A stretch of DNA of 64,000 bases, taken from contig CM106586.1 of NCBI GenBank assembly GCA_048013815.1, positions 248,001 through 312,000 of the forward strand, in the 5' to 3' direction. Of the stretch, positions 1 to 64,000 are shown piece after piece. The notes below the pieces were generated by a model. That model did no database searches, was not told where the DNA came from, and saw only the letters and a list, made by a program, of their open reading frames with translations. This DNA is from Setoptus koraiensis. Its lineage: Eukaryota > Animalia > Arthropoda. How positions within the stretch are numbered: the stretch's first letter is position 1; each line of letters starts with the position of its first letter. The translations under genes were made by a program, and so were the position numbers.

Positions 1-474
1 CATCTCCGTCGTCGCTCCCGCGACGACTACGTGCGACGGGAACCCTTCGGGTAGGGTTGATGAGCGCTTCGGATATCGGGCTGCGCCCTTTACCCTCCGC
101 TCACATGACTGCAATCCAGACACAGATGTTTGGAATGGCAGAAGAATACGATAATGCATGGTGCTGCGCATACGTGGCACAGAATGAGTCCGCTGAACGC
201 AACCGCACAGACCCGGCCACACCCTCGGATCAACTTGAACCTCTTTATCTATCGAACCGAAAGTCATAGGAATTTAATTTTGATGCTATTATGCTCCGCT
301 AGGTGTCTCCTATCATATTCTGGAATTTGGGAGCTCTATCTCGATATTTTCGTATCTCCGGAACCGGAAGTTTCCTGGCATCCGGAATACTAAATTCATA
401 GTATGGGTCCCCTACGGGGCTCTTGTGTGAAGTTTCATCGAAATCCGAGTGGGGACCTAATCGCTTCAACACCC
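1..474 (+). mobile_element. Merlin-type MITE, family 1 (left part outside window)
   Basis: Conserved hairpin core at 1-120 and right end GGGACCTAATCGCTTCAACACCC; near-identical to the copy at 2915-3738. Confidence 0.8.
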
Positions 475-1435
475 CGATTTTGTATTGGATTAGGTCCCCA
501 AGCCTTTGCTCATGCGTAAGGTTGCGGGCAGGATATTTTTCGTGTGGGGTGCCTCCTGACTTTACTATTTGTGTATAAGGCCGCCCCTTATTTTTTCGGC
601 TTTCCTCTTTGCCTCTTCACTATCGACAGGTTTCGCTACTACCTTGTCAAGCTTTTTAAACCAGGTTGCGAGTAAGGCGTAAGATGTCTCACCCTGGTTA
701 GTTGCTCGCTTTAAATGACGTCGTGACCAGTTGCGGCGGCTGTTTTTGCGAAAGGGTTTGGTAGTGGAGGTGGTAGTGTTGGTAGTAGTGGGAGTGTTAG
801 TATCCACTGTAAAGTTAGGATGGTGAGAGGGAGGCTAGGTTAGGGACGCAATTAGTAACTAATTCAGACTCTGCCGTGGTAGGGGTAATGTTTCGCTTGT
901 TCAGTGGCAGTATGCGGACAACAGAGCCTGTAGAGCGACGACCGCGGACTCTCCTTGGCCTCGCTTGCTTCTACAGGGTGCTTCGTTATATTGTTGCTGA
1001 ACCAGGCTAGATCTTGTTGATCAGTTACCTTGCTACCCATAGTTCTGTATGTTTGTTAGCTTATTGGTACCTCGAGAGGTATTTAAAGGGGTATATAGAT
1101 AGAGGGGTATGCGTGCTGTGTGCAATGAGTGTGCTGTGCGTGTTGCGCGTTCTATATTTGCTGTGTTACTATGCGTACTGTGCGCGCTGTACGTGCGGTG
1201 CTTGTGTGCGGTGTTTGGGTGCAGAGTGTATGTGTGCGAAGTGTATGTGTGCTTACTCTTTGTGATTTAATTTTTGGGCAGAGCCTCCGGGCGCCTTTTT
1301 GATTTTATCATAAAAGTGGGCGTGGCTATGAATTGGTATTTGGACAGGGCCTCCGGCCGCCCTTTCGATTTTTGGGTTAAAATGGGCGTGACCGTGGGTA
1401 TATTGTTGACAAGGGCCTCCGGCCGACCTGTTGAT

Positions 1436-2060
1436 TTTTAGCGCTGAATTTTAATTAAGTAGCTATTCGTGTGGTGATGATGGATACGTTTATTCACGTG
1501 AGTAGAACAAATCAGTGCAATTTTCTATCTAGGGAAAATTAGCACAAGGAAGGCATCGGGATGTATCTAGTAGGTTTCATCGTTCTAAATTTACCTAGTT
1601 TGTTAGTACAGTGGAAGCTAGGAGGCGGAGTCATTGGAAAACAATTATACAGTGGAAGCTGAGATGCTTACCAGACAAAATTAGAAGCAAGAATGCTAGC
1701 TGTTTACAAATTGGAATTAGCACTAGGGAAGCTAGAAAGGCAAAAACTAGGTAGATTTAGTACAATAGAACGCTTAAATGTTGGTTTATTAAATTTAACA
1801 CAGGAACAGCTAGGAGGCAGAATCACTAGGAAACAATGATACAGAGAAGACTGAGATGCAAACTAGGTGTATCTAGCAAAGTAGAAGGCTAGCTGTTGAC
1901 AATAAGGATCTAGCGCACGGGAAGTTAGTAGTCATTAAACTAGGAAATCACAGTACAGTAGAAGCTACTCAAGTTGACAAGTGTCTCGCAGCACAAGTTA
2001 TGCTATGATTAATCGAACAAGGTGAAAGTGACGAACTTGAAGCCGAGATGCCCATTAGAA
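1436..2060 (+). mobile_element. Helentron/HINE-like non-autonomous element, 5' part with CTAG-rich internal repeats
   Basis: Starts with TTTTTAGCGCTGAATTTTAATTAAG, the end module repeated many times in the window; related CTAG-rich blocks at 6500-7200, 7900-8260, 12560-13000 and 17500-17880. Confidence 0.5.
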
Positions 2061-2914
2061 TGATTTAGCAGAGCAGAAGGCGGTCATTCTATACAAGAGC
2101 GCCACACTTTTTTCGAGGATTTTTGGGTATTTTCAGCTGGGGTATTGTACCCTGATACCCGATTGAGTATTCCGGAAGTGCGGAAATTCCTCGTTCCCGA
2201 GATAACCGAGGTACCGCTTAGTGGGTGTTTCTCAATACCCGACGACCGCGAGTGTTTTTAGGGGCATTTTTTTGGGGTAGCATGGGTGTTCCATGGTGGA
2301 GCAACTCATTGCGACCCAGTATGGGTACTTTTTGTGGTGAAGATAGTGACCCCGAGATCAAGCAAAAGTGGTCCGTGCCAGGGCGTAGGAAACTAACATT
2401 TACGGCGACCAAAAGAGATGGGGCCTCTGCAGACAAGCTTACTTTTGCAGATTTGAGCTTTGCATCGCTGGGCGATGAGTCTGCGTTTGATCTGAAAACT
2501 CGGCCTGCGGCCTCATAATTTGGAGGCCGTCACATCTCCGTCGTCGCTCCCGCGACGACTGCGTGCGACGGGAGCCCTCCGGGTAGGGTTGATGAGCGCT
2601 TCGGGTATTGGGCTACGCCCTCTACCCCCGCTCACGTGACTGCAAACCATGGGAAATTCTTGGTTGAAGAAATGCGACGATAGAAACTGAATTCATCACA
2701 ATGATGCGTATCATCAAGAATCGGAGAGATATCGGGATGAATTGGCGCGCGTACATACTCGTGCGCGCGGATGCTTCGTTCCGAGCGGAATACCCGCGCG
2801 GTTTTCCTGAATATCTCCGGAACCAGACGCCGCACAGGTGAAACGAACTCCGTTGTACTTAGCACGTCCGCATCCTGCTGTTCATCAAGTTTCATGGCTC
2901 TAGCTTGAATTTTG

Positions 2915-3738
2915 GGTTGTTGTAGCGATTAGGTCTCCACCCAGATTCTGATGAAACTTCCGGTATAGGTTCATATTGACCCAAATAAGACGAGGAAATT
3001 ACTCCGGAAGCCAGGAAACTTCCGGTTCCGGTTTGACATGAAGTTGAAGCAAGAGATCTGAAACTCACCAGACCGACGTTTCAGAGAACGCTGAACAGAA
3101 TAGCATACTTTTCAGCTCTGTGAGACTTCCGGTTCTCAGGATATCGGCTTATTTATAGGTTTGGAAGACCGGAAGTTGACGAATCTCAGCTTCGCTTCAC
3201 TCGGGTATGAACCTGCGATAGGTCTGAGAACTCAGCCTGCGGCCTCGTAATTTGGAGGCCGTCACATCTCCGTCGTCGCTCCCGCGACGACTACGTGCGA
3301 CGGGAACCCTTCGGGTAGGGTTGATGAGCGCTTCGGATATCGGGCTGCGCCCTTTACCCTCCGCTCACATGACTGCAATCCAGACACAGATGTTTGGAAT
3401 GGCAGAAGAATACGATAATGCATGGTGCTGCGCATACGTGGCACAGAATGAGTCCGCTGAACGCAACCGCACAGACCCGGCCACACCCTCGGTTCAGCTT
3501 GAACCTCTTTATCCACCGGAACGGAAGTAATAGAAAATTAATTTTGATGCCATTATGCTCCGCTAGGTGTCTCCTATCTAATTCCTAAATTTGGGAGCTC
3601 TATCTCGATATTTTCGTATCTCCGGAACCGGAAGTTTCCTGGCATCCGAAATACTAAATTCATAGTATGGGGCCCCTACGGGGCTCTTGTGTGAAGTTTC
3701 ATCGAGATCCGAGTGGGGACCTAATCGCTACAACACCC
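2915..3738 (+). mobile_element. Merlin-type MITE, family 1, complete
   Basis: Ends GGTTGTTGTAGCGATTAGG...CCTAATCGCTACAACACCC; 8-bp target duplication GAATTTTG on both sides; no coding capacity. Confidence 0.88.
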
Positions 3739-4819
3739 GAATTTTGTGTGAAACCGCAAGTTTCCGCACTTCCGGACTAGCGAATCCGTTGTTTGGGGGC
3801 CCTTCGGGGCCCATGTCTGAAGTTTGGTTGAAATCTGAGCGTGGCACTATTCGCTAGAACACCCGAATTTTCAATTTCGAATTTCGATTTGCCATCACCG
3901 AACCCCTCACAGATTTGACCTAGTCAAATCTCCATAGGATTGCATGCGAAAAATTCTCGATTTAAGCGATAATGGACCAGGTCGAATCTACATAGGAATA
4001 CATGTGTAATGTCTAGCAGGATTCTCACAAATTTGACTAAGTCAAACCTCCATAGGATTACATAGTCACGTGAATAAACGTATCCAACATCACTACCCCA
4101 GTAGCTACTTAATTAAAATTAAGCGCTAATAAACAAGTAATTCTGATTTTATCAGTATCAAGAGCGCTTAATTTTGTCAGTTGATAATTTGCGGATATCA
4201 AATTTCGAATCTCCATAGGGTTAACATGTGTAATGTTTAGATACTTTAACACGGGAATTGAGAGACTCAATCTCCCCAGAGTCAAGGGTGTAGATTGCTA
4301 ACAACGCACGAGACATGTAATCAATAATCTGTAAACAAGTAAAGGAGCCAGGTATCTACACTCTAAATTGAACAATTAATACTGATCAAATCAGTATTTC
4401 GAGCGCTTAATTTTTTAGCGCTTAATTTTTTTGAATTAAGTAGCTATTGGGATGGGTCTGGGTGCTACGTTTATTCACGTGGGTAGAACAAATCAGTGCT
4501 TTTTTTAACTAGAAACAAGTGATGCTGATTCGATCAGTATCTCGAGCGCTTAATTTTTTGGATAGACGAGTATCGTTGGAATATGGATGCGAGTATGTGA
4601 CAACATGTCGGAGATAAACATCTATGCCTGTCGATCAGAGTAGCCGAAAAGATGACAGAATGAATACAAGTTCTCCAAATTTCTATCGCAGCATGATACA
4701 CATGTGGATTGTTTGCGTATGGATTGGGGAAGGTTCTAATAGTCAGTTTCGCCGCAATGAGTAATTGAGTTAGACACAACGATTAGTCAATAGCGCAGAC
4801 TTTGTTATAGTGCATCAAT

Positions 4820-6230
4820 TTTGAATTTCGAAGTTCGAAATGTGACCATCGAACTTCGAATTGTCACCAACGAACTTCAAATTGTGACCATCGAACTCTG
4901 TACGAGCACCTGGAACTAGTATCGGAAATTCGAATTTTTCAATTTCGAAGTTCGAAATGTGACGATCGAACTATGACCATCGAACATCGAACTCTGACCA
5001 TCGAACTCCGACAATGCAGCTGAAACTATCATTGGGAATTCAAATTTTCAATGTTCGAATTTAGAATTTCGAAGTTCGAATTTCGAAGTTCGAATTGTGA
5101 CCATCGAATTGTGACTATCGAACATCGAACTCTGACCATCGAACTCCGACAATGCAGCTGAAACTATCATTGGGAATTCAAATTTTCAATGTTCGAATTT
5201 AGAATTTCGAAGTTCGAATTTCGAAGTTCGAATTGTGACCATCGAATTGTGACTATCGAACATCGAACTCTGACCATCGAACTCCGACAATGCAGCTGAA
5301 ACTATCATTGGGAATTCAAATTTTCAATGTTCGAATTTCGAATTTCGAAGTTCGAATTGTGACCATCGAACTCTGACCACCGAACTCTGACCATCGAACA
5401 TCGAACGAGCAGCTGTAACTCTCATCAGAAATCCGAATTTTCAATTTAGAATTTCGAAGTTCGAATTTCGAAGTCCGAATTGTGACCATCGAATTGTGAC
5501 TATCGAACATCGAACTCTGACCATCGAACTTCGACAATGCAGCTGAAACTATCATTGGGAATTCAAATTTTCAATGTTCGAATTTCGAAGTTCGAATTGT
5601 GACCATCGAATTGTGACTATCGAACATCGAACTCTGACCATCGAACATCGAACGAGCAGATGAAATTCTTATAAGAAATTCGAATTTTCAATTTTGAAGT
5701 TCGATTTGTCACCACCGAACTCCTCACAAATTCGACCTAGTCAAATCTACATAAGATCGCATACGAAATATTTTCGAGTGAAGCGATAATAAACCAAGTC
5801 AAATCTGCATAGTAATACATATGTAATGTCTAGCAGGATTCTCACAAATTTGACCAAGTCCAACCTCCATAGGATTACATAGTCACGTGAATAAACGTAG
5901 AGCCCAGAACCATCCCAATAGCTGCTTAATTAAAATTAAGCGCTAAAAATCGAATTTTCAATTTCGAAGTTCAGATTTTTACAATCGAACTTCGAATTGT
6001 TACCATCAAACTCTGACTATCGAACTTTGACCATCGGACTACGAACACTGAACCACAAACTCTGTACTAGCAGCTGTAACTCTTATCAGAAATCCGAATT
6101 TTCAATTTCGAACTTCGAATTGTGACCATAGAACTCCGACCATCGAACGTCGAACGGGCAGATGGAACTGTCATCAGGAATTCGAATTTACAATTTCGAA
6201 TTTTGATTTGTCACCACCGAACCCCTCACA
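4820..6230 (+). repeat. TTCGAA/CCATCGAAC-rich minisatellite inside a Helentron-like element
   Basis: Tandem higher-order units built from TTCGAA and GACCATCGAAC subrepeats; inverted homologues at 41750-42300 and 60350-60560. Confidence 0.85.
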
Positions 6231-8979
6231 AATTTGACCTAGTCAAATCTCCATAGGATTGCATACGAAATATTTTCGAGTGAAGCGATAATAGACCAAG
6301 TCGAATCTTCATAGCAATACATGTGTAATGTCTAGCAGGATTCTCACAAATCTGACTAAACCTCCATAGGATTACATAGTCACATGAATAAACGTATCCA
6401 ACATCACTACCCGAGTAGCTACTTAATCAAAATTAAGCGCTAAAAATTGTCAAAATCGTCAAAGTCAAATCTCCATAGGGATAACATTGTTAACGTTTAG
6501 ATACCTTGAATGGTTGAGCAGTTTCTGCTGTGCTGTAATCTCTTAGCTACAACGCATCTAGCTTACCTTGCACTAAATCAGAATTGTAGACAGCTAGCCT
6601 TCTGCTGTGCTAAATTCATCTAGATAGCATCTCAGTATTGAGCGTGCTACACTCGTCTAGTTTCAGCCACATCAGCATTGACAGTGCTGAGAAGCAGTAG
6701 TTATTCTGAATAGTATCTACTGTTGTACAATCTCCTAGTTCCAACACCTCTAGCTTCCAGTGCACTAAATCCGAATTGTATACAGCTAGCCTTCTGCTGT
6801 GCTAGATTCATCTAGTTAGCATCTAAGCTTTAAGCGTGCTAATCGCGTCTAGTAAGTGAACGCGCATAGCATTCTATGTGCTAAATTCAACTAATCGACA
6901 TTGTAAGCGTTGAGTGTTCTAAATTTATCTAGTTTATTTCTCATAGTACAGCCTTCACCGTGCTATTTTTTCCTAGTTGAAAAAAGCACTGATTTGTTCT
7001 ACCCACGTGAATAAACGTATCCATCCGACCCACATCAATAGCTACTCAGTTAAAATTAAGCGCTAAAAAATAGCACGGTGTAAGCTGTACTATGAGAAAT
7101 AACTAGATAAATTTAGAACACTCAAAGCTTACAATGTTGATTAGTAAAGTTTGGCACACAGAATGCTATGCGCGCCAAACACTAACTAGTGTTAAGAAGT
7201 GCTCTAAAACAGCCTAGACCGGTTCACCCATTCACGTAAAAGCGCGCATACCTACGGCACACACTCAAAGTGCAGTAGCACATGGCACACATAGCATACG
7301 CAGCACACACTCAGCGCGCTCACACAGCGTCCACAGCACACAGCACACACACAGCGTCCACACAGCACACACATGTAGTGTGGTAGCTTATACCGCACTC
7401 AGCACACACAAGCACAAGCACAGAAGTGCATACACTAATGTACTACAGCACACAGAAGCGAGTACACTAACTTACTAGCACAGAGCGCACGCGACAATTT
7501 TTCACCCTATATGCTTCGATATGCACCGTACTTGTCAAGATATTCACCGTTAGATGGGTGCATATTGATGTAGACATATTGAGCAATTAACCAATGAGTG
7601 ACCACAGCTAGGTCAACGAGTCATATGCATTAATTGAACAATTAAACAGTTATTTCCGCGTGCTACAAGTATAAAAGTAGAGCTCATCGACAAGTGAAAG
7701 TCATTCGAGCAGAGCTATCAAACACCACGCACCACAATAGACAATACATTGGACAACTAGGATACGCTATACAGACAAACTACACCATAGTACGCATGTT
7801 TAAACCAGTATCTAATCAATAAAGTAGTATACAAAAAAGCAAATTAGTTCACGCCCATTTCATCTCTAAACGCACAGCGGTGTGCGCACATCTACCACTG
7901 AACGCCAAACTTAACACTAGACGCGATTAGCACGCTCAATGCTGAGATGCTAGCTAGATGAATTTAGCACAGCAGAAGACTAGCTGTCTACAATTCGAAT
8001 CTAGTGCACTGGAAGCTAGAGGCGTCAGAACTAGAAGATTGTAGAACAGTAGAAGCTATTCAGAATAACTACTGCCTATCAGCACTGTTAATGCTATTGT
8101 AGATAAAACTAGACGAGAGTAACACGCTCAATGCTGCGATGCTAACTAGATGAATTTAGCACAGAGGAAGTCAAGCGGCGTACAATTCGGACTTAGCGCA
8201 CGGGAAGCTAGGAGCGTTGTAACTAGAAGATTACAGCACAGCAGAAACTACTCAATATAACTAGTAAGTCCTTCTAGTATTTGTGATACGCAATCAGATA
8301 TGCAAAGGTGCTTCACAGTATGAGTCGGTTGTGAAAGAGTATGACTTCATTGAGAGGTGTATTTGCTTCTCATATTGCACCTGCTGATTGTATTCTTCGT
8401 GAGCCGCGCCCCTACTACCGTAGGTGTGAGTTAGTGATGGGGACGGGTCGGTGACAATTCTTGAATAATTCTTGTATAATTCCTGTGAAATGCACGAATT
8501 TAGTATCCACCATCATACCGTGCATGAATATTCATGCATGATTTATAGGATCCAACAGCACTACATCATAAGCACTTAATTGAAATTAAGCACTAAAAAC
8601 CTGTCAGAACGCAGAAATTTCCCTGACTATAGTTGTCAGCACGCAGAAATTTCACCGAGGAAACCTGTCAGCACGCAGAAATTTCGGTTTTACTGGAGAA
8701 TAGTGCCGCACTTTTTTCGAGGTATTTTGGGTATTTTTGGGTAGGGTATCGTACTCTGGTACTGAGATAGGTAATCCGGAAGTGCGGAAATTTCTAGTTC
8801 CCGAGATAACCGAGGTACCGCACGGTAGGCGTTTCTTGATACCCGACGACCGCTAGCGGTTTCTGGGGTATTTGTTAGGGTATCTTCACTATTTTTTGGT
8901 AGTCAAACTTATTCCAGACCGATCTGGGTAAGAAGATATTCAATAAAAAGGCTTGGAGTTTGGCCAACAACAGCAATCC

Positions 8980-9452
8980 TACAAATTTGAGCTTCGCTGC
9001 ACTCGAACATGAGCCTGCGATTGTTCTGAGAACTCGGCCTGCGGCCTCGTAATCTGGAGGCCGTCACATCTCCGTCGTCGCTCCCGCGACGACTGCGTGC
9101 GACGGGAACCCTTCGAGTAGGGTTGATGAGCGCTTCCGTGCAGCCTCCGCTCACATGACTGCAATCCATACACGAAAGTAGGTTGTGCAACAGACTGTCT
9201 ACTGTCGAATTCCATTACTATCGCTCATTATCTCAGAAACCGGAAGTCCAACAGAAATCAAAATGACTTCATCGTGCTCAGCACAGTCACATAAGGCTAA
9301 GTTTCAAGGCTATATCTGCAAGTTTATCTAAAACCGGAACCGGAAATTTTCGCACGTCCGGACCACTCAAAGAGTTCTCAGGGGGCCCTACGGGTCCCAT
9401 GTGTTGGTTGTTTCATCCAATTCGGAGTGTGGCGCTATTCCATAGAATACCC
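8980..9452 (+). mobile_element. Merlin-type MITE, family 1, partial
   Basis: Hairpin core at ~9030-9170 and a degenerate right end GGCGCTATTCCATAGAATACCC. Confidence 0.7.
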
Positions 9453-10026
9453 CAAGTTTTTGCCGACCAATAATCGAAATTTGTTTTTGCTGAATTCGGT
9501 TAGAGCACACTCAGATGCACCTAGCGATGTTGAATTCATGACCGAATGACGTACATAACAGAAGTTATTCGAGAAATGGTATGCAGGACTAGTGGCAGGA
9601 TCGTGTGCATCTGACTAAACTGCGCAGAACAGAATTCGGCACAGCGGTCAAAATACACAATTTGAATTTCGCTGACCGCATCCGGTTGCATACACGTGTT
9701 GCACTCTACCAGTCTGGGTCATCAGTTTGACGATTCAGTAGCATATTTGAGATAATTCATAATAATAAGTTAGATAATTCAACATATAAGGTACGACAAT
9801 CCAGAATAATAAGTAAGACAGTTCAGGGTCATCGATCATCACAAGTATCAACTCAATTCTAATATAGTTTAGTAAGTATATTATCCAATTCATCAGCAAT
9901 CAAGATGCCACGAAGAGCAAGCGTTAAGAACTACAAATATCGGTTGTTGTAGCGATTAGGTTCCCACCGAGATTCTAATGAAACTTCCGGTATAGGTTCA
10001 TTTTGACCCAAATAAGACGGAAAATT

Positions 10027-13000
10027 GATACTGATCTTATCAGTATCAAGAGCGCTTAATTTTGTGAGTTGGTAATTTGCAGATATCAATTTTTGAATCT
10101 CCTAGAGTTAACATGTGTAATATCTAGATACTTTAACACAAGGATTGAGAGACTCAAATCTCGGGTGTTCTTGTGATTAGGTCCCAGCGCCGATCATCAC
10201 GAAACTTGACACACGGGTCCCGCAGGGGCCTCACATCATGGATTAGGTGGTCCGGAAGTGCGGAAACTTCTGGTTCCGGTTTTACATAAAGTTTAAGCTA
10301 GAGCTCTGAAAATTGAGAATCAGGTAGATGACCATTAGCGGAGCACGATGAAATAAAAATCCAACAAAATCCGGTATCATTTTCGGTTTGCTAGATATCA
10401 AGGTTCAACTGAAATTAGAGGTGCGGCCGGGCCTGTGCGATTGCGGTAAGCGGGCCCATACTGTGCACAGACTGCGCAACACCATGTATTAGCTTGTAAT
10501 CCAGATGTTCCTACTTGTCTCATCCTTATTTTTTATTCCCCCCTCATTTGTGCATGGATGTTGCAGTCATGTGAGCGGAGGGTAGAGGGCGCAGCCCGAT
10601 ACCCGAAGCGCTCATCAACCCTACCCGAAGGGTTCCCGTCGCACGCAGTCGTCGCGGGAGCGACAACGGAGATGTGACGGCCTCCAGAATACGAGGCCGC
10701 AGGCCGAGTTCTAAGAACAATCGCAGGCTCATCCCTGAGTGTAGCGAAGCATGAATTTGGCAACTTACGGTCTCTCAACTCTTGAGATATCGCTATAACC
10801 AGAGAACCGGAAGTAGTGAAGAGCTGAAAATTATGTCATCGTGTTAATCGTCATCTAAAACGTCAGTCTGGTGAGTTTCAACTCTCTAGAAGCAACTTAT
10901 GGTAAATCTGGAACCGGAAGTTTCCGCTTTTCCGGACCACTTTTCCCGATGGTTTTGGGTCAAGGTGAACCTGTACCGGAAGTTTCATCAGGATCGGCGC
11001 TGGGACCTAATCGCTAGAACAACCCAAATCTCCATAGAGTTAACATGTGCAATGTTCAGATACTTCAACACGGGAATCATATTTCAAAACTCCATAGGGT
11101 TAACATTTGTAATGTTTAGATACTTCAACACGGAAATTGAGAGACTCAAATCTCCATAAGGTTAACATGTGTAATGTTTTGATACTTTAACACGTTACGT
11201 TACGGTTAAGATTTGTAATCAACAATTTGTAAACAAGTAAACGAGCCAGCAATCTACACACGAGACTGTGAAGCAACAACATGTAAACAAATTTTGAACA
11301 GCTAGAATGTGATGATGAGGCGGCAGATTTAGATTTCGATCATATCTGTAGCTCACTGTGTATTAGGGAGCGGAGCTTCTCAAGTCTCAATCAAGCTGCA
11401 GCTTACTGTGTGCTGAGGAGGTGAAGTGACTTAAGTCTCAAACTAGTGTGTAGATTACTGTGTTAAGGAGCTGGATAGTAACGTTGGAATAGAGAAGCGA
11501 GTATGTGATAAAATTTATCTATGACGGAAGAGATGTTACGCTTCGTGGAATCATTGTACCGTGTGGAAATCTGCTGATACCTCCAGCCGCAGTTCAGGGA
11601 AAAACCGCTCGAGGTCGCTTTTTGTACACGCATTTTTCGTGCGTGAGATCGAATGAGCAATCGAAAAACAAATCAACAAGAAAAAAAGAAGAAAAAACGT
11701 AAAATTTATCGAGCCACCTCAACCTTTTCAGTGCTTTTTTAGGGTGACGCCAGCACCCCTGGCGTCTTTTCCTTGAACTACGGCCGAAGGCATCGGCAGA
11801 TTTCCACACGGTATATCGTTCGGCGAAGAGCTTGATTTCTGCAAATGTTCTCACCGTAATACTTTCGTGAAAATTTGCACAGAGCACCAATACAATGCTA
11901 ATAGTAATCTGTGCAAGTGTCATCGATGTGCACTTGCCTGTTTTTGCAGCATCAGAAATTTTCGGACGCTCATGGTCATGTGAATACTGGAATTTCTGAA
12001 CATGTTCTCACCACTAAATTTTCGCGAAAATTTGTACAGATGTCTGATACAATACCAATGTCAATCTGTGCAAGTTTGATCAAAAGTTTATTCCCCGTTT
12101 TCGCAGCATTGGAAATGTCCGGATGTCTCAGTCCATGTGAATACTGGAATTTCTGAACATTTTCACACCATTACGATTCTGTTACTATCTGCGCAGATCC
12201 TAAATATACTGCTTGTGAATTTCCTGTGTCGGACGAATCGCCTCTTTCTCAATCTGAAATCGTTTCCGTTGCTCCTTCTATTCTCTGCTCTGTCTCCATT
12301 ACCCATCGCCATTATTATCAAATTATTTCTCTCGTTGAGATCTGTCGATACAAGTACACTACGTTAACTTACTAAATATCCTAGTTATCTACAATTTGTC
12401 TCCCTGTGTATCTAATAACGTTTCTTCGCATCCATTCTTCTGCTAGGCTCAATTCATCTGGCAAACATCTCACCCTCGGATAAAATATTCATCTAATGAT
12501 TAGATCGCACGCAACCTTCTTTTCGTGGTAACCATTCATATTCATTTGCAACTCCTGTCAGCTAAGTTAAACGCTACTGTGCTACTCACGCTCAGTTTTA
12601 CTCAGCGTATCTTAGATACTGGAGGGAGTTACTAGTTATATTGAGTAGTTTTTGCTGTGCTGTAATCTTCTAGTTACAACGCTCCTAGCTTTCCGTGTTC
12701 TAGGTACAAGTTCTACACGGGTTGGCTTCCTCTATGCAAAATTCATCTAATTAGCATCGCAACATTGAGCGTGCTTTTCTTGTCTAATTTTATCTACAAT
12801 AGCATTAACAGAGCTGAGAAGCAGTAGTTATTCTGAGTTGCTTCCACTGTTCTACAATCTTCTAGTTCTGACGCCTCTAGCATCCAGTGCACTAAATCCG
12901 AATTGTATACAGCTAGCCTTCTGCTGCGCCAAATTCATCTAATTAGTATCTCAGCATTGAGCTGGTTGGTTTTTTGGTTGGCTCGTCCAACCAGCACTGA

Positions 13001-13080
13001 TTTGTTCTACCCACGTGAATAAACGTAGAGCCCAGAACCATCCCAATAGCCACTTAATTAAAATTAAGCGCTAAAAATCG
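10027..13080 (-). mobile_element. Helentron/HINE-like element with both ends, interrupted by a MITE
   Basis: 5' subterminal repeat (reverse complement TTTTTAGCGCTTAATTTT) at ~13060-13080; 3' subterminal repeat plus ATACTGAT-nnn-ATCAGTAT palindrome at ~10027-10065; internal ~60-bp, ~52-bp and CTAG-rich repeats. Confidence 0.5.
10163..11024 (-). mobile_element. Merlin-type MITE, family 1, complete
   Basis: GGGTGTT...AACAACC ends; 8-bp TSD CAAATCTC (10155-10162 and 11025-11032); core on the minus strand. Confidence 0.9.
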
Positions 13081-13519
13081 AACTTCAACGACTCAACTAC
13101 ATCGATAAAGTCGAGCTTTGATGAGTCGGCAAACAGTATCATTATTGTGTCTACCATGCTCATCGCAGTGTTTATCTTCGTTATCACACTTTATTTGAAG
13201 TCGAAATTTATGGAAAAGACAAGAGAAGCTCCCTCCTCCCGGGCGGGAGCGGGCAGCTAAACGTGGAGCGAAATTTCAGTTGTTCCCCCGATCACTACTA
13301 TTGATGTAGTGATGTTGGATCCTTAATGGAGGAGCTACAAGCCTACAACTTTGAGTCACGCCCCCTCCCTAGCACACAGAGAGCTACACACTAGTTGAGA
13401 GTCACTTAAGTCGCTACGCCTCCCTAGCACACAGAAAGCTGCAGCTTGATTGAGACTTAAGTGCTAAAGAATCTAGACATCACAATTTTAAACTCTATGG
13501 AGATCTGAGTCTCTCGATT

Positions 13520-13965
13520 CCCGTGTTCAGAACATTGATAATTTCTCTTATGGATTTCATTTCTCTATTTATCTTGCCAGTCATTGACACGGTTGCATAT
13601 GTTGAGACATACATTGCAGATAATGCAAGTGTTACAGCAGAGATAGCACCACTGTCACGACTTGATCTATAGAGGGAGTTGCTTATTGCTTGAAGTGGTA
13701 TGATGATATTGTGTTCAAAGCTGATTACACGTTTAACTAATGTTTCGTCGATGTATGCAACACATGTTAGATTTTGGAAGCTTTTGGGACATGGGTTAAG
13801 GAAGGAGAACTTGATTTCATAATCGGTATTACCGTCTACCAGAATAATTGGCGTTCTTCTCCATATTACACTGTCTTCGTGATGAGAGGATCCTGTAGTT
13901 GGGTTGACCATGGTGGACAATGCCAGCGTAAGGACGATGTTTTTTCGGCGTGGATAGCAGGCCTT
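13520..13965 (-). pseudogene. Orphan N-terminal fragment of an env-like fusion glycoprotein
   Basis: RRKNIVLTLALSTMV (signal-like), SVIWR, FLNPC, FEHNIIIPLQAI, RSSR followed by a hydrophobic peptide and a heptad; motifs are colinear with the two env proteins at 46.9 and 53.6 kb; cut off by a 60-bp repeat. Confidence 0.7.
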
Positions 13966-14535
13966 TTAAGCCCATCATGTTTCGTGCACTTTTGGTTTTA
14001 ATATTATAGTTAGAATATCAGCTCTTTGTAATTGTGTTGGTGCGTATTCAATATTAAACTGTTTTTGAGAATGTTTCTGATGAATGTATTTATATTTTTT
14101 ATCGATATGTTTCGATCTTGCTCTATACCGATTCAATTAGACGTAGGGTAGCCTGGTTATCAATGAGTAGTCTTGCCCAAGTAGTCAAGTTTAATTCACT
14201 TAGAAGACTCTCTACCCATGCGTGTACTTTTGCTGCATGATTTGCTGCCACAAATTCCGCCTCTGTGAATGATTGAGCAATTATAGACTGTATCTCACTC
14301 TTGAATAGTATTGGACCACCACGTAGCTCAATTAGGATACCACTGGTTGACTTGCGTGTTATAATATCACTATCCCAATCTCGGTCACAATACGCATTAA
14401 ACTCGGGCTCATTATGTTTCTATTGTGTAAACAACAAACCGGCTGACATAGCACCCTTCAGATATCTTGCCACCGACAAGGCCGCAGTCCAATGTTTATG
14501 TTTTGAATCAGTGTTGAACCTCGATAGTAAACTTA

Positions 14536-16479
14536 CAGGGTGTTTGAACTGACCTGATATGTAAGCACTGTGGAAGGTACGTGCCTTCCACAGTGCATTT
14601 TTCAAAGCACTGCGGAAGGCATATAGCACAGCACATCGCACACGGGTATTTATTTTTCTTGCGCAACTATTTTCTCTCTCTCTGTGCACTGCGCCAAGCC
14701 ATTCTTGCGCAACAGCATGCCTTTCGCTTCTCTGGACTGTTGCACTTCCGTTTTAAGCCTCGGCCACACCCTAGTTTCTCCTTCATTCGTTCTTTGTCTT
14801 CGATTATTATACAGCTATTATTACTATTATAATTATCAATTAAAATAAAGAACATTATTGATCAAAATTAATTCATAAGAAAGAAAAAATCATGGCAGCA
14901 TTTATCAATCTATTTATCACCGTCGCTCTCATCATATTTGCGACTGCAGATGGTACAGAGCGCTGGACCAGACCGCAGAAGGCCGAAATGATGTGGGATT
15001 GAGCGAGAGTCAAAGAATACAAAACCTTGCAGACTCTGTACATACAAAAGAAGAATGCCGGTTTAATAGATTAAGGCCTACCGGACTATCAAACTCTGCA
15101 CCGAATTAAAAACAAATTTCTCACCTTCGGCACTTTCGACGATCGTCGCAAAGGAGTGAATTGCGAAATAGAAGCCTCAAAGATTGCTGCAATTAAAGAG
15201 CTGACCAAAGGTGGACTGTACCCATCAAGCATCCGCAAAATCGCCGCTCATCCGTCTGTCAACCTGACTATTTATATGACGCACAAGATGCTGCGAAGAT
15301 GTTTGAAGATGAAGCCATACCGTCCCAGAACACTGCAATACTTGAATGATAAGCAGCAAGAGCGGTTAGAATTTGCAAACAAAATTATTCAACTCGCTGG
15401 AGGGCGAGCCAGTCTCAATCATGATTATTTCAAGAATATAATATTTACCGATGAATCTTGGTTCAGCACGGACGGCTCTATCAACAAGCAGAACACTGTA
15501 TTCTGGTCTCCATCGAACCCAATGCAGGTCTATGAGCGCGAGATGCATGCAGATAAAGTCATGGTCATAGCTTCCATTGGCTTTGACTACAAGAAAGGAC
15601 CATTCTTTTTCAATGGTAGTGTGACTTCTCAAAGTTATCAGGATATGCTCGACGCGCACCTCTTCTCTGACCCATATATTATTAACGGCTTTGCTCAGAA
15701 GAGGCTTATCTTCATGCAGGATGGGGCTGGTCCGCATACATCTCTTTTGAACAGAGAGTACTTGAATGAGAAAACCGGCGGCCGTTGGCTCGGCAAGTAT
15801 CCGCCCTATCTGTGGTGGCCACCATATTCGCCAGACTTAACACCTATGGATTTCTACTTCTGGGGCGTTCTTAAATCAAAAGTTTACACGCATGATAGAC
15901 CATTTCGCGGTAAACTTGATCTGCTGAAGAGAGTAATCATTGAAGAATTCAACACCATGGACCAATTCGAAATCAATAAAGCTTGTGTCAGCGGGTTTGT
16001 CGACCGGATTGTCGAAGTTATACAAAACGAAGGTGGACACATCGCTCATGATGTGGAGAATCGAAGAACCGATCCAGAAGATTATCTCTACCTAGACCCA
16101 ATAGAGAGCCTCAGGATGGGACTGAACACGATCTCGCTGAGCGATGACCCGCCTGAGGAAATAGAATGTGACGATGACGATGATGATTTCGAAGTAATGC
16201 TGAAGAGGCAAGTAAACATTGAAGTCTTCCACAGAATCTCAGAGCTTTTAGAAAAATTCGACAAAGAAGAAGCGAAGCGATTCAACAAATATAGTAATTC
16301 TTCTGTCATTAATTAATATTAATTATTAATATTTTCAATGTAAAAGAGCCCCAATAAATGCACGAAGATGAGCACAGTGACAGTGCGCTCGTCGTGCAAG
16401 CGCGCAAGCGTGCGCGCCCGCATACCCCCTCTGTGCGAAAATTTCTGAGCCAACATATCACATCAGTTCAGACACCCTG
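14536..16479 (+). mobile_element. Tc1/mariner (rosa-like) DNA transposon, full length
   Basis: TA|CAGGGTGTTTGAACTGACCTGATATG ... CATATCACATCAGTTCAGACACCCTG|TA imperfect TIRs with TA duplication. Confidence 0.9.
14892..16316 (+). pseudogene. rosa-like DD42D transposase, 474 codons, two in-frame stops in the N-terminal part
   Basis: FTDES, FMQDGAGPH and WPPYSPDLTPMDFYFWG motifs; the frame extends from ATG 14892 through TGA 15000-15002 and TAA 15072-15074 into the tracked ORF 15156-16316. Confidence 0.9.
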
Positions 16480-18534
16480 TACATCAAACACGATGTCTGG
16501 GCGTGTGAGACATGCAAGATAGTTGATCGCTCCTGTGAGGCTACTGTATGGTTTAGATGTTGGTTTATCATCTGAGCATTCTGTGAGCAAATGATTCGCA
16601 TCGATCTATAGAGTTGTCGTTATTTTACCGTTTGCCATGTCAATCTTCGGTTGTTGTAACGATGAAGTCCCCACTCAGATCTTGATGAAACTTTCGGTAT
16701 GAGTCTATTATGACCCCAATAAGTCGAAAAAGTTAGTCTGGAAGTGCGAAAACTTCCGGTTCCGGTTTTACCTGAAGTTGAAGCCAGAGCTCTGAAATTC
16801 ACACGAGAGGCGATCCAGGCTATGCTGAACACGATGACACAATTTCCAGCTCTGTGCTACTTCCGGTTTTCTAGTTATAAGGATATTACTAGGGTTAAAA
16901 GACCAGAAGTGACAAAATTACTGCATCGCTGCACTCAGGTACGATCGCGAACATCGATTTAGAGACACGAGGGGGCAGCAGCGCATTTTTCCCTGCGCAG
17001 AACAGAGCGCGAATTTGAATTAGAAAAAGTGGTTATTCTATACAAGAGCGCCACACTTTTTTCGAGGTATTATGGGTATTTTCGGGTAGGATATTGTACC
17101 CTGATACCGCAATGGGTATTCTGGAAGTGCGGAAATTCCTCGTTCCCGAGATGACCGAGGTACCGCTCAGTGGGCGTTTCACAGTACCCGACAGCCGCTT
17201 GGGGATTTGCAGGTATTTTTTCGAGGTAATTTTTGGTACCTTGATGAGGTCGCATGAGGTTTTTTGGATAGACGAGTATCGTTGGAATATGGATGCGAGA
17301 GATGCATAGATGTTCAACTCCGACATGTTATCACATACTCAGAGACTCAAATCTCCATAGAGTGAACATGTGTAATGTTTAGATACTTTAACATGGTAAT
17401 CGAGAGACTCAAATCTCCATAGGGTTAACATGTGTAATGTTTAGATACTTTAACACGGGAATCGAGAGACTCAAATCTCCATAAGGTTAACATGTGTAAT
17501 GATTAGATACTTTAACGGATTTAGTACAATGAAACGCTTAAATGTTGACTTTTAGAATCTAGCACACGTAAAGCCAGGAGGCGGAGTCATTAGTAAACAA
17601 TTATACAGTGAAGGCTGAGAGACTAACTAGTAAAAATTAGCATGCGATAATGCTAGCTGTTCACAAATTGAATTTAGCACAAGGGAAGCTAGGAGTGCAA
17701 AAGCTAGACGGATTTAGTACGATGAAACGCTTAAATGTTGACTTTTAGAAACTAGCACACGTGAAGCTAGAAGGCAGAGTTATGAGAGGACAAATATACA
17801 GTAGAAGCTGAAACGCTAACTGGTAGAAATAAGCATGCGATAATGATATCTATTTACAAATTTGACTCATCAACACAAAGAAATAGCACACCGCACACAG
17901 GTCGTGCGCTTTATTACAGAGTGCGCCATTGCTGACTTTTTGTGTCTCGAAAAATCATTTATTGTGACTATTCACCAAATTTTGTACGCAAGCAGTCAAC
18001 ATGTGTATTTAGCCATATTGAAAATCTGAGACATTTTGATTTATTTTGTTACCCTCTACAGCTGCTTCGATCAGACCAAACGGCTCATTCTCATAGCACA
18101 CCGCACACAGGTCGCGCGCTATAACACATAGTGCACCATCGCTGACTTTTTGTGTCTCGTAAAATTATTTATTGTGACTAAATCGGGTATTATAAATTCA
18201 CCAAATTTAGTACGCAAGCAGTCAACATGTGTATCTTGCTATAGTGCAAATTTGAGACACGTAGATCTTCTCTCCCAAATCTCGCGGACTCGCTTCAAAT
18301 AGCTCATTCACACATTGAAGTAGCAAACAACATAGATTGTGCATCTTACAGCACATACTGTGCCATCGCCCCTCGGTGTATCTATCTAGATAGTTATCTC
18401 CGACATGTCATTACATACTCGCTTCTATATTCTTATCATACTTGTCCATCCAAAAAATTAAGCGCTCGAGATACTGACATAATCAGTATCACTTGTTTTC
18501 TGATGTTGTCGCATCGATGGTTGAAACGAGAATG

Positions 18535-18650
18535 AAGAGCGAACCGAGAACCAAGAGAACCGTGAGAACCAAGAGAACCTAGAGAACCGAGAGAACCGAG
18601 AGAACCGTGAGAACCAAGAGAACCTAGAGAACCAAGAGAACCGAGGGAGA
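18535..18650 (+). repeat. 9-bp minisatellite (GAGAACCNA/G)n
   Basis: Directly visible tandem AGAACC-containing 9-mers. Confidence 0.85.
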
Positions 18651-18929
18651 GAGAAAGCGGAGCAGATGGTCAAGCAGGCGAATGTTTATTCTAAAATTCG
18701 AACCAATTCCGGCTCCCAATACCGCAGACCGCGCGCGAAAACCGCGCGCCGGAACCGCGCAGCCAATTGCGGTACTGGGAGCCACACAGAATTGTGTTGC
18801 ACAGCTGCAACAGCTGCACGTAAGCGCAGCTGCTATGTTGAACATGCGCAGTAACGGCACAACCTTTGTAATCTTTGTATTCTGCGCTACTATGAAAAGC
18901 CGTGCACAACAATTTAATAAACAGTTCTA

Positions 18930-19789
18930 GGGTGTTCTTTCGATTAGGTCCCCACTCAGAATTTAATAAAACTTCACACACTGGCCGCGTAGGGGCTTCA
19001 CATCATGAATTATGTGGTCCGGAAGTGCGGAAACTTCCGGTTCCGGATATACGAAAGTGCTGAGATAGAGCTCTAAAAATTCAGAATTAGGCAGATGACA
19101 ACTAGCATGGCAACATGAAATCAAAATTGATTCTCTATCACTTCCGGTTTGTGAGATATCACGGTTTATTCAATTATGAGGTGCGGCCTGCTCTGTGTGG
19201 TTGCGGTCAGCGGACCTATTCTGTGCCAAGAGTGACCCACACCATGTATTGGCTCATGTTTCAGTCAGTGCATCTCAGTATTCTTCTTATTCTTGCCAAT
19301 GATGGTCCCTACATCCTTGCACGGATTACAGTCATTTGAGCGGAGGGCTGAGGGCGAAGCCCGAAACCCGAAGCGCTCATCAACCCTACCCGAAGGGTTC
19401 CCGTCGCACGCAGTCGTCGCGGGAGCGATGACGGAGATGTGACGGCCTCCAGAATACGAGGCCGCAGGCCGAGTTCTCAGACCCACCGCATGTTCATCCC
19501 TGAGTGCAGCAAGGCAATGATTTGGTCACTTCCGGTCCTCAAACCCTATCAATATTACTATATCTAGAAAACCGGAAGTCGCACAGAGGTGAAAATTGTA
19601 TCATCGTGTTCAGCGTAGCCTGAAACGTCTATCCAGTGAATTTCAGAGCTCTAGCTTCAACTTTATGTAAAACAGGAACCGGAAGTTTCCGCACTTCCGG
19701 ACTACTTTTCCCGCTCTATTGGGGTCAAGGGGGACCCGCACCAGAAGTTTCATCAAGATCTGAGTGGGGACCTAATCGAAAGAACAACC
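18930..19789 (-). mobile_element. Merlin-type MITE, family 1, complete
   Basis: GGGTGTTCTTTCGATTAGG...CCTAATCGAAAGAACAACC; 8-bp TSD CAGTTCTA. Confidence 0.9.
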
Positions 19790-19965
19790 CAGTTCTATAC
19801 ACGAATCTTTACATTGAGGTTCTGCCCAAGTTCGAAACTCGACGAAAAAGTTAAGATTAAGTGCGATACAACGAATATCATCAATAGAACTACAGAGAAA
19901 AATACAAGTTAAGTGATTAGAAGAAAAACTTCAAAAGTAACGTCCAGTAACAACAAATTTCTGAA

Positions 19966-22836
19966 ATGTTTCGTACTTCCAATCCTAATACCGCGCCAAA
20001 GAAGATCGGCGATGAAACAGAAGAATACGACCCGAGTACGGGTGACAAATTTGCGGCATCAAATGGAACCGTGATCGTTGATGCTCGAGACCCTGTCTTC
20101 GTAAGACCACAGGATATGATGGTTAGAATGATCATGGTTCCCGAAAAGTTCGGCGGGACACCTAGCCAAGCATGCCAATGGTGGGGTGCTCTGTCAACGA
20201 ATGGGGACCGATCGTGTCATGCAAGCGACTACCGGCTTATCTTGAAAAATCGGCGAGAAATTGGATTATCAATGACGTCGCCGATACTCCAAGCGCTACT
20301 GACTTTGAACTTTTGGAAGAAGCGTTCGTGGAACATAAGATTCCACGAAGACAAAAACATGAGGTCAGAAAAGAGCTCGCAACCAAACGACAACTGGAAA
20401 AAGTTGAACAAATTATGTACGGATTATAATCCGAAGATGTCTGAGGAAGGCAGAATCGATCGCATCATCGATTAATTGCTTCCACATTTCTTTCCTCATA
20501 TTGTTGAGGAGGATTTTTAAACTGTCAAGGACTTAAAACGCAAAGCAGTGAGGCTCGAAGAAGGAATACAGCGAAAAAACGTTGACACGGCTGTTGCGAG
20601 TATCATTCGTAAAACAGTTAATAATAAAAAGTACGGCAAGTCAGAAGGTAGGACTACACATAAGATCGTATGCTATAATTGCAATGGTACAGGCCATATC
20701 AGCAAAGATTGTCCTTCTGAGAGAAAGAAGAGTAGTAAAACCGATGATTCATCGTCTGTACCTAGAGAGATTGACAAAAGCAAAATTACATGCTATGGAT
20801 GTAATCAGACGGGGCACTACAAATCAGAGTGCCGCGTCAAGCCCACTGAGGAGAGGCCGAAAAATGAAACTGAGGTGAAGAGACCAGCAGTTACTTCAAT
20901 CCTGCCTGTCATTCAACCAAAGATGCCGATGGAAAGTTGGAGGCATGGTAGATAGTGGTGCTGCCATCGCGGTTATTCACGAAAGTTTGGCAAATGACTT
21001 GGGTTTGATCATCGTCCAAGACGAAACACCTAGGACGGCTACGGCGGGAAGAAGCGATATGAGCGTTGTTGGAGTAACGTCAGTGAGTCTCGCTATCATC
21101 ATTGACAACACGGAAAAATCGTGTACATGGACTTTGTTGGTAGCAAAGCACATACCGCGCGATCTAATTCTCGGCTACGACATCCTCAGCAAACTGGGCG
21201 TGGTTGCCAAATTCGGCTCAAGCAAGCTTGAGTTCGAAACTGTCGTAAAGAAATATCAAAATGGTGGTGTCTTTTTAAGCGTGCCAACCAAAATTGGAGG
21301 CTACAGCTCGGTCGAAGCAGTAGTAGATTTGGCTGGCGTAGAGAATGAACAAAAAGTATTATTCAAGACGTTCAATAGGGAAGATAAACTGTTAACGCCG
21401 TATGGTATAACAGACGGAAGTAAAGCAAAAATCATACTCACCAACGCCTCAGCGGCCCCAATAGGGCTAAACGAAGGGGAGCGTGTCGGATCTTGGGAAG
21501 ATCACGATGATCACCAGCATCAATACAATGGTGCCATTAGATGAGGAAAATTTAATTGAAGTAGGCGATGATCTTGATCAAGCGCAAACAAATGAGATAT
21601 TGGCTTTGCTTCACGAATACAACGACATTCTAGGTATAAATGGCAAATTGGGCCATACCGACCTAGTAAAGCACTTCATCGAATTAGAGAGCGAAAAGCC
21701 TGTAAAGGTACCACTTAGACGCTATTCTGACAATGAAAAACAGGAAATACGATCGCAAACCAAAGCCATGCTGGAACAAGGCGTTATAACTGGATCGAGA
21801 AGCGCCTACAGTCCTAGTACCGAATAAAGATGGTGGACTTCGATTTTGTTTCGACTACCGTCAGTAAATAAGATCACCCGAAAATGGCCCTTTCCCTGTT
21901 ATTGATATGAATTCGGGCTTCTGGCAGATTGAAGTCGAAGAGAAGCATCGTTACATTACTGCTTTTGCCACACCAGAAGGCCATTATGAGTTTGAGAGAA
22001 TGCCGTTTGGAATGTGCAACGCAGTCAGCACATTTCAGAAAATGGCAGATTCGCTCTTCTGTGGGCTCAAGGGTATAAACTGCATAATATACTTAGATGA
22101 TGCTGCTAATGCCAGTAGCAGCTGGGCCGAACACATAGCCACGTCGAAGGATGTGTTCACACGCTTCAGAGAAGCTGGCCTCACAATAAAATTGTCCAAA
22201 AGTAAGTTTGGAATGAAAGAAATAGATCGGTTGGGACATCATATTAGTGCAGCTGGTTTTAGCCCAATGACCAATAAAATGGAGGCGATAAAGAACATGC
22301 CTTCCCCTCAAAACATTAGCGACATACGGCGTTTCGTGGGAATGTGTTCGTATTATAGAAGATTCGTCCCAAATTTTGCTACCATTTGTGGCCCGCTCTC
22401 AGAGATCACCAAAAAGAACGCCACATGGAGATGGACGGAGTTAGAGGAACACGCACTTGAAGAGATGAAACGGCAACTTATGTCAGATAAATGTGTCGCA
22501 CATTTTAATAGAAGTTTGACTGTTCTATTGAAAGTCGACGCAAGTCGATCTGGCATAGGGGCCATTTTGCTACAAAAGGTAGGCGATTCAGATAAGATGG
22601 TAGCTCGTGTGAGCCGTCGACTGTCCGACTGCGAGAGCCGCTATCCTGTTACAGAACTGGAGGCTTTGTCACTGGTTTTCGCAGTACAGAAATTCCGTCC
22701 TCATTTATATGGTCGTTAAGTGACAGTCCTAACGGACCATTGCGCTTTATGTGCCATCAATCACAAGGTCACTCTCTCACGGAGAATAGCACAATGGCCT
22801 ATTATTCTATCAGAGTTTGACTTAGAGATTAAATAC
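19966..22836 (+). pseudogene. Decayed Ty3/gypsy gag-pol (gag, 2 CCHC knuckles, protease, RT, RNase H), truncated
   Basis: CYNCNGTGHISKDC and CYGCNQTGHYKSEC; VDSGA protease; MPFGMCNAVSTFQ and YLDD in RT; VDAS and ELEAL in RNase H; several frameshifts and stops; ends at a Merlin TIR. Confidence 0.92.
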
Positions 22837-23892
22837 GGGGCTTGTTCGGAAAGACGACACACCCCAATTTGGGTATTTTGGGTATTTTTGGGTAGGGTAT
22901 AGTACCCTGATACCCGAATGGGTATTCCGGAAGTGCGGAAATTCTTCGTTACCGAGATACCCGGGGTACCGCATTGTGGGTATTTCAGGGTATTTGAGGG
23001 CATATCGACGATACAATCGGTCGTACCCACCCGCACGGACATCGGGTAGGGTACTGAGGTCTCCACACCGAGGGTAGATCATTCCTATGAGCCACAGGAA
23101 ATGAATAAAAGCGGTCAAACTGAAGAGGCGTGGCTTGTGCGCGCGGCGCGGAGTGCAACTGCGCCCGCAGATAGTCAGACCACCCACCGAGTCCTAGCGC
23201 GTGCACAATTACTTTTTGCTACCAGTTGCGCGTACTTATTCACGTGTGGACCAGATTCACGTACAGCACACGATCAGCTGTAGTGTGTGCTTGTGCACTA
23301 TGGAAGGCATAGCACACGCTACAGCTGATCGCTCAATGTTGACTAGCGAGGCCAATCAATAGCTATCCTCCCACTCCTACTGTAGCTCAATCACTCAAGC
23401 GCGCACTAATAACTCACACACTAACTCTTTCTTACCCGACAATTAAAACTCCGCATACCCGATAGCGGGTCGACCCAATCTATAAAAAAAAAAATAAACC
23501 CAAAAAGTCATTATAATGACTGATCCACTATCAGGTATGTGGAGTCAAGCTCGACTGTATCGAGAGGCCAGTCTCTCGAACAAGAAAGCTTGCATTGAAT
23601 GGTGTCAGCGAGTAGGCTTGATTCCTTCAATTAAAATGTGCCGAATACACCGGACTCCGTTCCAGCTGGTTGAACAAACACACTTACGGGTATTCGGCCA
23701 TGGTTGGTACTGCAGTAAGTGTCGGAAGAGGGTGGCACTCGGAGTTGGTACTCCATTCGAAAGTTGCCATTCCGACATTGGGCAAGTACTGATGATCGGC
23801 ATGTGCTTCGCAGAGTTAAATACATTAGTGGGGCAGACTCCGCAGATGTTGACTGCCTGTCGAGAGCTGCCGCTAATGGCCTACAAAAAATA
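22837..23892 (+). mobile_element. 5' portion of a transposase-bearing Merlin element
   Basis: GGGGCTTGTTCGGAAAGACGACAC TIR plus a ~230-bp arm matching the end of the MITE at 51198-52053, followed by a Merlin-like ORF. Confidence 0.7.
23516..23892 (+). pseudogene. Merlin/IS1595-like transposase N-terminus (zinc-ribbon region), interrupted
   Basis: CIEWCQRVGLIP..C..H...WYCSKCRKRVALGVGTPFES pattern typical of Merlin/IS1595 N-termini; no DDE part visible; the rest of the tracked ORF is read-through into the inserted element. Confidence 0.7.
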
Positions 23893-24199
23893 TAGGGTGT
23901 CTCAATCAAGCGCCCAGGGTTGTACAGATTATGCTACGCTACCTTCCACAGTGCATTTCTCAGAATGCACTGTGGAAGCTACGCAAGCACAGAGTGTGCA
24001 CAAGCACACAGTGCGCATGCAGCAGCGGCAGTTTGTGTGTGCGGGGAGTGCGGGGAGTGCGGTGTGTGCGGTGTGTGCGGTGTGTGCGGGAGTGCGGGAG
24101 TACGGCGTGTGCGGGGAGTGCGGGGAGTGCGGCGTGCGGCGTGTACCGGAAGCTCCCCAACAACCCTTCCACACTTTTAAAATAATAAATTTATAAATT

Positions 24200-24217
24200 A
24201 ATAAATTAATAAATTTA

Positions 24218-24284
<67 letters not shown>

Positions 24285-24790
24285 CAACAATAACAACAGC
24301 AATAGTAACAACAGCGACAACGGCAACTGCAGCAGCAGCACCACCACCACCACCAACCGCAGCACCACCACCAACCGCAGCAACACCAGCACCAACTGCA
24401 GCAACACCAACTGCAGCAGCAGCACCACCACCAACTGCACCAACTGCAGCAACACCAACTGCACCAACTGCAGCAACACCACCACCAACTTCAGCAACAC
24501 CAACTGCACCAACACCACCAGCACCAACAACAATTGCAACAATTGCAACAACAAAAAATTGGAAAATGGTAAGTTCTAGTCTGCCTGTGCGTGTGCCTGT
24601 GCGTGTGCGTGTGCGTGTGCCTGTGCGTGTGCCTGTGCGTGTGCCTGTGCGTGTGGAGGGGAGTATCAGGAGGGGAGTATCAGGAGGGGAGTAACGGGAG
24701 GGTAGTATCAGGAGGGGAGTAACGGGAGGGTAGTATCAGGAGGGGAGTAACGGGGAGTGGTATCGGGAGGGGAGAATTCGGAGAGAGAAT
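24200..24790 (+). repeat. Simple-repeat block: (AAAAC)n, (CAN)n, (GTGCGT/GTGCCT)n, (GGGGAGTATCAGGA)n
   Basis: Directly visible. Confidence 0.92.
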
Positions 24791-24916
24791 CGCCTATTCG
24801 CTTGCATGTTCTATCGAGTCTTCGGGTATTCGCGTGCATGTTCTATCGGGTATTCGGGTGCGTATAAATTTCTTCGAGGATTTATTTTCTGTGATTGAAT
24901 GTTTCTTTGAGGACGC

Positions 24917-26777
24917 ATGGGCACACCTCCATCTGTATGTTCGCTCTGACTGATCACAGTCCTGAATTTTCAACTGGTTTTGCTCCCTACTTCTACAGGC
25001 CCCATCCAAACACACTCTATTTGCTCTTATTCTGCTGAGTGTCTCTGTCACATGCGTCGGAGCCGAGCTTCTCCCAAAAGATAAAGCGAGAATCCTCTAC
25101 AATTTCTTCAAACTTGGGGAGAATTTTTGCCAGCTACAGAAACTTTACCAAAACAAAACTTTCGAAGTTGGCCAATTTCCGACGGAACGGAGAACTGTCA
25201 TTGATTGGAAAAAAAATTTTCTCGAGTTTGGCAACGTCAATGCTCCAAGGGGCGGTGCTCGTGAGGAGTTAACAAAAATCACGCCGGAACTTATTGAAAA
25301 AGTTAGAGTGGCCTGCAAAAATGGTACAGTACCAACAAGTACGAGATTGATAGCAGCGGAAGTAGGCCTCAGTAGGTGTACCGTTCACAGAATACTTAGA
25401 TGCAAACTGAAGTTGAAAGGATACCATCCACGCCACCTGCCCCGCCTTTACGGAGCTCAAGAGAAACGTATAGCATTTGCGGAAGCCATCCTTGAACGAG
25501 CGCCCCTTGAAAACGATACTTTCTACGAAAGACTCGTCTTCTCCGACGAGGCTTGGTTCACGACTGGAGGTCACGTGAACAAGCACAACACAGTTTATTA
25601 CGCAGATAAAAACCCGCATCATATTGTGGAGACTGAGTTGCACGCTAAAAAGAAAATGGCCATTGTATTCATCGGTCATTCATTCAGAAGAGGCCCGTTC
25701 TTTTTCGACGAGAATATAAACGCAGATAATTACATAAAAATGCTCCATGAAAAATTCTTTGATAATTCAACGATTCGAACATTCAGAAACCGTCGAAAAA
25801 TTTTCATGCAAGACGGAGCTAAACCGCACTCAGCCTTCAAAACGGTTAACTATTTAAACATGCAAACTGACGGTCAATGGATCGGAATCGGATCCTCCTT
25901 CTTAGAGTGGCCCCCACATTCGCCAGACTTGAACCCCCTCGACTTTTTCCTCTGGGGTCATCTTAAACAGCAAGTTTACCAGCATGGCAGAAGTTTCAGA
26001 GACAACCTGCCGTCTCTCATTAACACAATTGAAAATGAGTTTTGGGATATACTAAGTTTCACGATCGACAAGGCTTGTACGACCGAATTCCATGGTAGAC
26101 TCAAGAAAGTCATCGAACTGAAAGGCGCCGTCGTTTCTCACGCAAGAGAGAATCGAATAACTTCCGAAGATACTTATGCCTTTCTCAATCCAGATTTAGC
26201 TGCACAGCTTGATCCGGAAAATTTGTACGGTATTGATTTCGACCGCCTCTACATTTCGAACCCCCCAGGCACTGTGGTGGAAGACTGGTGCCACTGTAAC
26301 GGAACTTGTCCTAGGTGCTTGGAGCCGCTAGATGATCTTCCGAGCGAACTACGTCCCCTCGATGAACCCTCGCCAGAGAAAAGGCCCCGTCTCGAACGAA
26401 GTGTCGAATTTAGTGATCTTAACGAAACCCAAACATATGGAGACGATGTTGACGAAGTCTGTACGCGCAACTCCACCCAACCCGAAGAAAAGAAGCAAAA
26501 GCGATGCAAAAAATGTCGAAAATGTCGAAGATGTAGGAAGTGTCCGACACAGCGTAAATGTATGAGTTCAAGAGGAGCCACTGCATCGAGGAGGTCACCA
26601 TTTTCTAGATCAAGCTTGATTGCTCGCCTCGCTCTATCTGCCGTTGCCCTTACTCAAAGCCAACACGATGCTTATGAAGAGAGCTATGAGCGAGAAGAGC
26701 TGTTCTCAGACGAACCAAGCACTCATGAAGAGGATGATTATGACTCAAACCACGACCCATGCTGGACGACCCATTAA
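24917..26777 (+). CDS. rosa-like DD42D transposase, predicted two exons (24917-24934, 24999-26777), about 598 aa
   Basis: FSDEA, FMQDGAKPH and WPPHSPDLNPLDFFLWG motifs; stop-free frame from 24966; phase-0 64-nt intron GTATGT...CTGAC...pyrimidine tract...CTACAG links it to ATG 24917. Confidence 0.8.
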
Positions 26778-27046
26778 ATTGCTCAAAAATTGAAAGAGAT
26801 GGCGATAGACTGCATGCCCATATGGACTTCCTGCGATCACTGTTCATGAATGCGTGTCACCCTGTGCTCTGGGTTTAAGATTTTTACTTTGAACAAACCC
26901 AGACCGGCCTAGATTCGCCCATACATGCAAATTTCCTGAATATCTCGAGAACCGGAAGTTGTAGAGATTTGAAAATGATGTCATCGAGGTTGTAGTAGTC
27001 TGATATACCAACATACCGAGTTTCAAGGCTGTATCTCAAAGATGAA

Positions 27047-27546
27047 NNNNNNNNNNNNNNNNNNNNNNNNNNNNNNNNNNNNNNNNNNNNNNNNNNNNNN
27101 NNNNNNNNNNNNNNNNNNNNNNNNNNNNNNNNNNNNNNNNNNNNNNNNNNNNNNNNNNNNNNNNNNNNNNNNNNNNNNNNNNNNNNNNNNNNNNNNNNNN
27201 NNNNNNNNNNNNNNNNNNNNNNNNNNNNNNNNNNNNNNNNNNNNNNNNNNNNNNNNNNNNNNNNNNNNNNNNNNNNNNNNNNNNNNNNNNNNNNNNNNNN
27301 NNNNNNNNNNNNNNNNNNNNNNNNNNNNNNNNNNNNNNNNNNNNNNNNNNNNNNNNNNNNNNNNNNNNNNNNNNNNNNNNNNNNNNNNNNNNNNNNNNNN
27401 NNNNNNNNNNNNNNNNNNNNNNNNNNNNNNNNNNNNNNNNNNNNNNNNNNNNNNNNNNNNNNNNNNNNNNNNNNNNNNNNNNNNNNNNNNNNNNNNNNNN
27501 NNNNNNNNNNNNNNNNNNNNNNNNNNNNNNNNNNNNNNNNNNNNNN
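27047..27546. other. Assembly gap (500 N)
   Basis: Run of N. Confidence 1.
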
Positions 27547-27573
27547 AAAAAATTAAGCGCTCGAAATACTGAT

Positions 27574-27879
27574 TTGATCAGTATTACTTGTATAATCTGC
27601 TCTCATTGTTCAAAGGTTTTATGTCTGGAACATTTCTTGGATCGGCATTGTTTTCACCAGATAGAACACGATTTTATACTTCACGTCGAGCATGAGAGGG
27701 CTCTACCTCAGGTTCATTATAATGTCACAGACGAGACCCATGGTCAACGAGCTAGCCAGCAACAACCAATCATCGATGTAGCCCCAGCAGCACCAAGTGC
27801 TGCAGGACATCCATATGCGTCGAGTAGCGACGATGATCATGACGAGTTGTTCGTAGAGAGAGAAGAGAAAGAGATCTAA
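27574..27879 (+). pseudogene. Possible Cys/His-rich C-terminal tail of a DNA-transposase-type gene
   Basis: CSHCSKVLCLEHFLDRHC motif followed by an acidic tail; upstream part lost at the gap or a repeat. Confidence 0.3.
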
Positions 27880-28717
27880 TGTATGTAAAATGAACACACA
27901 TTAATAAATTTTCTTCTGTTTGATATTTCACTCCAAAACATGTCTAGAGAGTCGTTATAAGGTACGAGAGAGTGTTAGAAACAAACTAATTTTTACTGTG
28001 ATTATTGCAGAAAAACGACAAAAAACGGGTATATGACTAGCCTATTTGTGCTCAGCTCGACCAGCCGAGAACAGATAGGCTAAGCATAACCCAATAGGAG
28101 TCCAACACCTAAGTAGGGTTCCTTGTTAGCGGACTCACGCGTCTCAAATTCTTCTTTACTTTTGGGTCCAAGGGAAATCGCTGGCGGAGGCTTCATATTC
28201 TCCATTTCTAGGATAACAATATCCTGTGATTGAGGTTCTTCTGGCAAGATAGGATCGCTTCGCGTATCCCCGCCGAACTTGTGATCGTACGGCTCCCATG
28301 CACGATCATCTTGCTCTTGGACATTCTCGTTTCATGATGCATCGCTCCGCAACAGTTACGTGTCACAAGCTGACCACAACAGGTGAATTTGTTTAACTCT
28401 GCGACGTCATGCTTCGCACGACGTCGCGTAACTGTCGCTTCGCGACAGTTATGTTGTTCTCACTGTTTGTTTATTGCACCTTCTCTTACGCAAGCGCAAG
28501 CAAACCACGTGATCGGATGCGTTGTATCTAACCACGACCGTAAACGACTGTAAACGAAGCATAAGAGGTGAATAAGAACCGCTCGTGGAGCGGAATAAGG
28601 ACCGTATGAATACGCCTGGCATCAATTTACAGAGCCAAAAAGGATTACAACGTCGCTTTGAACTACTTGGAGAAGGCGCTAAGCGAGGATCAATGTTATT
28701 CAGGCCTGAAAGAGTTG

Positions 28718-29558
28718 GGTTGTTGTAGCGATTAGGTCCCACCGCCGATCGTGATGAAACTTCCGGTACCGGTTCATCTTGACCCATAACCATCAGGTAG
28801 AGTGGTCCGGAAGTGCGGAAACTTCCGGTTCCGGTTTTAACCAAAGTTGCTTCTAGAGAGTTGAAACTCACCAGACTGACGTTCTAGATGACGACTAACA
28901 GGATGGCATAACTTTTAGCACTTCACCACTTCCGGTTCTCTGGTTATAGCGATATCTCTAGAATTGAGAGACCAGAAGTTGCCGAATTCAGGCTTCGGTA
29001 CACTCAGGGAAGAGCCTGCAATTGTTCTTAGAACTCGGCCTGCGGTCTCGTATTCTGGAGGCCGTCACATCTCCGTCGTCGCTCCCGCGACGACGTCGTG
29101 CGACGGGAACCCTTCGGGTAGAGTTGATGAGCGCTTCGGGTATCGGGCTGTGCCCACACAGCTGCAGGCGGGAAGAGTGAACGAACCACCCAACAGAGTA
29201 TGAAAAAGAGGGGATTAAATGACCGAAACAGACGTGAATAGAGAGTGCAGCGAGCACGAGGCATAGAATTGGTCCGCTGACCGCAACCGCACAGGCCCGG
29301 CCAAACCCCAAAATTTGGTTTAACCTCTGTATCTGATGAACCGGAAGTTAAAGCGGATTAATTTTGATCTCATCATGCTCCGCTAGTTGTCATCTGACTA
29401 ATTCTGAATTTTCACAGCTCTATCTCAACATTTATGTATCTCCGAAACCGGAAGTTTCCGCACTTTCGGACTACTCAATTCATAATATAGGGCCCCTACG
29501 AGGCCTGTGTGTCAAGTTTCATGATGATCGGCGCTGGGACTCCATCGCAACAACACCC
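28718..29558 (+). mobile_element. Merlin-type MITE, family 1, both ends, no TSD
   Basis: GGTTGTTGTAGCGATTAGG...CGCAACAACACCC; core at ~29030-29150; flanks do not match. Confidence 0.8.
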
Positions 29559-30657
29559 GGGAGTCTTTCCGCTTTCTTTGTATATGTCCACCTATTTACC
29601 GTTGCGCAGTAATGATAATCAGACATCCATTGTCTCGCCTTTGTAGTATTTTCGTCGAAATCTTTCTTCTAGATTGTTGCTCCTCTGGGTCACGTGCACT
29701 TGACCCAGCGATTGTTTCTCCTTCGTCGATTTCTTCTTCATCTTCTACCTCTTCTACGGTTTCCGCATCTTCTTCTGGTGGTGGTACGCTGTTTCTTCGT
29801 AAGGCTTCTATTATTCGTTGCTTATCTTCTCAACTGAGATTTGATCTATTAACCGACTCTATTTGTCGTTGTAGTTCTTGATTGTCACTGTCCAACATCG
29901 AGTCAAAGATGGACAAGCTAATTCACGATTACAACAATAATGGATCCTTAGTTGCAATCAAAGAACAGCTCGTTCCGATAAAGAAGATGTTTGATAACAG
30001 TACAATAACTACCGCTATAACTCACCTCAGAGGCAACATAAAGAAAGTCTTCACCACGATCGAATACACTATAGAAATAGGTATTGTGATCTTTTCAATA
30101 ATATTACTTATTATTTTTGTACACGGGGAGTTGTAGCGCTCAAATAAAGCGCCAACACATATAGCGCGCACTCGCCGCGCTACGGCCGTGCATGGTGCCG
30201 TTAACACCACGCAGCACGGCCAGGCGCGACAAGTGCGCGCCTCAGGCTAAAGACATGTAAATGGGCAATTCTGCTGACCTCAGCAGAATGCCCCTATAAA
30301 TAAAGCCACCACTGATCGACAAAGATCAGTCGTGATCAGACCTACTCCGAGACAACATCTCAAACAGATCATATCCCTTATACAAGTGCAATGAACGGAC
30401 AAACGAGGGTATCTCGGGGTAGTTCTATATCTGAAAAAGTACTTGTACTTGCTAGGATTCGAACCTAGACACTTGAATATACGTTTCAATGCTCTGCCAG
30501 TTAAGCTACAAGTCGGTTCCTTTATTAGTGTAGACTATGTCCCTTATATGCATACCCTGTCCGTTACACAAGCACACAGCGCGTGACTCTAAAGATCGAA
30601 AACTGTGAATATCCACAAATAGATCGGTACGTGGATATTCACTGGCATACAAAGTCG

Positions 30658-31973
30658 GGTTGTTGTAGCGATTAGTGCCCCGCTCCAATTTTGATGAGAC
30701 TTCCGGTACGTGTATGTCTTGACCCCAATGAACTGGAAAAGTGGGTCCGGAAGTGCGGAAACTTCTGGTTCCGGTTTCACATGATGTTCGAACTAGAGGT
30801 CTGAAACTCACCAGAGAGACTTTACTGACCACGCTGGATATGATGGCATGATTCTCAGCTCTGTGCGACTTCCGGTTTACCAGATGTGCAGAAATATTTG
30901 ACGTGAGAAGACCGGAAGCGGAGAAATTGGAGCTCCACTTCGCTCAGGAACGAGTCTGCGATGGGTCTGAGAACTCGGCCTGCGGCCTCGTATTCTGGAG
31001 GCCGTCACATCTCCGTCGTCGCTCCCGCGACGACTGCGTGCGACGGGAGCCCTCCGGGTAGGGTTGATGAGCGCTTCGGGTTTCGGGCTGCGCCCTCTAC
31101 CCTCCGCTCACAGTACTGCAATCCATTCACGACCGTAAGTAGAAGAACGGACTGTTCATCGTGGAGCTGCACATCCAACTGTGAGAATCTGGCGAGCAGG
31201 GAGTGGCGCAGGCTTTTGTGTGGATCAGTACTGGCCTGCTAGCGCACGTATTAGGTCGATATTTTGGGTGTTGTAGCGAACTGGGCGTAGCTCATATCGC
31301 GACGAAACTCACGGTGTGTGTACCTTAGGGGGCCCTGATGTAGATTTGTTTAGACCGGAAGTGTAGAAATTACAGGTTCCGGTTTTAGCTTAATCTTCGA
31401 GCTACAGTCTTGAAAGTCAGTATGTATGTGGATTTGAGTACGATGATTCCGATGACATCAATTTCTGATTCTTACAACTTCCGGTTCACAAGATATTTCG
31501 TGATAACCGCAGCAAGGGCGGCGACGGGACGGAATATCGACCAAGTACGTGCGCTAGCAGGCCCGTACAGATCAACATCGAAGCCTGCGCCATTCCGGTT
31601 CTTGAGATCCTCACAGTCGGATGTGCAGCTTCACGATGAACAGTCTGTTCTTCTACTTACGGTCGTGTATGGATTGCAGTCATGTGAGCGGAGGGTAGAG
31701 GGCGCAGCCCGATACCCGAAGCGCTCATCAACCCTACCCGGAGGGCTCCCGTCGCACGCAGTCGTCGCGGGAGCGACGACGGAGATGTGACGGCCTCCAG
31801 AATACGAGGCCGCAGGCCGAGTTTTCAGACCCATCGCATACTCATTCCCGAGCAAAGAGGAGCTCCAATTTACCGCACTTCCGGACCATTCTTTCCGGTC
31901 TATAGACGTCAAGATGTAACCGTGCAGGATGTTTCATCAAAATCGGGGCGGGGCACTAATCGCTACAACAACC
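30658..31973. mobile_element. Fold-back dimer of two family 1 left arms
   Basis: GGTTGTT...AACAACC termini; core on + at ~30965-31120 and on - at ~31670-31830. Confidence 0.75.
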
Positions 31974-32633
31974 GATCCTTGGAGCGGTGATCATGCGTTA
32001 TGCTGAAATACCCATCATACCCCACACCAGTTATTTCGAATTCGAGTCGATTCTCCACTTCCGGAATACCTTCAAAAGGATGAGGGTTTTTTGATGTACG
32101 CAAATAGTGCCCGAAATACCTCAAGTACGCTCCGAAGACTCCTAGCGGTCGTCGAGTATCTCGAAACTCCCACTGTGCGGTACCTCGGGTAACTCGAAAA
32201 CCGTAAATTTCTACATCTTATGAATATTTGTTTGGGTATCAGGATACTATACACTACCCGAATATACCCAAAATACCCAGATCGGAACTACGCCCAGTTC
32301 GCTACAACAGCCGATATTTTTTCCCGTCACCACCCCTGCAGTGGTTATCACCAAATATCTTGTGAACCGGAAGTTGTTCAGACTTGAAATTTACTGTATC
32401 GTACTTTGCGTGCTTTTATCTAGATGTATAGAGTGTTTCAGGTCCATATCTCAATTTTTAGCGCTTAATTTTAATTAAGGGCTTATGATGTAGTGCTGTG
32501 GGATCCTGAAGATCACGCATGAATATCCACGCACGGTATGGTGGTGGATACTTAATTCGTGCATTTCATAGGATATTCACCAATTGTGCTATGGTGATTC
32601 ACGCGCTGTGTGCTTGTGAATACTCCGACTTTG

Positions 32634-33493
32634 GGTTGTTGTAGCGAATAGCGACCCGCCCCGATTTTGGTGAAACTTCCGGTACGGGTACTTCTTGACC
32701 CCAATAGACCGGAAAAGTTGGTCCGAAAGTGCGGAAACTTCCGGTTCCGGTTTTACATAAAGTTAAAGATAGAGCTCCGAAATTCACCAGAGAGACGTTT
32801 CAAGCTACGCTGAACACGATGAAATAATATTCAGCTCTCTGCAACTTCCGGTTGTCTAGAAATAGAGATATTACAAGGGTTTGAAGACCGGAAGTGACCG
32901 AATTATTGCTTCGCTGCGCTCGGGGATGAACATGCGATGGGTCTGAAAACTCGGCCTGCGGCCTCGTATTCTGGAGGCCGTCACATCTCCGTCGTCGCTC
33001 ACGCGACGACTGCGTGCGACGGGAACCCTTCGGGTAGGGTTGATGAGCGCTTCGGGTATCGGGCTGCGCCCTCTACCCTCCGCTCAGGTGACTGCAATCC
33101 ACACAGGAATGAAGGTGAAAGAACGAACTGGAGACATGTTTTTGGCACAGAAAAAAGGCTGTGCCAGCTTGTGTGATAAATTGCATGAGCCTCTGAGCGC
33201 ACGAATTCATTCAGGCGCGCGGATAGTTCGTCCCGTCGACGCCCTCTCAGCAGTTTTAACCAAATATCTCGTGAACCGGAAGTCGTACAGACTTGAAATA
33301 GACATGATCGTATTCCGCATGCACAGTTTCAGTTATCTAGTGAGTTTCAAATCTGTATCTCAATGTTTTTGTAAAACCGGAACCGGAAGTTTCCGCACTT
33401 CCGGACCACTCAAACTGTTGTCAGGGGGCCCCACGGGCCCGATGTGTAAAGTTTCATCGAAATCTGACTGGGTCGCTATTCGCTACAACACCC
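32634..33493 (+). mobile_element. Merlin-type MITE, family 1 (GAATAGCGACC subtype)
   Basis: Both ends present; almost identical to 45680-46717 apart from that copy's solo LTR; no 8-bp TSD. Confidence 0.85.
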
Positions 33494-33889
33494 GCGCTGT
33501 GTGCTTGCATACATTAGCACTAGCATAATCAGTGCTTAGTGAGTGTGTAGGCTGAAATGTGCTTGGGAGGTGGGAGGTACACTCAAGCTTAAGACTCGAA
33601 AGTTCGTCCACCTCCCAAACACACATTTACTAGGGAGGTGGATTGAATTTTGATTCTCGGGCTCATGTCTAGTTAGGAGGTGGACCGAAGCTATAACGAG
33701 ATAGGTTTAGCTACTCAAAATAGCGTGGGGCGACTCATGCTTGGGAGGTAGACTAGCTTGAGCTTAAACAATAAGTTCACCTCCTGAGCATGCAACAACC
33801 TACATACAAGTTTGAGACTCGAAGGTTCGTCCACCTCCCCAACACACATTTCAGGGAGGTGGATTGAATTTTAAGTCCCGGGCCAAAGA

Positions 33890-34602
33890 AATTTTGGCTG
33901 ACGGATGTCATGTGAATATCGTGATATTTGAACATGTTCCCACCTATCCGTTTTGATGATACTGCGTGTGTGTGTTGTGCATGTTGCTCGCAACATTCTG
34001 TGCAAGTATGATCAGAAATCAATTGGTCGTTTTCGAGACAGAAAGAAATTTCGGATGACGGATGTCATGTATAGTCATCGATTTCTGAACATGTTCCCAC
34101 CTATCCGTTTTGATGATACTGCGTGTGTGTGTTGTGCATGTTGCTCGCAACATTTTGTGCAAGTATGATCAGAAATCAATTGGTCGTTTTCGAGACAGAA
34201 AGAAATTTTGGATGACGGATGTCATGTGAATATCGTGATATTTGAACATGTTCCCACCTATCCGTTTTGATGATACTGCGTGTATGTGTTGTGCATGTTG
34301 CTCGAAACATTTTGTGCAAGTATTACATTATGTGCGATTTTCGAAACTGTTCTCACCAGGATAAATTCTTGAAACTTTCTAGAGACAGCAAGCACTGTGC
34401 CATACACGATCTGTGCAAGTCTTATAAATTTTCTGTTTCTAGTATTGGCGCTATAGGCAATTCTGGATCATGTTAGCTCATTCAATACATCTGATTTCTG
34501 ATCACATGTGAATATCGTGATATTTGAACATGTTCCCACCTATCCGTTTTGATGATACTGCGTGTATGTGTTGTGCATGTTGCTCGCAACATTTTGTGCA
34601 AG
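33890..34602 (+). repeat. 157-bp tandem satellite, left part (resumes at 40056-40460)
   Basis: ACGGATGTCATGT recurs at 33901, 34058 and 34215, and again at 40111, 40268 and 40425 (157-bp period). Confidence 0.9.
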
Positions 34603-35018
34603 TGTTAAGATATGTGTCGAAATATAGGCCTAACCATCTATGGTGAAAGTCCATAGATGGGTAGGTAATAAAATTAGTAGACCTAGCTACGAGGTCGAAT
34701 GTAGGGCGAAAGTGTAATAAAAATTAGAGTGCTAAAGAGAGAGAGAGGGAGAGTTAGAGAAGGAGAAAGAGAGTGAAGGAGAGAGAGAGAAAGCAATAGA
34801 ACTGAGTCGAAAAAGAAAAATAGTTAGTTGAAAAAGAGTCGTCGATGCGAGTAGATGAAAAACATAACAAATAAATAAATCAACAAAAAGATAACAAGTC
34901 TCATAGTTTAAATAGCCAACATTTAATATGGGGGTCCGGCAAAAGAACCCAATCAGTTAAGTTAATCAAATAAATTAAATTAATAAGAAGAAATACACTT
35001 CGTATCTTAGTTGGCGGG

Positions 35019-36302
35019 GTGGTTGTGTTGAAAATCTTAAAAAGTACATCAAAAGCAAAGACTACAAAGGAATCACGGTGGATAACCGAAGAAATCTTGG
35101 ACTGCAGCCGAAATTTCCTAAAGTACCACCTGAAGAGACCTTTGACGTTCAAGTTTAGGTTAACAGGCAAGTATCAATCTTGTATGGCAGAATTAGAACG
35201 TGATCAGAGAGATAGAATAATCAAAGAGTTCAACAGCTACCTCCTAGAAGTCGAAACTATAGTCAGCGACACGATTATAAGTAAAGCGGGACGTGACCGG
35301 TTACTTGTCGTGCTAGACAAGATCTACAGCATCTATAGACAAGCCTTCACAATCTCGGAAGAATATCTCCAAAAGAAGAATAAGAAAGTACTGAAACCCG
35401 AAAATATACGGCAATATTGCGAGGATATTGCTCGGAGTAAGACGGCTGGTGTACCGACAACGCTATTAATCAAGAATCACATAAGCAGTGTAATAGCGAG
35501 AATATATTACGATTTTAACGTTCCGATATTTTCGGCCGTATCTAAGAAGAAACTTATTGGTCAATTTGTATTAATCGACGCGAAAAAGTTTGTTCTGTTC
35601 AATATAAGAGAAGGCTCAGAACCAGCCCCTGTAGAACCTATCGAAAACATAGAAGGCGACGAAGATCAACTCAACGAGACAGCCAGAGGTGCTTTTAACC
35701 AGTATGAAGAACAAAACCCTATCTTGTCTGGATCAAATCTAACGGTGCGATCAAGTGAACCCAGAGAGCTAGGGCAATCATCAAACACTGCGTCGGAAGC
35801 TAGTTTAATTGCGGATAGAGAGCACAGATTAACGACTTCCGACAGCGCGTACGAGTCGAGGCATAATATATCTACCCAAGTAATAGAAGAAGAAAGTGAT
35901 TCAGACAACGACGAAGAATTTGACGCAACGATAATCGATAGCGGCACGGAGAAATCGATACCGCAAGCACAAACTCCAATAAAAGAATCGCAGGTAGAGG
36001 AAATCACAGAGGCATCGCCAACGGAACAAGCTACCGAGACACCGCAAGCGGAAGAAGAGTTAGCTTTGAACGATTCAGTCGAATAGCAACCATCATTATT
36101 GGAATTTAGCTTCCGAACCTTCGAGAACTCAAAGGACGAAGAGGAATTAATAGAACAAGTCATGGGCGATAGATCGGCCGCCGAAGAAGACCGGAACTTG
36201 TCTAAGAAGAAACCACCAACATTCGACGGGGTGTCAAACGCTCGTAGTTGGTGGAAGGAATACGGGCAGATGTGGCCACGCTCCAGGTTAACATCTAGAT
36301 AA
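35019..36302 (+). CDS. ORF1 (355 aa, unknown, acidic tail) in frame, via one TAG, with a gag-like segment
   Basis: 36099 is in frame with 35019; PPTFDGVSNARSWWKEY resembles the start of a gypsy capsid. Confidence 0.55.
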
Positions 36303-38267
36303 AACAAGCAAGTTTTCCTATAACGGTGGACCTGTTTAATAGTCCAACCCTTCAGGAGGTCAGGGTCCACTATTCGCACAGGAAACCTTTCGGCCTCCTC
36401 CTGACAAATTCGATGCTTTTGCCCCCATGCTTTGTAGCAACGAGGACAGCTACTAATATAAAACCCATGTGCATGAGACATCTGATAGAAGAAAATGAAG
36501 ATTCATTAGAGCAATGAAAACGACCCTTGAGTATATGTAAAGAATGATGCCTAACCGGAAGTGATAGACCAGCCCTGTCCGATCGCACAGTCTAAATGTA
36601 GCCTAATGCCCATCGTACTACCACGCTGAACGGCTAGGGGTTTCCACACACCCTAGCCTTGTTGAGGGTAACACACTGGGCGGACCGTGGCGCAATACTA
36701 CCCTATCTAAACCATGGCCAGAGCACACAATATGAACAATGCACAACCCTAAGCTCACGATAGGCACAGGCGGCACAGGTGACGGCACATGTGCACTCAA
36801 ATCCGGCACGTGTGCGTGATCATGGCACATGAGCGGAACGAGCAGGCACAGTGGCACAGGCGGCACAGGGATACAGCGAGCAAGGCGCACAGAGTTATAG
36901 AGCGCACGGCACACAGAATAGAGAGGTGCGGAGGCCACACGACCGCGAAAGTCGTTCAAAGGACTTTTACGAGTCTCCCAAAAGAGCCAGAATGCTGGTC
37001 CCAAGGGAGACGTACCGTGGCAAACGAATGTTGCCAACGTAAAAATAATTAATCAATTAATTAGTAAAAGTCACAACAGATTTCAAGTTAACGTAACGAA
37101 TGGCACCTGTGTTAGGACGATTCGTTACAATGTCGAGTAGCTACAATCACCATGTGAGGGCATTCGGGTGTCATTCAAATCCACCCTATGGAATCCTCAT
37201 ACTGCTGAATATGTTACCTTACTCCTCTTCAAGGGGAGAGATTAAGCAGGCGATGACAAGAACTTTGAAGAACAAGCGGCAACTTGCCATCAGGCCAATT
37301 AGTAGCGACCGTTTACAACCAGGGGTAATTATAAATATCCATTATATTTCACGAGCCGCAAGGAAATCGTTGTGCATCGTCACACATTAACTAGCACCAG
37401 GATAGAACGATTAAATTGATAATGTAGTGATTGCAAATATCTATTATCGTTATTAGTGTCGTCGTCGTAAAGCATTATCGAATACACATAATTACCGTAT
37501 TGTTACACGGAAATTCCACAGTAACTTGTCGAACGTATCTCAGGTAACGCCTGGTGACAACACAATAACAGCAGATCAACGAACACAAAATTGGCAAGAA
37601 TAATATTGCCTGCAAATTGTCACATTGAATCGGTTCATTATTATTATCACTGACTAACTAACAGATAACTCTTACAATAATTAGCATTATCATGGCAACA
37701 CTGCAACTGCATTATGAACACTAGAGTTTGCGTTAATATTATGATAATTATTGCCAGCAGTAGCAGTTGTAGTGGTAGCAACAACAACACATCTCGGTCT
37801 ATGAGATGATATCAACAACAGTAACAACCTAACGATAATATCAACGGTGTCATCGTAATTAAGTTACTACATTATTATTGTTGTATCATCATGGCAAACA
37901 TCATTGTCGTCGTAATATTATTATTAGTATTATTGTTATTACTATTGCTATTATTATTTGTGTGATAATGTATCACAGCCAACTGAAGGAAGCCTCTTTC
38001 CCTCCCGATAATTGTGTTGTAACTAATAGCTCGTCGGTGTGTTTATTTCAATTTATGGTTACGAAACTGGTTCGCATTTCACAACAAAAACAACGACAAC
38101 GACAACAAAACTATTACTCAAATTAACCTTCGTCTTTCGAACGATACTCACTCACTCACTCTCAAGATCATAATCATAGGCCAATAATCGCTGCTTACAC
38201 TAATAATAATAATAACAATATTGATGATGGCTACGCCAACCATGATGCTATTCACACTTGATGCGGC

Positions 38268-39126
38268 GGTTGTTCTTTCGATTAGGTCCCCACTCAGATC
38301 TTGATGAAACTTCCGGTGTGAGTTCCCCTTGACCCCAATAGAGCGGAAAAAGTAGTCCGGAAGTGCGGAAACTTCCGGTTCCGATTTTACAAAAAGTTAA
38401 AGCTAGAGCTCTGAAATTCACTGGACTGACGTTTCAGGCTACTCTCAACACGATGGAATAATTTTCAGATCTGTGCGACTTCCGGTTTTCAAGATATAGT
38501 CATATTTGCGGGGTTTGAAGACCGGAAGTGACCAAATTATCGCTTCGCTGCGCTCGGGGATGATGAACATGCGGTGGGTCTGAGAACTCGGCCTGCGGCC
38601 TCGTATTCTGGAGGCCGTCACATCTCCGTCGTCGCTCCCGCGACGACTGCGTGCGACGGGAACCCTTCGGGTAGGGTTGATGAGCGCTTCGGGTATCGGG
38701 CTGCGCCCTCTACCCTCCGCTCACATGACTGCAATCCATCCACAAACAAAGCGGGGGAATGAAAAATAAGGATGAGACAAGTAAGAACAATTGAATTACA
38801 AGCTGATACATGGTGATGCGCAGTCTGTGCACAGTATGGGCCCGCTCACCGCAACCGCACAGGCCCGGCCGCACCTCTAATTTCAGTTTAACCGTGATAT
38901 CTAGCCAACCGGGAGTGATATTAGATTTATTTTGATTTCATCGTGCTCCGCTAGGGGTCACCTATCTGATTATGAATTTTCAGAGCTCTAGCTTCAACTT
39001 TTTGTAAAATCGGAACCGGAAGTTTCCGCACTTCCGGACAACATAATCCATGATGTGGGGCTCCTGCGGGGCCTGTGTGTGAAGTTTCATCGAATTCTGA
39101 GTGGGGACCTAATCGAAAGAACACCC
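38268..39126 (+). mobile_element. Merlin-type MITE, family 1, complete
   Basis: 8-bp TSD GATGCGGC (38260-38267, 39127-39134); GGTTGTT...AACACCC ends. Confidence 0.92.
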
Positions 39127-42100
39127 GATGCGGCTACACAAATTGGACAGGTTGGCACTTGACTGATTGTTTCATAATAGCAAAAATAATAATCGAAATA
39201 CAAACGTCGGAAAATACTATCATCATTATTAACCAATCATACGCGTATTGATATCATCCAATCACGCTTCTGACATCACCAAGTCGAGATAGCGGACCTG
39301 GTGAACAGCAGATCATTTAAGCACCACACGTTTAGTGAATAATATAGATATATCATATCCAACACTTCTCTCGCACTACATACACACTCTTATCACCCGC
39401 TATCACACCCATTGTACACTCACCTTCGATCTGATTGATTGATTATACTCCGCTGGTTCTAAAGTTTTTGCTAGATTTGTATTGACGAATATACACGATT
39501 TCAGTTGGTTAAAAAATTTTAATGGGGGGAAAATGGACTAATTCCTGGGTTCCTTGGATCTTCCTATCTGTTTCAGCTGGTTATCGAGTTGCTAAACTGG
39601 ATTACTAAAACTTAAACATTTATCAACTGGCTTGGTCAAACAAAAATTCACGACTAAAATAAAATTTGAGTGAACCATCGACAGCGGATAGATCGAGGAC
39701 GATCGGGATGTTCCCCCGGAGGAGGGGGATGTTACGATATGTGTCGAAATATAGTCCTAACCATCTATGGTGAAAGTCCATAGATGGGTAGGTAATAAAA
39801 TTAGTAGACCTAGCTACGAGGTCGAATGTAGGGCGAAAGTGTAATAAAAATTAGAGTGCTAAAGAGAGAGAGAGGGAGAGTTAGAGAAGGAGAAAGAGAG
39901 TGAAGGAGAGAGAGAGAAAGCAATAGAACTGAGTCGAAAAAGAAAAATAGTTAGTTGAAAAAGAGTCGTCGATGCGAGTAGATGAAAAACATAACAAATA
40001 AATAAATCAACAAAAAGATAACAAGTCTCATAGTTTAAATAGCCAACATTTAATACAAGTAAGATCAGAAATCAATTGGTCGTTTTCGAGACAGAGAGAA
40101 ATCGAGGATGACGGATGTCATGTATAGTCATCGATTTCTGAACATGTTCCCACCCATCCGTTTCGATGATACTGCGTGTGTGTGTTGTACATGTTGCTTG
40201 CAACATTTTTTGCTAGTATGACCAGCCATCAATAGGCCGATTTCGAGACAGAAAGAAATTTCGGATGACGGATGTCATGTATAGTCATCGATTTCTGAAT
40301 ATGTTCCCACCTATCCGTTTTGATGATACTCTGTGTGTGTTTTGTGCATGTTGCTCGCAACATTCTGTGCTAGTATGATCAGTCATCAATAGGTCGTTTT
40401 CGAGACAAAAAGAAATTTCGGATGACGGATGTCATGTATCGTCATCGATTTCTGAACATGTAACTCATAATCAATTTTCTGTCTCTAGTATTGGCGCTAT
40501 AGGCCATTCCTGATCAGGTGAGCTCACAATATGTATATGATATCTGATCAGGTATGCCCATACATCACGTGGCATTTTTGAAACTGTTCTCATCCGGATA
40601 AATTCCCGAAGCTTTCTAGAGACAGCTAGCACTGTCTAATACACGATCTGTGCAAGTCTAATTAATTTTCTGTTTCTAGTATTGGCGCTATAGGCCATTA
40701 TTGAGAACATGTGCCTATACAGTATGTGTGATTTTCGATAATGTTCTCACCAGGATAAATTCTCGAAACTTTCTAGAGACAGCTAGCACTTATCACTCCT
40801 TAATATACTGTCCAAACCTCTGAGATCGTTCACTGGAAAAATTAAGCGCTCTTATACTGGTATGATCAGTATAACTTGTTATGTAAAACCGGAACCGGAA
40901 GTTTCCGCACTTCCGGATCACCAAGGTTGTCATTTGCAGACCCTATGGGCCCCGTGTGTGAAGTTTCATTGAAATCAGACTGGGGCACTAATCGCTACAA
41001 CACCCGATTTATCTAGGGTCGAGCCATGCATAGAGAACATACACAGTGTCGTAAACTTGGTCCAATACGGAATCAACGCGACGCTGATGTATTCAATTGC
41101 AAAACAAACAGAATACTCCTAAGCATAGAGAGAGTAATCGTCGAATTCGATAACTTCAAAGTATATGATATCAAGGAGCGTATAGGTGATTACCAGTCGA
41201 AAGAATGGCATGATAAGATATGCATCGTTCTCATTATCGTCAGGGAAATAGCCATGGCCACGCGACGTCAGGCCTGGAGGGATCAACTCGGAATTTTTCT
41301 TCATAATGTGGAAGTAACCGGCATACTCGAACTGTTCCACAAATTCCGACTATGTTGGGAGATAGGCTACAGACACCTAATAACCACGCCCTATATTTAT
41401 AATAAAGTTTTCAACTTATTTATTATCATTTATTCACCTTATTTATCTTCATTTATTTACCTTATTTTCAGATGTACACCCTTGATGCTGAGTTTTTAGC
41501 GCTTAATTTTAATTAAGTTGCTATTGGTTTGGTGTTTATTGCTAATTTATTCACGTGACAATGTAATCCTATGGAGGTTCGACTTAGTCAAATTTGTGAG
41601 AATCCTCAAATTCTGCCTAACATAAAACTGTATTCCTATAGAGATTCGACTCAATCTATTATCGCTTCACTCGAAAATATTTCGTATGCGATCCTATGGA
41701 GATTTGTCTTAGTCGAATTTGTGAGGAGTTCGGTGGTGACAATTGTAACTTCGTAATTCGAAATTGAAAATTCGAATTTCTGATGATAATTACAGCTGCT
41801 CAGTCAGAGTTCGATGGTCAGAGTTCTCAGTTCGATGGTCACAATTCGAACTTCGAAATTCGAATTTCTGATGATAATTTCAGCTGCTCTGTCGGAGTTC
41901 GATGGTCGATGTTCGATGGTCACAATTCGAACTTCGAAATTCGAAATTGAAAATTCGAATTTCTGATGATGATTTCAGCTGCTCTGTCGGAGTTCGATGG
42001 TTAGTGTTCTCAGTTCGATGGTCGAAGTTCGGTGGTCAGAGTTTGATGGTCGATGTTCGATGGTCACAATACGAAGTTTGAAATTGAAAATTCAAATTTC

Positions 42101-42602
42101 TGATGTAAGTTTCATCTGCTCGTTCGATGTTCGGTGGTCAGTGTTCGATGGTGAGAGTTCGATGGTCACAGTTCGAACTTCGAAATTCGAAATTGAAAAT
42201 TCGAATTTCCGATACGAGTTCCAGGTGCTTGTACAGAGTTCGATGGTTCCAATTCGAAGTTCGGTGGTCACATTTCGAAATTCGAAATTGAATGTTCGAA
42301 TTTCTGTTGACAATTTCATCTAGGTTAAAGTCCCGGAGAGCGCCACACTTTTTTCGGGCTAAGTCTTATATCTACTATTCCTTGCTGTATTGGACGCGAC
42401 TTCATCAAGAAACCAGAAATTACCCCGAAGAAATACCCGCAAATCCCCAAGCGGCTGTCGGGTAACGAGAAACGCCCATAGAGCGGTACCTCGGTTATCT
42501 CGGGAACCAGGAATTTCCGCACTTCCGGAATACCTATCGCGGTATCAGGGTACAATAGATTACCCGAAAATACCCAAGATACCCCGAGAAAAGTGTGGCG
42601 CT

Positions 42603-43470
42603 GGTTGTTGTAGCGATTAGGTCCCAGCGCCGATCATGATGATACTTGCGGTACAGGTTCATCTTGACCCAAAACCATTGGAAAAAGTGTTCCGGAAGTG
42701 CGGAAACTTCCGGTTCCGGTTTTACCTAAAGTTGCTTCTAGAGAGTTGAAACTCACCAGACTGACGTTCTAGATGACGATTAACAGGATGACATAACTTT
42801 CAGCTCTTCACCACTACCAGTTCTCTGGTTATAGCGATATCTCTAGAGTTGAGAGACCAGAATTTGCCGAATTCTGGCTCCGCTACACTCAGGGATGAGC
42901 CTGCAATTGTTCTTAGAACTCGGCCTGCGGCCTCGTATTCTGGAGGCCGTCACATCTCCGTCGTCGCTCCCGCGACGACTGCGTGCGACGGGAACCCTTC
43001 GGGTAGGGTTGATGAGCGCTTCGGGTATCGGGCTGCGCCCTCTACCCTCCGCTCACATGACTGCAATCCAAACACAGCTGCAGGCGGGAAGAGTGTGCGA
43101 ACCAGCCAAAAGAGAATGAGAAAGAAGGGATTAAATGACTGAAACAGACGTGAATACAGAGGGCAGCGAGTACGAGGCACAGGATAGGTCCGCTTACCGC
43201 AACCGCACAGGCCCGGCCTCACCCTAAAATTTGGTTTAACCTCTATATCCTATGAACCGGAAATTAAATCGGATTGATTTTGATCCCTTCATGCTCCGCT
43301 AGGTGTCCACCATCTGATTCTGAAGTTTCGAAGCTCTATCTCAAAATTTTTGCATCTCCGGAACCGGAAGTTTCCGCACTTCCGGACTAGCGGATCTGTT
43401 GTTTGAGGGCCCTGCTGGCCCCATGTGTGAAGTTTGGTGGAAATCTGAGTGTGGCACTATTCGCTAGAAC
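42603..43470 (+). mobile_element. Merlin-type MITE, family 1, right end runs into the gap
   Basis: Left TIR, core at ~42915-43070, right TIR ...CTATTCGCTAGAAC. Confidence 0.85.
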
Positions 43471-43970
43471 NNNNNNNNNNNNNNNNNNNNNNNNNNNNNN
43501 NNNNNNNNNNNNNNNNNNNNNNNNNNNNNNNNNNNNNNNNNNNNNNNNNNNNNNNNNNNNNNNNNNNNNNNNNNNNNNNNNNNNNNNNNNNNNNNNNNNN
43601 NNNNNNNNNNNNNNNNNNNNNNNNNNNNNNNNNNNNNNNNNNNNNNNNNNNNNNNNNNNNNNNNNNNNNNNNNNNNNNNNNNNNNNNNNNNNNNNNNNNN
43701 NNNNNNNNNNNNNNNNNNNNNNNNNNNNNNNNNNNNNNNNNNNNNNNNNNNNNNNNNNNNNNNNNNNNNNNNNNNNNNNNNNNNNNNNNNNNNNNNNNNN
43801 NNNNNNNNNNNNNNNNNNNNNNNNNNNNNNNNNNNNNNNNNNNNNNNNNNNNNNNNNNNNNNNNNNNNNNNNNNNNNNNNNNNNNNNNNNNNNNNNNNNN
43901 NNNNNNNNNNNNNNNNNNNNNNNNNNNNNNNNNNNNNNNNNNNNNNNNNNNNNNNNNNNNNNNNNNNNNN
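43471..43970. other. Assembly gap (500 N)
   Basis: Run of N. Confidence 1.
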
Positions 43971-43977
43971 AGGAGCG

Positions 43978-45679
43978 TTGTCTGACCTCACGAAAAAGAA
44001 CGCACAATTCACCTGGGGTGAACGTGAAAAAGAAAGCTTTAATAGTATTAAACAAGGGCTATTAGAAAGCAAGGCCATAGCATATTTTAGGCAAGGTTGC
44101 CCATTAATCCTAAAGACAGACGCATCGCGCAAAGGATTTGCGGCGATACTGCTACAACTGCAGGACGGCGATTGGCGCATAGTAGCGACAGCCAGCAGAC
44201 GGATTTCAACAGGCGAATCAAATGTGAGTGTGACCGAACTAGAAGGAGCGGCGTTAATATACGCATGAATTAAATTCAGACAATTTGTCTACGGATAGAG
44301 AGTGAAAGTAATAGTTGACCATTGTGCTCTCTGCACACTGGGGAAAACCAAACCACTAGAAGGAAGATTAGCTCGCTGGGCTTTAGCCCTATCAGAATTT
44401 TATTTGGATATAGTTTATAGATCTGGAAGACAGCACGCGGACGTTGACTGTTTGTCACGTCAACCTGTGGCTGACCACGACGACAAACTAGACGAGACGA
44501 GATTTATTTTTGCACTAATCCCGTTGGAAGATTACAGATCCAAGTACGATACAGACGAAGAATGCAAAACAGCATTGCAAAAGATTAAACGAGAAGAAAA
44601 CACATTTAAACTAACTAACGGATACATTTATAAAGACAATCGCTTATTAGTACCAACAGAATACAGGAACACATTAATAGACGACATTCATGCACAAGGC
44701 CACGCCGGAGTAAACCAAACAGTAGACCTGGTTCAACGCAAATATTACTGGGCCAGTCTTAAAGACGACATACAAAAGAGAGTAGCAGCCTGCATGACTT
44801 GTCAGAGACATAAAATACCAAGAGAACGTCCAAGCGGATTAATGCATTCATTTGAAAGTCACATGCCATTTGAAGTGATAAGTATGGATCACCTAGGACC
44901 AATGGATGCGACAAGCAAAGGCAATAAGCATGTTCTAGTTGCAATTGACACATTCAGCAAATTTATTATTGCAGCCCCAACTAAATCCACGTGCGCAGAA
45001 GAGGTAGTTAAATTTATCATCAACAATATCATAGCGATACACGGCGTGCCAAATACTTTATTTTCCGATAACGCAAGCGGATTCACCGCAAACCTGACCA
45101 AACAGGTAGTAGAAGCTTTCGGTATAGAGCTTAACCATTCCACTCCATACCACCATAGAGGTAACTCAATTGTGGAACGATCAATACAAACCCTAAAAGA
45201 TAAGATTGCCATTTCCATGGCAGACGCCGACAACACTGAATGGGATGATCATATTGGAATGGTATGTTTAGCCATCAATGCCACGAAACATTCATCGACA
45301 AAATTTAGTCCTTATGAAGTACTATTTGGTAGAAAATTGCGACTACCGAGAGAGGCTAAGGAGGTGTCAGCAGAAACAGAAGTTTATACAGAGTCCCTAC
45401 AAGCAAAATTAGAGCTTATTAGAAGGAACGTAGCAGAAAGCATCCATTCGAGCAACGAGCTATCAAAACAATATTACGACGCGAAGAGGAAGGAAAAGAA
45501 ATTCAGCATTGGTGACGAAGTAATGGTTCACTTCGAGCCAAAGAACGACGCAAAACCGAATAAGCTATCAAGCAACTATCGCGGACCATACGAGGTCATT
45601 GACACGAAGCCTCATGACATCTATAAATTAGAACTGATCGATTCCAAAAAGAAGAAGAAGATAATACTTGCTCACGTTT
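43978..45679 (+). pseudogene. pol: Ty3/gypsy pol: RNase H and integrase (continues at 46725 after the MITE)
   Basis: TDAS and ELEG in RNase H; H..GHAG...C..C zinc finger; ISMDHLGP, SDNA and VERS integrase core; GPY motif; two in-frame stops near 44266-44298. Confidence 0.93.
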
Positions 45680-46717
45680 GGTTGTTGTAGCGAATAGCGA
45701 CCCGCCCCGATTTTGGTGAAACTTCCGGTACGGGTACTTCTTGACCCCAATAGACCGGAAAAGTTGGTCCGGAAGTGCGGAAACTTCCGGTTCCGGTTTT
45801 ACATAAAGTTAAAGATAGAGCTCCGAAATTCACCAGAGAGACGTTTCAAGCTACGCTGAACACGATAAAATAATATTCAGCTCTCTGCAACTTCCGGTTG
45901 TCTAGAAATAGAGATATTACAAGGGTTTGAAGACCGGAAGTGACCGAATTATTGCTTCGCTGCGCTCGGGGATGAACATGCGATGGGTCTGAAAACTCGG
46001 CCTGCGGCCTCGTATTCTGGAGGCCGTCACATCTCCGTCGTCGCTCCCGCGACGACTGCGTGCGACGGGAACCCTTCGGGTAGGGTTGATGAGCGCTTCG
46101 GGTATCGGGCTACGCCCTCTACCCTCCGCTCAGGTGACTGCAATCCACACAGGAATGAAGGTGAAAGAACGAACTGGAGACATGTTTTTGGCACAGAAAA
46201 AAGGCTGTGCCAGCTTGTGTGATAAATTGCATGAGCCTCTAAGCGCACGAATTCATTCAGGCGCGTGTTATACAACATGGCATATCCCATACAAACTCCT
46301 CCCTGTGCGCTCGACGCTACGCCGTCGCCTATTTAAGGCGAGCGCACAGGGAGTAATGGATTCATTCCTGTATCCAGCTACAAATAGAGCATATCTTATA
46401 TATAAAATAACACTACCCGCAATTGCTTATTTCATAACACGCGCGGATAGTTCGTCCCGTCGACGCCCTCTCAGCAGTTTTAACCAAATATCTCGTGAAC
46501 CGGAAGTCGTACAGACTTGAAATAGACATGATCGCATTCCGCATGCACAGTTTCAGTTATCTAGTGAGTTTCAAATCTGTATCTCAATGTTTTTGTAAAA
46601 CCGGAACCGGAAGTTTCCGCACTTCCGGACCACTCAAACTGTTGTCAGGGAGCCCCACGGGCTCCATGTGTAAAGTTTCATCGAAATCTGACTGGGTCGC
46701 TATTCGCTACAACACCC
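45680..46717 (+). mobile_element. Merlin-type MITE inserted in the integrase C-terminus
   Basis: CACGTTT duplicated on both sides (7 matching bases; 8 with one mismatch); removal restores AHVSRLKPY. Confidence 0.92.
46266..46439. mobile_element. 174-bp solo LTR nested in the MITE
   Basis: TGTTAT...ATAACA termini; CGCG 4-bp TSD; absent from the sister MITE copy (empty site at ~33215). Confidence 0.85.
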
Positions 46718-46924
46718 CACGTTTCACGTCTTAAACCATACAAACGTAACGGAGACGAGTCACCCGAACTCGAACGCGTAGTGATTGACCTAGACGAAGA
46801 TATTGATACAGAGGTTAATCAACCTGAAGATACTGATGATCACCAGCATCCGGAGGCAACAAACACAAGAACAGAACAACCACGAACCAGTAGACGAAAA
46901 AAAAATTTTAGACCAACTAACTAC

Positions 46925-48631
46925 ATGAATCTAGTAGCCTCACTGTTGCTCATGACAGCAACCATGAGCAATGGGATTGCATTTGTACCAACTGAATCAG
47001 TCATATGGCAAGAGAGTGTCATAGATGCAGTCAACAAACTGACCCACTATTCCTTAGAGCTACTCGTCGTCAATCCGTGTGACCACTTATTCACAAATAT
47101 CACAGGAAACAAAGTAATTGACGATAATATGATCGACCATTGTAGAACCAAATTCAACGAACAAGTTAAGACACCATTGCAGAGCTTTTGTACAAAATCA
47201 ACGATACCAGAAGATTCACTAAGCAGAGATAAAAGACTGATAGGAGATCTGATAGCAATCGGTATATCATCTACATCGCTCGTCATGGTTAACGATATAA
47301 GAAAACACGATCTACCTTATGTAAAGGATTCGATAAACCAAGTAAGGGAAGTCATCGATAAACAAATGAAATCAGTAGACTTCCTAATCGAAGAATTGAA
47401 AACTGCCAGAGAAGAGCTCCTACAGGAACACCAAACGAACGCCGCAAATGAAGCCGAGCTGTCAGACAGTATTGAACAAGTAAAGACCGATTTGGAGGCA
47501 AGCAGCGAAGCATCATACGTGATGGCTAATGTATTACAGAAGATGAACAGCATGGAATACAACATGCAAGTAGCAAAAGACGCCTGGTTCGATGACAAAA
47601 TAGTGAGAAAAGAGTTATTCGCGTTGATGAACGCACAATCGCACTTCAGCAATGATATTAAGAGGCATGGAAGACCAAGAACATGCAAAGTGCTAGGAAC
47701 CAAATTGCTACTATCATTTACCGCATTCAGGAAGGACAGCACATCATCAGTACTCGAGGCGAATGCCTTTGATCATTTTAACGGTGCAAAAGACAATTTA
47801 TGCACAATGCGATACACCGCACCGACACTTGTTTTAGTGAACGCGTCTACCGACTGTTACAAAGAACTCACCCGTTCTGACATGCAGGTAGGAAACACAA
47901 TTATGACTACATGCATCAAAGAAGAGCCTATTAAACCCCCGGCATGGATCAAAGGGGAATGCATGAACAGAAGCAGCCGTATCGACTTTTACAAAGTGAT
48001 AACAAAAGACGGCTTTAACCATATCTATTGTTACCCATACACCATCAAAACTGATGAAGGAGAAGACAATTGCCCGGCATACCCATTTAAATTGCCAGAT
48101 GATGTGTCTTTCACGACCAACACACACGCTTATATCAGCGAGAGAAAGGAGATAAAGGACGTATGGGACATTAAAATATCAACGGCGAAAATAAATCACA
48201 GACTGAAAACCCAATTCGCACCTTTCATTATAGAACCAATTAACAATGCGAAATTCAAGGACACCTTTCAGATGTTACAAAAACCAGTTGAGTGGATTAA
48301 GGAAGGGCGTTGGAACAACACACTACAGAGCTTCAATCTAGAATTTATTCCCAGTCTTGATTGGATAACAGGCCCTACGAAGTACGTAATTTACGGCGTA
48401 ACGGTAATAGGAATCCTATTCATCATCTCCTTTACTATGCCGATGATTAGACTTTGCACATGGATACTAAGAAGAGCGTACGCACCAATTCTGGCGATAA
48501 TATCGATAGCAAGGATGACTATACGACGTTGTTTTGTTCGACACCAATTACCCATGTATACATCGAACAAACAATCCTTTTATAAGAATCTAACTAGAAC
48601 CTCGCAAACGAAAACGTATCGTTTGTTATAA
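46925..48631 (+). CDS. env: Env-like type I membrane fusion glycoprotein of the gypsy element
   Basis: Signal-like MNLVASLLLMTATMSNG; RDKR at 47225-47236 followed by a hydrophobic peptide; heptad region; Cys-rich ectodomain with N-x-S/T sites; TM YVIYGVTVIGILFIISF; tail ends YRLL. Confidence 0.85.
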   Translation: MNLVASLLLMTATMSNGIAFVPTESVIWQESVIDAVNKLTHYSLELLVVNPCDHLFTNITGNKVIDDNMIDHCRTKFNEQVKTPLQSFCTKSTIPEDSLSRDKRLIGDLIAIGISSTSLVMVNDIRKHDLPYVKDSINQVREVIDKQMKSVDFLIEELKTAREELLQEHQTNAANEAELSDSIEQVKTDLEASSEASYVMANVLQKMNSMEYNMQVAKDAWFDDKIVRKELFALMNAQSHFSNDIKRHGRPRTCKVLGTKLLLSFTAFRKDSTSSVLEANAFDHFNGAKDNLCTMRYTAPTLVLVNASTDCYKELTRSDMQVGNTIMTTCIKEEPIKPPAWIKGECMNRSSRIDFYKVITKDGFNHIYCYPYTIKTDEGEDNCPAYPFKLPDDVSFTTNTHAYISERKEIKDVWDIKISTAKINHRLKTQFAPFIIEPINNAKFKDTFQMLQKPVEWIKEGRWNNTLQSFNLEFIPSLDWITGPTKYVIYGVTVIGILFIISFTMPMIRLCTWILRRAYAPILAIISIARMTIRRCFVRHQLPMYTSNKQSFYKNLTRTSQTKTYRLL

Positions 48632-48640
48632 GGAGGGGGA

Positions 48641-48797
48641 TGTTAGAGATTAGTTGAACATTCTATGTTCATACTTGGCGCAAACTATACTGTGCACACT
48701 TTCTGTGCACATGCACAAACATGTAAACGTGCTCACGCTGTGTATAAATAGCGTGGCACAAGATTCAAATAAACACTTTTACTATTAACTTCTAACA
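48641..48797 (+). repeat. 3' LTR (157 bp) of the env-bearing gypsy element, preceded by its PPT
   Basis: AAGGAGGGGGA then TGTTAGA...TCTAACA; internal TATAAATA and AATAAA. Confidence 0.88.
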
Positions 48798-48829
48798 GCA
48801 GATGTTCTGTTCGTTTCAAGTTCGCGCGC

Positions 48830-49650
48830 GGTTCTGCGCAGGGAACACGCGCTACTCCTACCCCCCTGAGCGATCATTTATTGCCGCGATTGTATATCAG
48901 ACTACGATAATCCCGATGACATCATTTTCACATCTCTTCAACTTCCGGTTCTCGAGATATTCAGGAAAATTGCACGTATGGGCGAATCTAGGCCGGTCTG
49001 GGTCTGTTCAGAGCCCAAATCTTACACCCAGAGCAGGGTGACACGCATTCATGAATAAAACCCGGCTCGATCACGGGCCCAGCCCACTAGACTCCCAGTC
49101 CTCGGGAAGAATCTTTTTTAGTTTGGTGGCCGTCAGTCGTCCCGCCGGAGGCCGCAGGCCATAGGCGTGGACGACTGAAGGCCGAACCCCTTCTCCGGCC
49201 CAGGCCCAAGCTGCATGGCAGACGGAAGGGCTATTATATATTATATACAAGTGAGCATGGGTACCCCGTGTACATCGTGCTACCCGCAACAGTCATGCCA
49301 AACTCATTCGGTTGTGATTATTAGCCCATTACATACTCGGATACCCGAAATACCCGGATAAAACCTGGTACCGCACCTCGGGTTCATTTTCACACTTACG
49401 ATATACAATTTATGAGTTCAAAATACTTGACTGTACCTTGCTTTAACAAAATTAATTTCAAAGAAAGCAGTGGGAACCGCTAGCGGTCGTCGGGTATCTC
49501 AAAACGCCCACTGTGCGGTACCTCGGTTATCTCGGGAACGAAGAACTTCCGCACTTCCGGAATACCCATCGCGATATCAGAGTACAATATTTTACCCAAA
49601 AATACCCAAAATACCCCGATAAAAGTGTGGCGCTATTCGTTAGAACAACC
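48830..49650. mobile_element. Merlin-type MITE, family 2-like composite
   Basis: Shares the hairpin core (49128-49183) with 51608-51663 and ends GTGGCGCTATTCGTTAGAACAACC; left boundary uncertain. Confidence 0.6.
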
Positions 49651-49829
49651 AAAATTTGTAGTATGCAATGCACTTGAGTATCCTGCCCGTTTTCTCTCCT
49701 TTGCTGACGACAAGGACGGGCATACAATCATTCAACAGGTCTGTAATGATGCGTCTAAATGTTATAGTAAGACCGCAATAGCTAAATGGGATCGCGATTG
49801 TTACTCTGTGTTGCTACTATGGTGGCTAC

Positions 49830-50260
49830 TCTTATATTTCAGATAAGCGAGCACCAAGTAGCAACAAACACTACTGGAGATGCAGTTTGAGCCATAAGCC
49901 CTTTAATTGTCAGGGTCGAATGACCACTGAGATGGTCCGTGGAGCAACGGCAACACAGATGGCCAAACATAAAATTATTAGAAGTGGCAGAGGCAAGCCA
50001 CACAACCATCCTCCATCACCAACGGTGAGAGCGAGAAAGGATACATTGGCGAGTTTGAAAGCTCGAGCAGGTACCTCTCAAGACAAGCCAGCTAACATGA
50101 TATTGAATGTCCAGAGAACACTGAGTGTTGACGCTGGAACAGGTCTGCCATCTCAAGATGCCCTGAGGAGGCAGATCAAGCGTGCGCGACGCGCCAATCA
50201 ATTGATTGAACCTCAATCTTTGGATCAAATCGATCTACCGGATGAGTTGAAAATCACTCT
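49830..50260 (+). pseudogene. MULE-type transposase N-terminal fragment (FLYWCH-like)
   Basis: HYWRCSLSHKPFNCQGRMTT...HNH, followed by LPSQDALRRQIKRARR. Confidence 0.65.
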
Positions 50261-50722
50261 GAGAACGACATCTACTCAAGAGAATGTGCCGACCCCAAAA
50301 TTTGGGGCAAACACACGCGAAGAATATTTGACAACGTCATAGATCGTATGCAAATGAAATGGGTCACGCCAGGATATCGCATCACACAAATTTTAACTGA
50401 TCATGGTTATTTTAATAACATGCTATGCAAACAGGAATTCGTAAGATATCCATATTGTGAAAAATGTGCCAGTAACAACATAAGAGCACTTGATAACGCC
50501 GAACACTACGTCTTCGAATGTCAAGCTTATCACAATGATAGGGGAATCTTAAACGAATACATCATTCCAAAAGCGTATAGAACGCTAAAGGAAATAGTTG
50601 CTGACAGAGCGGCATACTACAGGTTGAAAAGATTTATTCACAAAAACAACAAACTAGATTGGATAGAAAATTCAAGGATATCCATGCTGGCAATAGATGA
50701 TCCGATCAACCATAATGATTAA
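50260..50722 (+). pseudogene. R1-like non-LTR retrotransposon ORF2 C-terminal fragment
   Basis: ITQILTDHGYF...CEKC...DNAEHYVFEC CCHC knuckle; an upstream LSFADD remnant near 49700. Confidence 0.7.
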
Positions 50723-50987
50723 GCCAATGAATAATTCAATTCTAATCAGAGCAATAATCAATAAAGACTATGCAAGTACATATGCAAGTGTCACAATCGG
50801 ACACAAGATTGCAACATCCGCAGTCAGGATGGAAACAATCGAGATACAAACAGCAACCAATAGGAACACCAGCCTCAATGGAATTGTCACAATCAGACTT
50901 ATGACTGCGACAATCTGAGTCGAGATTGACACAATCAAATCGCGAATTGCGATAATCAACGCTAAGATTACCTATCAATAACATGTG

Positions 50988-51136
50988 TGTTGTATTTTTA
51001 TATTACTTAGATGTTTATTCTATCGTATCTAAAACTCTACTACTACAATAATAATAATAACAAATCTGTTACATATGACAATATATATGAACATACAAAA
51101 GCGGCATTGCGCATGACTAATGGACGTATCTCAATA
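50988..51136 (-). repeat. Putative 3' LTR (~149 bp) of the copia element
   Basis: Minus strand GAGTGGGAG PPT (51137-51145), then TATTGAG...AATAAA...ATACAACA. Confidence 0.6.
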
Positions 51137-51157
51137 CTCCCACTCGTCCATTAAATT

Positions 51158-53614
51158 CTATGTAAGCGAAACGTATGATGGTCCAGGTTGAGACATGGGG
51201 TGTTCTTCAGAAAGACGACACACTCCGATTTCGATGAAACTCAACAAATGGGCCCCGAAGGGGCCCCTGAGGACAAATTGAGTGGTCCGGAAGTGCGGAA
51301 ATTTCTACTTCCGGAGATATAGAAAATGCATTTTCCGGGCCTCAGACCTAAAATTTCTGTATGATTGTCTAGATCCACATGCTATCTATGCGATAGCGTT
51401 AAGATAAATCCTCTACATCAACTCGTTCGCGAGATATTCTACAATAAGCGCAAGTCACACTTCCGGTTTTAAAACTGATTCGGCTGTACTACCAACTAGT
51501 TACGGTCTCTAAAGCAAGTTCACACCCTATATAGAAGAAACCCGGCCCGATCACGGGCCCCGCTCATTCGACTCCCAGTCCTCGGGAAGAATCTTTTTCA
51601 GTTAGGTGGCCGTCAGTCGTCCCGCCGGAGGCCGCAGGCCGTAGGCGTGGACGACTGGAGGCCGAACCCTTTCTCCGGCCCGGGCCAAAGATGCATGTCA
51701 GACGGTAGGGCTATTGCCTTGAACCCTGGCCCTGAACCATTATTAGTAGGAGTCCTGGCCGAGGCTAGGACTTTAGGCTTCGCCTGGGGTGTTACTCTTT
51801 TCCGGTAGTACAGATTATGACCTTAGTACCCCACCCGATGTCCGTGCGGGTGAGAACGGCCGACTATACCGTCAATATGCCCTCAAATACCCTAAAATAC
51901 CCTAAAATACCCAGTATGCGGTACCTCGGGTATCTCGGGTACGGGAAATTTCCGCACTTCCGGAATACCCATTCCGGTATCAGGGCATCATATTCTACCC
52001 GATAATACCCAAAATACCCAAATCGGGGTGTGTCGTCTTTCTAAAGAAGCCCCGAGACATGTTTGATCCATATATCTCTGAGTGACATTGCTGCGGCGGA
52101 GGTGGCAAATTAGTTAAGGGTACAGATTCAGCTTTCTTCTTTAGACAATATTTAGTTCTACAATAATATATTATTGAGCTGATCAGTACAATAATGAAGC
52201 AGGTCAGGACAGAACCCAAAGATATCAATATAATATTATTGTTCTGTTTTAAATATTGCACTTGTAGACCTGGTTCACTCAGTTCGACCAAACCAGGGTC
52301 TAACTTACTCACAACTCTCTGTAATTCAGCGATTTTTGTTAGAAAATCTGCAGATGTCTCTAAATGCTTGTCTCTAGTCCAGGCAGCTGTTATGTTTTCT
52401 GATAGTATGTCACTCGATGCCGATACATCTATTGCTTCTGATATGGCATTGGACGAGTCTTCTCCTAATTTCCAAGAAACATCTAATGGTAATTTGAAAA
52501 CGAAAGGTGGACACTTGTGATCCTTACCATTGATATTTATAATGCTGTTGAAACAATAGAAATACGTATGTGTTTTCGTCAGTTTGATCTCATGTGACTT
52601 TCCTATGTGATTTATATCCATCTGACAGGAGTGTGTTGTCCAATCGTTTGCACCTGTCATGAACTGATGATTTGTTTCCTCGCATCTAGTTACCTGATAC
52701 CGATCAACAGCTAAAGTTCTAATTGGTAACGTGCAATTAGCAGTGATATTGTGCACAACATTCTTAGTGCCGGTGTATTCCTTGATGCATGGTGAGCCTG
52801 TAAGGTTGGCATAGATTTTAAACGGATCGGCCTGCAGAATAAAAGTGTTTTTGTCGGTTATCCGGGTGACAAATCGAAGGTGGACCACTCCTGGCTTAAT
52901 AACATGGCATTTTCCTGCATTGGAAGATAGAGGGTCGATGTCACGGAGATCATCGATCATTAAAAATTCACCTAACTCTGGTCCTACTCTGTAGGTCTTC
53001 CATGCAAATTCGACTTGTCTGAGCAGATGTCCTTTCTCTTTGATATCATTTAGTATGGCTGCTGACATCCAAGCTTGCTGTGGAAATGAAATTGCCATGT
53101 CATGTATTTTCTGGGTATTGGAAGTGACTTGTCGAGATATTATCTTGAGTGCATCTGTATGTGCTCTCTGAACCATATAGATCTGATTGGCATGATTGGT
53201 TAATTTTGCAGATTCTTTTTCAACCCTTTCTATTCTTTCTTTCTCGGATGGGTCTTTTGTCACAAACCATCCTCGGACTGTTTCGACTAAACTTGTGACA
53301 ACATATTCGGAAACCATGCCTGCAGCGAATTCTAATTGTCTTTTATCGCGATTGTGTAGATTGCACATATTATTCAGAGGTACGATGATTTCTTCGTCAA
53401 AAAGTCGTTGACACTCATTGTAAACATCGATGTTGTATGCTGCGTTTGGCGTGTTTAGGTTCAAACAAGGCGATTTGACTGCCATTGTTATGTCCCAAAC
53501 TTTCATTCCCAATGGAATTACTTTGTCTGTCTTTCTCCATAAGATATCGGATTCTTGTTTCAATATCTGACTCGATGTCATGGTAACTATTGATAATGGT
53601 GCTATAATACTCAT
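51158..53614 (-). CDS. env: Env-like fusion glycoprotein fused in frame to copia RNase H (MITE in the tail)
   Basis: Hydrophobic ILMSIIAPLSIVTMTSS directly after ADMFTKPL; RDKR at 53339-53350; heptad; Cys-rich ectodomain; TM IILISLGSVLTCFIIVLISSIIYYC; restored end NMSQPGPSYVSLT-stop. Confidence 0.85.
51198..52053. mobile_element. Merlin-type MITE, family 2, complete, in the env cytoplasmic tail
   Basis: TIRs GGGTGTTCTTCAGAAAGACGACAC / GTGTCGTCTTTCTAAAGAAGCCCC; 8-bp TSD GAGACATG. Confidence 0.92.
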
Positions 53615-56600
53615 GAGAATGTTTCTCAATGAAAGGAATTTTGTTTTCGGTAATGGCTTAGTGAACATGTCAGCCAATTGATTTTCTGTGCCAATATATT
53701 CAATTTTGATATCTTCCATCTTCTTTGACTCAATGATGAATTTATATTTTATGTCTATATGTTTGATTTTTGTGCTTATGATCTGATTATCGATGATCTT
53801 TATTGCTGCTTGGTTGTCAATGAATATGTTTGCTGACTGAATTGGATTCTTCAATTCAGTTAATATTTGCTTCAACCAAATTGTCTCTTTTATCGAATGA
53901 CAAGCAGCCACTAGTTCTGATTCAGTTGTCGACAAGGATACTGTAGGTTGGCGTTGACTCTTCCATATAATAGGAGAGTCATTTATCAGACATATTATAC
54001 CAGACGTGGATTTCCTGCTTTCATCATTAGCATAGTCTGCGTCTGAGTAAGTATTTATTGTCAAGGCGTTTATGTTTCTTGAGACTCCTTTTTTATATGT
54101 GATGCCCAATTTAGATGTTCCCTTTAAGTAGCGAAATACTCGCTTGACAGCGACCCAATGTGCATGAGTATGGCAGTGATTAGCTCGACTCAAATATCCT
54201 ACGACAAAAGCCAAATCAGGACGAGTTGCGATCATTGTATACATGAGAGCTCCCACTGCTTCACGGTATGGAACTTTTTCATCAGCGACAGCGTCTTCTT
54301 TGATTTCTATGTACTCACTAATTGGAGTTGCGATACTGTTGCACCCAGACATTCCAAATCTGCTGATGATCTTATTTATGAAGTTTTCTTGCGAAAGAGT
54401 GATCTTGTCATTGCTAATATTTATGTCAAGGCCTAAAAAATAAGTTGCACTCAGCACACGAACTTCAAACTCTTTCTCAAGCTCCATTTGTATCTTCTTC
54501 AAACTTGAGACGCTTGTCGAAGCTAGTAGTATATCATCTACATAGACTGCGATGATTGTGAAGTTCGTGTCTGATCTCTCAAAAAACACACAAGGATCAT
54601 TTTTTTAGTTTAGTCAATTTGTTACTGACTAGAAACCTTGTGAATCTGTCATTCCATTGTTTCGGTGCTTGCTTGAGCCCATAAAGGCTCTTTTTCAACA
54701 AATAAACATCGTTTGGTTTACCAACATGAAACCCTTCTGCTTGTTCCATGTATATGGTTTCTTCTAACTCTCCATACAAAAAAGCAGTTTTTACATCATA
54801 CTGCTTGAGAAACATATTGTAATTTGCAATTAATGTGAACAGCAGGCGGATCGTTTCAATTTTTACTACGGGCGCATATGTTTCTAGATAGTCAATGCCG
54901 TATACTTGAGTGTACCCTTTCGCAACTAGACGCGCCTTGTAGCGCTCTACTTCACCACTTGATGTCTTTTTGACCTTGTAGATCCAGCGACATTTCACTG
55001 CTTTCTGAGATGTTGGTCGACTAACGATGGTCCACACATTGTTTTTATGTAGTGATGACATTTCTTCCTTCATTGCAGTGATCCATTCTGCTCTATTTGA
55101 ACTACTCATGGCACCATCGTATGTAGATGGCTCATTTTCTAGCGTCATTGCCTCATATGCGGCATGTGCACAGTAAGCTCTGCCACTATACGGTAATGAC
55201 AGAGACTCTGATGGTCCTTGGCTGCGTAACTGCATGGATCGTGGCTGATTCGTGGTATTTTCAGCTTCTTGATTTGGAGCCACTGTTTCGATTGAGCTAC
55301 TAAATGATTCATTTGATTCATGTTCGATTTGCTCTAACGAAGACGAATCCAGATTACTATTGAGGCATGAAGTATCGTCGAGTGGTACTGTAGCCACTTC
55401 GCTGTCATTGCCAAGAGTTTGGTCTTCAGAGTTAGTTGACGATGAAACTTCTTCTTCTATGAATATAACGTCTCTTGATGTTTTGATTGACTTCGAGTGA
55501 GGAAAGTAAATTCTATACGTATTATATCTATCAGTGTAACCAACCAAGATCCCAGGTTCCGACCTTGGCTCCCACGCCTTCAAAGACTGATCTGCAATTT
55601 TAAGATAAGCTCGACATCCATAGACTCGCAAATTAGTAACGCTAGGTTTCTGACCATGGAATAATTCATAAGGCGTAACTGACGGATTTCTTGAAGAAAT
55701 CGAACGATTGAGCAAATACACTGCTGTGTTACAGGCTTCTGCCCACAGAAATTGTGGCAACTTTGCACCAATAAGCATAGTTCTGGCTAATTCTTTTACA
55801 CTACGGTTCTCTCTTTCGACTTTACCATTTTGCTCAGGTAAATATGGTGCTGAATATGTCTTATGAATACCTTTTTCATTTAAATATTCGATGAAATTAC
55901 CATTTTCAAACTCTGTACCATGGTCACTATGAAGACATGTGACTTTCTTAGATGAGTACTCGATTTCTGCTACTACCTCTTTAAATACAGATAGCACTTC
56001 TTTCTTGCTTCTGATGAATTTAATGAATCGATAATTTGTATATTCATCAACTAGGAGGACGAAGTAATTGGCTTTTCCTAGAGACTCAACGGACATAGGG
56101 CCACATGTATCTGCATGCAGTTTTCCAAAGCTTTTTGCGCGATCATGGAAGGACTGTTTGTAGCTGACCTTATGATGTTTTCCGATGATACACGTTTCAC
56201 AAGTATTGTTTTCTTTTCCACTGAGGCTTAGTCCTACTACGACATCATTACTTGCCATTTTCGAAAGTCGTTCTTTATTTATATGTCCAAATCTCGAGTG
56301 CCAAGTGGACATACTAACAGAAATATTAGCTTCTCCTTTGATTATTTTCAAATTCAGACGATAGAGATTTTGGTGCATATCACCGGTTACAACCTCTATG
56401 TTATTTTTGTAAATGTAGCATCTTTTTCCTTCGAATATCGTTTTACTACCATGTTCATTGGTATAAGGAACTGAAAACAAATTTGCTCCCAATTCTGGCA
56501 CATGAAGAACGCGCTCCAAGACGAATTTCATAGATGGATTATCGGATCGTTCACATTTTATGCTACCGACCCCAATTGCTGAGATGATTCTGTTTCCACC

Positions 56601-57593
56601 GACTGTGACTTGGATTGGTTCGTTTAATGACTCGTATGTACTGAAGTATGTTTTCTCACATGACATGTGTTCTGTGGCACCACTATCAATGATGAAATCA
56701 GTGCCCGAATTTGTGAAGTTTGCCACTGCAATTAATGCGATTGAGTCATTGCTTTGATTCGTTGAAGATTGTGAATTGTTCTTTTTGCTTTCATTATAGA
56801 TTCGTTTTCTACACTCTGAAATCCAGTGCCCTTTCTTTTTACAATAATTGCACGGAAAACGAGATTTTTTGTTGTTATTTGCAGGCGAATTGCTCTCATT
56901 CTTTGATTGTTTTGGTGGATTCGAATGATGGTTCTTATTATCTTGCTGATGGCTTCGTCTAAAATTCGATGCTTGTTTCGAAGTCGACGCTGTTAGAGCT
57001 TCAGATTTTGAATTTTTGTTCGATCGATTCATTTCAAAGAGTGACTCTTCAAGGAGCAGCCTCGGACTTAATTCATTCATTGTTCGTAGAATTTTCTGAT
57101 CATTGTGCCAACCTGAGATGAAGTTTCTGTACGTGTCACCAAGAGTGTTGACAATTCTTGAGACCATGATTCTCTCATTCATTGGCTCTCCGAGACTTTT
57201 CAATTTGTTGCATAACAATTCAACTTTCGAGATATGTGTAGACATGTCGTCTTTTTCTGATTTTTTGTATGAATATAACTGCTCTCGGAGCATATCTAAT
57301 TGACACTCGCTGTTTTGGTCATAATAACTTTCTAATCGTCTCCAGCATTCAAATGAGGTTCTGCAAGTTGAAACTTTGTCCACCAGATTGAAATCGATGG
57401 ACGTTAATAAAAGGCCGAGTACTTTTGCGTCTACTTCGTCGTAGGCAGCTTTTCTAGCTTGATCGAGACCCGATCCATCGGTTTCGAGTACTAGATACCA
57501 ATTTCTGGCCTTTAGGACGGCATAGACGATAGTTTTCCATGTTGCGAACTTTTCACCCTTAAACACGGGTACCTTTACTTTTGATTCGGCCAT
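53615..57593 (-). CDS. pol: Ty1/copia gag-pol (gag, CCHC, protease, integrase, RT, RNase H) with one +1 homopolymer frameshift at ~54600
   Basis: CNYCKKKGHWISEC, IDSGATEHM, WHSRFGH, SDHGTE, YKARLVAKGY, YVDD, YSDADYA; copia domain order; deleting one A from the A7 run restores KNDPCVF. Confidence 0.96.
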
Positions 57594-57600
57594 AGCGTGT

Positions 57601-57614
57601 CAGGACCCATAACC
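57601..57614 (-). promoter_or_regulatory. Copia primer-binding site (initiator tRNA-Met half-molecule type)
   Basis: Minus strand GGTTATGGGTCCTG, close to the GGTTATGGGCCCAG PBS of Drosophila copia. Confidence 0.8.
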
Positions 57615-57738
57615 TTTTAGTATTTTAATAATAGTTGTTTATTTAATGATTACATAGTCACACTACTGATACAATAGTTACAAACAATATAAATGTAATA
57701 AATGATATCTATGATGTTTATTTTATGGATTCACAAAC

Positions 57739-58210
57739 GATACTGACTCGGATTGGCAGTGCTGCCCCCTTATATAGGGGAAGGTGCAGCACTGCCAAGG
57801 GCAGACCCTAGGTGGGTCGCAGGCTCCACTGCAGCTCCTCTATTGAGGAGTAGAGGCTGTAGTGGAGCCTGTTACAAGCGTTTGGGGGACTCTACAGAGT
57901 GACTTTAAGGCCACTCCGTGGAGTCTTCATTATAGTCGATTAGCTGTTGTTGCTTGTTGTTGCTGCTGCTGCTGCTACAGCTGCCTTTAGTGTGAGGAGG
58001 CCGCGCGTGAGGAGAGGAGAGACTGAGGATTGGCCTTAGTCTCTACTGGCTGTAGCAGTCGATGCCTTGTGAAAGGCTCCACTACAGATCCCACTCTTAA
58101 AGAATGGATCTGTAGTGGAGCCTGCGACCCCTCCTGGGTCTGCCCTTGGCAGTGCATTGCCGACCCCTATATAAAGGGCTGCACTGCCAAGGGCTAGTCA
58201 GTCTTGTATC
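57739..58210. mobile_element. GC-rich fold-back element
   Basis: Inverted arms (TTGGCAGTGC..., GGGTCGCAGGCTCCACT... versus their reverse complements) around a short spacer; no TSD identified. Confidence 0.65.
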
Positions 58211-58710
58211 AGAAAGCAACAAATAAACAATTTTCATTACATTCAACCAGTAGGATAAAGATCCGCGCGATTATTCACAAGCACACACCTCGCGCCTAGA
58301 GCGCACACAAACACATTGTACACAAGCACATTGCTCACAAGCACACAGCACGTGAGTCAACACAAACACAGTACACAAACACCAAAAGTCACACAAGCAC
58401 ACGGTGCACACAGCACACAAATGTTAGTACAATAACACCCGACAGAGGGCCAAAACAATCACAATCAACGCAAATCAAGTGCGTCAACCCATATAAAGGG
58501 CGAGCAGATTGCAAGACAAATGCACACAGTCGCCCATCAATAGAAGATCAATACAGCAAAGTCCACTCAAATCAGACTCTATCATTACAGAACCACTGTA
58601 ACAGCTAGGAGTCTAGTCAAATCAACAAGTTCTATCATTGCAATAGTAGTGCTATTGCAACATCCAGGAACATCAAACCCACAGCAAACCAGCACCCTTC
58701 AAGTTCAATC

Positions 58711-59403
58711 ATGGCACGAAGAAGGAACAGTCGACGCGAAAGCCCAAGTGCTTCGCCAGCAATTGGTAACAATGAGGAGCCAACTCCTCCAATCACTACT
58801 CACCACCGAATGGCATCGCCGGTACGGGCCAATCCATACCAGCAACATCCGCTCTCAAACAGCAAGGGTATGGTCCATTACAATGGACTCGACAAGCCCG
58901 TGAGTGCAAGAGCCTGGATGCACATGTTCGAGCGTCATGCTAGACGCCTCCACTGTGAGGACGAAGACAAGATGCTCTACGTCGACTGCTTCTTGGATGG
59001 TGACGCTATAACCTGGTATAGTCACGAATGTGAACGCTTCGAAAACATGGAGTGGGAGGACTTCAAAGAAGAGTTCTACCAACGCTTTGACAGCAGCATC
59101 TCCGAACCGTTCACACAGTTCGTCGATTTCCGGTTCACCAAGGAGATGACTGTCAAGCACTACTATGAGGAAATGAAACGGCTAAGCGGCCCAATTGGTT
59201 TGAAGACCTGCTTCCTCATAGAAGCACTCACTCGCGGACTACCAATGAGTTACCGGATGCAACTCAAGTCCGCAAGACCAACCACAACTGGTCAGTGGTT
59301 GGACTTTGCGCAATCTCTAGAACGCGAGTTCCAGAAACAGCAAGTCCGGAAGGTATCTACAGGGTACTCTTCACCAGCGCATTGCCTACGGCGCAATCGA
59401 TAA
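58711..59403 (+). pseudogene. gag: Ty3/gypsy-type gag fragment (capsid region), no pol
   Basis: ARAWMHMFE...FLDGDAITWY...WEDFKEEFYQRF retrotransposon gag pattern. Confidence 0.8.
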
Positions 59404-59659
59404 TCGATCGATCGAGCGCTCAACTAGTATAAATACAGCCGCCATCTGCCAGTTACAATCAGTCGACAATTGGTATCCAAACTGGTAACAATATACAAAT
59501 TGTCAACTACAATAAGGTTAGTATACAAATTGATTCTCACTCAACCCATATATTTTCCAACTCATACTAATTAATTTTTAGCGCTTAATTTTAATTAAGC
59601 GCTAATGATGTAGTGATGTTGGATCCTAAATGGAGGTGGCAATCCACACACAAGCCTAC

Positions 59660-59900
59660 AATTTTGAGTCACGCCCCCTCCTTAGCACACAGTAAGCTAC
59701 AGCCTGAATGAGACTTAAGTCGCTCCACCTCCTCAGCACACAGTAGGCTACAGCTTGATTAAGACTTAAGTCACTCCACCTCCCCAGCACACAGTGAGCT
59801 ACACACTTGTTTGATGCTTAAGTCACTCCACCTCCTCAGCACACAGTAAGCTACAGCTTGATTGAGACTTAAGTCACTACGCTCCCTAATACACAGTGAG
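59660..59900 (+). repeat. ~52-bp minisatellite inside a Helentron-like element
   Basis: AGTCACTCCACCTCCTCAGCACACAGTAAGCTACAGCTTGATTGAGACTTA-like units; related blocks at 11340-11460 and 13340-13470. Confidence 0.85.
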
Positions 59901-61334
59901 CTAAAGGCATGATCTCAATCTGAATCTGCCACCTCATCATCACATTCTAGCTGTCAAAATTTGTTTACATGTTGTTGCTTCACAGTCTCGTGTGTAGATA
60001 GCTGGCTCTGCAGGCTGTTCACTTATTGATGAATTTCTACATTAAGTGTGTAGATACCTGGCTCGTTTACTTGTTTACAAATTGTTGATTACAAGTCTCG
60101 TGTGCAGATAGTTGGATCTTCAGCTTGTTTAATATTATCGGTTTTCATTAGCGCTTAGATTTAATTAAGCGACTACGTGACTATGTAATCCTATGGAGGT
60201 GTAACTTAGTCAAATTTTTGAGAATCCTGAAATTCTGCTAAACATTACACATGTGTTCCTATGGAGATTCGACTTGGTCTATTATTGCTTCACTCGAAAT
60301 TATTTCGTATGCAATCCTATGGAGATTCGACTCAGTCAAATTCTTGAAGAGCTCGGTGGTGACAATTCGAACTTCGAAATTCAAAATTGAAAATTCTTAT
60401 TTCTGATTACAGTTTCAGCTGCTCGTTCAAAGTTCGATGGTCAGAGTTCGATGGTCGGGGTTCGGTGGTCACAATTCGGACTTAAGAATTCGAAATTGAA
60501 AATTCGAATTTCCGATTAGAGTTTCAGGTGCTCGTTCAGTGTTCGATGGTCGAAGTTCGAACTTCGACTAGTCCAACCTCTGCCCGCTCGAAGACGATCA
60601 TCCTTTATTTAGTTTCATTTTACTTTAGATCTTCACAAGTCTCACGACGTAAAAAATTGGAGTGCACCAGCCAGAGAATCGGTACAGTGGATTCTTAAGG
60701 GCTACCCCCATGCTGCCTGAAATTGCGCCACTGATAAATGGACAACGGATTCGTGGTTCGAGTTCTGCAATGGGACTAAAGATCATTTGTTGGTTGAGCA
60801 CGAAGAAGGTGACTTCAATGATGAGGAATGTCGAAGCACCTTAGTCCAATTCGATCAATGGTTGATCGGTCGCCTCGGCATCAGGATTGCAGCCTTTGTG
60901 ATTCAGAACAAGAAGCCGTTGGCTTTATGTAAATTAGATTTGCTGTCGCCTGCGTCGCCTTTATTTCTCAAATAAAATGCTCTGCATCTCAACTTGTTAA
61001 ATACCGACTGTCTCTCAATTATCTTCACTTCGTTGGTTTGGAGAATATCGTTCGGAAGACTGTATCAAGTAACGACGAATTTAATCCTCCCTCTGCTAAA
61101 GTATCTGAACATCACACATGTTAACCTTATAAGGATTTAAGTCTCTCGATTCCTGTGTTAAAGTATCTAAACATTACAGATGCTAACCCTATGTGAAATT
61201 GTATGTCTCAATTCCCGTGCTGAAGTATCTAAACATTACACATGTTAACCCTATGAGGATTTGAGTCTCTCAATTCCCGTGTTAGAGTATCTAAACATTG
61301 TTAGCTCTATGGAGATTTGAAATTTGAAATTTTG

Positions 61335-62215
61335 GGGTGTTCTTGCGATCAGGTCCCAGCGCCGATCATCATGAAACTTGACACACAGGGGCCCGCGAGG
61401 GGTCCCCACATCATGAATTGAGTAGTCCGAAAGTGCGGAAACTTCCGGTTCCGGAGATGCAAAAATATTGAGATAGAGCTTCGAAACTTCAGAATCAGAT
61501 GGTAAAGATACCTAGCGGGGCATGATGTGATCTAAAATTAAACCGCTTTAACTTCCGGTTCATAAGATATAGAGGTTTCAGCCGAAATTTTGGGGTGTGG
61601 CCGGGCCCTGTGCGGTTGCGGTCAGCTGACCCATCCTGTGCCTCGTGCGCGCTGCACCCTGTATCAACGTCTGTTTCGGTCATTTAATCCCTTGTTTCTT
61701 ATTCTCTGTTGGTTGTTTCGTCCACTCTTCCCGCCTGCAGCTGTGCTTGGATTGCAGTCGTGTGAGCGGAGGGTAGAGGGCGCAGCCCGATACCCGAAGC
61801 GCTCATCAGCCCTACCCGAAGGGTTCCCGTCGCACGCAGTCGTCGCGTGAGCGACGACGGAGATGTGACGGCTTCCAGAATACGAGGCCGCAGGCCGACT
61901 TCTAAGAACAATTGCAGGCTCATCCCCGAGTATAGCGAAGCATGAATTCGTCAACTTCCGGTCTCTCAACTCTTGAGATATCGCTATAACTAGAGAACCG
62001 GAAGTGGTGAAGTGCTGAAAGTTATGTCATCCTGCTAATCGTCATCTAGAACGTCAGTCTGGTGGGTTTCAACTCTCTCGTAGCAACTTCAGGTAGAACA
62101 GGAACCGGAAGTTTCCGCACTTCCGGACCACTTTTTCTAATGGTTTTGGGTCAAGATGAACCTGCACCGGAAGTTTCATCATGACCGGCGCTAGGACCTA
62201 ATCGCTACAACAACC
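61335..62215 (-). mobile_element. Merlin-type MITE, family 1, both ends, no TSD
   Basis: GGGTGTT...AACAACC ends; core at ~61750-61905. Confidence 0.85.
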
Positions 62216-62521
62216 TAAATGAAAAATTGAAAGTGACTGTTCGCCTCTATGTCGAAATGATGAGTGTGAATTTAAAACATGCGCTCGCTTTTTGGTCCCA
62301 ATTTTTCGCATTTGGCTGAACTTTACTATGTGCGCATTCTCCCGTGTATTTGAGGCTAAGCATTGTGAGTTGTAAGTGTAAAGTAAAAGTCTGTTTACTT
62401 ACTATGTTACACGACTTTATATAGCTTTGGTGCACCCTGGACATACAGGGTGTTACATTGTATGCCATGCGCATAACAGCGCACATCTCCCTCCTTCGTT
62501 TGAAGATCGTCCCGATCTTGT

Positions 62522-62947
62522 TCAGCCACTCAACTTTTCCCTGACTGAGGTCCTGTTGTTTAGGTTTTCTACGGTTTGCTGCATCTCCTTCAATTGGTCC
62601 TTAACCACTGTCATAGGATTATATTCATTAAATTTTTGAATGTTTTGATCATTCAAAATTGGAATATGCTCTATGATTGGTATACATTGGCAGTTTAGGG
62701 TTCTCTTGGCTAGGGCACAGGCTAGGGTTGTTAAATAGTTTACATCGCCTAATATGTAATGTTTGTTTTCTTTGCACAATGACTCAATCATTGCCTTCAA
62801 CAGCTCTATTTCTTCCTGGGCCTCTTTCATCGTCCGGGCCGTCCCTTCAATAGATAGAATATCAGTGCTCTTCGCTTCTGATATTACCGAAAGTATTGTA
62901 ACCATCAACAGAATGTTCGCTATTGCGTTTAATCTTCGGAAACGCAA
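62522..62947 (-). CDS. Small predicted secreted coiled-coil protein, unknown
   Basis: True ATG; MRFRRLNAIANILLMVTILSVISEA signal-like segment; heptads; 4 Cys. Confidence 0.4.
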   Translation of the reverse strand: MRFRRLNAIANILLMVTILSVISEAKSTDILSIEGTARTMKEAQEEIELLKAMIESLCKENKHYILGDVNYLTTLACALAKRTLNCQCIPIIEHIPILNDQNIQKFNEYNPMTVVKDQLKEMQQTVENLNNRTSVREKLSG

Positions 62948-63228
62948 GGGTTGGCGAACGGTCAGGCTATTTGGGGTGTTGGGGTGTTCTTTCGAATAGG
63001 TCTGATGGAGTTGTATACTAAGTTAATTGATTTGATACAATGCTCAGTGTTCTTGAATTACATAAGTGTTTTTATAGTCTAGTGAAAATGATAAGAATGT
63101 TCCCTGACCCAGATAGACTATTAATAGAAAAGTTGTTATAGCTGACTAAATATAACAAGTAATACTGATCTTATCAGCATCAAGAGCGCTTAATTTTGTG
63201 AGTTGATAATTTGCAGATGTCAAAATTT

Positions 63229-64000
63229 GGTTGTTCTAGCGATTAGGTCCCAGCACCGATGATCTAATGGTTTTGGGTCATGATGAAACCTCCGGTGGAG
63301 GTTCATCTTGACCCAAAACCATTAGAAAAAGTGGTCCGGAAGTGCGGAAACTTCCGGATCCGGTTTGACCTAAAGTTGCTTCTAGAGAGTTGAAACCCAC
63401 CAGACTGACGTTCTAGATGACGATTAACAGGATGACTTAACTTTCAGCACTTCACCTCTTCCGGATCTCTAGTTATAGCGATATCTCAAGAGTTGAGAGA
63501 CCGGAAGTTGACGAATTCATGCTTCGCTACAATCAGGGATGAGCCTGCAATTGTTCTTAGAATTCGGCCTGCGGCCTCGTATTCTGGAGGCCGTCACATC
63601 TCCGTCGTGGCACTCGCGACGACAGCGTGCGCCGGGGCCCCGTCGGGTAGGGGTGTTGAGCGCGTCGGGTATCGGGCTGCCCTCTACCCTCCGCTCACAT
63701 GACTGCAATCCACCCACAAATGAAGGGGCGAATAAAAAATAAGGATGAGACAAGTAGGAACAACTGAATTACATGCTAATACATGGTGTTGCGCAGTCTG
63801 TGCACAGTATGGGCCCGCTTGCCGCAACCGCACAGGCCCGGCCGCACCTCTAATTTCAGTTGAACCTTGATATCTAGCAAACCGGAAGTGATACCGGATT
63901 GATTTAGATTCCATCCTGCTCCGCTGAAGGTCATCTACCTGATTCTCAATGTTCAGAGCTCTAGCTTTAACTTCATGTAAAACCGGAACCAGAAGTTTCC
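63229..64000 (+). mobile_element. Merlin-type MITE, family 1, runs off the window end
   Basis: Left TIR GGTTGTTCTAGCGATTAGG; diverged core at ~63560-63715. Confidence 0.85.

Follow-up and report, generated by a model that had tools for sequence, protein, structure and literature searches.

A signal peptide would be expected to place a transposase across a membrane from the nuclear DNA that is its substrate; the transposases of Mos1, Sleeping Beauty and SETMAR are not known to have one. Among the LTR retroelements, the errantiviruses, including gypsy and ZAM, bear envelopes and pass from the soma to the germ line. Env-bearing BEL/Pao elements also exist (excerpted text of bioRxiv 10.1101/2025.02.07.637071). 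The rosa/DD41D (Visitor) elements, for example Crmar2 and the aphid element Apismar4, are described in excerpts of PMC5490172 as having TIRs of 27-32 bp and transposases of 361-362 residues within 1.3 kb. The hepatitis B precore protein, according to the abstract of PMC9300162, returns to the cytosol or is secreted after signal-peptide cleavage, with a non-imported fraction remaining in the cytoplasm and nucleus. In a yeast Tc1 study an additional domain was put to the test and no signal peptide was reported (PMC9977792), and neither of the terms 'DD42D' and 'signal peptide' was found in the part of PMC8472432 searched. No transposase with a signal peptide was found in the literature searched, which comprised abstracts and partial texts, and a secretory route for a Tc1/mariner transposase was likewise not found described in these texts.

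Element 1, its neighbours and its clade

In the 64,000-nucleotide stretch of DNA analysed here (the window), a complete Tc1/mariner DNA transposon, rosa-related and with DD42D spacing, occupies positions 14534..16481 of the plus strand (element 1; 1,948 bp with both TA dinucleotides). Its TIRs, at 14534..14562 (left, plus strand) and 16453..16481 (right, minus strand), are each 29 nt in length with the TA included, are 90% complementary and carry TA at both ends. A subterminal inverted 16-bp motif in three hairpin-like copies (14562..14619) is common to element 2 only, with five matches at two or fewer mismatches in the window (three in element 1 and two in element 2; 0.03 expected) and none elsewhere in the window. 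The transposase 1 frame (14892..16316, plus strand; 474 codons; DDE_3 E 7.9e-08; DD42D) is broken in this copy by two in-frame stops, and its extension upstream through both of these, at codons 37 and 61, to the ATG at 14892 gives a leader before the HTH region, as had been proposed. Element 1 splits a minus-strand Copia reverse-transcriptase remnant with TA at both junctions, the left flank matching the window's intact Copia ORF (39.8%, E 7e-19) and the right flank carrying the preceding motif of the same frame. From this TA-flanked insertion it follows that element 1 transposed with the leader inside it, in agreement with the claim that the leader lies within intact TIRs and travelled with the element. 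Further element junctions were observed among the loose contig ends of public runs. Domestication of element 1 was ruled out by the intact ends and target duplication, with some copies being broken.

Element 1 resembles the rosa/DD41D elements, as these are portrayed in the excerpted literature, in its 29 bp TIRs, a similar AGGGTG terminus, the TA target and the DDD triad, and its nearest database homologues are mostly DD41D (173/260 rows). In contrast to the excerpted descriptions, the catalytic spacing is DD42D, the transposases comprise 474-592 residues and the element measures 1.95 kb, while a hydrophobic leader, a long C-terminal tail, the subterminal hairpin motif and a long stem branch further distinguish the clade to which it belongs. 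Because spacing and size depart from those of DD41D elements, the clade was filed as rosa-related. As one correction to the original prediction, which spoke of rosa-type transposases, the catalytic spacing is not the DD41D of rosa proper.

The clade as currently known comprises five proteins, namely transposase 1 (P0001), transposase 2 of the same window (P0002) and three further close database proteins (P0003, P0004 and P0005), which form single-member clusters. P0003 is 56% identical to transposase 1 and begins with MDSYKIIVLLATIFLFAEG, followed by the first helix. In P0004, 24 residues with a weakly hydrophobic core (best 11-residue Kyte-Doolittle mean, KD11, of 1.21) lie ahead of the anchor residue, while the gene call of P0005 starts inside the DNA-binding domain. 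In a quickly built tree of 50 rows, 45 of them drawn from the best-scoring matches and none of them an outgroup or a named rosa reference, the five proteins group as one clade (SH-aLRT 100; stem 1.19) that a long branch separates from the rest. Judged from these sequence comparisons, the clade is a long-branch DD42D group adjoining the rosa/DD41D elements. The catalytic spacing is 42 in all five members, as it is in 23 other rows, and residues D182, D272 and D315 of P0003 are invariant in 113 aligned rows. DDE_3 scores above the cut-off in 4/5 members and HTH_32 matches, below its curated cut-off, in 3/5. The AlphaFold model of P0003 contains two confident three-helix groups (residues 25-77 and 93-135) and aligns with chains of the Mos1 transpososome at a best E of 1.8e-12, so that it shares the transposase fold of Mos1, Sleeping Beauty and SETMAR. 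Unlike these, all five members continue for 93-216 residues beyond the last Gly shared by the whole family, in a long tail (93 residues in transposase 1, at 16035..16313 on the plus strand), compared to a median of 7 residues in the other homologues, where tails of at least 80 residues occur in 2/246. This tail opens with H-x-x-ENR in 5/5 members, a pattern also present in two other proteins, and diverges beyond its first 40-50 residues. No more clade members were found among shorter proteins (72 matches; best identity over at least 80 columns 46%), among 80 metagenome loci, all of which were distant, or in viral contigs, and only P0003 and P0005 stood out among the best 150 representatives.

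Transposase 2 (24999..26777, plus strand) is a stop-free frame of 592 codons with 37.7% identity to transposase 1 (E 5e-67), the first in-frame Met of which is residue 220. Its signal-peptide-like leader (24999..25064, plus strand) sits at the same place as leader 1, has the core LFALILLSVSV and ends in V-G-A, with a KD11 of 2.83 that was reached by 27/20,000 base shuffles. The left end of element 2 (23891..23979, plus strand) carries a rosa-type terminus and the shared subterminal motif, while no match to a right TIR was found (best 18/35 bases), an N gap following at 27047. The start of transposase 2 would depend on a predicted phase-0 intron (24569..24998, plus strand), which directly follows a predicted start codon (24566..24568, plus strand) with the splice donor GTAAGT and ends in a pyrimidine tract and CAG. 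This acceptor (15/20 upstream bases pyrimidine) is the best YAG acceptor listed; splicing to a rival acceptor at 24959 would lead straight into a stop. The leader, intron and right end of element 2 are all read from the window copy alone. At 24197-24780 (plus strand), within element 2 and upstream of transposase 2, an AC-rich low-complexity tract with an open Thr/Ala/Pro frame and no Met of its own is followed, in the predicted intron, by GTGCCT and GGGGAGTA repeats. The tail of transposase 2 (26230-26777, plus strand) is rich in Cys and basic residues, with a C-x-C, repeated C-x-x-C and NLS-like KRPR and KKQK stretches. The N-terminal part of a transposase-like ORF, presumably of the Merlin/IS1595 type and with no Pfam support, occurs at 23516-23890 (plus strand) and is cut where element 2 begins.

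Several other features were observed in the window, whose element types suggest an invertebrate animal as host. An Env-like ORF (46925-48631, plus strand), for which no convincing Pfam family was found, directly follows a Ty3/gypsy integrase (44299-45690) and includes an N-terminal hydrophobic stretch, an RDKR site followed by a hydrophobic peptide, a coiled coil and a hydrophobic C-terminal segment. At 51995-57599 (minus strand) lies a Copia element whose long open gag-pol frames are divided between two ORFs. Tandem repeats of 157 bp (33766-34379 and 39976-40589) flank a 370-codon ORF without a Pfam hit (34974-36086, plus strand), while a FLYWCH zinc finger ORF (49782-50342, plus strand) is likely a Mutator-type transposase fragment and an intron-less tRNA-Tyr(GTA) (30444-30515, minus strand) may be a pseudogene or the head of a SINE. 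Copies of a dispersed repeat family characterised by a CCGGAACCGGAAGT core are very abundant; at least ten, in both orientations, are spread over the window, including those at 2909-3411, 16643-16942, 28712-29455, 32628-33494 and 42597-43475.

The hydrophobic leader of the transposases

Translation from the ATG at 14892 gives MAAFINLFITVALIIFATADG, followed by TERWTRPQKAEMMW, the start of the Tc1/mariner DNA-binding domain. The first 21 codons (14892..14954, plus strand) constitute the signal-peptide-like leader, with predicted cleavage after Ala19 or Gly21. The context of the ATG is strong (A at -3, G at +4), and the best 11- and 19-residue Kyte-Doolittle means of the leader are 3.07 and 2.33, respectively. 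When the bases of the leader were shuffled, 17 of 20,000 versions (7,254 stop-free) reached the former value, while 11/623 open ATG-started 29-codon frames in the window (from 2,197 ATGs) reached 2.8. The second codon position is T or C in 17/20 codons and the first a purine in 15/20, a composition bias which is codon-phased, unlike that of a plain pyrimidine tract. In an alignment of 260 homologues, 29 residues of transposase 1 lie ahead of a basic residue that is conserved in the first DNA-binding helix, compared to a median of 8 in the 223 other Met-started homologues, and the leader is thus a true addition. An out-of-frame 13-codon ORF (14950-14993, plus strand), the TGA of which overlaps the ATG-ATG of Met33/34, is possibly a chance occurrence or a re-initiation route.

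The stretch is present in 6/12 public runs listed, and the contigs of four of these six, representing at most three samples, were compared. The codon at 15000, where the window has TGA (15000..15002, plus strand), encodes Trp in every covering contig of all four runs, and that at 15072, where it has TAA (15072..15074, plus strand), encodes Tyr, by which stop-codon recoding was ruled out. A contig of run X3 spans 14859-15144 without gaps, with the leader and both codons open and three differences, none of them in the leader, while the region is covered by two contigs in X5, one of which has a single difference. The sole leader change among the differences listed is synonymous (position 14933). 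The leader and open frame are common to other copies and the two stops of the window are copy-specific, so that a check for copies lacking either returned copies that keep the leader and read through both positions. A different stop at codon 32 in the X1 contig and one X6 contig shows that not every copy is open, and the near-identity of the other copies provides little information on selection. Relatives at 35-56% identity carry a leader at the same place, in keeping with the suggestion that it is ancestral. The leader is a trait of the clade and not an accident of one broken copy, and it is very probably real, coding and ancestral.

The KD11 values of the leaders in P0001, P0002 and P0003 are 3.07, 2.83 and 3.25, respectively, and exceed the 2.06 of the stretch that probably serves the Env-like ORF as its signal peptide. 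Between 24 and 29 residues precede the anchor residue in the clade (27-29 in P0001-P0003). Among the 223 other Met-started homologues, 28 have at least 20 residues before the anchor and four have a core of at least 2.5; at least two of these four stem from over-long gene calls, having another Met where the protein usually begins, and the hydrophobic-start homologues that were checked are scattered in the quick tree. A crude signal-peptide rule, written post hoc with the leaders already seen and combining an uncharged core of at least 2.5 with small residues at -3/-1, passes P0001, P0002 and P0003, all three of which have these small residues, and fails P0004 (3/4 clade N-termini). The same post hoc rule passes 0/255 other homologues and 5/623 random open ATG frames, one of which is leader 1. 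Two general marks of a cleavable eukaryotic signal peptide, an uncharged hydrophobic core of 7-15 residues close to the N-terminus and small residues flanking a cleavage site 15-30 residues in, are likewise seen in three of the four members with an N-terminus. With P0004 weak and the P0005 call truncated, the leader is clear in only two of the clade's three lineages. The leaders are identical in 3-7 of 20-22 columns, against 39-59% identity in the core, and this fast divergence is, as far as sequence can tell, the pattern of hydrophobicity kept without the sequence being kept. Their hydrophobic moment is low (0.34-0.50), indicating that they are not amphipathic packing helices. A single Lys precedes the core in P0002 and P0003 and none in P0001; a positively charged n-region is often absent from eukaryotic signal peptides. 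The P0003 model, based on 113 rows, renders the leader as a helix of low confidence (block means 57 and 52), with a confident fold from residue 21 onwards; the low confidence may reflect alignment depth alone, as few rows cover the leader. The clade transposases are likely to be ER-targeted, as predicted from these features.

Possible fates of a transposase with a predicted signal peptide

The reading preferred here, to which a probability of just under one half (about 0.48) is assigned, is that the inherited coding leader is a predicted cleavable ER signal peptide and that the processed enzyme partly reaches the nucleus. Such hydrophobic leaders are bound by the signal-recognition particle, which would engage the leader during translation, and signal peptidase would cut just before the first DNA-binding helix, leaving a near-normal N-terminus. 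Some of the transposase would escape import or slide back to the cytosol and then transpose, while retention, degradation or secretion of the remainder would limit how much enzyme the nucleus receives. The invariant triad and the past movement of the elements imply that a share of the enzyme must enter a nucleus, and return to the nucleus of the same cell is put forward, tentatively and at slightly less than even odds, as the main working route. No conserved downstream Met that would bypass the leader was found in the clade (second Met at 33, 31 and 49; first internal Met of P0002 at 220). The clade proteins contain 3-11 N-glycosylation sequons, the other homologues 1.6 per 350 residues, and these sequons could be harmful to DNA binding if the enzyme fully entered the lumen. 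By mechanistic analogy only, sequence and fold being unrelated, the transposase may be likened to the hepatitis B precore protein, a nucleic-acid-binding protein with a signal peptide and, as described, a split fate. In HBV a second, separate start additionally yields a core protein without the leader, of which the clade shows no conserved equivalent.

Against this reading, a selfish element should readily shed a leader that did no more than lower its activity. In an alternative, favoured by the long retention of the leader as a sign that the element gains from it, the transposase would be secreted and enter a different cell, for instance in passing from soma to germ line, to mobilise the copies already there, with the tail as an uptake or membrane-crossing module. 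This alternative, which draws on the same leader evidence as the ER signal peptide, is considered unlikely. The co-occurrence of the leader and the 93-216-residue tail in the clade is in its favour, as is the tail of P0005 (residues 385-496), an all-beta region with Cys residues that lies behind an RRRR site and weakly matches a CUB-domain feature (0.80). However, the CUB assignment was not upheld (no Pfam hit, model pLDDT of 52 and no fold match at E 0.001), and the convertase site (R-x-[KR]-R) was rejected as a clade feature, being present in the tail of 1/5 members only, P0005. Moreover, the tails diverge past their conserved opening, all members lack a pore-forming or second hydrophobic segment (second-best 19-residue mean no higher than 1.09), and a secreted protein must still cross a membrane to reach DNA. 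Like the Env-bearing retroelements, the clade would represent mobile elements using the secretory pathway; in the retroelements the signal peptide belongs to a separate Env protein of a particle, and in the clade, as predicted here, to the catalytic enzyme of a cut-and-paste element with no capsid or Env. It is doubtful, though conceivable, that a transposase made in one cell and secreted through the ER is taken up by a second one, for example in the germ line, in which RNA of the element is silenced, and reaches its nucleus by means of the tail, which would amount to cell-non-autonomous DNA transposition that needs no capsid or envelope.

It is decidedly improbable that the leader is a 5' UTR or intron, with the protein starting at Met33/34 or being spliced in at the CAG ending at 14949. 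An acceptor at this position is plausible (13/20 pyrimidines), Met33/34 are in frame, and over-long gene calls do give hydrophobic pseudo-leaders among the ordinary homologues. Against this are the strong start context at 14892 and the codon bias described above; no upstream ATG-donor pair joining in frame was found in element 1, and Met33, a residue that is not conserved, falls within the first helix of the model. Three divergent proteins would, in addition, have to share same-length, stop-free hydrophobic frames by chance, at ~1-2% each. The least probable reading is that the leader stays uncleaved as a signal anchor, by which the transposase would be tethered to the nuclear envelope or the ER while the enzyme itself faced the nucleoplasm or the cytosol. 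This topology would give DNA access without retro-translocation, and it suits the 19-residue uncharged stretch of element 1 with no positive charge before it, but not the -3/-1 small-residue site ending all three leaders, the gap of only 2-6 residues between leader and first helix, or the uncharged stretch of P0003, which spans 12 residues between Lys and Glu. Twelve uncharged residues are too short for a stable membrane span, and this favours cleavage over anchoring. Of the two destinations named in the original prediction, secretory targeting or a membrane anchor, a cleavable signal peptide is thus the better fit, and secretory targeting is supported as a prediction.

Retention of the predicted cleavable signal peptide across 35-56% identity implies either rationing of the enzyme or between-cell action of a DNA transposon. 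Between-cell action, if true, would bear on how DNA transposons evade germ-line silencing, and would provide a natural model of a deliverable transposase.

Follow-up and report, generated by a model that had tools for sequence, protein, structure and literature searches.

How can a transposase be translated when its long open reading frame (ORF) lacks a start codon ahead of the DNA-binding domain, and what is a hydrophobic peptide resembling an endoplasmic reticulum (ER) signal doing at its N-terminus? An obligatory ER-type leader across a whole clade is unexpected because transposases must reach nuclear DNA. We analyzed the second of two transposase loci, T2, in a 64,000-nt stretch of mite DNA (hereafter the window; all positions are counted from its first nucleotide). 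In the reading that we prefer, and to which we give a probability of about 0.7, T2 is a drifting copy of a transposon from one clade, takes its start codon from a mini first exon, and carries an obligatory leader that resembles an ER signal.

Reading frame and first exon of T2

The following features bear on where translation of T2 begins and on what it produces.

24010..24760, + strand: T2 5′ untranslated region, lengthened by a number of microsatellites (read directly)
24566..24568, + strand: candidate one-codon first exon, an ATG followed by GTAAGT (24566-24574), with a 430-nt intron reaching to 24998/24999
24863..24868, + strand: TATAAA box, 54 nt upstream of the ATG at 24917 (read directly)
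24917..24934, + strand: candidate six-codon first exon, the ATG at 24917-24919 plus five codons
24935..24998, + strand: candidate 64-nt intron with GTATGT, CTGAC, a pyrimidine tract, and CAG
24999..26777, + strand: T2 main exon, 592 codons and the stop codon TAA at 26775-26777 (from translation)
25074..25406, + strand: bipartite paired-like helix-turn-helix (HTH) DNA-binding domain (Pfam, alignment, and AF2)
25545-25547, 25812-25814, and 25941-25943, + strand: catalytic triad D183, D272, and D315 (alignment column mapping)

The main exon codes for the leader, the bipartite HTH, the DDD catalytic core, and a long tail, and its frame runs open from 24999 to the TAA, as the sequence-only reading of this DNA had stated. 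Upstream, the frame is closed by TGA codons at 24951-24953 and 24963-24965, so that the ORF cannot be extended in that direction. That reading had also claimed that no in-frame ATG lies ahead of the catalytic domain, and this was confirmed: the earliest Met of the exon-2 product is residue 220, past the first catalytic Asp (D183). The DNA-binding domain therefore needs a spliced-in, or otherwise unusual, start.

A first exon followed by a 64-nt intron had been proposed to supply this start, and its parts were found exactly as described: the ATG, GTATGT from 24935, CTGAC at 24947-24951, and CAG at 24996-24998, which closes a pyrimidine tract. The GT..AG borders, the donor consensus, a branch-like site, and the pyrimidine tract are all present, and the exons join in frame. 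When the upstream 239 nt were shuffled with dinucleotide composition preserved, a T2-like splice model (in-frame ATG, GTRWGT donor, and pyrimidine-rich YAG acceptor, criteria chosen after the site had been seen) arose in 2 of 3000 shuffles. The two ends of the proposed intron fared differently. The acceptor at 24998/24999 is common to T2 and three relatives (L013, L031, and L032), its YAG falling in one alignment column and following a pyrimidine tract in each. The donor at 24935 has no counterpart among the relatives and has an equal competitor at 24566.

With that competitor, exon 1 would be the single codon at 24566-24568, and the 64 nt, together with the ATG at 24917, would form part of a microsatellite-inflated intron of 430 nt, the leader being the same. 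We regard this as a real possibility, at odds somewhat below even. The 9-mer ATGGTAAGT (ATG plus GTAAGT, 24566-24574) occurs once in the 64 kb, both strands considered, and its phase-0 donor is compatible with the same acceptor. The resulting architecture is that of L013 and its counterpart in another species, L033, a conserved relative in which an identical one-codon exon, ATG before GTAAGT, is kept between species. Once the microsatellites are removed, moreover, the distance from the ATG at 24566 to the terminal inverted repeat (TIR) is about that of the ATGs of T1 (the first transposase locus of the window) and L004. The distal start would be favored both by its placement with respect to the TIR and by the likeness to L013. 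Against it stand the rarity of the 64-nt model itself in the shuffles (2/3000) and the TATAAA at 24863-24868, which lies downstream of the 24566 donor and, if it acts as a box, favors the proximal ATG at 24917. The two donors appear equally good, and the donor of T2 is less certain than its acceptor. The leader is kept with either, the difference being confined to the first one to six residues.

Contigs from three sequencing runs that span T2 are DNA-like, with the intron retained and no joints. In L031 and L032, no ATG-GT of good quality could be singled out as a first exon, and L031 may start at an ATG within its leader. The AG at 25066-25067, which had been suggested as a weak acceptor that could yield a leader-less isoform (exon from 25068), is in frame, so that the sequence would permit its use, but it lacks a pyrimidine tract.

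The leader and its distribution

Two further features of the T2 protein distinguish its ends.

25014..25064, + strand: hydrophobic core of the T2 leader with its small-residue end (TLFALILLSVSVTCVGA; hydropathy, codon composition, and AF2)
26154..26774, + strand: T2 C-terminal extension of ~205 residues, with RENR...YLFLN, an acidic stretch, and a basic CxxC-rich cluster; mostly disordered (AF2)

The highest Kyte-Doolittle hydropathy of the T2 leader over 11 residues (max KD11) is 2.83, and its end, read by eye, places V and A at -3 and -1, respectively, ahead of a Glu. The frequency of T is 0.44 at codon position 2 vs. 0.22 at position 1 and 0.32 at position 3, and the two other reading frames of the same DNA are not hydrophobic. 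Because the enrichment of T is limited to codon position 2, the hydrophobicity is a coding property, and a composition artifact, in which T-rich DNA would appear hydrophobic by chance, is excluded. In the AF2 model of the exon-2 product, residues 4-18 form a lone helix (pLDDT 59-72) that is followed by coil and is not packed on the core. The body of the protein contains seven sequons for N-glycosylation.

About a dozen T2-related loci were found in the same genome, with 30-70% protein identity. The leader is carried by at least 12 sequences: T2, T1, L040 and L042 (both copies of T1), L003, L004, L009, L012, L013, L031/P0001, L032, and P0121 (intact and T1-like). P0001/L031, L032, and P0121 come from contigs of three other sequencing runs, and the leader is present there too. 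A direct ATG precedes the leader in T1, L040, L042, L003, L004, L009, and L012; in L013 the leader comes after a splice acceptor. Wherever the N-terminus of a clade member is intact, a hydrophobic core of 10-17 residues sits a few residues past the start and 6-12 residues ahead of the first helix of the DNA-binding domain.

The sequence-only reading had taken the leader, seen in two divergent elements, for the property of a lineage, and had suggested a survey of homologues for N-terminal hydrophobic segments. The survey agrees with this view. Max KD11 was 2.7-3.7 in 9/9 scored clade leaders, with uncharged runs of 10-17 residues, and had a median of 0.78 in ordinary relatives, 2 of 116 of which reached our threshold of 2.3. 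In a maximum-likelihood tree with 60 ordinary relatives, the leader-bearing proteins form one branch with 100/100 support. The ordinary relatives begin ~25 residues later than the clade proteins, and the alignment has no clade member with Met at the ordinary start column, so that the leader is obligatory and not optional. As far as comparison of sequences goes, the leader is shown to be ancestral to the clade. In a profile search against 1.84 billion representatives, bit scores dropped from 423 to 254 outside the clade. The clade is nearly absent from public protein sets, its members there being a handful of unnamed Logan singletons, and a search for named homologues with L013 returned only P0134.

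How such a leader would act can be laid out as follows. A strong 3′ splice site (24998/24999), found at the same place in relatives, directly precedes the T2 ORF, and the start codon would be supplied by a mini first exon, be it 24917-24934 with the 64-nt intron or the ATG at 24566 with the 430-nt intron. The leader predicted in this way has 20-28 residues: a short polar start, 10-17 hydrophobic residues, and then small residues. It would engage the signal-recognition route co-translationally, and all or part of the transposase would be made at the ER membrane, with the leader either cleaved off as a signal or retained as an N-terminal anchor. Such routing would alter the amount, or the nuclear location, of the transposase that reaches the nucleus. 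Export, lumenal retention, nuclear-envelope tethering, and partial targeting with a nuclear fraction are candidate consequences.

The leader could also be made without being an export signal, either as an uncleaved anchor that keeps the protein at the ER and nuclear envelope, facing the cytosol or the nucleoplasm, or as a multimerization helix. Read by eye, the sequences of L004, L009, L012, and L013 carry more positive charge behind the hydrophobic core than ahead of it, a distribution that favors an N-out, C-in topology. The tails of clade proteins contain basic clusters resembling nuclear localization signals (NLS), and the N-terminal helix of Mos1, a related transposase, contributes to the dimer. 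The -3/-1 residues are poor in L004 and L012 (by eye), and several clade leaders have a weakly charged n-region. The NLS-like clusters would fit a nuclear protein and would tell against simple secretion, as would the weak n-region charges and the positive C-flanks. However, a core of 10-17 residues would make a short membrane-spanning segment, the small residues at -3/-1 are good in T2 (V..A), T1, and P0121 (A..G), and the AF2 helix is detached, of low confidence, and unpacked. We consider an anchor or a multimerization helix rather doubtful, and retain an ER-signal-like leader as the preferred reading. The C-terminal extension of the clade opens with the conserved RENR...YLFLN motif and has a basic CxxC-rich cluster in T2, L004, and P0122.

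Transposon structure, drift, and constraint

The ends of the elements in the window are marked by the following features.

14534..16481, + strand: T1 element with TIRs at both ends, TA followed by CAGGGTGT at 14534 and the inverted copy at 16472-16481
23891..23914, + strand: 5′ end of T2, TA plus a TIR (TAGGGTGTCTCAA...; motif scan)
23921..24000, + strand: T2 subterminal hairpin (an inverted repeat that aligns to the 5′ end of T1)
26841..27046, + strand: start of an unrelated multi-copy repeat that cuts T2 63 nt past its stop codon (boundary compared with L072)

The catalytic triad of T2 is intact, with spacings of 88 and 42 residues. Pfam DDE_3 matches T2 with 34.4 bits (cut-off 28.6), and the HTH_32 match is weak and below cut-off. 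AF2 predicts a confident core in the exon-2 product (residues 25-385, pLDDT above 90), within which the HTH helices of residues 26-136 mostly have pLDDT above 85. Foldseek with this core returned Mos1, SETMAR, and Sleeping Beauty, and full-length Mos1 chains align.

The 5′ TIR of T2 lies ~1 kb upstream of the ORF and is like the TIRs of T1 and L004 and the published rosa TIR; genome-wide repeat matches start at 23888-23891. The adjoining hairpin is common to T1 and to a multi-copy MITE-like family, with at least 35 genomic matches. Neither the motif scan nor the inverted-repeat search found a 3′ TIR for T2. The repeat that interrupts the element (206 nt, at least 19 copies with 85-100% identity) is followed by 500 N (27047-27546). 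For T2, an otherwise intact ORF had been described. The ORF and the DDD triad are indeed intact; the element is not, since its 3′ TIR was not detected and the repeat and the N run lie beyond its stop codon. In T1, the leader begins at a direct ATG (14892) and the ORF is broken by two stops; L004 has TIRs with 38-nt arms. Pairs of TA-flanked TIRs, 1.9-2.9 kb apart, enclose the ORF in T1, L004, and two further copies. With their TIR pairs, intact DDD triad, and Mos1-like fold, the elements of the clade are real transposons. They make up a small mite clade, hitherto undescribed, of Tc1/mariner elements akin to rosa/DD41D, to which T2 belongs with a single copy.

T2 is present in a single copy at the DNA level, and contigs from other samples differ from it at 33 variants in the coding sequence, 9 synonymous and 24 non-synonymous, including a Val to Phe change inside the hydrophobic core. 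A ratio of 9:24 is the pattern of neutral drift: T2 drifts as a transposon copy does and is not under the constraint of a host gene. This bears directly on a further reading, in which T2 would be no transposon gene but a host gene, domesticated to make a secreted protein. Its single copy and long intact ORF would suit such a gene, as would the fact that one member of the family, L013, does look domesticated. The neutral ratio speaks against it, and so do the 5′ TIR with its subterminal hairpin, the close relatives with full TIR pairs, and the other transposons that surround the copy. We give domestication of T2 hardly any credence.

The same variants could be expected of a dead copy, in which T2 would have lost its start codon, the GT..AG would be there by chance, and the hydrophobic stretch would never be translated. 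T2 may indeed never be expressed, and its stretch was present in no RNA run in the sequencing-run search. Being single-copy, without a detected 3′ TIR, and interrupted by another repeat, it also has the appearance of such a relic. The frame of 592 codons is, however, still open with its triad intact, the splice signals rarely arise by chance (2/3000 shuffles), the acceptor position is shared by relatives, and the leader, which is in frame, shows the properties typical of the clade. We therefore consider a dead start improbable and keep to a copy that drifts with a spliced-in start codon.

Constraint is seen in L013, a single-copy locus that lacks the TIR motif. Its catalytic core is deleted, and it codes only for the leader, the DNA-binding domain, and a remnant of the tail. 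Between L013 and L033 (188 codons, identical stop codon), dS is 0.71 and dN 0.025 (omega = 0.035). The leader contains three of the eight amino-acid changes, all conservative. The ATG before GTAAGT and the YAG of the acceptor are kept, the intron of ~200 nt is ~60% identical with five indels, and exon 2 is 86% identical without indels. This exon-intron conservation shows that a mini first exon is used by members of the clade, with an intron immediately ahead of the hydrophobic core. Of all our results, this comparison speaks most strongly for an N-terminus that, in at least one derivative, is translated with its leader and kept under constraint. For reference, comparison of an IRS-type PTB host gene that neighbors L033 in the other species with its counterpart in this genome gave dS = 0.96 and omega = 0.19. 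Only ~1.4 kb around L013 and L033 is colinear; the counterpart of the IRS-PTB gene lies on another contig here, and wider synteny is therefore not kept. L013 is more like a domesticated gene, since it lacks TIRs, is single-copy, and has an omega of 0.035 between species.

In the broadest interpretation, an entire lineage of cut-and-paste transposases would be synthesized at the ER by way of its leader, the enzyme being secreted, lumenal, or tethered to the ER or nuclear envelope with a controlled fraction or location at chromatin, and the host would have kept a strongly constrained derivative made of leader and DNA-binding domain. We advance this tentatively and think it more doubtful than our reading of T2 itself. 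If true, it would be a built-in control of localization not known for any DNA transposon, and the constrained derivative could be a secreted DNA-binding protein in a gall mite. Should the leader work as it looks, a transposon would have a new way to limit, direct, or export its own enzyme, and the constrained derivative made of leader and HTH would represent a novel type of domesticated transposase fragment. TIRs and catalytic triads are intact in some members of the leader-bearing clade. A literature search on transposases with signal peptides gave nothing relevant and found no DNA transposase so described.

Comparison with known systems

The closest known system is the rosa/DD41D family (Crmar2 and aphid Apismar4; PMC5490172), with which the clade shares the TA target and short TIRs of the form (A/T)AGGGTGTCTCAA. 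The Apismar4.1 TIR of this family is published (PMC5490172), and by comparison with it the 5′ end of T2 is a TIR of the AGGGTGTCTCAA type. The family and the clade also have in common a DUF4817/HTH plus DDE_3 architecture and a DDD triad whose second and third Asp are separated by 41-42 residues. The nearest ordinary relatives of T2 in databases are of this kind (345-365 aa, DUF4817 plus DDE_3, DD41D spacing). Ordinary rosa/DD41D members have 345-365 aa and start ~5 residues before the first helix, whereas the clade adds a hydrophobic leader of ~25 residues and a tail of 100-400 residues and forms its own 100/100 branch. Clade proteins, with 486 to >800 aa, do not fit the usual description of a rosa/DD41D transposase, which has about 350-360 aa and no additions at either terminus. 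The spacing between the second and third Asp is 42 in T2, L003, P0001, L032, and P0121 and 41 in L004 and P0122; a spacing of 41 is found in 47 of the 67 sequences in the alignment whose DDD triad is complete. Judged by its predicted protein, T2 departs from the description of the family in this spacing (42) and in protein length. Of the ends that define Tc1/mariner elements, T2 shows TA and a TIR at the 5′ side only, the 3′ end being lost in the repeat and the N run. The element is a relative of rosa/DD41D, and its leader-bearing clade stands on a branch of its own.

The DNA-binding and catalytic folds of T2 are those of Mos1 and SETMAR (PDB 3HOS, 4U7B, and 3F2K; Foldseek E from 1e-13 to 1e-10), at ~18-20% sequence identity. 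Unlike T2, Mos1 is DD34D and has neither a leader nor a long tail.

Clade leaders are like eukaryotic ER signal peptides in their place at the extreme N-terminus, their tripartite build, and their core of 10-17 residues, in the small -3/-1 residues of several, and in that the property is kept and the sequence is free to vary. All nine scored leaders have the core expected of a signal peptide, defined as 7-15 or more hydrophobic residues after a short polar or positive stretch. They differ from the usual ER signal peptides in the weak n-region charge of several members and in their cargo, a DNA enzyme with NLS-like clusters.

A final parallel is with the KP-type repressors of the P element and further transposase derivatives with internal deletions, which resemble L013/L033 and L009 in keeping the N-terminal DNA-binding part without the catalytic core. 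L013 is unlike KP in that it has kept a hydrophobic leader, lacks TIRs, is single-copy, and evolves with an omega of 0.035.

Ends of transposase 2 and variation between samples

The 5′ end of the transposase 2 element (TIR and hairpin, window 23888-24010) is common to a multi-copy MITE-like family found at ~35 other places in the same genome (G000), and this family is probably that of the MITE at window 3235-3395. Near the other end, contigs from all three other runs carried single G insertions at seven sites, and GG at an eighth, relative to the window (26743-26815); four of these G-insertion sites precede the stop codon. Either the final dozen codons of transposase 2 are sample-dependent, or the window contains homopolymer errors. 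The other samples contained two variant sequences (≤8% different) over window 25152-25289 and 26423-26636, from which we infer that copies or alleles like transposase 2 are polymorphic in populations.

Terminal segments within and outside the clade

Exon 1 as placed by the sequence-only reading (window 24917-24934) codes for Met-Gly-x-x-x-Ser, which matches the loose N-myristoylation pattern, a pattern of low specificity. An upstream hydrophobic addition was also seen in a mariner outside the leader-bearing clade:

G000:C2:1332674-1333627, minus strand: L021 / L079, canonical mariner (Transposase_1) ORF

Here an upstream in-frame ATG adds ~40 residues ahead of the ordinary Met, including a 17-residue hydrophobic run, and milder forms occur at two further loci, L016 and L024. 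The leader trait may extend past the clade in this genome, or the L021 / L079 case may be chance.

A basic CxxC-repeat cluster in the C-terminal extension (window 26500-26560 in transposase 2; also in the tails of locus L004 and of P0122, a clade protein from public contigs) is recurrent among distant clade members and could serve in metal binding, as an NLS, or both. A further tail feature was seen in L003:

L003:688-3147, minus strand: L003, intact clade member

The end of its tail is a long Gly/Ala/Val-rich, glycine-zipper-like repeat followed by an N run; together with the N-terminal leader, the repeat could provide a second membrane segment.

A possibly rearranged and a reduced relative

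L006 (G000:C1:22.83 Mb), the closest paralogue of transposase 2, has other sequence in place of the leader, and this replacement is homologous to the initial residues of a neighbouring frame:

Window 27547-27879: open frame with a Cys/His-rich start, directly after a 500-N run

This homology suggests that L006 is a rearranged copy of a unit comprising transposase 2 and its neighbour. A further derivative of the transposase clade is conserved across two species:

G000:C1:16338138-16338704: L013
L033:3160-3726: L033, its counterpart in another species

The derivative is single-copy, internally deleted and without TIR; the leader and HTH domain are retained, along with a small piece of the tail. 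Its first exon is a single codon, ATG, followed by GTAAGT, and comparison of the two species gave a dN/dS of 0.035 (dS = 0.71). L013/L033 looks like a domesticated gene.

Follow-up and report, generated by a model that had tools for sequence, protein, structure and literature searches.

A dead, MITE-interrupted Ty3/Gypsy copy in Setoptus koraiensis, with integrase and a predicted F-type envelope in one reading frame

The Gypsy copy and its insertion

The window analysed here is a stretch of 64,000 nucleotides from Setoptus koraiensis (GCA_048013815.1, contig CM106586.1, positions 248,001 to 312,000) and contains, on the plus strand, the remains of a Ty3/Gypsy element. A 500-N gap (43471-43970) hides its 5' half (5' LTR, PBS and gag region), and the reverse transcriptase (RT) proper is absent from the window, so that the readable part begins with the RT connection/RNase H region (43971-44298; Pfam RT_RNaseH_2, E 5.7e-20) and continues at 44299-45679 with the end of RNase H and an integrase, encompassing an H2C2 zinc finger (Integrase_H2C2, 9e-17), the core (rve, 2e-13) and the start of an SH3-like C-terminal domain (SH3_Tf2-1, 4.5e-5, covering profile positions 1-48 of 64 to the left of the insertion described below). 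In line with the RT-RNase H-integrase order of Ty3/Gypsy elements (Metaviridae), the window shows RNase H followed by integrase, and Pfam finds the full PR-RT-RH-IN order in P0152, a relative 63% identical along the left flank. An identity as a Bel/Pao element (Belpaoviridae) was rejected, as the Pfam domains of the window piece, like those of P0152, are all of Gypsy type. At the 3' end, a polypurine tract (48630-48640) overlaps the env stop codon (48629-48631) and is directly followed by a 3' LTR of 157 bp (48641-48797, TGTTAGA...TCTAACA), an arrangement already described in the initial annotation; no second copy of this LTR was found within the window. With two in-frame stops in pol, at 44266 and 44296, upstream of the integrase and also present in the X1 contig (0 differences from the window), this is a dead copy, and the locus itself has no evident function. 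ARAGORN detected one tRNA, unrelated to the element.

The integrase region is interrupted at 45680-46717 by a non-autonomous element of 1038 bp, to which no strand was assigned and which combines terminal inverted repeats (TIRs) at both ends, a target duplication, many copies and no transposase, the features of a MITE; its longest Met-started frame encodes 143 residues. It is flanked by a 7-bp direct repeat, whose left copy (45673-45679, plus strand) corresponds to the 7-letter ambiguity at the joint of the contigs and whose right copy lies at 46718-46724. The span first given for the insertion, 45680-46724, comprises the insertion plus one repeat copy. The MITE is ∼99% identical to a copy at 32634-33493, internal length difference aside, and is high-copy and polymorphic: its sequence has a very high contig depth (depths are not taken here as copy numbers), and it is missing from spanning contigs. 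Four other insertions that were checked have target duplications of 8 bp, versus 7 bp at this one.

One reading frame from integrase to envelope

Integrase and env lie in one reading frame. To the right of the MITE, the segment 46718-46924 (plus strand) carries the right duplication copy, the final integrase residues, an acidic linker and a basic cluster (from 46889), with 0 stops in the env frame and 3 and 11 in the other two; at the local base composition, the chance of an open 63-codon linker is ∼0.03. The 7-bp repeat is in identical codon phase on both sides, in the integrase frame to the left and in the env frame to the right. Because the right flank by itself encodes the integrase C-terminus, the linker and env without a stop, the link is visible without joining the flanks; translated alone, this flank matches P0152 1495-2078, the alignment starting at the first residue of the flank, and the left flank matches P0152 1040-1496. 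The single frame and its stop-free passage through the acidic/basic linker into env, both proposed in the initial annotation, are thus confirmed, by uninterrupted natural contigs and by full-length relatives; the stops at 44266 and 44296, the death of the copy, the predicted F-like nature of env and the Copia fusion had been overlooked.

Recovery of an uninterrupted copy had been named as a check, and contigs lacking the insertion were found in all four sequencing runs examined, from at most three studies (X1 and X6 are one sample, and X1 is possibly the window's own source). In these contigs precisely 1045 bases are missing, and 7 letters at the joint are ambiguous; the X2 contig, of 3664 nt, matches X1 in size and depth, and in the X4 contig the short side of the joint has only 31 letters. 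None of the contigs listed bridges the MITE junctions in place, so it is the inserted form that stands without independent confirmation.

The same junction recurs in relatives at 45-63% integrase identity, the layout of 46718-46924 is repeated in P0005, P0049, P0063 and P0152, and full-length relatives of the order gag-PR-RT-RH-IN-env exist. Among 55 long proteins chosen on integrase similarity alone, env was found in five, all of them among the six best matches, where it forms part of a single protein of 2,100-2,300 residues. P0156, sister to the env-fused P0155, is a protein lacking env, and the integrase tree (15 rows dropped) includes rotifer relatives. A full HMMER search with env gave 210 matches; word-index searches with env gave none, a blank which, given those 210, marks the lower sensitivity of that method. 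Within a set of 150 env relatives, the fusion partner is Gypsy pol in 27 and Copia pol in 47 (by class profiles for which 29 of these proteins had served, with domain order verified by Pfam on subsets), while 24 begin at env and may encode it separately.

A predicted F-like envelope on Gypsy and Copia elements

The env protein (46925-48631, plus strand, 568 residues) is assigned to the F-type (class I) envelopes by its sequence features and a structure model. It starts with a predicted internal signal sequence (46925-46978), a hydrophobic segment following basic residues, and contains a furin-type site (47225-47236) with a hydrophobic segment after it, a predicted long heptad helix (about 47345-47590), cysteine-rich β domains and a transmembrane (TM) anchor (about 48380-48439) followed by a cytoplasmic tail. 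The best VIA match to the AF2 model (pLDDT 79.4) has a Z of 10.3 and an rmsd of 6.6 over 314 residues, and only pneumo- and paramyxovirus F proteins occur among the 50 VIA matches listed; Foldseek relates the model to RSV F at E 1.1e-8, with TM-scores of only 0.33-0.37 among the top matches. In a profile search, F0 matches across the furin/helix/TM region with E 8.4e-7, ranking behind only a designed coiled coil. Env is accordingly predicted to fold like paramyxo- and pneumovirus F, the F-like ectodomain being that of a predicted structure. Searches with Pfam profiles returned no envelope family, and no Gypsy-env or Baculo_F match at E up to 1. Among relatives, RX[KR]R is present in 50/71 and a C-terminal TM in 57/66, and both superfamilies retain the conserved cysteines, the furin site, the long helix, the TM anchor and the F-like ectodomain as a whole.

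Only 3.4 kb from the Gypsy copy sits a Ty1/Copia element (52054-57599, minus strand; Pfam) with an env of its own. Its gag-PR-IN-RT part occupies 54597-57599, and beyond a frame break near 54600, RT-RNase H and a homologous env (E 2e-8 to the Gypsy env, 21% over 420 residues) share one frame; its tail is interrupted by a second TIR insertion (51198-52053, with an 8-bp duplication). At 13507-14536 (minus strand), tblastn detected a further, decayed Copia RNase H with the beginning of an env of this family behind it. In quick LG+G4 env trees of sequences only ∼20% identical, calculated without P0049 and P0063 (env too short), at least five Gypsy/Copia changes fall on starred branches, and the window's Copia env is the sister of a Gypsy env, P0071 (36%); monophyly of the Copia envs was rejected (p-AU 1.3e-20, with 7 long or weakly classed rows dropped). 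Since the same env family is found in frame on Copia-type elements too, Gypsy and Copia have likely swapped a putatively self-releasing env module several times, judging from these sequences.

Envelope release and relation to known elements

The signal segment of the window's env has a hydropathy of 2.06 and an upstream net charge of +6. Hydrophobic segments occur at 25/26 Gypsy and 48/48 Copia junctions (P0066 left out), compared to 79/1100 and 135/1550 random gag/pol windows, and are preceded by a net positive charge in 24/26 and 47/48, respectively. A conserved signal sequence is expected equally under spliced or internally started RNA. We consider it probable that this dead copy represents a lineage in which integrase and an F-type env form a single frame and env is freed at the internal signal. 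The basic cluster would hold pol on the cytosolic side and the hydrophobic segment would go into the ER, signal peptidase would free env into the lumen, furin would cut it into two chains, exposing the fusion peptide, and the element's own protease or an intramembrane protease would trim the signal stub off the integrase. As it carries its own release signal, such a module could be attached to the C-terminus of any pol, and this would account for env after integrase in Gypsy, after RNase H in Copia, and repeated moves between the two.

We find it rather unlikely, though worth serious consideration, that the frame is continuous but env is made mostly from a subgenomic RNA, either internally started or spliced to a gag AUG in the manner of Drosophila gypsy, with the fusion as tolerated read-through or both routes in use. 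Splicing is the rule in errantiviruses, in the account of PMC4276936, Met 46925 is the first residue of the predicted signal, and 24 of the 150 relatives begin at env; the linker also has eight YAG trinucleotides, one of them just before the signal (its AG ending at 46911), none with a clear pyrimidine tract. A Met stands near the segment in 32/48 Copia junctions but in only 6/26 Gypsy fusions, and 14/47 Copia and 8/19 Gypsy cases, the close relative P0049 included, lack one altogether from the pol end motif to the signal; many Copia linkers, moreover, measure only 11-21 residues. An env RNA of its own would leave linker stops unopposed, yet 74 proteins, differing at the 50% level, are open. 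The earlier suggestion of Met 46925 as the env start is thereby weakened as a general rule and rejected for the family as a whole. With the basic-then-hydrophobic segment nearly always kept and a nearby Met in just 6/26 Gypsy fusions, the sequences favour release by signal peptidase, the other of the two mechanisms put forward in the initial annotation, over an internal start.

It is much less probable that env does not work as a fusogen and either stays attached to pol or serves only to anchor the Gag-Pol precursor at the ER. The hydrophobicity of the stretch behind the furin site is only moderate (1.75), that stretch is modelled at low confidence (residues 97-147) and 21/71 relatives lack RX[KR]R, but conservation of the ectodomain features in both superfamilies speaks against this. 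That the open frame is a product of chance or assembly in this one copy is hardly credible: the 7-bp target duplication, set against 8 bp elsewhere, and the want of a listed contig bridging the insertion in place would suit it, but the insertion-free form appears in contigs of up to three studies and the fused relatives share the junction, and both chance and artefact were rejected on these grounds.

Plant Sireviruses, which are Copia elements, have an extra envelope-like region after RNase H, as do the Copia elements here; the function of that ORF is described as unclear (PMC5408684), whereas the Copia region here is in frame and homologous to a predicted F-fold fusogen. The background given in the initial annotation, of env spliced in errantiviruses (PMC4276936) and of a single ORF in roo (PMC3087523), agrees with what these sources say. 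Drosophila gypsy (Errantivirus) shares the LTR, polypurine tract, RT-RH-IN order and a downstream env with signal peptide, furin site and TM, but there a spliced RNA carries env as a third ORF, and the env sequence is baculovirus-F-like (PMC4276936, PMC7879559); here env is in frame with integrase and lacks the ORF of its own that it would have in an Errantivirus in the strict sense, and Gypsy-env and Baculo_F give no Pfam match at E up to 1. Roo (PMC3087523), whose env is F-like (PMC13524379), and Atlas virus, whose envelope ends a 2828-residue polyprotein (PMC9094657), likewise have one gag-pol-env frame, but belong to Bel/Pao, in contrast to the Gypsy- or Copia-type pol domains found here, and the Atlas virus envelope is phlebovirus-like class II (PMC9094657), not predicted class I. 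The bdelloid TelKA is Gypsy-like with a paramyxovirus-F-like env of roughly 600 residues, encoded as a separate ORF3 (PMC5408684) and not reported on Copia; the env studied here is in frame, and on Copia too. Closest are the Ty3/gypsy elements with F-type env that Chary and Hayashi (PMC13524379) report across metazoans as 'errantiviruses', broadly understood; there too, a Ty3/Gypsy pol precedes an F-like env that has a furin site, a fusion peptide, a heptad helix and a TM. That survey includes six mite entries from two oribatid species, in the order ENV-GAG-POL, classes all its elements as Ty3/gypsy and finds that env mostly stays with pol; its elements have three ORFs, and its main text describes no in-frame, fused or spliced env, although its sequence set may include in-frame cases. 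Both F-type Gypsy envs and Bel/Pao elements with a single ORF have been published, while an in-frame F-type env on Gypsy or animal Copia elements was found in no report in the open-access literature searched.

Capture of an envelope is the step that makes a retrotransposon a retrovirus-like agent. Where the recent survey describes env as a separate ORF mostly kept with Gypsy pol (PMC13524379), the elements found here point to another route, a single polyprotein, which would yield Gag, Pol and Env in a 1:1:1 ratio and ER-anchored. The F-type env family has likely passed between Gypsy and Copia several times or more, which offers a model of env module movement that can be tested, and an actual example of an animal Copia element with a predicted viral-type fusogen. 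We lean, by a small margin and with hosts named for 3 of the 30 proteins looked up, towards the wider view that mites and related small arthropods host an undescribed community of enveloped Gypsy and Copia elements that share a portable F-like env cassette, always in frame and self-releasing; if so, single-ORF gag-pol-env genomes would exist in both superfamilies, and animal Copia elements would be potentially infectious.

Integrase and env in a single Gypsy frame

The focal Ty3/Gypsy copy encodes RNase H and integrase at 43971-45679 (Pfam: RT_RNaseH_2, Integrase_H2C2, rve and SH3_Tf2-1, the last covering only profile positions 1-48 of 64), followed at 45680-46717 by a 1038-bp TIR element (MITE) with a 7-bp direct repeat on both sides. 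The repeat has one and the same codon phase in integrase and in the ORF on the other side of the MITE (46568-48631). To the right of the MITE there are no stops from 46718 up to the env stop, and the other two frames hold 3 and 11 stops within the first 207 bases; an open pol-env linker would arise by chance with a probability of about 0.03. A polypurine tract overlaps the env stop codon and is followed by a 157-bp LTR. Two in-frame stops (44266 and 44296) mark this copy as dead; a 500-N gap masks the 5' half of the element.

The initial annotation held that integrase and env are one frame without the MITE, and this is borne out by the right-flank frame and by Logan contigs from all four sequencing runs aligned to the window (X1, X2, X4 and X6), which skip 1045 bases at the site with 7 ambiguous letters, although the independence of these runs is limited, X1 and X6 representing one sample and X1 possibly being the source of the window. 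A single 3664-nt contig spans both flanks in X1 (0 differences) and X2 (2 differences); the joint in X4 is short and of low depth. Among the contigs listed for the four runs, none bridges the insertion in place, so the inserted form may be either an allele or a rare copy; a stop or frameshift between integrase and env was sought in the insertion-free contigs without being found. Two contigs, one of higher depth from X4 and a short one from X6, leave the integrase at 45367 for unlike sequence, which could be read as another insertion or an env-less derivative.

Many copies of the MITE family lie in the window (2915-63700), and the family is highly active and polymorphic. Its insertions at 45680 and 51198 are missing from the contigs; conversely, these carry a family insertion near 55451 that is not in the window. 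Target duplications are 8 bp long at four sites versus 7 bp at 45680, and a GC-rich internal core common to the copies (about 45990-46150) has very high contig depth. Elsewhere, an LTR-like pair (34603-34902 and 39730-40029, 99% identical, with a polypurine tract) encloses a 370-aa ORF of unknown family, for which no pol or env match was found, and is possibly a non-autonomous LTR element; two further ORFs (15075-16316 and 24966-26777) resemble, by eye, Tc1/mariner DDE transposases.

A predicted F-type envelope and its relatives

The focal env (46925-48631, forward strand) has no Pfam envelope match; its sequence carries a furin-type site with a hydrophobic stretch behind it, conserved cysteines, a helix of 80 residues and a TM anchor. 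With a model built from a 97-row alignment (pLDDT 79.4, pTM 0.64, residues 97-147 poorly modelled), Foldseek placed post-fusion RSV, NDV and hPIV3 F on top (E 1e-8, TM 0.33-0.37), and VIA-align (Z 10.3, rmsd 6.6 over 314 residues) returned pneumo/paramyxovirus F for all of the 50 matches listed. A viral structure library also yielded lispivirus G and baculovirus F; its best predicted-structure match is A0A145VUZ2 (E 1.9e-11), an uncharacterised protein of an abalone herpesvirus, which outranks the paramyxovirus, lispivirus and baculovirus F proteins.

An integrase-only search, restricted to proteins of 806-2300 aa, gave 55 matches, five of them with env; these are five of the six best, the exception (P0156) having no env in its protein. 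In the integrase tree, the focal integrase falls within a starred clade of 11 rows, 10 of which have an in-frame env, with further env-fused Gypsy proteins placed outside it. The env-only search gave 210 matches at E up to 0.001; in the best 150 of these, env is preceded by Gypsy pol in 27, Copia pol in 47 and long unassigned sequence in 5, as judged with class profiles built from 29 of the classed proteins themselves and with two weak Copia assignments, while 24 start at env and 47 are fragments without an env start. Pfam scans (27 and 9 proteins) agree with the domain orders wherever domains are long enough to score. A host is named for 3 of 30 proteins looked up, in each case Halotydeus destructor, which suggests that the host of the window is mite-like. 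Three annotated proteins of this mite (P0018, P0066 and P0087) combine a protease and/or integrase C-terminus with env and no recognisable RT, and may be internally deleted or mis-predicted elements that retained the env fusion. A decayed Gypsy protease-RT-RNase H at 20879-22869 (forward strand) has the env-fused P0007 as its top-scoring relative among the env matches.

F-type env is widespread on animal Ty3/gypsy elements, where it is described as a separate ORF (PMC13524379), and is likewise described as having its own ORF in bdelloid TelKA (PMC5408684), whereas the focal Gypsy env is in frame with integrase. Single-ORF gag-pol-env is described for the Bel/Pao elements roo (PMC3087523) and Atlas (PMC9094657), and errantivirus env is described as coming from spliced RNA (PMC4276936); the errantivirus and roo accounts match the background of the initial annotation. 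Our literature searches turned up neither a Gypsy element with an in-frame F-env nor any animal Copia element with an F-env, though subscription papers, RepBase and the GitHub sequences of PMC13524379 may hold cases.

Probable release of env from a pol polyprotein

Nearly all pol-env junctions have a hydrophobic segment: 25 of 26 in Gypsy proteins and 48 of 48 in Copia proteins (the window's Copia counted), compared with 7% and 9% for random gag/pol windows. Net positive charge precedes the segment in 24/26 and 47/48, respectively. This basic-then-hydrophobic order matches an internal signal sequence whose N-side faces the cytosol, an arrangement known from polyproteins of several RNA viruses.

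Given this layout and the scarcity of Met in Gypsy, where 8 of 19 proteins have none from the integrase end motif to the hydrophobic segment, env is probably freed by signal peptidase from a single polyprotein and would then be activated by furin. Production of env from a subgenomic RNA is less likely; in its favour are a Met near the segment in 32 of 48 Copia junctions and the 24 env relatives, among the best 150 of 210, that start at env. The initial annotation had entertained both routes: its single-frame observation is confirmed and its interpretation partly supported and extended, the internal Met start being weakened by the presence of a Met close to the segment in only 6 of 26 Gypsy junctions.

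Env sharing between Gypsy and Copia

Located 3.4 kb downstream on the opposite strand, a Copia element (51995-57599, reverse strand; Pfam and env homology) encodes RT-RNase H and, in frame with it, an F-type env that is homologous to the focal Gypsy env (E 2e-8). Contigs span this RNase H-env junction; a frame break near 54600 is seen in X1 and X2 contigs, and low-depth X4 and X6 contigs differ there. After 57615, the contigs continue into LTR sequence (matching the window from 50980 onward), where the window has unrelated sequence. A decayed second Copia (13507-14536, reverse strand) comprises RNase H and the start of env, and there are therefore three env-bearing elements within 64 kb.

In a 74-row env tree we counted 7 Gypsy/Copia label changes, at least 5 of them forced by starred branches, and the window's Copia env pairs with one from Gypsy (36% identity); the env trees are quick, single-matrix and unrooted, comprise distant sequences, and fix neither the direction nor the number of transfers. 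Monophyly of the Copia env was rejected (p-AU 1.3e-20, with 7 long or weak rows excluded). On balance, we lean slightly towards a portable F-type env module that has been exchanged between Gypsy and Copia elements, is carried in frame at the end of pol and would release itself.

Follow-up and report, generated by a model that had tools for sequence, protein, structure and literature searches.

A single divergent envelope (env) family of predicted F type is fused in frame to pol in both Ty1/copia and Ty3/gypsy retrotransposons, and it has likely passed between the two superfamilies on several occasions, with the main copia lineage found here probably having obtained it from a gypsy donor. We give this reading a probability of about 0.75. 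The two envs of the window (the whole stretch of DNA analysed, 64,000 nucleotides) are homologous and in frame with pol, the family has many independent carriers, and env does not track pol. The features are collected in Table 1.

Table 1. Features of the env-bearing elements in the window
Feature	Positions	Strand	Basis or detail
Decayed copia: RNase H into truncated env of a different subgroup	13500..14536	-	best match copia P0123, 34%
RT fragment of second copia	16480..16647	-	Pfam, tblastn
Ty3/gypsy pol, RNase H and integrase	43972..45672	+	Pfam RT_RNaseH, Integrase_H2C2, rve, SH3_Tf2-1; tblastn with P0022
Inverted-repeat (MITE-like) element inside gypsy integrase C-terminus	45680..46717	undefined	7-bp target duplication at 45,673 and 46,718
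Final integrase residues and acidic-then-basic linker, in frame with env	46718..46924	+	sequence; P0006 alignment runs from 46,718 into env
Gypsy env, predicted F-type, 568 aa	46925..48631	+	sequence features, homology profiles
Polypurine tract, then 157-bp TG...CA LTR-like segment	48632..48797	+	sequence
Copia env tail remnant (ends YVSLT-stop), purine-rich tract, ~150-bp LTR-like segment	50988..51189	-	sequence
857-bp inverted-repeat element within copia env cytoplasmic tail	51197..52053	undefined	7-bp target duplication at 51,190 and 52,054
Copia env, predicted F-type, about 518 own codons	52061..53614	-	sequence features, structure model
Copia RT C-terminal half and RNase H, ORF common to env	53615..54604	-	Pfam RVT_2; 70% identical to env-bearing copia P0004
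Copia gag-protease-integrase-RT N-terminal half	54597..57593	-	Pfam
Primer-binding-site-like motif	57603..57614	-	sequence

The gypsy element was assigned to its superfamily by the Pfam domains Integrase_H2C2 and SH3_Tf2-1 and by an RNase H that lies ahead of the integrase. Its pol is broken by one stop codon and one inserted element, and its 5' part (gag, RT) is invisible because of an assembly gap. Pieces 98-99% identical to the inserted MITE-like element are present at 32.6-33.5 kb. One frame (46,718-48,631) comprises the C-terminal end of the integrase, the linker and the env. The env begins with a signal-like segment (residues 3-21), followed by the furin-type site RDKR (101-104) and a hydrophobic segment (105-123); next come a heptad region, a Cys-rich domain, a transmembrane (TM) segment and a terminal YRLL-stop. 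No second copy of the 157-bp LTR-like segment was found within the 64-kb window. The layout, i.e. RNase H, integrase, env, polypurine tract and LTR-like segment, fits a Ty3/gypsy errantivirus in the wide sense.

The main copia element has the order Gag-protease-integrase-RT-RNase H and an RVT_2-type RT, which is that of Ty1/copia (Pseudoviridae); Pfam identified RVT_2, Retrotran_gag_2 and an integrase ahead of RT. The motif at 57,603-57,614 resembles a primer-binding site as in Drosophila copia. The gag-RT N-terminal half is parted from the rest by a frameshift near 54,600; at this place contigs of X1 and X2 have no gap and records of X3 and X5 one gap each. RT, RNase H and env share a single ORF of 869 codons (54,604-51,995). 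Both envs are directly seen to be in-frame pol fusions, as the preliminary description of this DNA had stated. A signal-like segment directly follows RNase H, and behind it lie RDKR (89-92), a long heptad helix (129-206), a Cys-rich beta domain and a TM segment. In the hydropathy scan the TM segments were placed at 487-505 in the gypsy env and at 461-479 in the copia env, each preceded by four sequons. The RNase H-env junction was bridged by single contigs in four of four runs from three studies, with the source sample possibly among them; therefore the junction is not an assembly chimera. The 5' and 3' LTR-like segments showed weak likeness (score 64 versus a shuffle maximum of 62), which is puzzling in an element with long ORFs.

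The preliminary description had also let both tails end in YxxL. This is correct for the gypsy env, whereas in the copia env the motif occurs only across the 857-bp insertion, in the tail remnant. Past residue 480 the present copia ORF lacks YxxL, since its final ~21 codons derive from the inverted-repeat element. As a trait of the whole family a terminal YxxPhi had to be rejected: it was found in 10 of 42 copia rows, 2 of 23 gypsy rows and 6 of 50 rows without a label, versus 7% in shuffles. At most it is a trait of a copia subgroup.

A third, divergent env had been noted at 13.5 kb. It scored 51 bits with a profile of copia envs only and 33 bits with one of gypsy envs only, and it turned out to belong to a second copia, in which RNase H (14,536-14,129) continues into the env (13.5-13.9 kb) with stops and one frameshift. 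A Tc1/mariner-like ORF (15,075-16,316) separates the RT fragment of this element from its RNase H. All three env copies of the window are broken and likely inactive.

That the gypsy and the copia element carry the same env family was likewise borne out. In BLASTP the two envs were 21% identical over 420 columns (E 2e-8), with all motif pairs listed earlier being colinear. The gypsy env reached 203 bits against a profile of copia-fused envs only, and the copia env 286 bits against a profile of gypsy-fused envs from which the window gypsy env had been left out. The gypsy env retrieved no homologue in a word-index search. The relation between the two is not a special one: a 100/100 split in the env tree separates them, and a sister relation was rejected (p-AU 1.7e-7), which disposes of a direct transfer between them as donor and recipient.

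The family comprises 993 proteins (clusters) at E<=0.001. Among the best 150 of these, 52 were fused to copia pol, 27 to gypsy pol and 71 had no assignable pol; 24 of the 52 copia fusions are single ORFs of more than 1,800 aa. In one of the relatives, P0015, Pfam found copia gag, protease, integrase and RT ahead of the env. The junction point of the window copia is shared by 52 other copia-env fusions among the best 150 of 993: the signal begins at the last RNase H helix, and env-less relatives end ~20 residues past the AD-x-LTK motif. Of the 119 copias counted as env-less, 115 terminate no more than 25 residues from RNase H; this class was judged from proteins alone, so that a separate env ORF would escape. 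In scans for the subgroup of the window copia no locus appeared in metagenome or viral contigs, and a second scan of viral contigs was blank as well; both viral scans used short patterns and had limited sensitivity.

In a tree of RT and RNase H the env-bearing copias fall into about four groups among env-less relatives. For this tree we took the 38 env-bearing copias in which enough of the RT was present and, once six rows from plants or fungi had been removed, one row in two of a set of 113; P0247 is wrongly labelled env-less. The env trees are unrooted, were made without viral F outgroups and were drawn from the best 150 of 993 proteins, chosen with a profile that favours the window copia env. 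The largest has 90 rows (all 83 labelled ones and 7 of the 71 unlabelled), and trees of 48 and 27 rows are subsets chosen after its inspection. Eight label changes were counted over the 83 labelled rows. A count on the env tree with bootstrapping gave seven, and none of 200 bootstrap trees kept copia together, i.e. with one change. Copia monophyly was rejected by the AU test (p-AU 7.9e-44), and the pattern of interleaving was the same under LG+C20. The env trees thus cross the divide between copia and gypsy, and env was therefore likely swapped between them several times, in line with the module exchange proposed in the preliminary description.

The window copia env itself is nested among gypsy envs, with a support that falls to 84-89 under the mixture model. 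Among the best 150 of 993, its identity to gypsy P0008 is 39% (298 bits), to gypsy P0143 43% and to gypsy P0006 31.5%, whereas copia envs outside its own trio reach 115 bits at most. Within its half of the tree, a group uniting it with the remaining copia envs was rejected (p-AU 1.1e-4). The four neighbouring gypsy envs as a single clade were rejected at p-AU 0.020, and three of them as a clade were not (p-AU 0.151); these groups were named after inspection of the tree. Hence a direction from gypsy into the window copia lineage is only weakly indicated. Two further pairs across the divide are copia P0019 with gypsy P0120 (36%) and copia P0034 with gypsy P0022 (28%).

As to the nature of the env, the preliminary description had considered a family distinct from known F proteins. 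The structure prediction speaks against this. A model of the copia env from 99 sequences reached pLDDT 78.5 (an earlier, poor model from 5 sequences, pLDDT 44, was set aside) and matched F of RSV, parainfluenza virus, NDV and henipavirus as well as baculovirus F, although Pfam misses both envs. The top Foldseek match was postfusion RSV F (E 7.5e-8), and all 40 rows among the matches listed were pneumo- or paramyxovirus F. VIA gave Z 9.8 with rmsd 10.6 over 320 aligned residues; among the top BFVD matches, with identities of 9-13%, were glycoproteins of lispivirus/arlivirus and baculovirus F. On the strength of these matches to known F proteins we reject a new fusogen class. The global fit is modest (TM-score 0.25-0.30, rmsd 10-20). 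The model shows the fold of an F ectodomain, with F2 strand and helix, a long HR1 and Cys-rich beta domains. Only the copia env was folded; for the gypsy env we infer the F fold from homology profiles and from the Atlas, in which the look-alikes of the window envs are Baculo_F and Fusion_gly clusters. The furin-type motif, present in both window envs, occurs in only 50 of the 83 labelled envs.

Neither window env matched Pfam Baculo_F (PF12259) or Fusion_gly (PF00523) at E<=0.5, and neither domain was found in 31 relatives at E<=1e-4. Fusion_gly appeared weakly in one of 68 members (E 0.0016), with Baculo_F not among the families listed. Searches of solved structures with single sequences returned nothing useful, and a profile search gave weak, heptad-level matches to F proteins. 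The predicted architecture is an F fold with signal peptide, furin site, fusion peptide, heptad repeats and TM anchor, and the model suggests a paramyxo/pneumovirus F-like, class I env of F type which Pfam misses.

Such a fold is common to glycoproteins of arthropod negative-strand RNA viruses and to baculoviruses, and copia and gypsy could have captured it repeatedly and independently from diverse unsampled arthropod viruses, with no direct exchange. The env-bearing copias, which are not one RT clade, and the 71 of the best 150 of 993 matches without assignable pol would agree with this. We nevertheless regard it as unlikely: the same pol-fused layout occurs in both superfamilies, identity is 9-13% for the best structural matches among viruses versus 39% between copia and gypsy envs, and the two viral-contig scans, with their short patterns and limited sensitivity, gave no relative. 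Far less credible is an accident, be it of nested insertion or of assembly, or a chance likeness of coiled-coil membrane proteins. Nested elements crowd the window, which also contains two assembly gaps, and the pairwise identity is only 21%; but the bridging of the copia junction in contigs from three studies, the 52 other fusions with the same junction point (among the best 150 of 993) and the cross-profile scores of 203 and 286 bits refute it.

Somewhat less probable than viral capture is that copia served as the reservoir, with one ancient gain, repeated transfer into gypsy and loss in most copias, so that the window copia env would be inherited and the gypsy envs next to it in the tree would stem from copia. 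Copia carriers exceed gypsy carriers (52 vs 27 among the best 150 of 993), gypsy P0120 and P0022 lie beside or among copia envs, and the clade of three neighbouring gypsy envs survives the AU test. On the RT tree, however, the env-bearing copias need four changes, three of them forced by starred branches, and RT sister groups bear envs that belong to different halves of the env tree; F-type env in gypsy, moreover, is reported across metazoan phyla (PMC13524379). This would still be an exchange between superfamilies and differs in direction alone from several swaps with a gypsy donor for the window copia lineage, the reading we prefer.

On the preferred reading of repeated exchange, an env cassette with a signal sequence of its own would be joined to the usual end of copia pol by recombination, probably through template switching among element RNAs that are expressed together. 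The env would arise either as the C-terminal portion of the polyprotein or by translation of a subgenomic RNA. Its signal would direct insertion into the ER, cleavage would occur at R-x-K-R, and the product would coat particles passing between cells, like Drosophila gypsy in the ovary. We see about even odds that animal Ty1/copia includes several widespread, undescribed, enveloped and probably infectious retrovirus-like lineages which share a swapped F-type env cassette with Ty3/gypsy, infectivity then being an exchangeable LTR module. To our knowledge, copia is treated as an LTR superfamily without true envelopes in animals. A copia-fused F-type family crossing the copia/gypsy line would add a new retrovirus-like lineage and, if true, make infectivity tradable between deeply divergent retroelements. 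Env exchange also bears on the route of transposons to the germline and on their movement between hosts.

Among known systems, the best structural matches are pneumovirus/paramyxovirus F and baculovirus F (Ld130), at 6-13% sequence identity. The plant Sireviruses (SIRE-1) are of the copia superfamily and are described as having an extra env-like ORF after pol; they are plant-specific, whereas the window copia env is an in-frame pol fusion with a predicted F fold. The Sirevirus env-like ORF is not known to be homologous to viral fusogens. Rotifer TelKA env and lokiretrovirus Env are paramyxovirus- or Mononegavirales-like F proteins on LTR retroelements, and neither is known as a copia carrier. 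In BEL/Pao, Drosophila Roo (F-like) and Anakin (chuvirus gB-like, found also beside gypsy pol) offer an earlier case of a single env type shared by two LTR superfamilies; that case, however, pairs BEL with gypsy and not with copia, and the Anakin fold is class III, gB-like. In our literature searches F-type env turned up in gypsy, BEL and lokiretroviruses but not in animal copia; the tree evidence for env exchange is new here.

The published survey of env-bearing gypsy elements describes F fold, furin site, fusion peptide, heptads, TM and an env after pol, like the window envs, and its carriers include oribatid mites, scorpions and springtails, a kind that the window gypsy element fits. Among invertebrates, the published survey of env-bearing elements covers Ty3/gypsy only ('copia' has no match in its element table), and its authors conclude that recombination of env with pol was infrequent, env mostly remaining with its own pol. 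Unlike in the gypsy survey, the env family described here is also fused to copia pol, and this repeatedly across the superfamily line.

Pfam domains and domain order assign one element of the window, on the forward strand, to Ty3/gypsy and another, on the reverse strand, to Ty1/copia; in both, pol continues into a long extension at the end of the element. Aligned with each other, these extensions are 21% identical over 420 columns (BLASTP, E 2e-8), and every gypsy/copia motif pair listed in the preliminary description lies in register within this alignment. The gypsy envelope scored 203 bits against a profile made from copia-fused relatives alone, and the copia envelope 286 bits against a gypsy-fused profile without the window gypsy gene. 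Because these scores were obtained with profiles from the other superfamily, the homology of the two envelopes is anything but marginal. A third, divergent copy near 13.5 kb, reported earlier without its carrier, does belong to the family and comes after a decayed copia RNase H; thus the carriers in the window are two copia elements and one gypsy element. Among the best 150 of 993 profile matches, this third envelope is closest to the copia protein P0123 (34%).

Pfam gave no envelope match for the window gypsy and copia envelopes or for 31 relatives, and its Fusion_gly profile gave one weak match among 68 family members. A model of the copia envelope, built with 99 sequences, reached a pLDDT of 78.5. 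Its best matches among solved structures were postfusion RSV F (E 7.5e-8), Langya F and hPIV3 F (VIA Z 9.8, rmsd 10.6 over 320 residues, with low TM-scores of 0.25-0.30). Among the top rows in BFVD are baculovirus F and the glycoproteins of negative-strand viruses from arthropods, with identities of 9-13%, and the Atlas look-alikes of both envelopes fall into Baculo_F and Fusion_gly clusters. The RDKR site, heptads, conserved cysteines, sequons and a TM segment are present in both. The family is, by its predicted fold, an F-type class I envelope of a subfamily missed by current profiles. A new class of fusogen was rejected since the predicted fold and the best matches are those of F proteins, and the earlier suggestion that the family may be distinct from F is not supported.

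The profile search returned 993 proteins at E<=0.001. The best 150 comprise 52 with copia RT or RNase H, 27 with gypsy integrase domains and 71 without assignable pol; 24 of the 52 copia-fused rows are single ORFs of more than 1,800 aa. Ten metagenome loci carry the family, two of them (L003 and L004) as gypsy elements with one gag-pol-env ORF (2,216 and 2,183 codons, respectively) and identical terminal repeats, hence recently mobile. Judging from published carriers, the hosts of the relatives are probably invertebrates. In three relatives (P0027, P0064, P0077) the envelope profile matches two stretches of the protein, and P0027 has a long insert ahead of the furin site. The subgroup of P0123 and P0034 has an extension of about 250 residues past the envelope TM, with a second hydrophobic segment and a Cys-containing domain.

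In the 90-row envelope tree the label changes 8 times among the 83 rows with assignable copia or gypsy pol. In the 48-row tree copia needs 7 changes, none of 200 bootstrap trees gives one, and copia monophyly is rejected (p-AU 7.9e-44); a mixture model with 27 rows shows the same interleaving. Copias with env fall into about four groups in the RT-RNase H tree, interspersed with env-less relatives (P0247, labelled env-less there, actually carries env), and the window copia lineage and P0004 form a separate long branch. Envelope and pol trees are thus incongruent, and on this comparison env does not follow pol across the copia/gypsy line. The window copia envelope shows this most clearly. It is 53-55% identical to the others of its trio, i. 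e. its closest copia envelopes; outside the trio its best matches with known pol are all gypsy (P0008, 39%, 298 bits; P0143, 43%; P0006, 31.5%), and any other copia envelope reaches at most 115 bits among the matches listed. The AU test rejects a clade uniting it with the remaining copias in the same half of the tree (p-AU 1.1e-4). A sister relation of the two window envelopes is also rejected (p-AU 1.7e-7), which rules out that one was the direct donor of the other; they are distant cousins.

The interleaving of copia and gypsy agrees with the proposal of the preliminary description that an envelope module was exchanged between superfamilies, and we give exchange between elements, in total, a probability of about 0.85. 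Independent capture of env from viruses would be the alternative; we consider it improbable. For exchange, the favoured direction is from a gypsy donor to the window copia lineage: gypsy rows branch off successively below the trio, with support of 80-98 (48 rows) and 84-89 (27-row mixture model). Grouping the neighbouring gypsy envelopes as a clade gave p-AU 0.020 for four and 0.151 for three, the groups having been named after the tree was seen. The direction is less firm than the exchange itself.

The signal-like segment of the copia envelope starts at the last RNase H helix, and env-less copia relatives end at the same place, about 20 residues past the AD-x-LTK motif. The gypsy signal-like segment is preceded by an acidic-then-basic linker. 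The in-frame fusion to pol described earlier was found in both elements: the gypsy junction lies in one open frame, and the copia RNase H runs into the signal-like segment. In 29 of 54 copias with env (related rows), the 15th residue past AD-x-LTK is Met; in env-less copias this residue is Gly in 73 of 115 and Met in at most 2. P0003 has Val at this position, so Met is not universal. Its frequency is a hint of a subgenomic RNA, on which this Met may be the start codon for env. A possible interpretation is that the signal sequence comes with the cassette, and recombination at the end of pol would therefore yield a working fusion. From general retroelement knowledge, the most likely route would be template switching between co-expressed element RNAs. 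Signal peptidase would release env from the polyprotein, or env would be made from subgenomic RNA; once cleaved by furin, it could let particles move from cell to cell, as in Drosophila gypsy, whose particles pass between cells (PMC13524379).

All three env-bearing copies in the window are broken. A 1-kb inverted-repeat element, flanked by a 7-bp target duplication, splits the gypsy integrase, and the 5' half of this gypsy element falls inside an assembly gap. In the main copia the reading frame shifts near 54,600, and the envelope tail contains an inserted element of 857 bp. On the far side of this insertion lies a short envelope remnant with YVSLT-stop at its end, and after it come a purine tract and an LTR-like segment; hence the YxxL reported for both tails holds for copia only when read across the insertion. 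The LTR-like segments at the two ends of the main copia are weakly alike despite long intact ORFs, and this element may have arisen by recombination between two copia families. Elements of the inverted-repeat type, G-rich at the ends and with target duplications of 7 bp, are abundant throughout the window.

Positions of envelope genes and other elements (window coordinates, except for the metagenome locus L003)
Feature	Coordinates	Strand	Remark
Gypsy envelope	46,925-48,631	+	
Main copia envelope	53,614-52,061	-	
Third envelope	13.5-13.9 kb	-	
Inverted-repeat element in gypsy integrase	45,680-46,717		
Inverted-repeat element in copia envelope tail	51,197-52,053		
LTR-like segments of main copia, 5' and 3'	57,615-57,735; 50,988-51,136		
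Second gypsy protease-RT-RNase H fragment	20,879-22,836	+	70% identity to gypsy P0022, which carries env; no integrase or env seen for the fragment
Two Tc1/mariner-like DDE_3 transposase ORFs and a gypsy-type gag fragment	15,075-16,316; 24,966-26,777; 58,609-59,403		Pfam
ORF	23,498-24,196		presumably resembles the N-terminus of a Merlin-type transposase
Remnant	62,621-62,956	-	weakly like the post-TM extension of P0123 (E 2e-5) and P0034 (E 7e-5)
Gypsy element in L003	1,319-8,313		envelope of the same family; single gag-pol-env ORF

The copia RNase H-env junction is spanned by single contigs in 4 of 4 sequencing runs from 3 studies (one possibly the source sample). The stretch around the frameshift is without a gap in runs X1 and X2 and has one gap each in the records of X3 and X5. 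Read bridging covers the copia junction; for gypsy, the integrase-env junction lies within one open frame of the sequence, and the pol-env layout is common to the 27 gypsy-fused relatives among the best 150 of 993. The sharing of the envelope between copia and gypsy is real.

An animal copia with an F-type envelope is not described in the passages of PMC5408684, PMC12440569 and PMC9040795 and was not found in a literature search with subscription journals and Repbase outside its coverage. Within the literature searched, neither copia carriers nor a repeated crossing of the superfamily line was found in print. PMC13524379, a survey restricted to gypsy elements, reports F-type envelopes for gypsy throughout the metazoans, oribatid mites and springtails among them; one sentence mentions that copia-like elements have env-like ORFs, and a gB-type envelope is noted as common to BEL and gypsy. 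The window gypsy element is of a known kind, namely a gypsy with an F-type envelope.

Follow-up and report, generated by a model that had tools for sequence, protein, structure and literature searches.

According to the ICTV, members of the Pseudoviridae lack an extracellular phase, and an env is credited to plant sireviruses only (PMC8515867), which agrees with the initial annotation of the locus described here in placing copia env-like ORFs mainly in those elements. In sireviruses, an env-like coding region lies between a copia-type pol and the 3' LTR; it forms a third ORF whose function is unproven and which is found past a stop or a linker (PMC8515867). Doubts about the function of the sirevirus env are also expressed in the accessible parts of PMC2829016 and PMC5408684, and the former gives an average sirevirus LTR length of 1.28 kb and several identical polypurine tracts (PPTs) located in the linker. 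Hemiviruses, including Drosophila copia, have a single gag-pol frame, the copia domain order and a short LTR; the described hemiviruses have no env and their particles are intracellular (PMC8515867). Reverse transcription in the Pseudoviridae starts at a site complementary to initiator tRNA-Met; hemiviruses use a short segment from within this tRNA, and they group with copia sensu stricto in pol trees. Env-like ORFs in Ty1/copia-like elements are mentioned in the accessible part of PMC13524379, which cites Malik 2000 and others.

Env-carrying Ty3/gypsy elements, the errantiviruses in the wide sense, encode an F-like env with a signal peptide, a furin site, a fusion peptide and a TM segment (PMC13524379, accessible part). 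The survey of Chary and Hayashi used gypsy baits, classed all of its elements as Ty3/gypsy and, in the same accessible part, reported that env recombination is infrequent (PMC13524379). A paramyxovirus-F-like class I env has been described for the rotifer element TelKA, where it is a separate ORF3 next to a gypsy-type pol (PMC5408684, accessible part), and for lokiretroviruses, whose pol is gypsy-type or retrovirus-like (accessible parts of PMC7947760 and PMC13524379). In the openly accessible literature, no description of an animal copia element with an F-type env was found, and such an element is absent from the accessible parts of PMC6563192, PMC8672886, PMC2774666, PMC12440569 and PMC3601003.

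Architecture of the element

The window, which is the whole 64,000-nucleotide stretch of Setoptus koraiensis DNA analysed here, carries on its minus strand a Ty1/copia element with the domain order gag-PR-IN-RT-RH followed by env. The Pfam matches occur in the order PF14223, PF22936, PF13976, PF00665, PF25597 and PF07727, which corresponds to a gag and a copia-type pol, and these domains together with the RNase H motifs give the PR-INT-RT-RH order of the Pseudoviridae. The coding region is divided between two minus-strand frames. The frame at 54597-57599, with an ATG at 57593, encodes a copia-type gag, a CCHC zinc knuckle (56852), a protease (DSG, 56693), the GAG-pre-integrase domain, the integrase core, an SH3 domain and the N-terminal part of RT, all identified by Pfam and motifs within 54597-57593. 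The frame at 51995-54604 encodes the C-terminal part of RT (YVDD, 54544) and RNase H (YSDAD, 54049; ADMFTKPL, 53674), located at 53621-54604 with an RVT_2 match at E 9e-17, and then env. The two frames overlap in the region of a homopolymer (54600-54606). RNase H reads into a 519-aa env with no intervening stop, and Met 53614 stands at the end of RNase H. The initial annotation had proposed one gag-pol-env frame apart from breaks, with env starting where RNase H usually ends, and both proposals are borne out; its repaired frame of 5571 nt (1856 aa) fits the spans, which by arithmetic alone sum to about 1,850 codons.

The 3' LTR is located at 50988-51136, is 149 bp long and has TA...CA ends (TATTG...CAACA). 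A 149-nt contig of read run X1 corresponds to exactly this interval without any difference, at a depth of 315 vs 124 for the flank. The only PPT (51137-51149) adjoins the 3' LTR, and 21 nt separate the env stop from the LTR. The primer binding site (PBS) at 57599-57614 directly follows the LTR end and is presumably similar to the internal tRNA-iMet site in Drosophila copia. A diverged LTR-like stretch occupies the 5' LTR position (57615-57714); it is about 65% like the 3' LTR over 100 nt, the best of 1660 window stretches compared, and it is cut by a second TIR element at about 57715-58229 that was recognized by its TIR arms. This 5' LTR junction of the window, from the PBS to 57615-57714, is absent from the contigs of the read runs; contigs of all five runs continue from the PBS end into 3'-LTR sequence for 28-70 letters, and no contig spans the whole element.

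Env-carrying Ty3/gypsy elements have RVT_1 and an integrase after RNase H, whereas the window element has RVT_2 and an integrase before RT, which places it outside that group. A single long gag-pol-env frame is found in BEL/Pao elements such as roo. An env in roo is noted in the accessible part of PMC13524379, but the BEL/Pao pol has its integrase after RT-RH, unlike the window element. With sireviruses, the window element shares an env-like region placed between a copia-type pol and the 3' LTR; however, the env is here in frame with no stop, as in 36 relatives, and the short LTR and single PPT contrast with the sirevirus values. The element shares its single gag-pol frame, domain order and short LTR with hemiviruses and differs from them by its env.

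Envelope protein

The env (52062-53614) features an internal signal-like segment from Met 53614, an ectodomain, a TM segment and a proline-rich tail. The signal peptide and single C-terminal TM features were assigned by hydropathy alone; the signal segment is short and contains a Pro, and the TM segment lies at about 52169-52237, with a 19-residue hydropathy of up to 2.76. A hydrophobic 12-mer follows RNase H in 49/51 env-bearing copia proteins, many with the textbook shape of a signal peptide, and in 0/64 env-less proteins, which are a weak control because they end about 20 residues past the RNase H motif. The furin-type site RDKR (53339-53350) is followed by an apolar, fusion-peptide-like stretch. 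Among copia-linked envs, 44 of 47 have a dibasic site at this position, and R-X-[KR]-R is present in 29/47. A predicted 77-residue, HRA-like helix corresponds to 52997-53227 (model residues 130-206). The basic cleavage site, apolar stretch and helix occur together, as in class I F proteins, and all of the fusion-protein hallmarks listed in the initial annotation, from the signal-like segment to the TM, were found. The YVSL (YxxL) tail that it also listed is encoded at 51158-51189, with the stop at 51158-51160, in a piece of the cytoplasmic tail that is separated by an insertion and was read alone. The env frame of the window ends within the inserted element, and therefore YVSL is not in the product of this copy. 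Family-wide, a YxxPhi motif is present in the tail of only 18/46 copia-linked envs; these include P0001 and P0003, which are the closest two relatives that have a tail and both end in YLTI.

Pfam studies revealed no env family matching the window env or the 23 relative proteins scanned, and a profile search reached viral F only at E 3e-4, ranked below a designed coiled coil. Atlas gave Baculo_F/Fusion_gly at 0.96 for the window env, with a recognition (1755) under the Atlas trust level. The structure model has a pLDDT of 82 and a pTM of 0.72, and the pLDDT of the fusion-peptide region is under 50. Foldseek placed post-fusion RSV F best (E 7e-8), and F proteins account for 41/41 among the PDB matches listed; the best VIA-align match is NDV F (Z 8.6, 312 residues aligned, rmsd 15.4). 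Whole-chain TM-scores against F structures are about 0.3 and the rmsd values are large. BFVD matches of the model are baculovirus F and arthropod mononegaviral glycoproteins. From the model, the window env is predicted to be a paramyxo/pneumovirus-type class I F protein, an outcome of the fold comparison that favours the fusion-protein reading of the initial annotation. A predicted viral fusion fold also sets this env apart from the sirevirus env, for which the function is described as unproven (PMC8515867; PMC2829016, accessible part).

Defects of the window copy

The window copy is defective, with a frameshift in RT and an insertion with 8-bp target site duplications (TSDs) in the env tail. 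The break at 54600-54606 is carried without a gap by contigs of runs X1 and X2, which rules out an error confined to the window. The removable A that the initial annotation had placed at about 54600 corresponds to this break. Length variation at the homopolymer, the A6 versus A7 question, occurs only in X4, at a depth of 13 of 174, and in a single contig of X5, at a depth of 2.9. A programmed frameshift had been suggested by the break shared between the main X1 and X2 contigs and by P0002, which begins near the same place; it was discarded as a trait of the family, since RT is uninterrupted in 25 relatives.

The insertion in the cytoplasmic tail (51190-52061) consists of a non-coding TIR element at 51198-52053, flanked by TSD copies at 51190-51197 and 52054-52061, and it belongs to a family that is abundant in this genome. 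Element copies without this insertion, in which 51189 is joined to 52054, are present in 4/4 runs, and a further insertion is carried by other copies. The unlike LTRs of the window had raised old age or domestication, both of which were rejected because the contigs have the same LTR sequence at both ends and the copies show few differences, only 28 single-base differences over 5.6 kb. The initial annotation considered the element potentially infectious, which is not supported for this copy, broken as it is in both RT and tail.

Relatives with the same layout

A search of called proteins yielded 152 env matches that were examined, of which 36 are fused to copia RNase H, 22 to gypsy pol, and 94 are stand-alone or fragments. 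Because the search was limited to called proteins, a copia element with a separate env ORF would be hidden among the 94 stand-alone matches. An absence of env from other copies, which the initial annotation had named as a refutation, was not observed: the in-frame env recurs in other copia elements, and an independent pol search found env on 12 of the best 120 matches as well. Unbroken copia gag-pol-env polyproteins number 25; they are 1,887-2,125 aa long, and all have a hydrophobic segment close to the C-terminus. Of the long ones tested, 16/16 were confirmed by Pfam as whole copia polyproteins, and 9 more came from the pol search, which used no env query. P0001 and P0002 have the same RH-env fusion as the window element, with envs that are 53-55% identical and RT/RH regions that are 62-70% identical to it, which suggests that the decay of env has not greatly outpaced that of pol. 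Metagenome scans with the env alignment gave no match, and those with P0026 gave 7 loci, none of which was matched by the env profile.

Exchange of env with gypsy elements

The closest matches to the window env are envs joined to gypsy integrase, with up to 44% identity in the N-terminal part, compared with 18-28% for other copia envs. Over the N-terminal 175 aa, the nearest non-copia envs are P0011 (44%) and P0006 (39%), each attached to the C-terminus of a gypsy integrase. The env tree places the window env in a group (support 100/99) with five gypsy-linked envs, and a single clade of copia envs is rejected (AU p 9e-13). Copia- and gypsy-linked envs interleave, with 9 changes among 44 labelled rows. 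Since the copia envs are not one clade, env has moved repeatedly between the superfamilies, in place of the single lineage assumed by the initial annotation. This interleaving differs from the infrequent env recombination seen in the accessible part of PMC13524379 and qualifies the view given there that F-type env mostly co-diverges with gypsy pol. The nesting behind a gypsy-to-copia direction has support of only 86/81 and 87/89. On the sequence relationships, the window env was likely captured from an env-bearing gypsy element.

Proposed function and alternative explanations

On the most probable explanation, the window element is a defective Ty1/copia copy in which a single gag-pol frame continues into a predicted paramyxovirus-F-like class I fusogen, likely gypsy-derived, that likely serves intact relatives for enveloped cell-to-cell transfer. 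Because env starts within the last RNase H residues, every Pol would be made as Gag-Pol-signal-Env. The hydrophobic segment past RNase H would serve as a signal peptide within the polyprotein, and cleavage by signal peptidase would set Env free in the ER in the form of a type I membrane protein. Gag-Pol would remain on the cytosolic side, briefly anchored via the signal segment, and be matured by the element protease. A furin-like protease would then cut the dibasic site and free the fusion peptide, and Env trimers on particles that have budded would mediate their fusion with adjacent cells, probably of the germline, in the manner of Drosophila gypsy. The Met kept at the RH-env junction may possibly allow extra Env to be made from a shorter RNA. 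Dozens of relatives share the gag-pol-env layout, and it is for this reason likely that the copia family, thought to be intracellular, includes members that would pass from one cell to another in the way retroviruses do. A broader generalization, put forward tentatively as a conceivable reading, is that at least four invertebrate copia lineages repeatedly became retrovirus-like by swapping F-type fusogens with gypsy, using an alphavirus-style internal-signal polyprotein and spreading between cells in enveloped form.

Alternative origins of the fusion can be compared with these results. A one-off chimera or misassembly of copia and a gypsy env would be conceivable in a window that is scaffolded and repeat-rich, with a gypsy env 3.4 kb away and a 5' LTR junction unseen in the runs. 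It is nonetheless highly improbable and was refuted: the RH-env junction is bridged by contigs in 5/5 runs, identity to the gypsy env nearby is only 21%, and the same fusion is present in P0001, P0002 and the unbroken polyproteins. A single ancient gain of env in copia, with the scatter produced by losses and later ectodomain swaps with gypsy elements, is judged unlikely. The window's clade and the largest clade share one junction position within RNase H, and the starred branches of the RT-RH tree force one change only. However, this tree (54 rows, 328 residues, no named reference elements) needs 4 changes and rejects a single clade uniting the env-bearing copias (p-AU 0.017), the other env-bearing clades have junctions via linkers of 25-55 residues, and the nearest gypsy envs differ from one copia env clade to another.

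Env may be made mainly alone, from an RNA that is spliced or starts internally and uses the Met at the RNase H end, with the fused frame being only a packing of two genes; this is considered somewhat doubtful. A Met occurs at a fixed offset past the RH-end motif in 30/51 env-bearing vs 1/65 env-less proteins (Gly is there in 37/65), including two clades with envs of different origin, and spliced, readthrough or internal-promoter RNAs are thought to be used for Sirevirus and plant gypsy env (PMC2829016, accessible part). On the other hand, the Met lies one residue later in 15/65 env-less proteins, kin in these counts are not independent, and a Met ahead of the hydrophobic segment is missing from 5/51 env-bearing proteins, among them the near relative P0001. 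A splice acceptor before env is unsupported, since the best candidate near the env start ranks 115 of 396 by a crude score, and Pol would still need to be cut from Env. Separate synthesis and the polyprotein route can coexist. Retention of env for another use, such as host-cell fusion or reshaping, a superinfection block or only a membrane anchor for Gag-Pol, is quite unlikely. Copia Gag is not known to contain a membrane-binding domain, which would suit such a non-entry role, as would the intracellular, non-infectious particles of pseudovirids per the ICTV (PMC8515867). What entry requires, however, is retained as a complete set, comprising a cleavage site with its apolar peptide, a long helix, a Cys framework and a TM, and env-bearing gypsy elements rely on this same family of envs (PMC13524379, accessible part).

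Under the preferred reading of an Env that serves enveloped transfer, the element questions the intracellular, non-infectious trait that the ICTV assigns to Pseudoviridae particles. A recognisable viral fusogen in a copia group would carry the transition from retrotransposon to retrovirus over into the most distant LTR superfamily, and, if true, enveloped copia lineages would be the first infectious Pseudoviridae group, not yet in print. Such a group would also provide a testable case of whether a copia capsid can be enveloped, and it raises for cell biology the question of how use is made of a signal that lies 1,300 residues inside a polyprotein, and whether this signal provides the missing membrane targeting of copia Gag. 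As for the surroundings of the element, no host gene was found among the window ORFs scanned; the FLYWCH, Tc1-like transposases and F-env gypsy neighbours revealed by the scan suggest that the host is likely an invertebrate animal, and the ORF at 34974-36083 has no Atlas match.

Organization of the copia element

The minus-strand Ty1/copia element at ~50988-57614 is real and its structure and lineage are well supported; its functional role is only proposed. Frame 1 (54597-57599, ATG at 57593), delimited by its ORF, Pfam and motifs, features a copia gag, a CCHC knuckle, protease, GAG-pre-integrase, integrase core, SH3 and the N-terminal portion of an RVT_2 reverse transcriptase (RT). Frame 2 (51995-54604), from ORF and motifs, contains the remaining RT, RNase H (RH) and ~520 further residues, and the two frames meet at a homopolymer (54600-54606). 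The RH end motif (53674) is followed by a Met (53614), a hydrophobic segment, an RDKR sequence (53339-53350), an apolar stretch, a Cys-rich region, a TM (~52169-52237) and a proline-rich tail. This envelope (env) tail is interrupted by a TIR element (51198-52053) with an 8-bp duplication; the last tail residues lie beyond it and end in a stop (51158-51160), with a PPT and a 149-bp LTR (50988-51136) downstream. The spans sum to ~1,850 codons, in agreement with the single long gag-to-env frame after repair that the initial annotation described. The LTR begins with TA instead of TG, and an X1 contig (X1–X5 are sequencing runs) is concordant. Beyond the LTR start, X5 shows two dissimilar flanks, which may point to several sites of insertion. 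Partial matches to the TIR family of the tail insertion number in the dozens over the window, and the family has very high depth in every run.

Reads, assembly and copies

At least half of the sampled words were present in six runs of four studies, and five runs were compared by contigs. X5 is the clearest independent witness, because X1 may be the source of the assembly, X1, X3 and X4 derive from the same sample and the variants of X2 are nearly those of X1. The RH-env junction is bridged by contigs in all five runs. The frame break in RT is genuine and is not an error confined to the window (the A6-versus-A7 question raised in the initial annotation): X1 and X2 contigs carry the break and cross it without a gap. 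Length variation at this homopolymer was limited to X4 (depth 13 of 174) and a single X5 contig, which has a depth of 2.9 and is possibly an error.

Copies without the tail TIR insertion were found in 4/4 runs checked. A further TIR-element insertion, in the IN-RT linker at 55444-55451, is absent from the window and appears as loose ends with an 8-bp overlap in X2, X3 and X5; copies therefore differ by independent insertions. Only 28 single-base differences are listed among copies over 5.6 kb, so the copies are young, yet mostly damaged. The window copy is unable to perform the proposed cycle unaided.

The 5' end of the element in the window is suspect. From the PBS, contigs of all five runs enter 3'-LTR sequence, unlike the window, which has a diverged LTR-like stretch at 57615-57714 that is ~65% like the 3' LTR, the best of 1660 window stretches; none of 500 shuffles matched the 3' LTR as well. 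This stretch suggests a sister copia family, joined here by either an assembly mis-join or recombination between relatives. It sits exactly at the PBS boundary. An X1 contig (depth 75) links 52058 and 57908 on opposite strands.

Relatives and the RH-env junction

A word-index search returned four env relatives, of which P0001 and P0002 feature a copia RH and env in a single frame (env identity 53-55%, RT/RH 62-70%) and P0004 is an env fused to a gypsy integrase end. A full HMMER env search found 403 proteins at E ≤ 0.001, the best 150 of which were listed. Among 152 env relatives examined, env is fused to copia RH in 36 and to gypsy pol in 22, and is alone or a fragment in 94. Pfam showed all 16 long proteins tested to be complete copia polyproteins (1,912-2,125 aa), with an integrase core at E ≤ 0.01 in 14. 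An independent search used integrase-RT alone, and among the 120 proteins listed, 12 have env by profile (9 of them whole), 87 end within 150 residues past RH, 11 have a long env-less tail and 10 do not reach the RH end. Together the env search (16) and the pol search (9) give at least 25 unbroken gag-pol-env proteins, and the in-frame env is thus shared by other copias. The top Atlas cluster for env is mostly arthropod, and together with the FLYWCH, Tc1-like and F-env gypsy sequences near the element this makes an invertebrate host likely.

The junction was surveyed in 51 env-bearing proteins with the RH-end motif versus 65 env-less copias. A strongly hydrophobic 12-mer lies within 75 residues past the motif in 49/51 env-bearing proteins; it often has basic residues at its start and small ones at its end. 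The env-less copias mostly end 15-29 residues past it. Met occurs at offset 14 in 30/51 env-bearing versus 1/65 env-less proteins (Gly there in 37/65), a contrast inflated by kinship; 15/65 env-less proteins have Met at offset 15, and five of the 51 env-bearing proteins have no Met ahead of the hydrophobic segment. The putative furin-type site, RDKR in the window env, is matched by a dibasic site at the aligned position in 44/47 relatives and by R-X-[KR]-R in 29/47. The YVSL (YxxL) tail noted in the initial annotation is no mark of the family: a YxxPhi motif is kept in the nearest relatives but occurs within the last 45 residues in only 18/46 across the family.

Predicted fold of env

The unbroken ectodomain was modeled from a 106-row alignment (pLDDT 82.3, pTM 0.72; residues 92-135 unreliable), and the model has a beta-rich core and, past the cleavage site, a helix of 77 residues. 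The top Foldseek match in the PDB is post-fusion RSV F (E 7e-8), with TM-scores of ~0.3. There were 92 matches at E 0.001 or better, and each of the 41 listed is an F protein of a paramyxo- or pneumovirus. In VIA-align, NDV F leads (Z 8.6, 312 residues, rmsd 15.4); F chains fill six of the top eight rows and foamy-virus Env chains the other two. Matches in BFVD extend to baculovirus F, to glycoproteins of arthropod mononegaviruses and to an unnamed protein of an abalone herpesvirus. Sequence comparison by itself gives a faint link (viral F at E 3e-4), and no Pfam env family matches the window env or the polyprotein relatives scanned by Pfam.

Origin and exchange of env

The first 175 residues of the window env are 53-57% identical to P0001 and P0002, and 44% and 39% identical to P0011 and P0006, which are gypsy-linked; identity to the remaining copia-linked envs tested is 18-28%. 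Rows for the trees were selected after fast trees, and named reference elements were left out. In a 20-row mixture-model env tree, the window clade (99/97) and five gypsy-linked envs form a group supported at 100/99, and its inner nesting among them has support of 86/81 and 87/89. The copia/gypsy label changes 9 times in a 45-row env tree, 6 of them forced by starred branches, and an AU test rejected 20 copia-linked envs as one group versus 10 gypsy-linked ones (p-AU 8.7e-13). An exchange of env between the copia and gypsy superfamilies is thus well supported by these sequence comparisons. In an RT-RH tree of 54 rows picked from 140 (26 with env, 28 without), the env label changes 4 times, with only one change forced by starred branches, and a single clade of env-bearing copias was rejected at p-AU 0.017. 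Several gains of env in copia and a gypsy-to-copia direction of transfer are likely readings of such trees. P0051, a whole gypsy polyprotein by Pfam, has an env that groups with those of copia-linked P0017 and P0056 (96/94). Its env may possibly reflect a transfer from copia to gypsy.

Comparison with known systems and proposed mechanism

According to the ICTV, pseudovirid particles are intracellular and non-infectious, and plant sireviruses are the only pseudovirids credited with an env, which is their third ORF (PMC8515867). The function of the sirevirus env is described as unproven (PMC2829016, PMC5408684). F-type env is widespread among animal gypsy elements according to a survey that used gypsy baits and classed all elements as Ty3/gypsy (PMC13524379). 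No report of an animal copia with an F-type env was found in searches of openly accessible articles. By pol the window element is a copia, and it is neither a sirevirus nor an errantivirus; its mode of working would be like that of env-bearing gypsy elements.

Env starts in the last RH residues in the same frame; there is therefore no stop between them, and Pol would always be made as Gag-Pol-signal-Env. Internal signals are used in alphavirus and flavivirus polyproteins, and the hydrophobic segment past RH may be such a signal. Signal peptidase would free Env as a type I membrane protein, Gag-Pol would stay cytosolic and temporarily membrane-anchored, and furin-like cleavage would prime Env trimers. 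The junction Met may give additional Env via a shorter RNA. Enveloped particles could then move from cell to cell, as in Drosophila gypsy, which travels from the ovarian soma to the germline (PMC13524379).

Other features of the window

A plus-strand gypsy element (44299-48631) features an integrase at 44299-45690 (Pfam H2C2/rve/SH3_Tf2-1) and an F-type env frame with RDKR and a TM at 46568-48631, which is 21% identical to the copia env (E 3e-8). The integrase and env of this gypsy element are separated by TIR-family sequence. The minus strand also carries a fragmentary env of this env family, the third in the window, at 13507-13938 (profile E 8e-11). Two DDE_3 (Tc1-like) transposases, a FLYWCH fragment and a Ty3-type gag occupy 15075-16316, 24966-26777, 49782-50342 and 58609-59403. 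A plus-strand frame of 370 aa with an acidic C-terminal half (34974-36086) has no match in Pfam or Atlas, and ARAGORN identified a tRNA-Tyr(GTA) at 30444-30515 on the minus strand.
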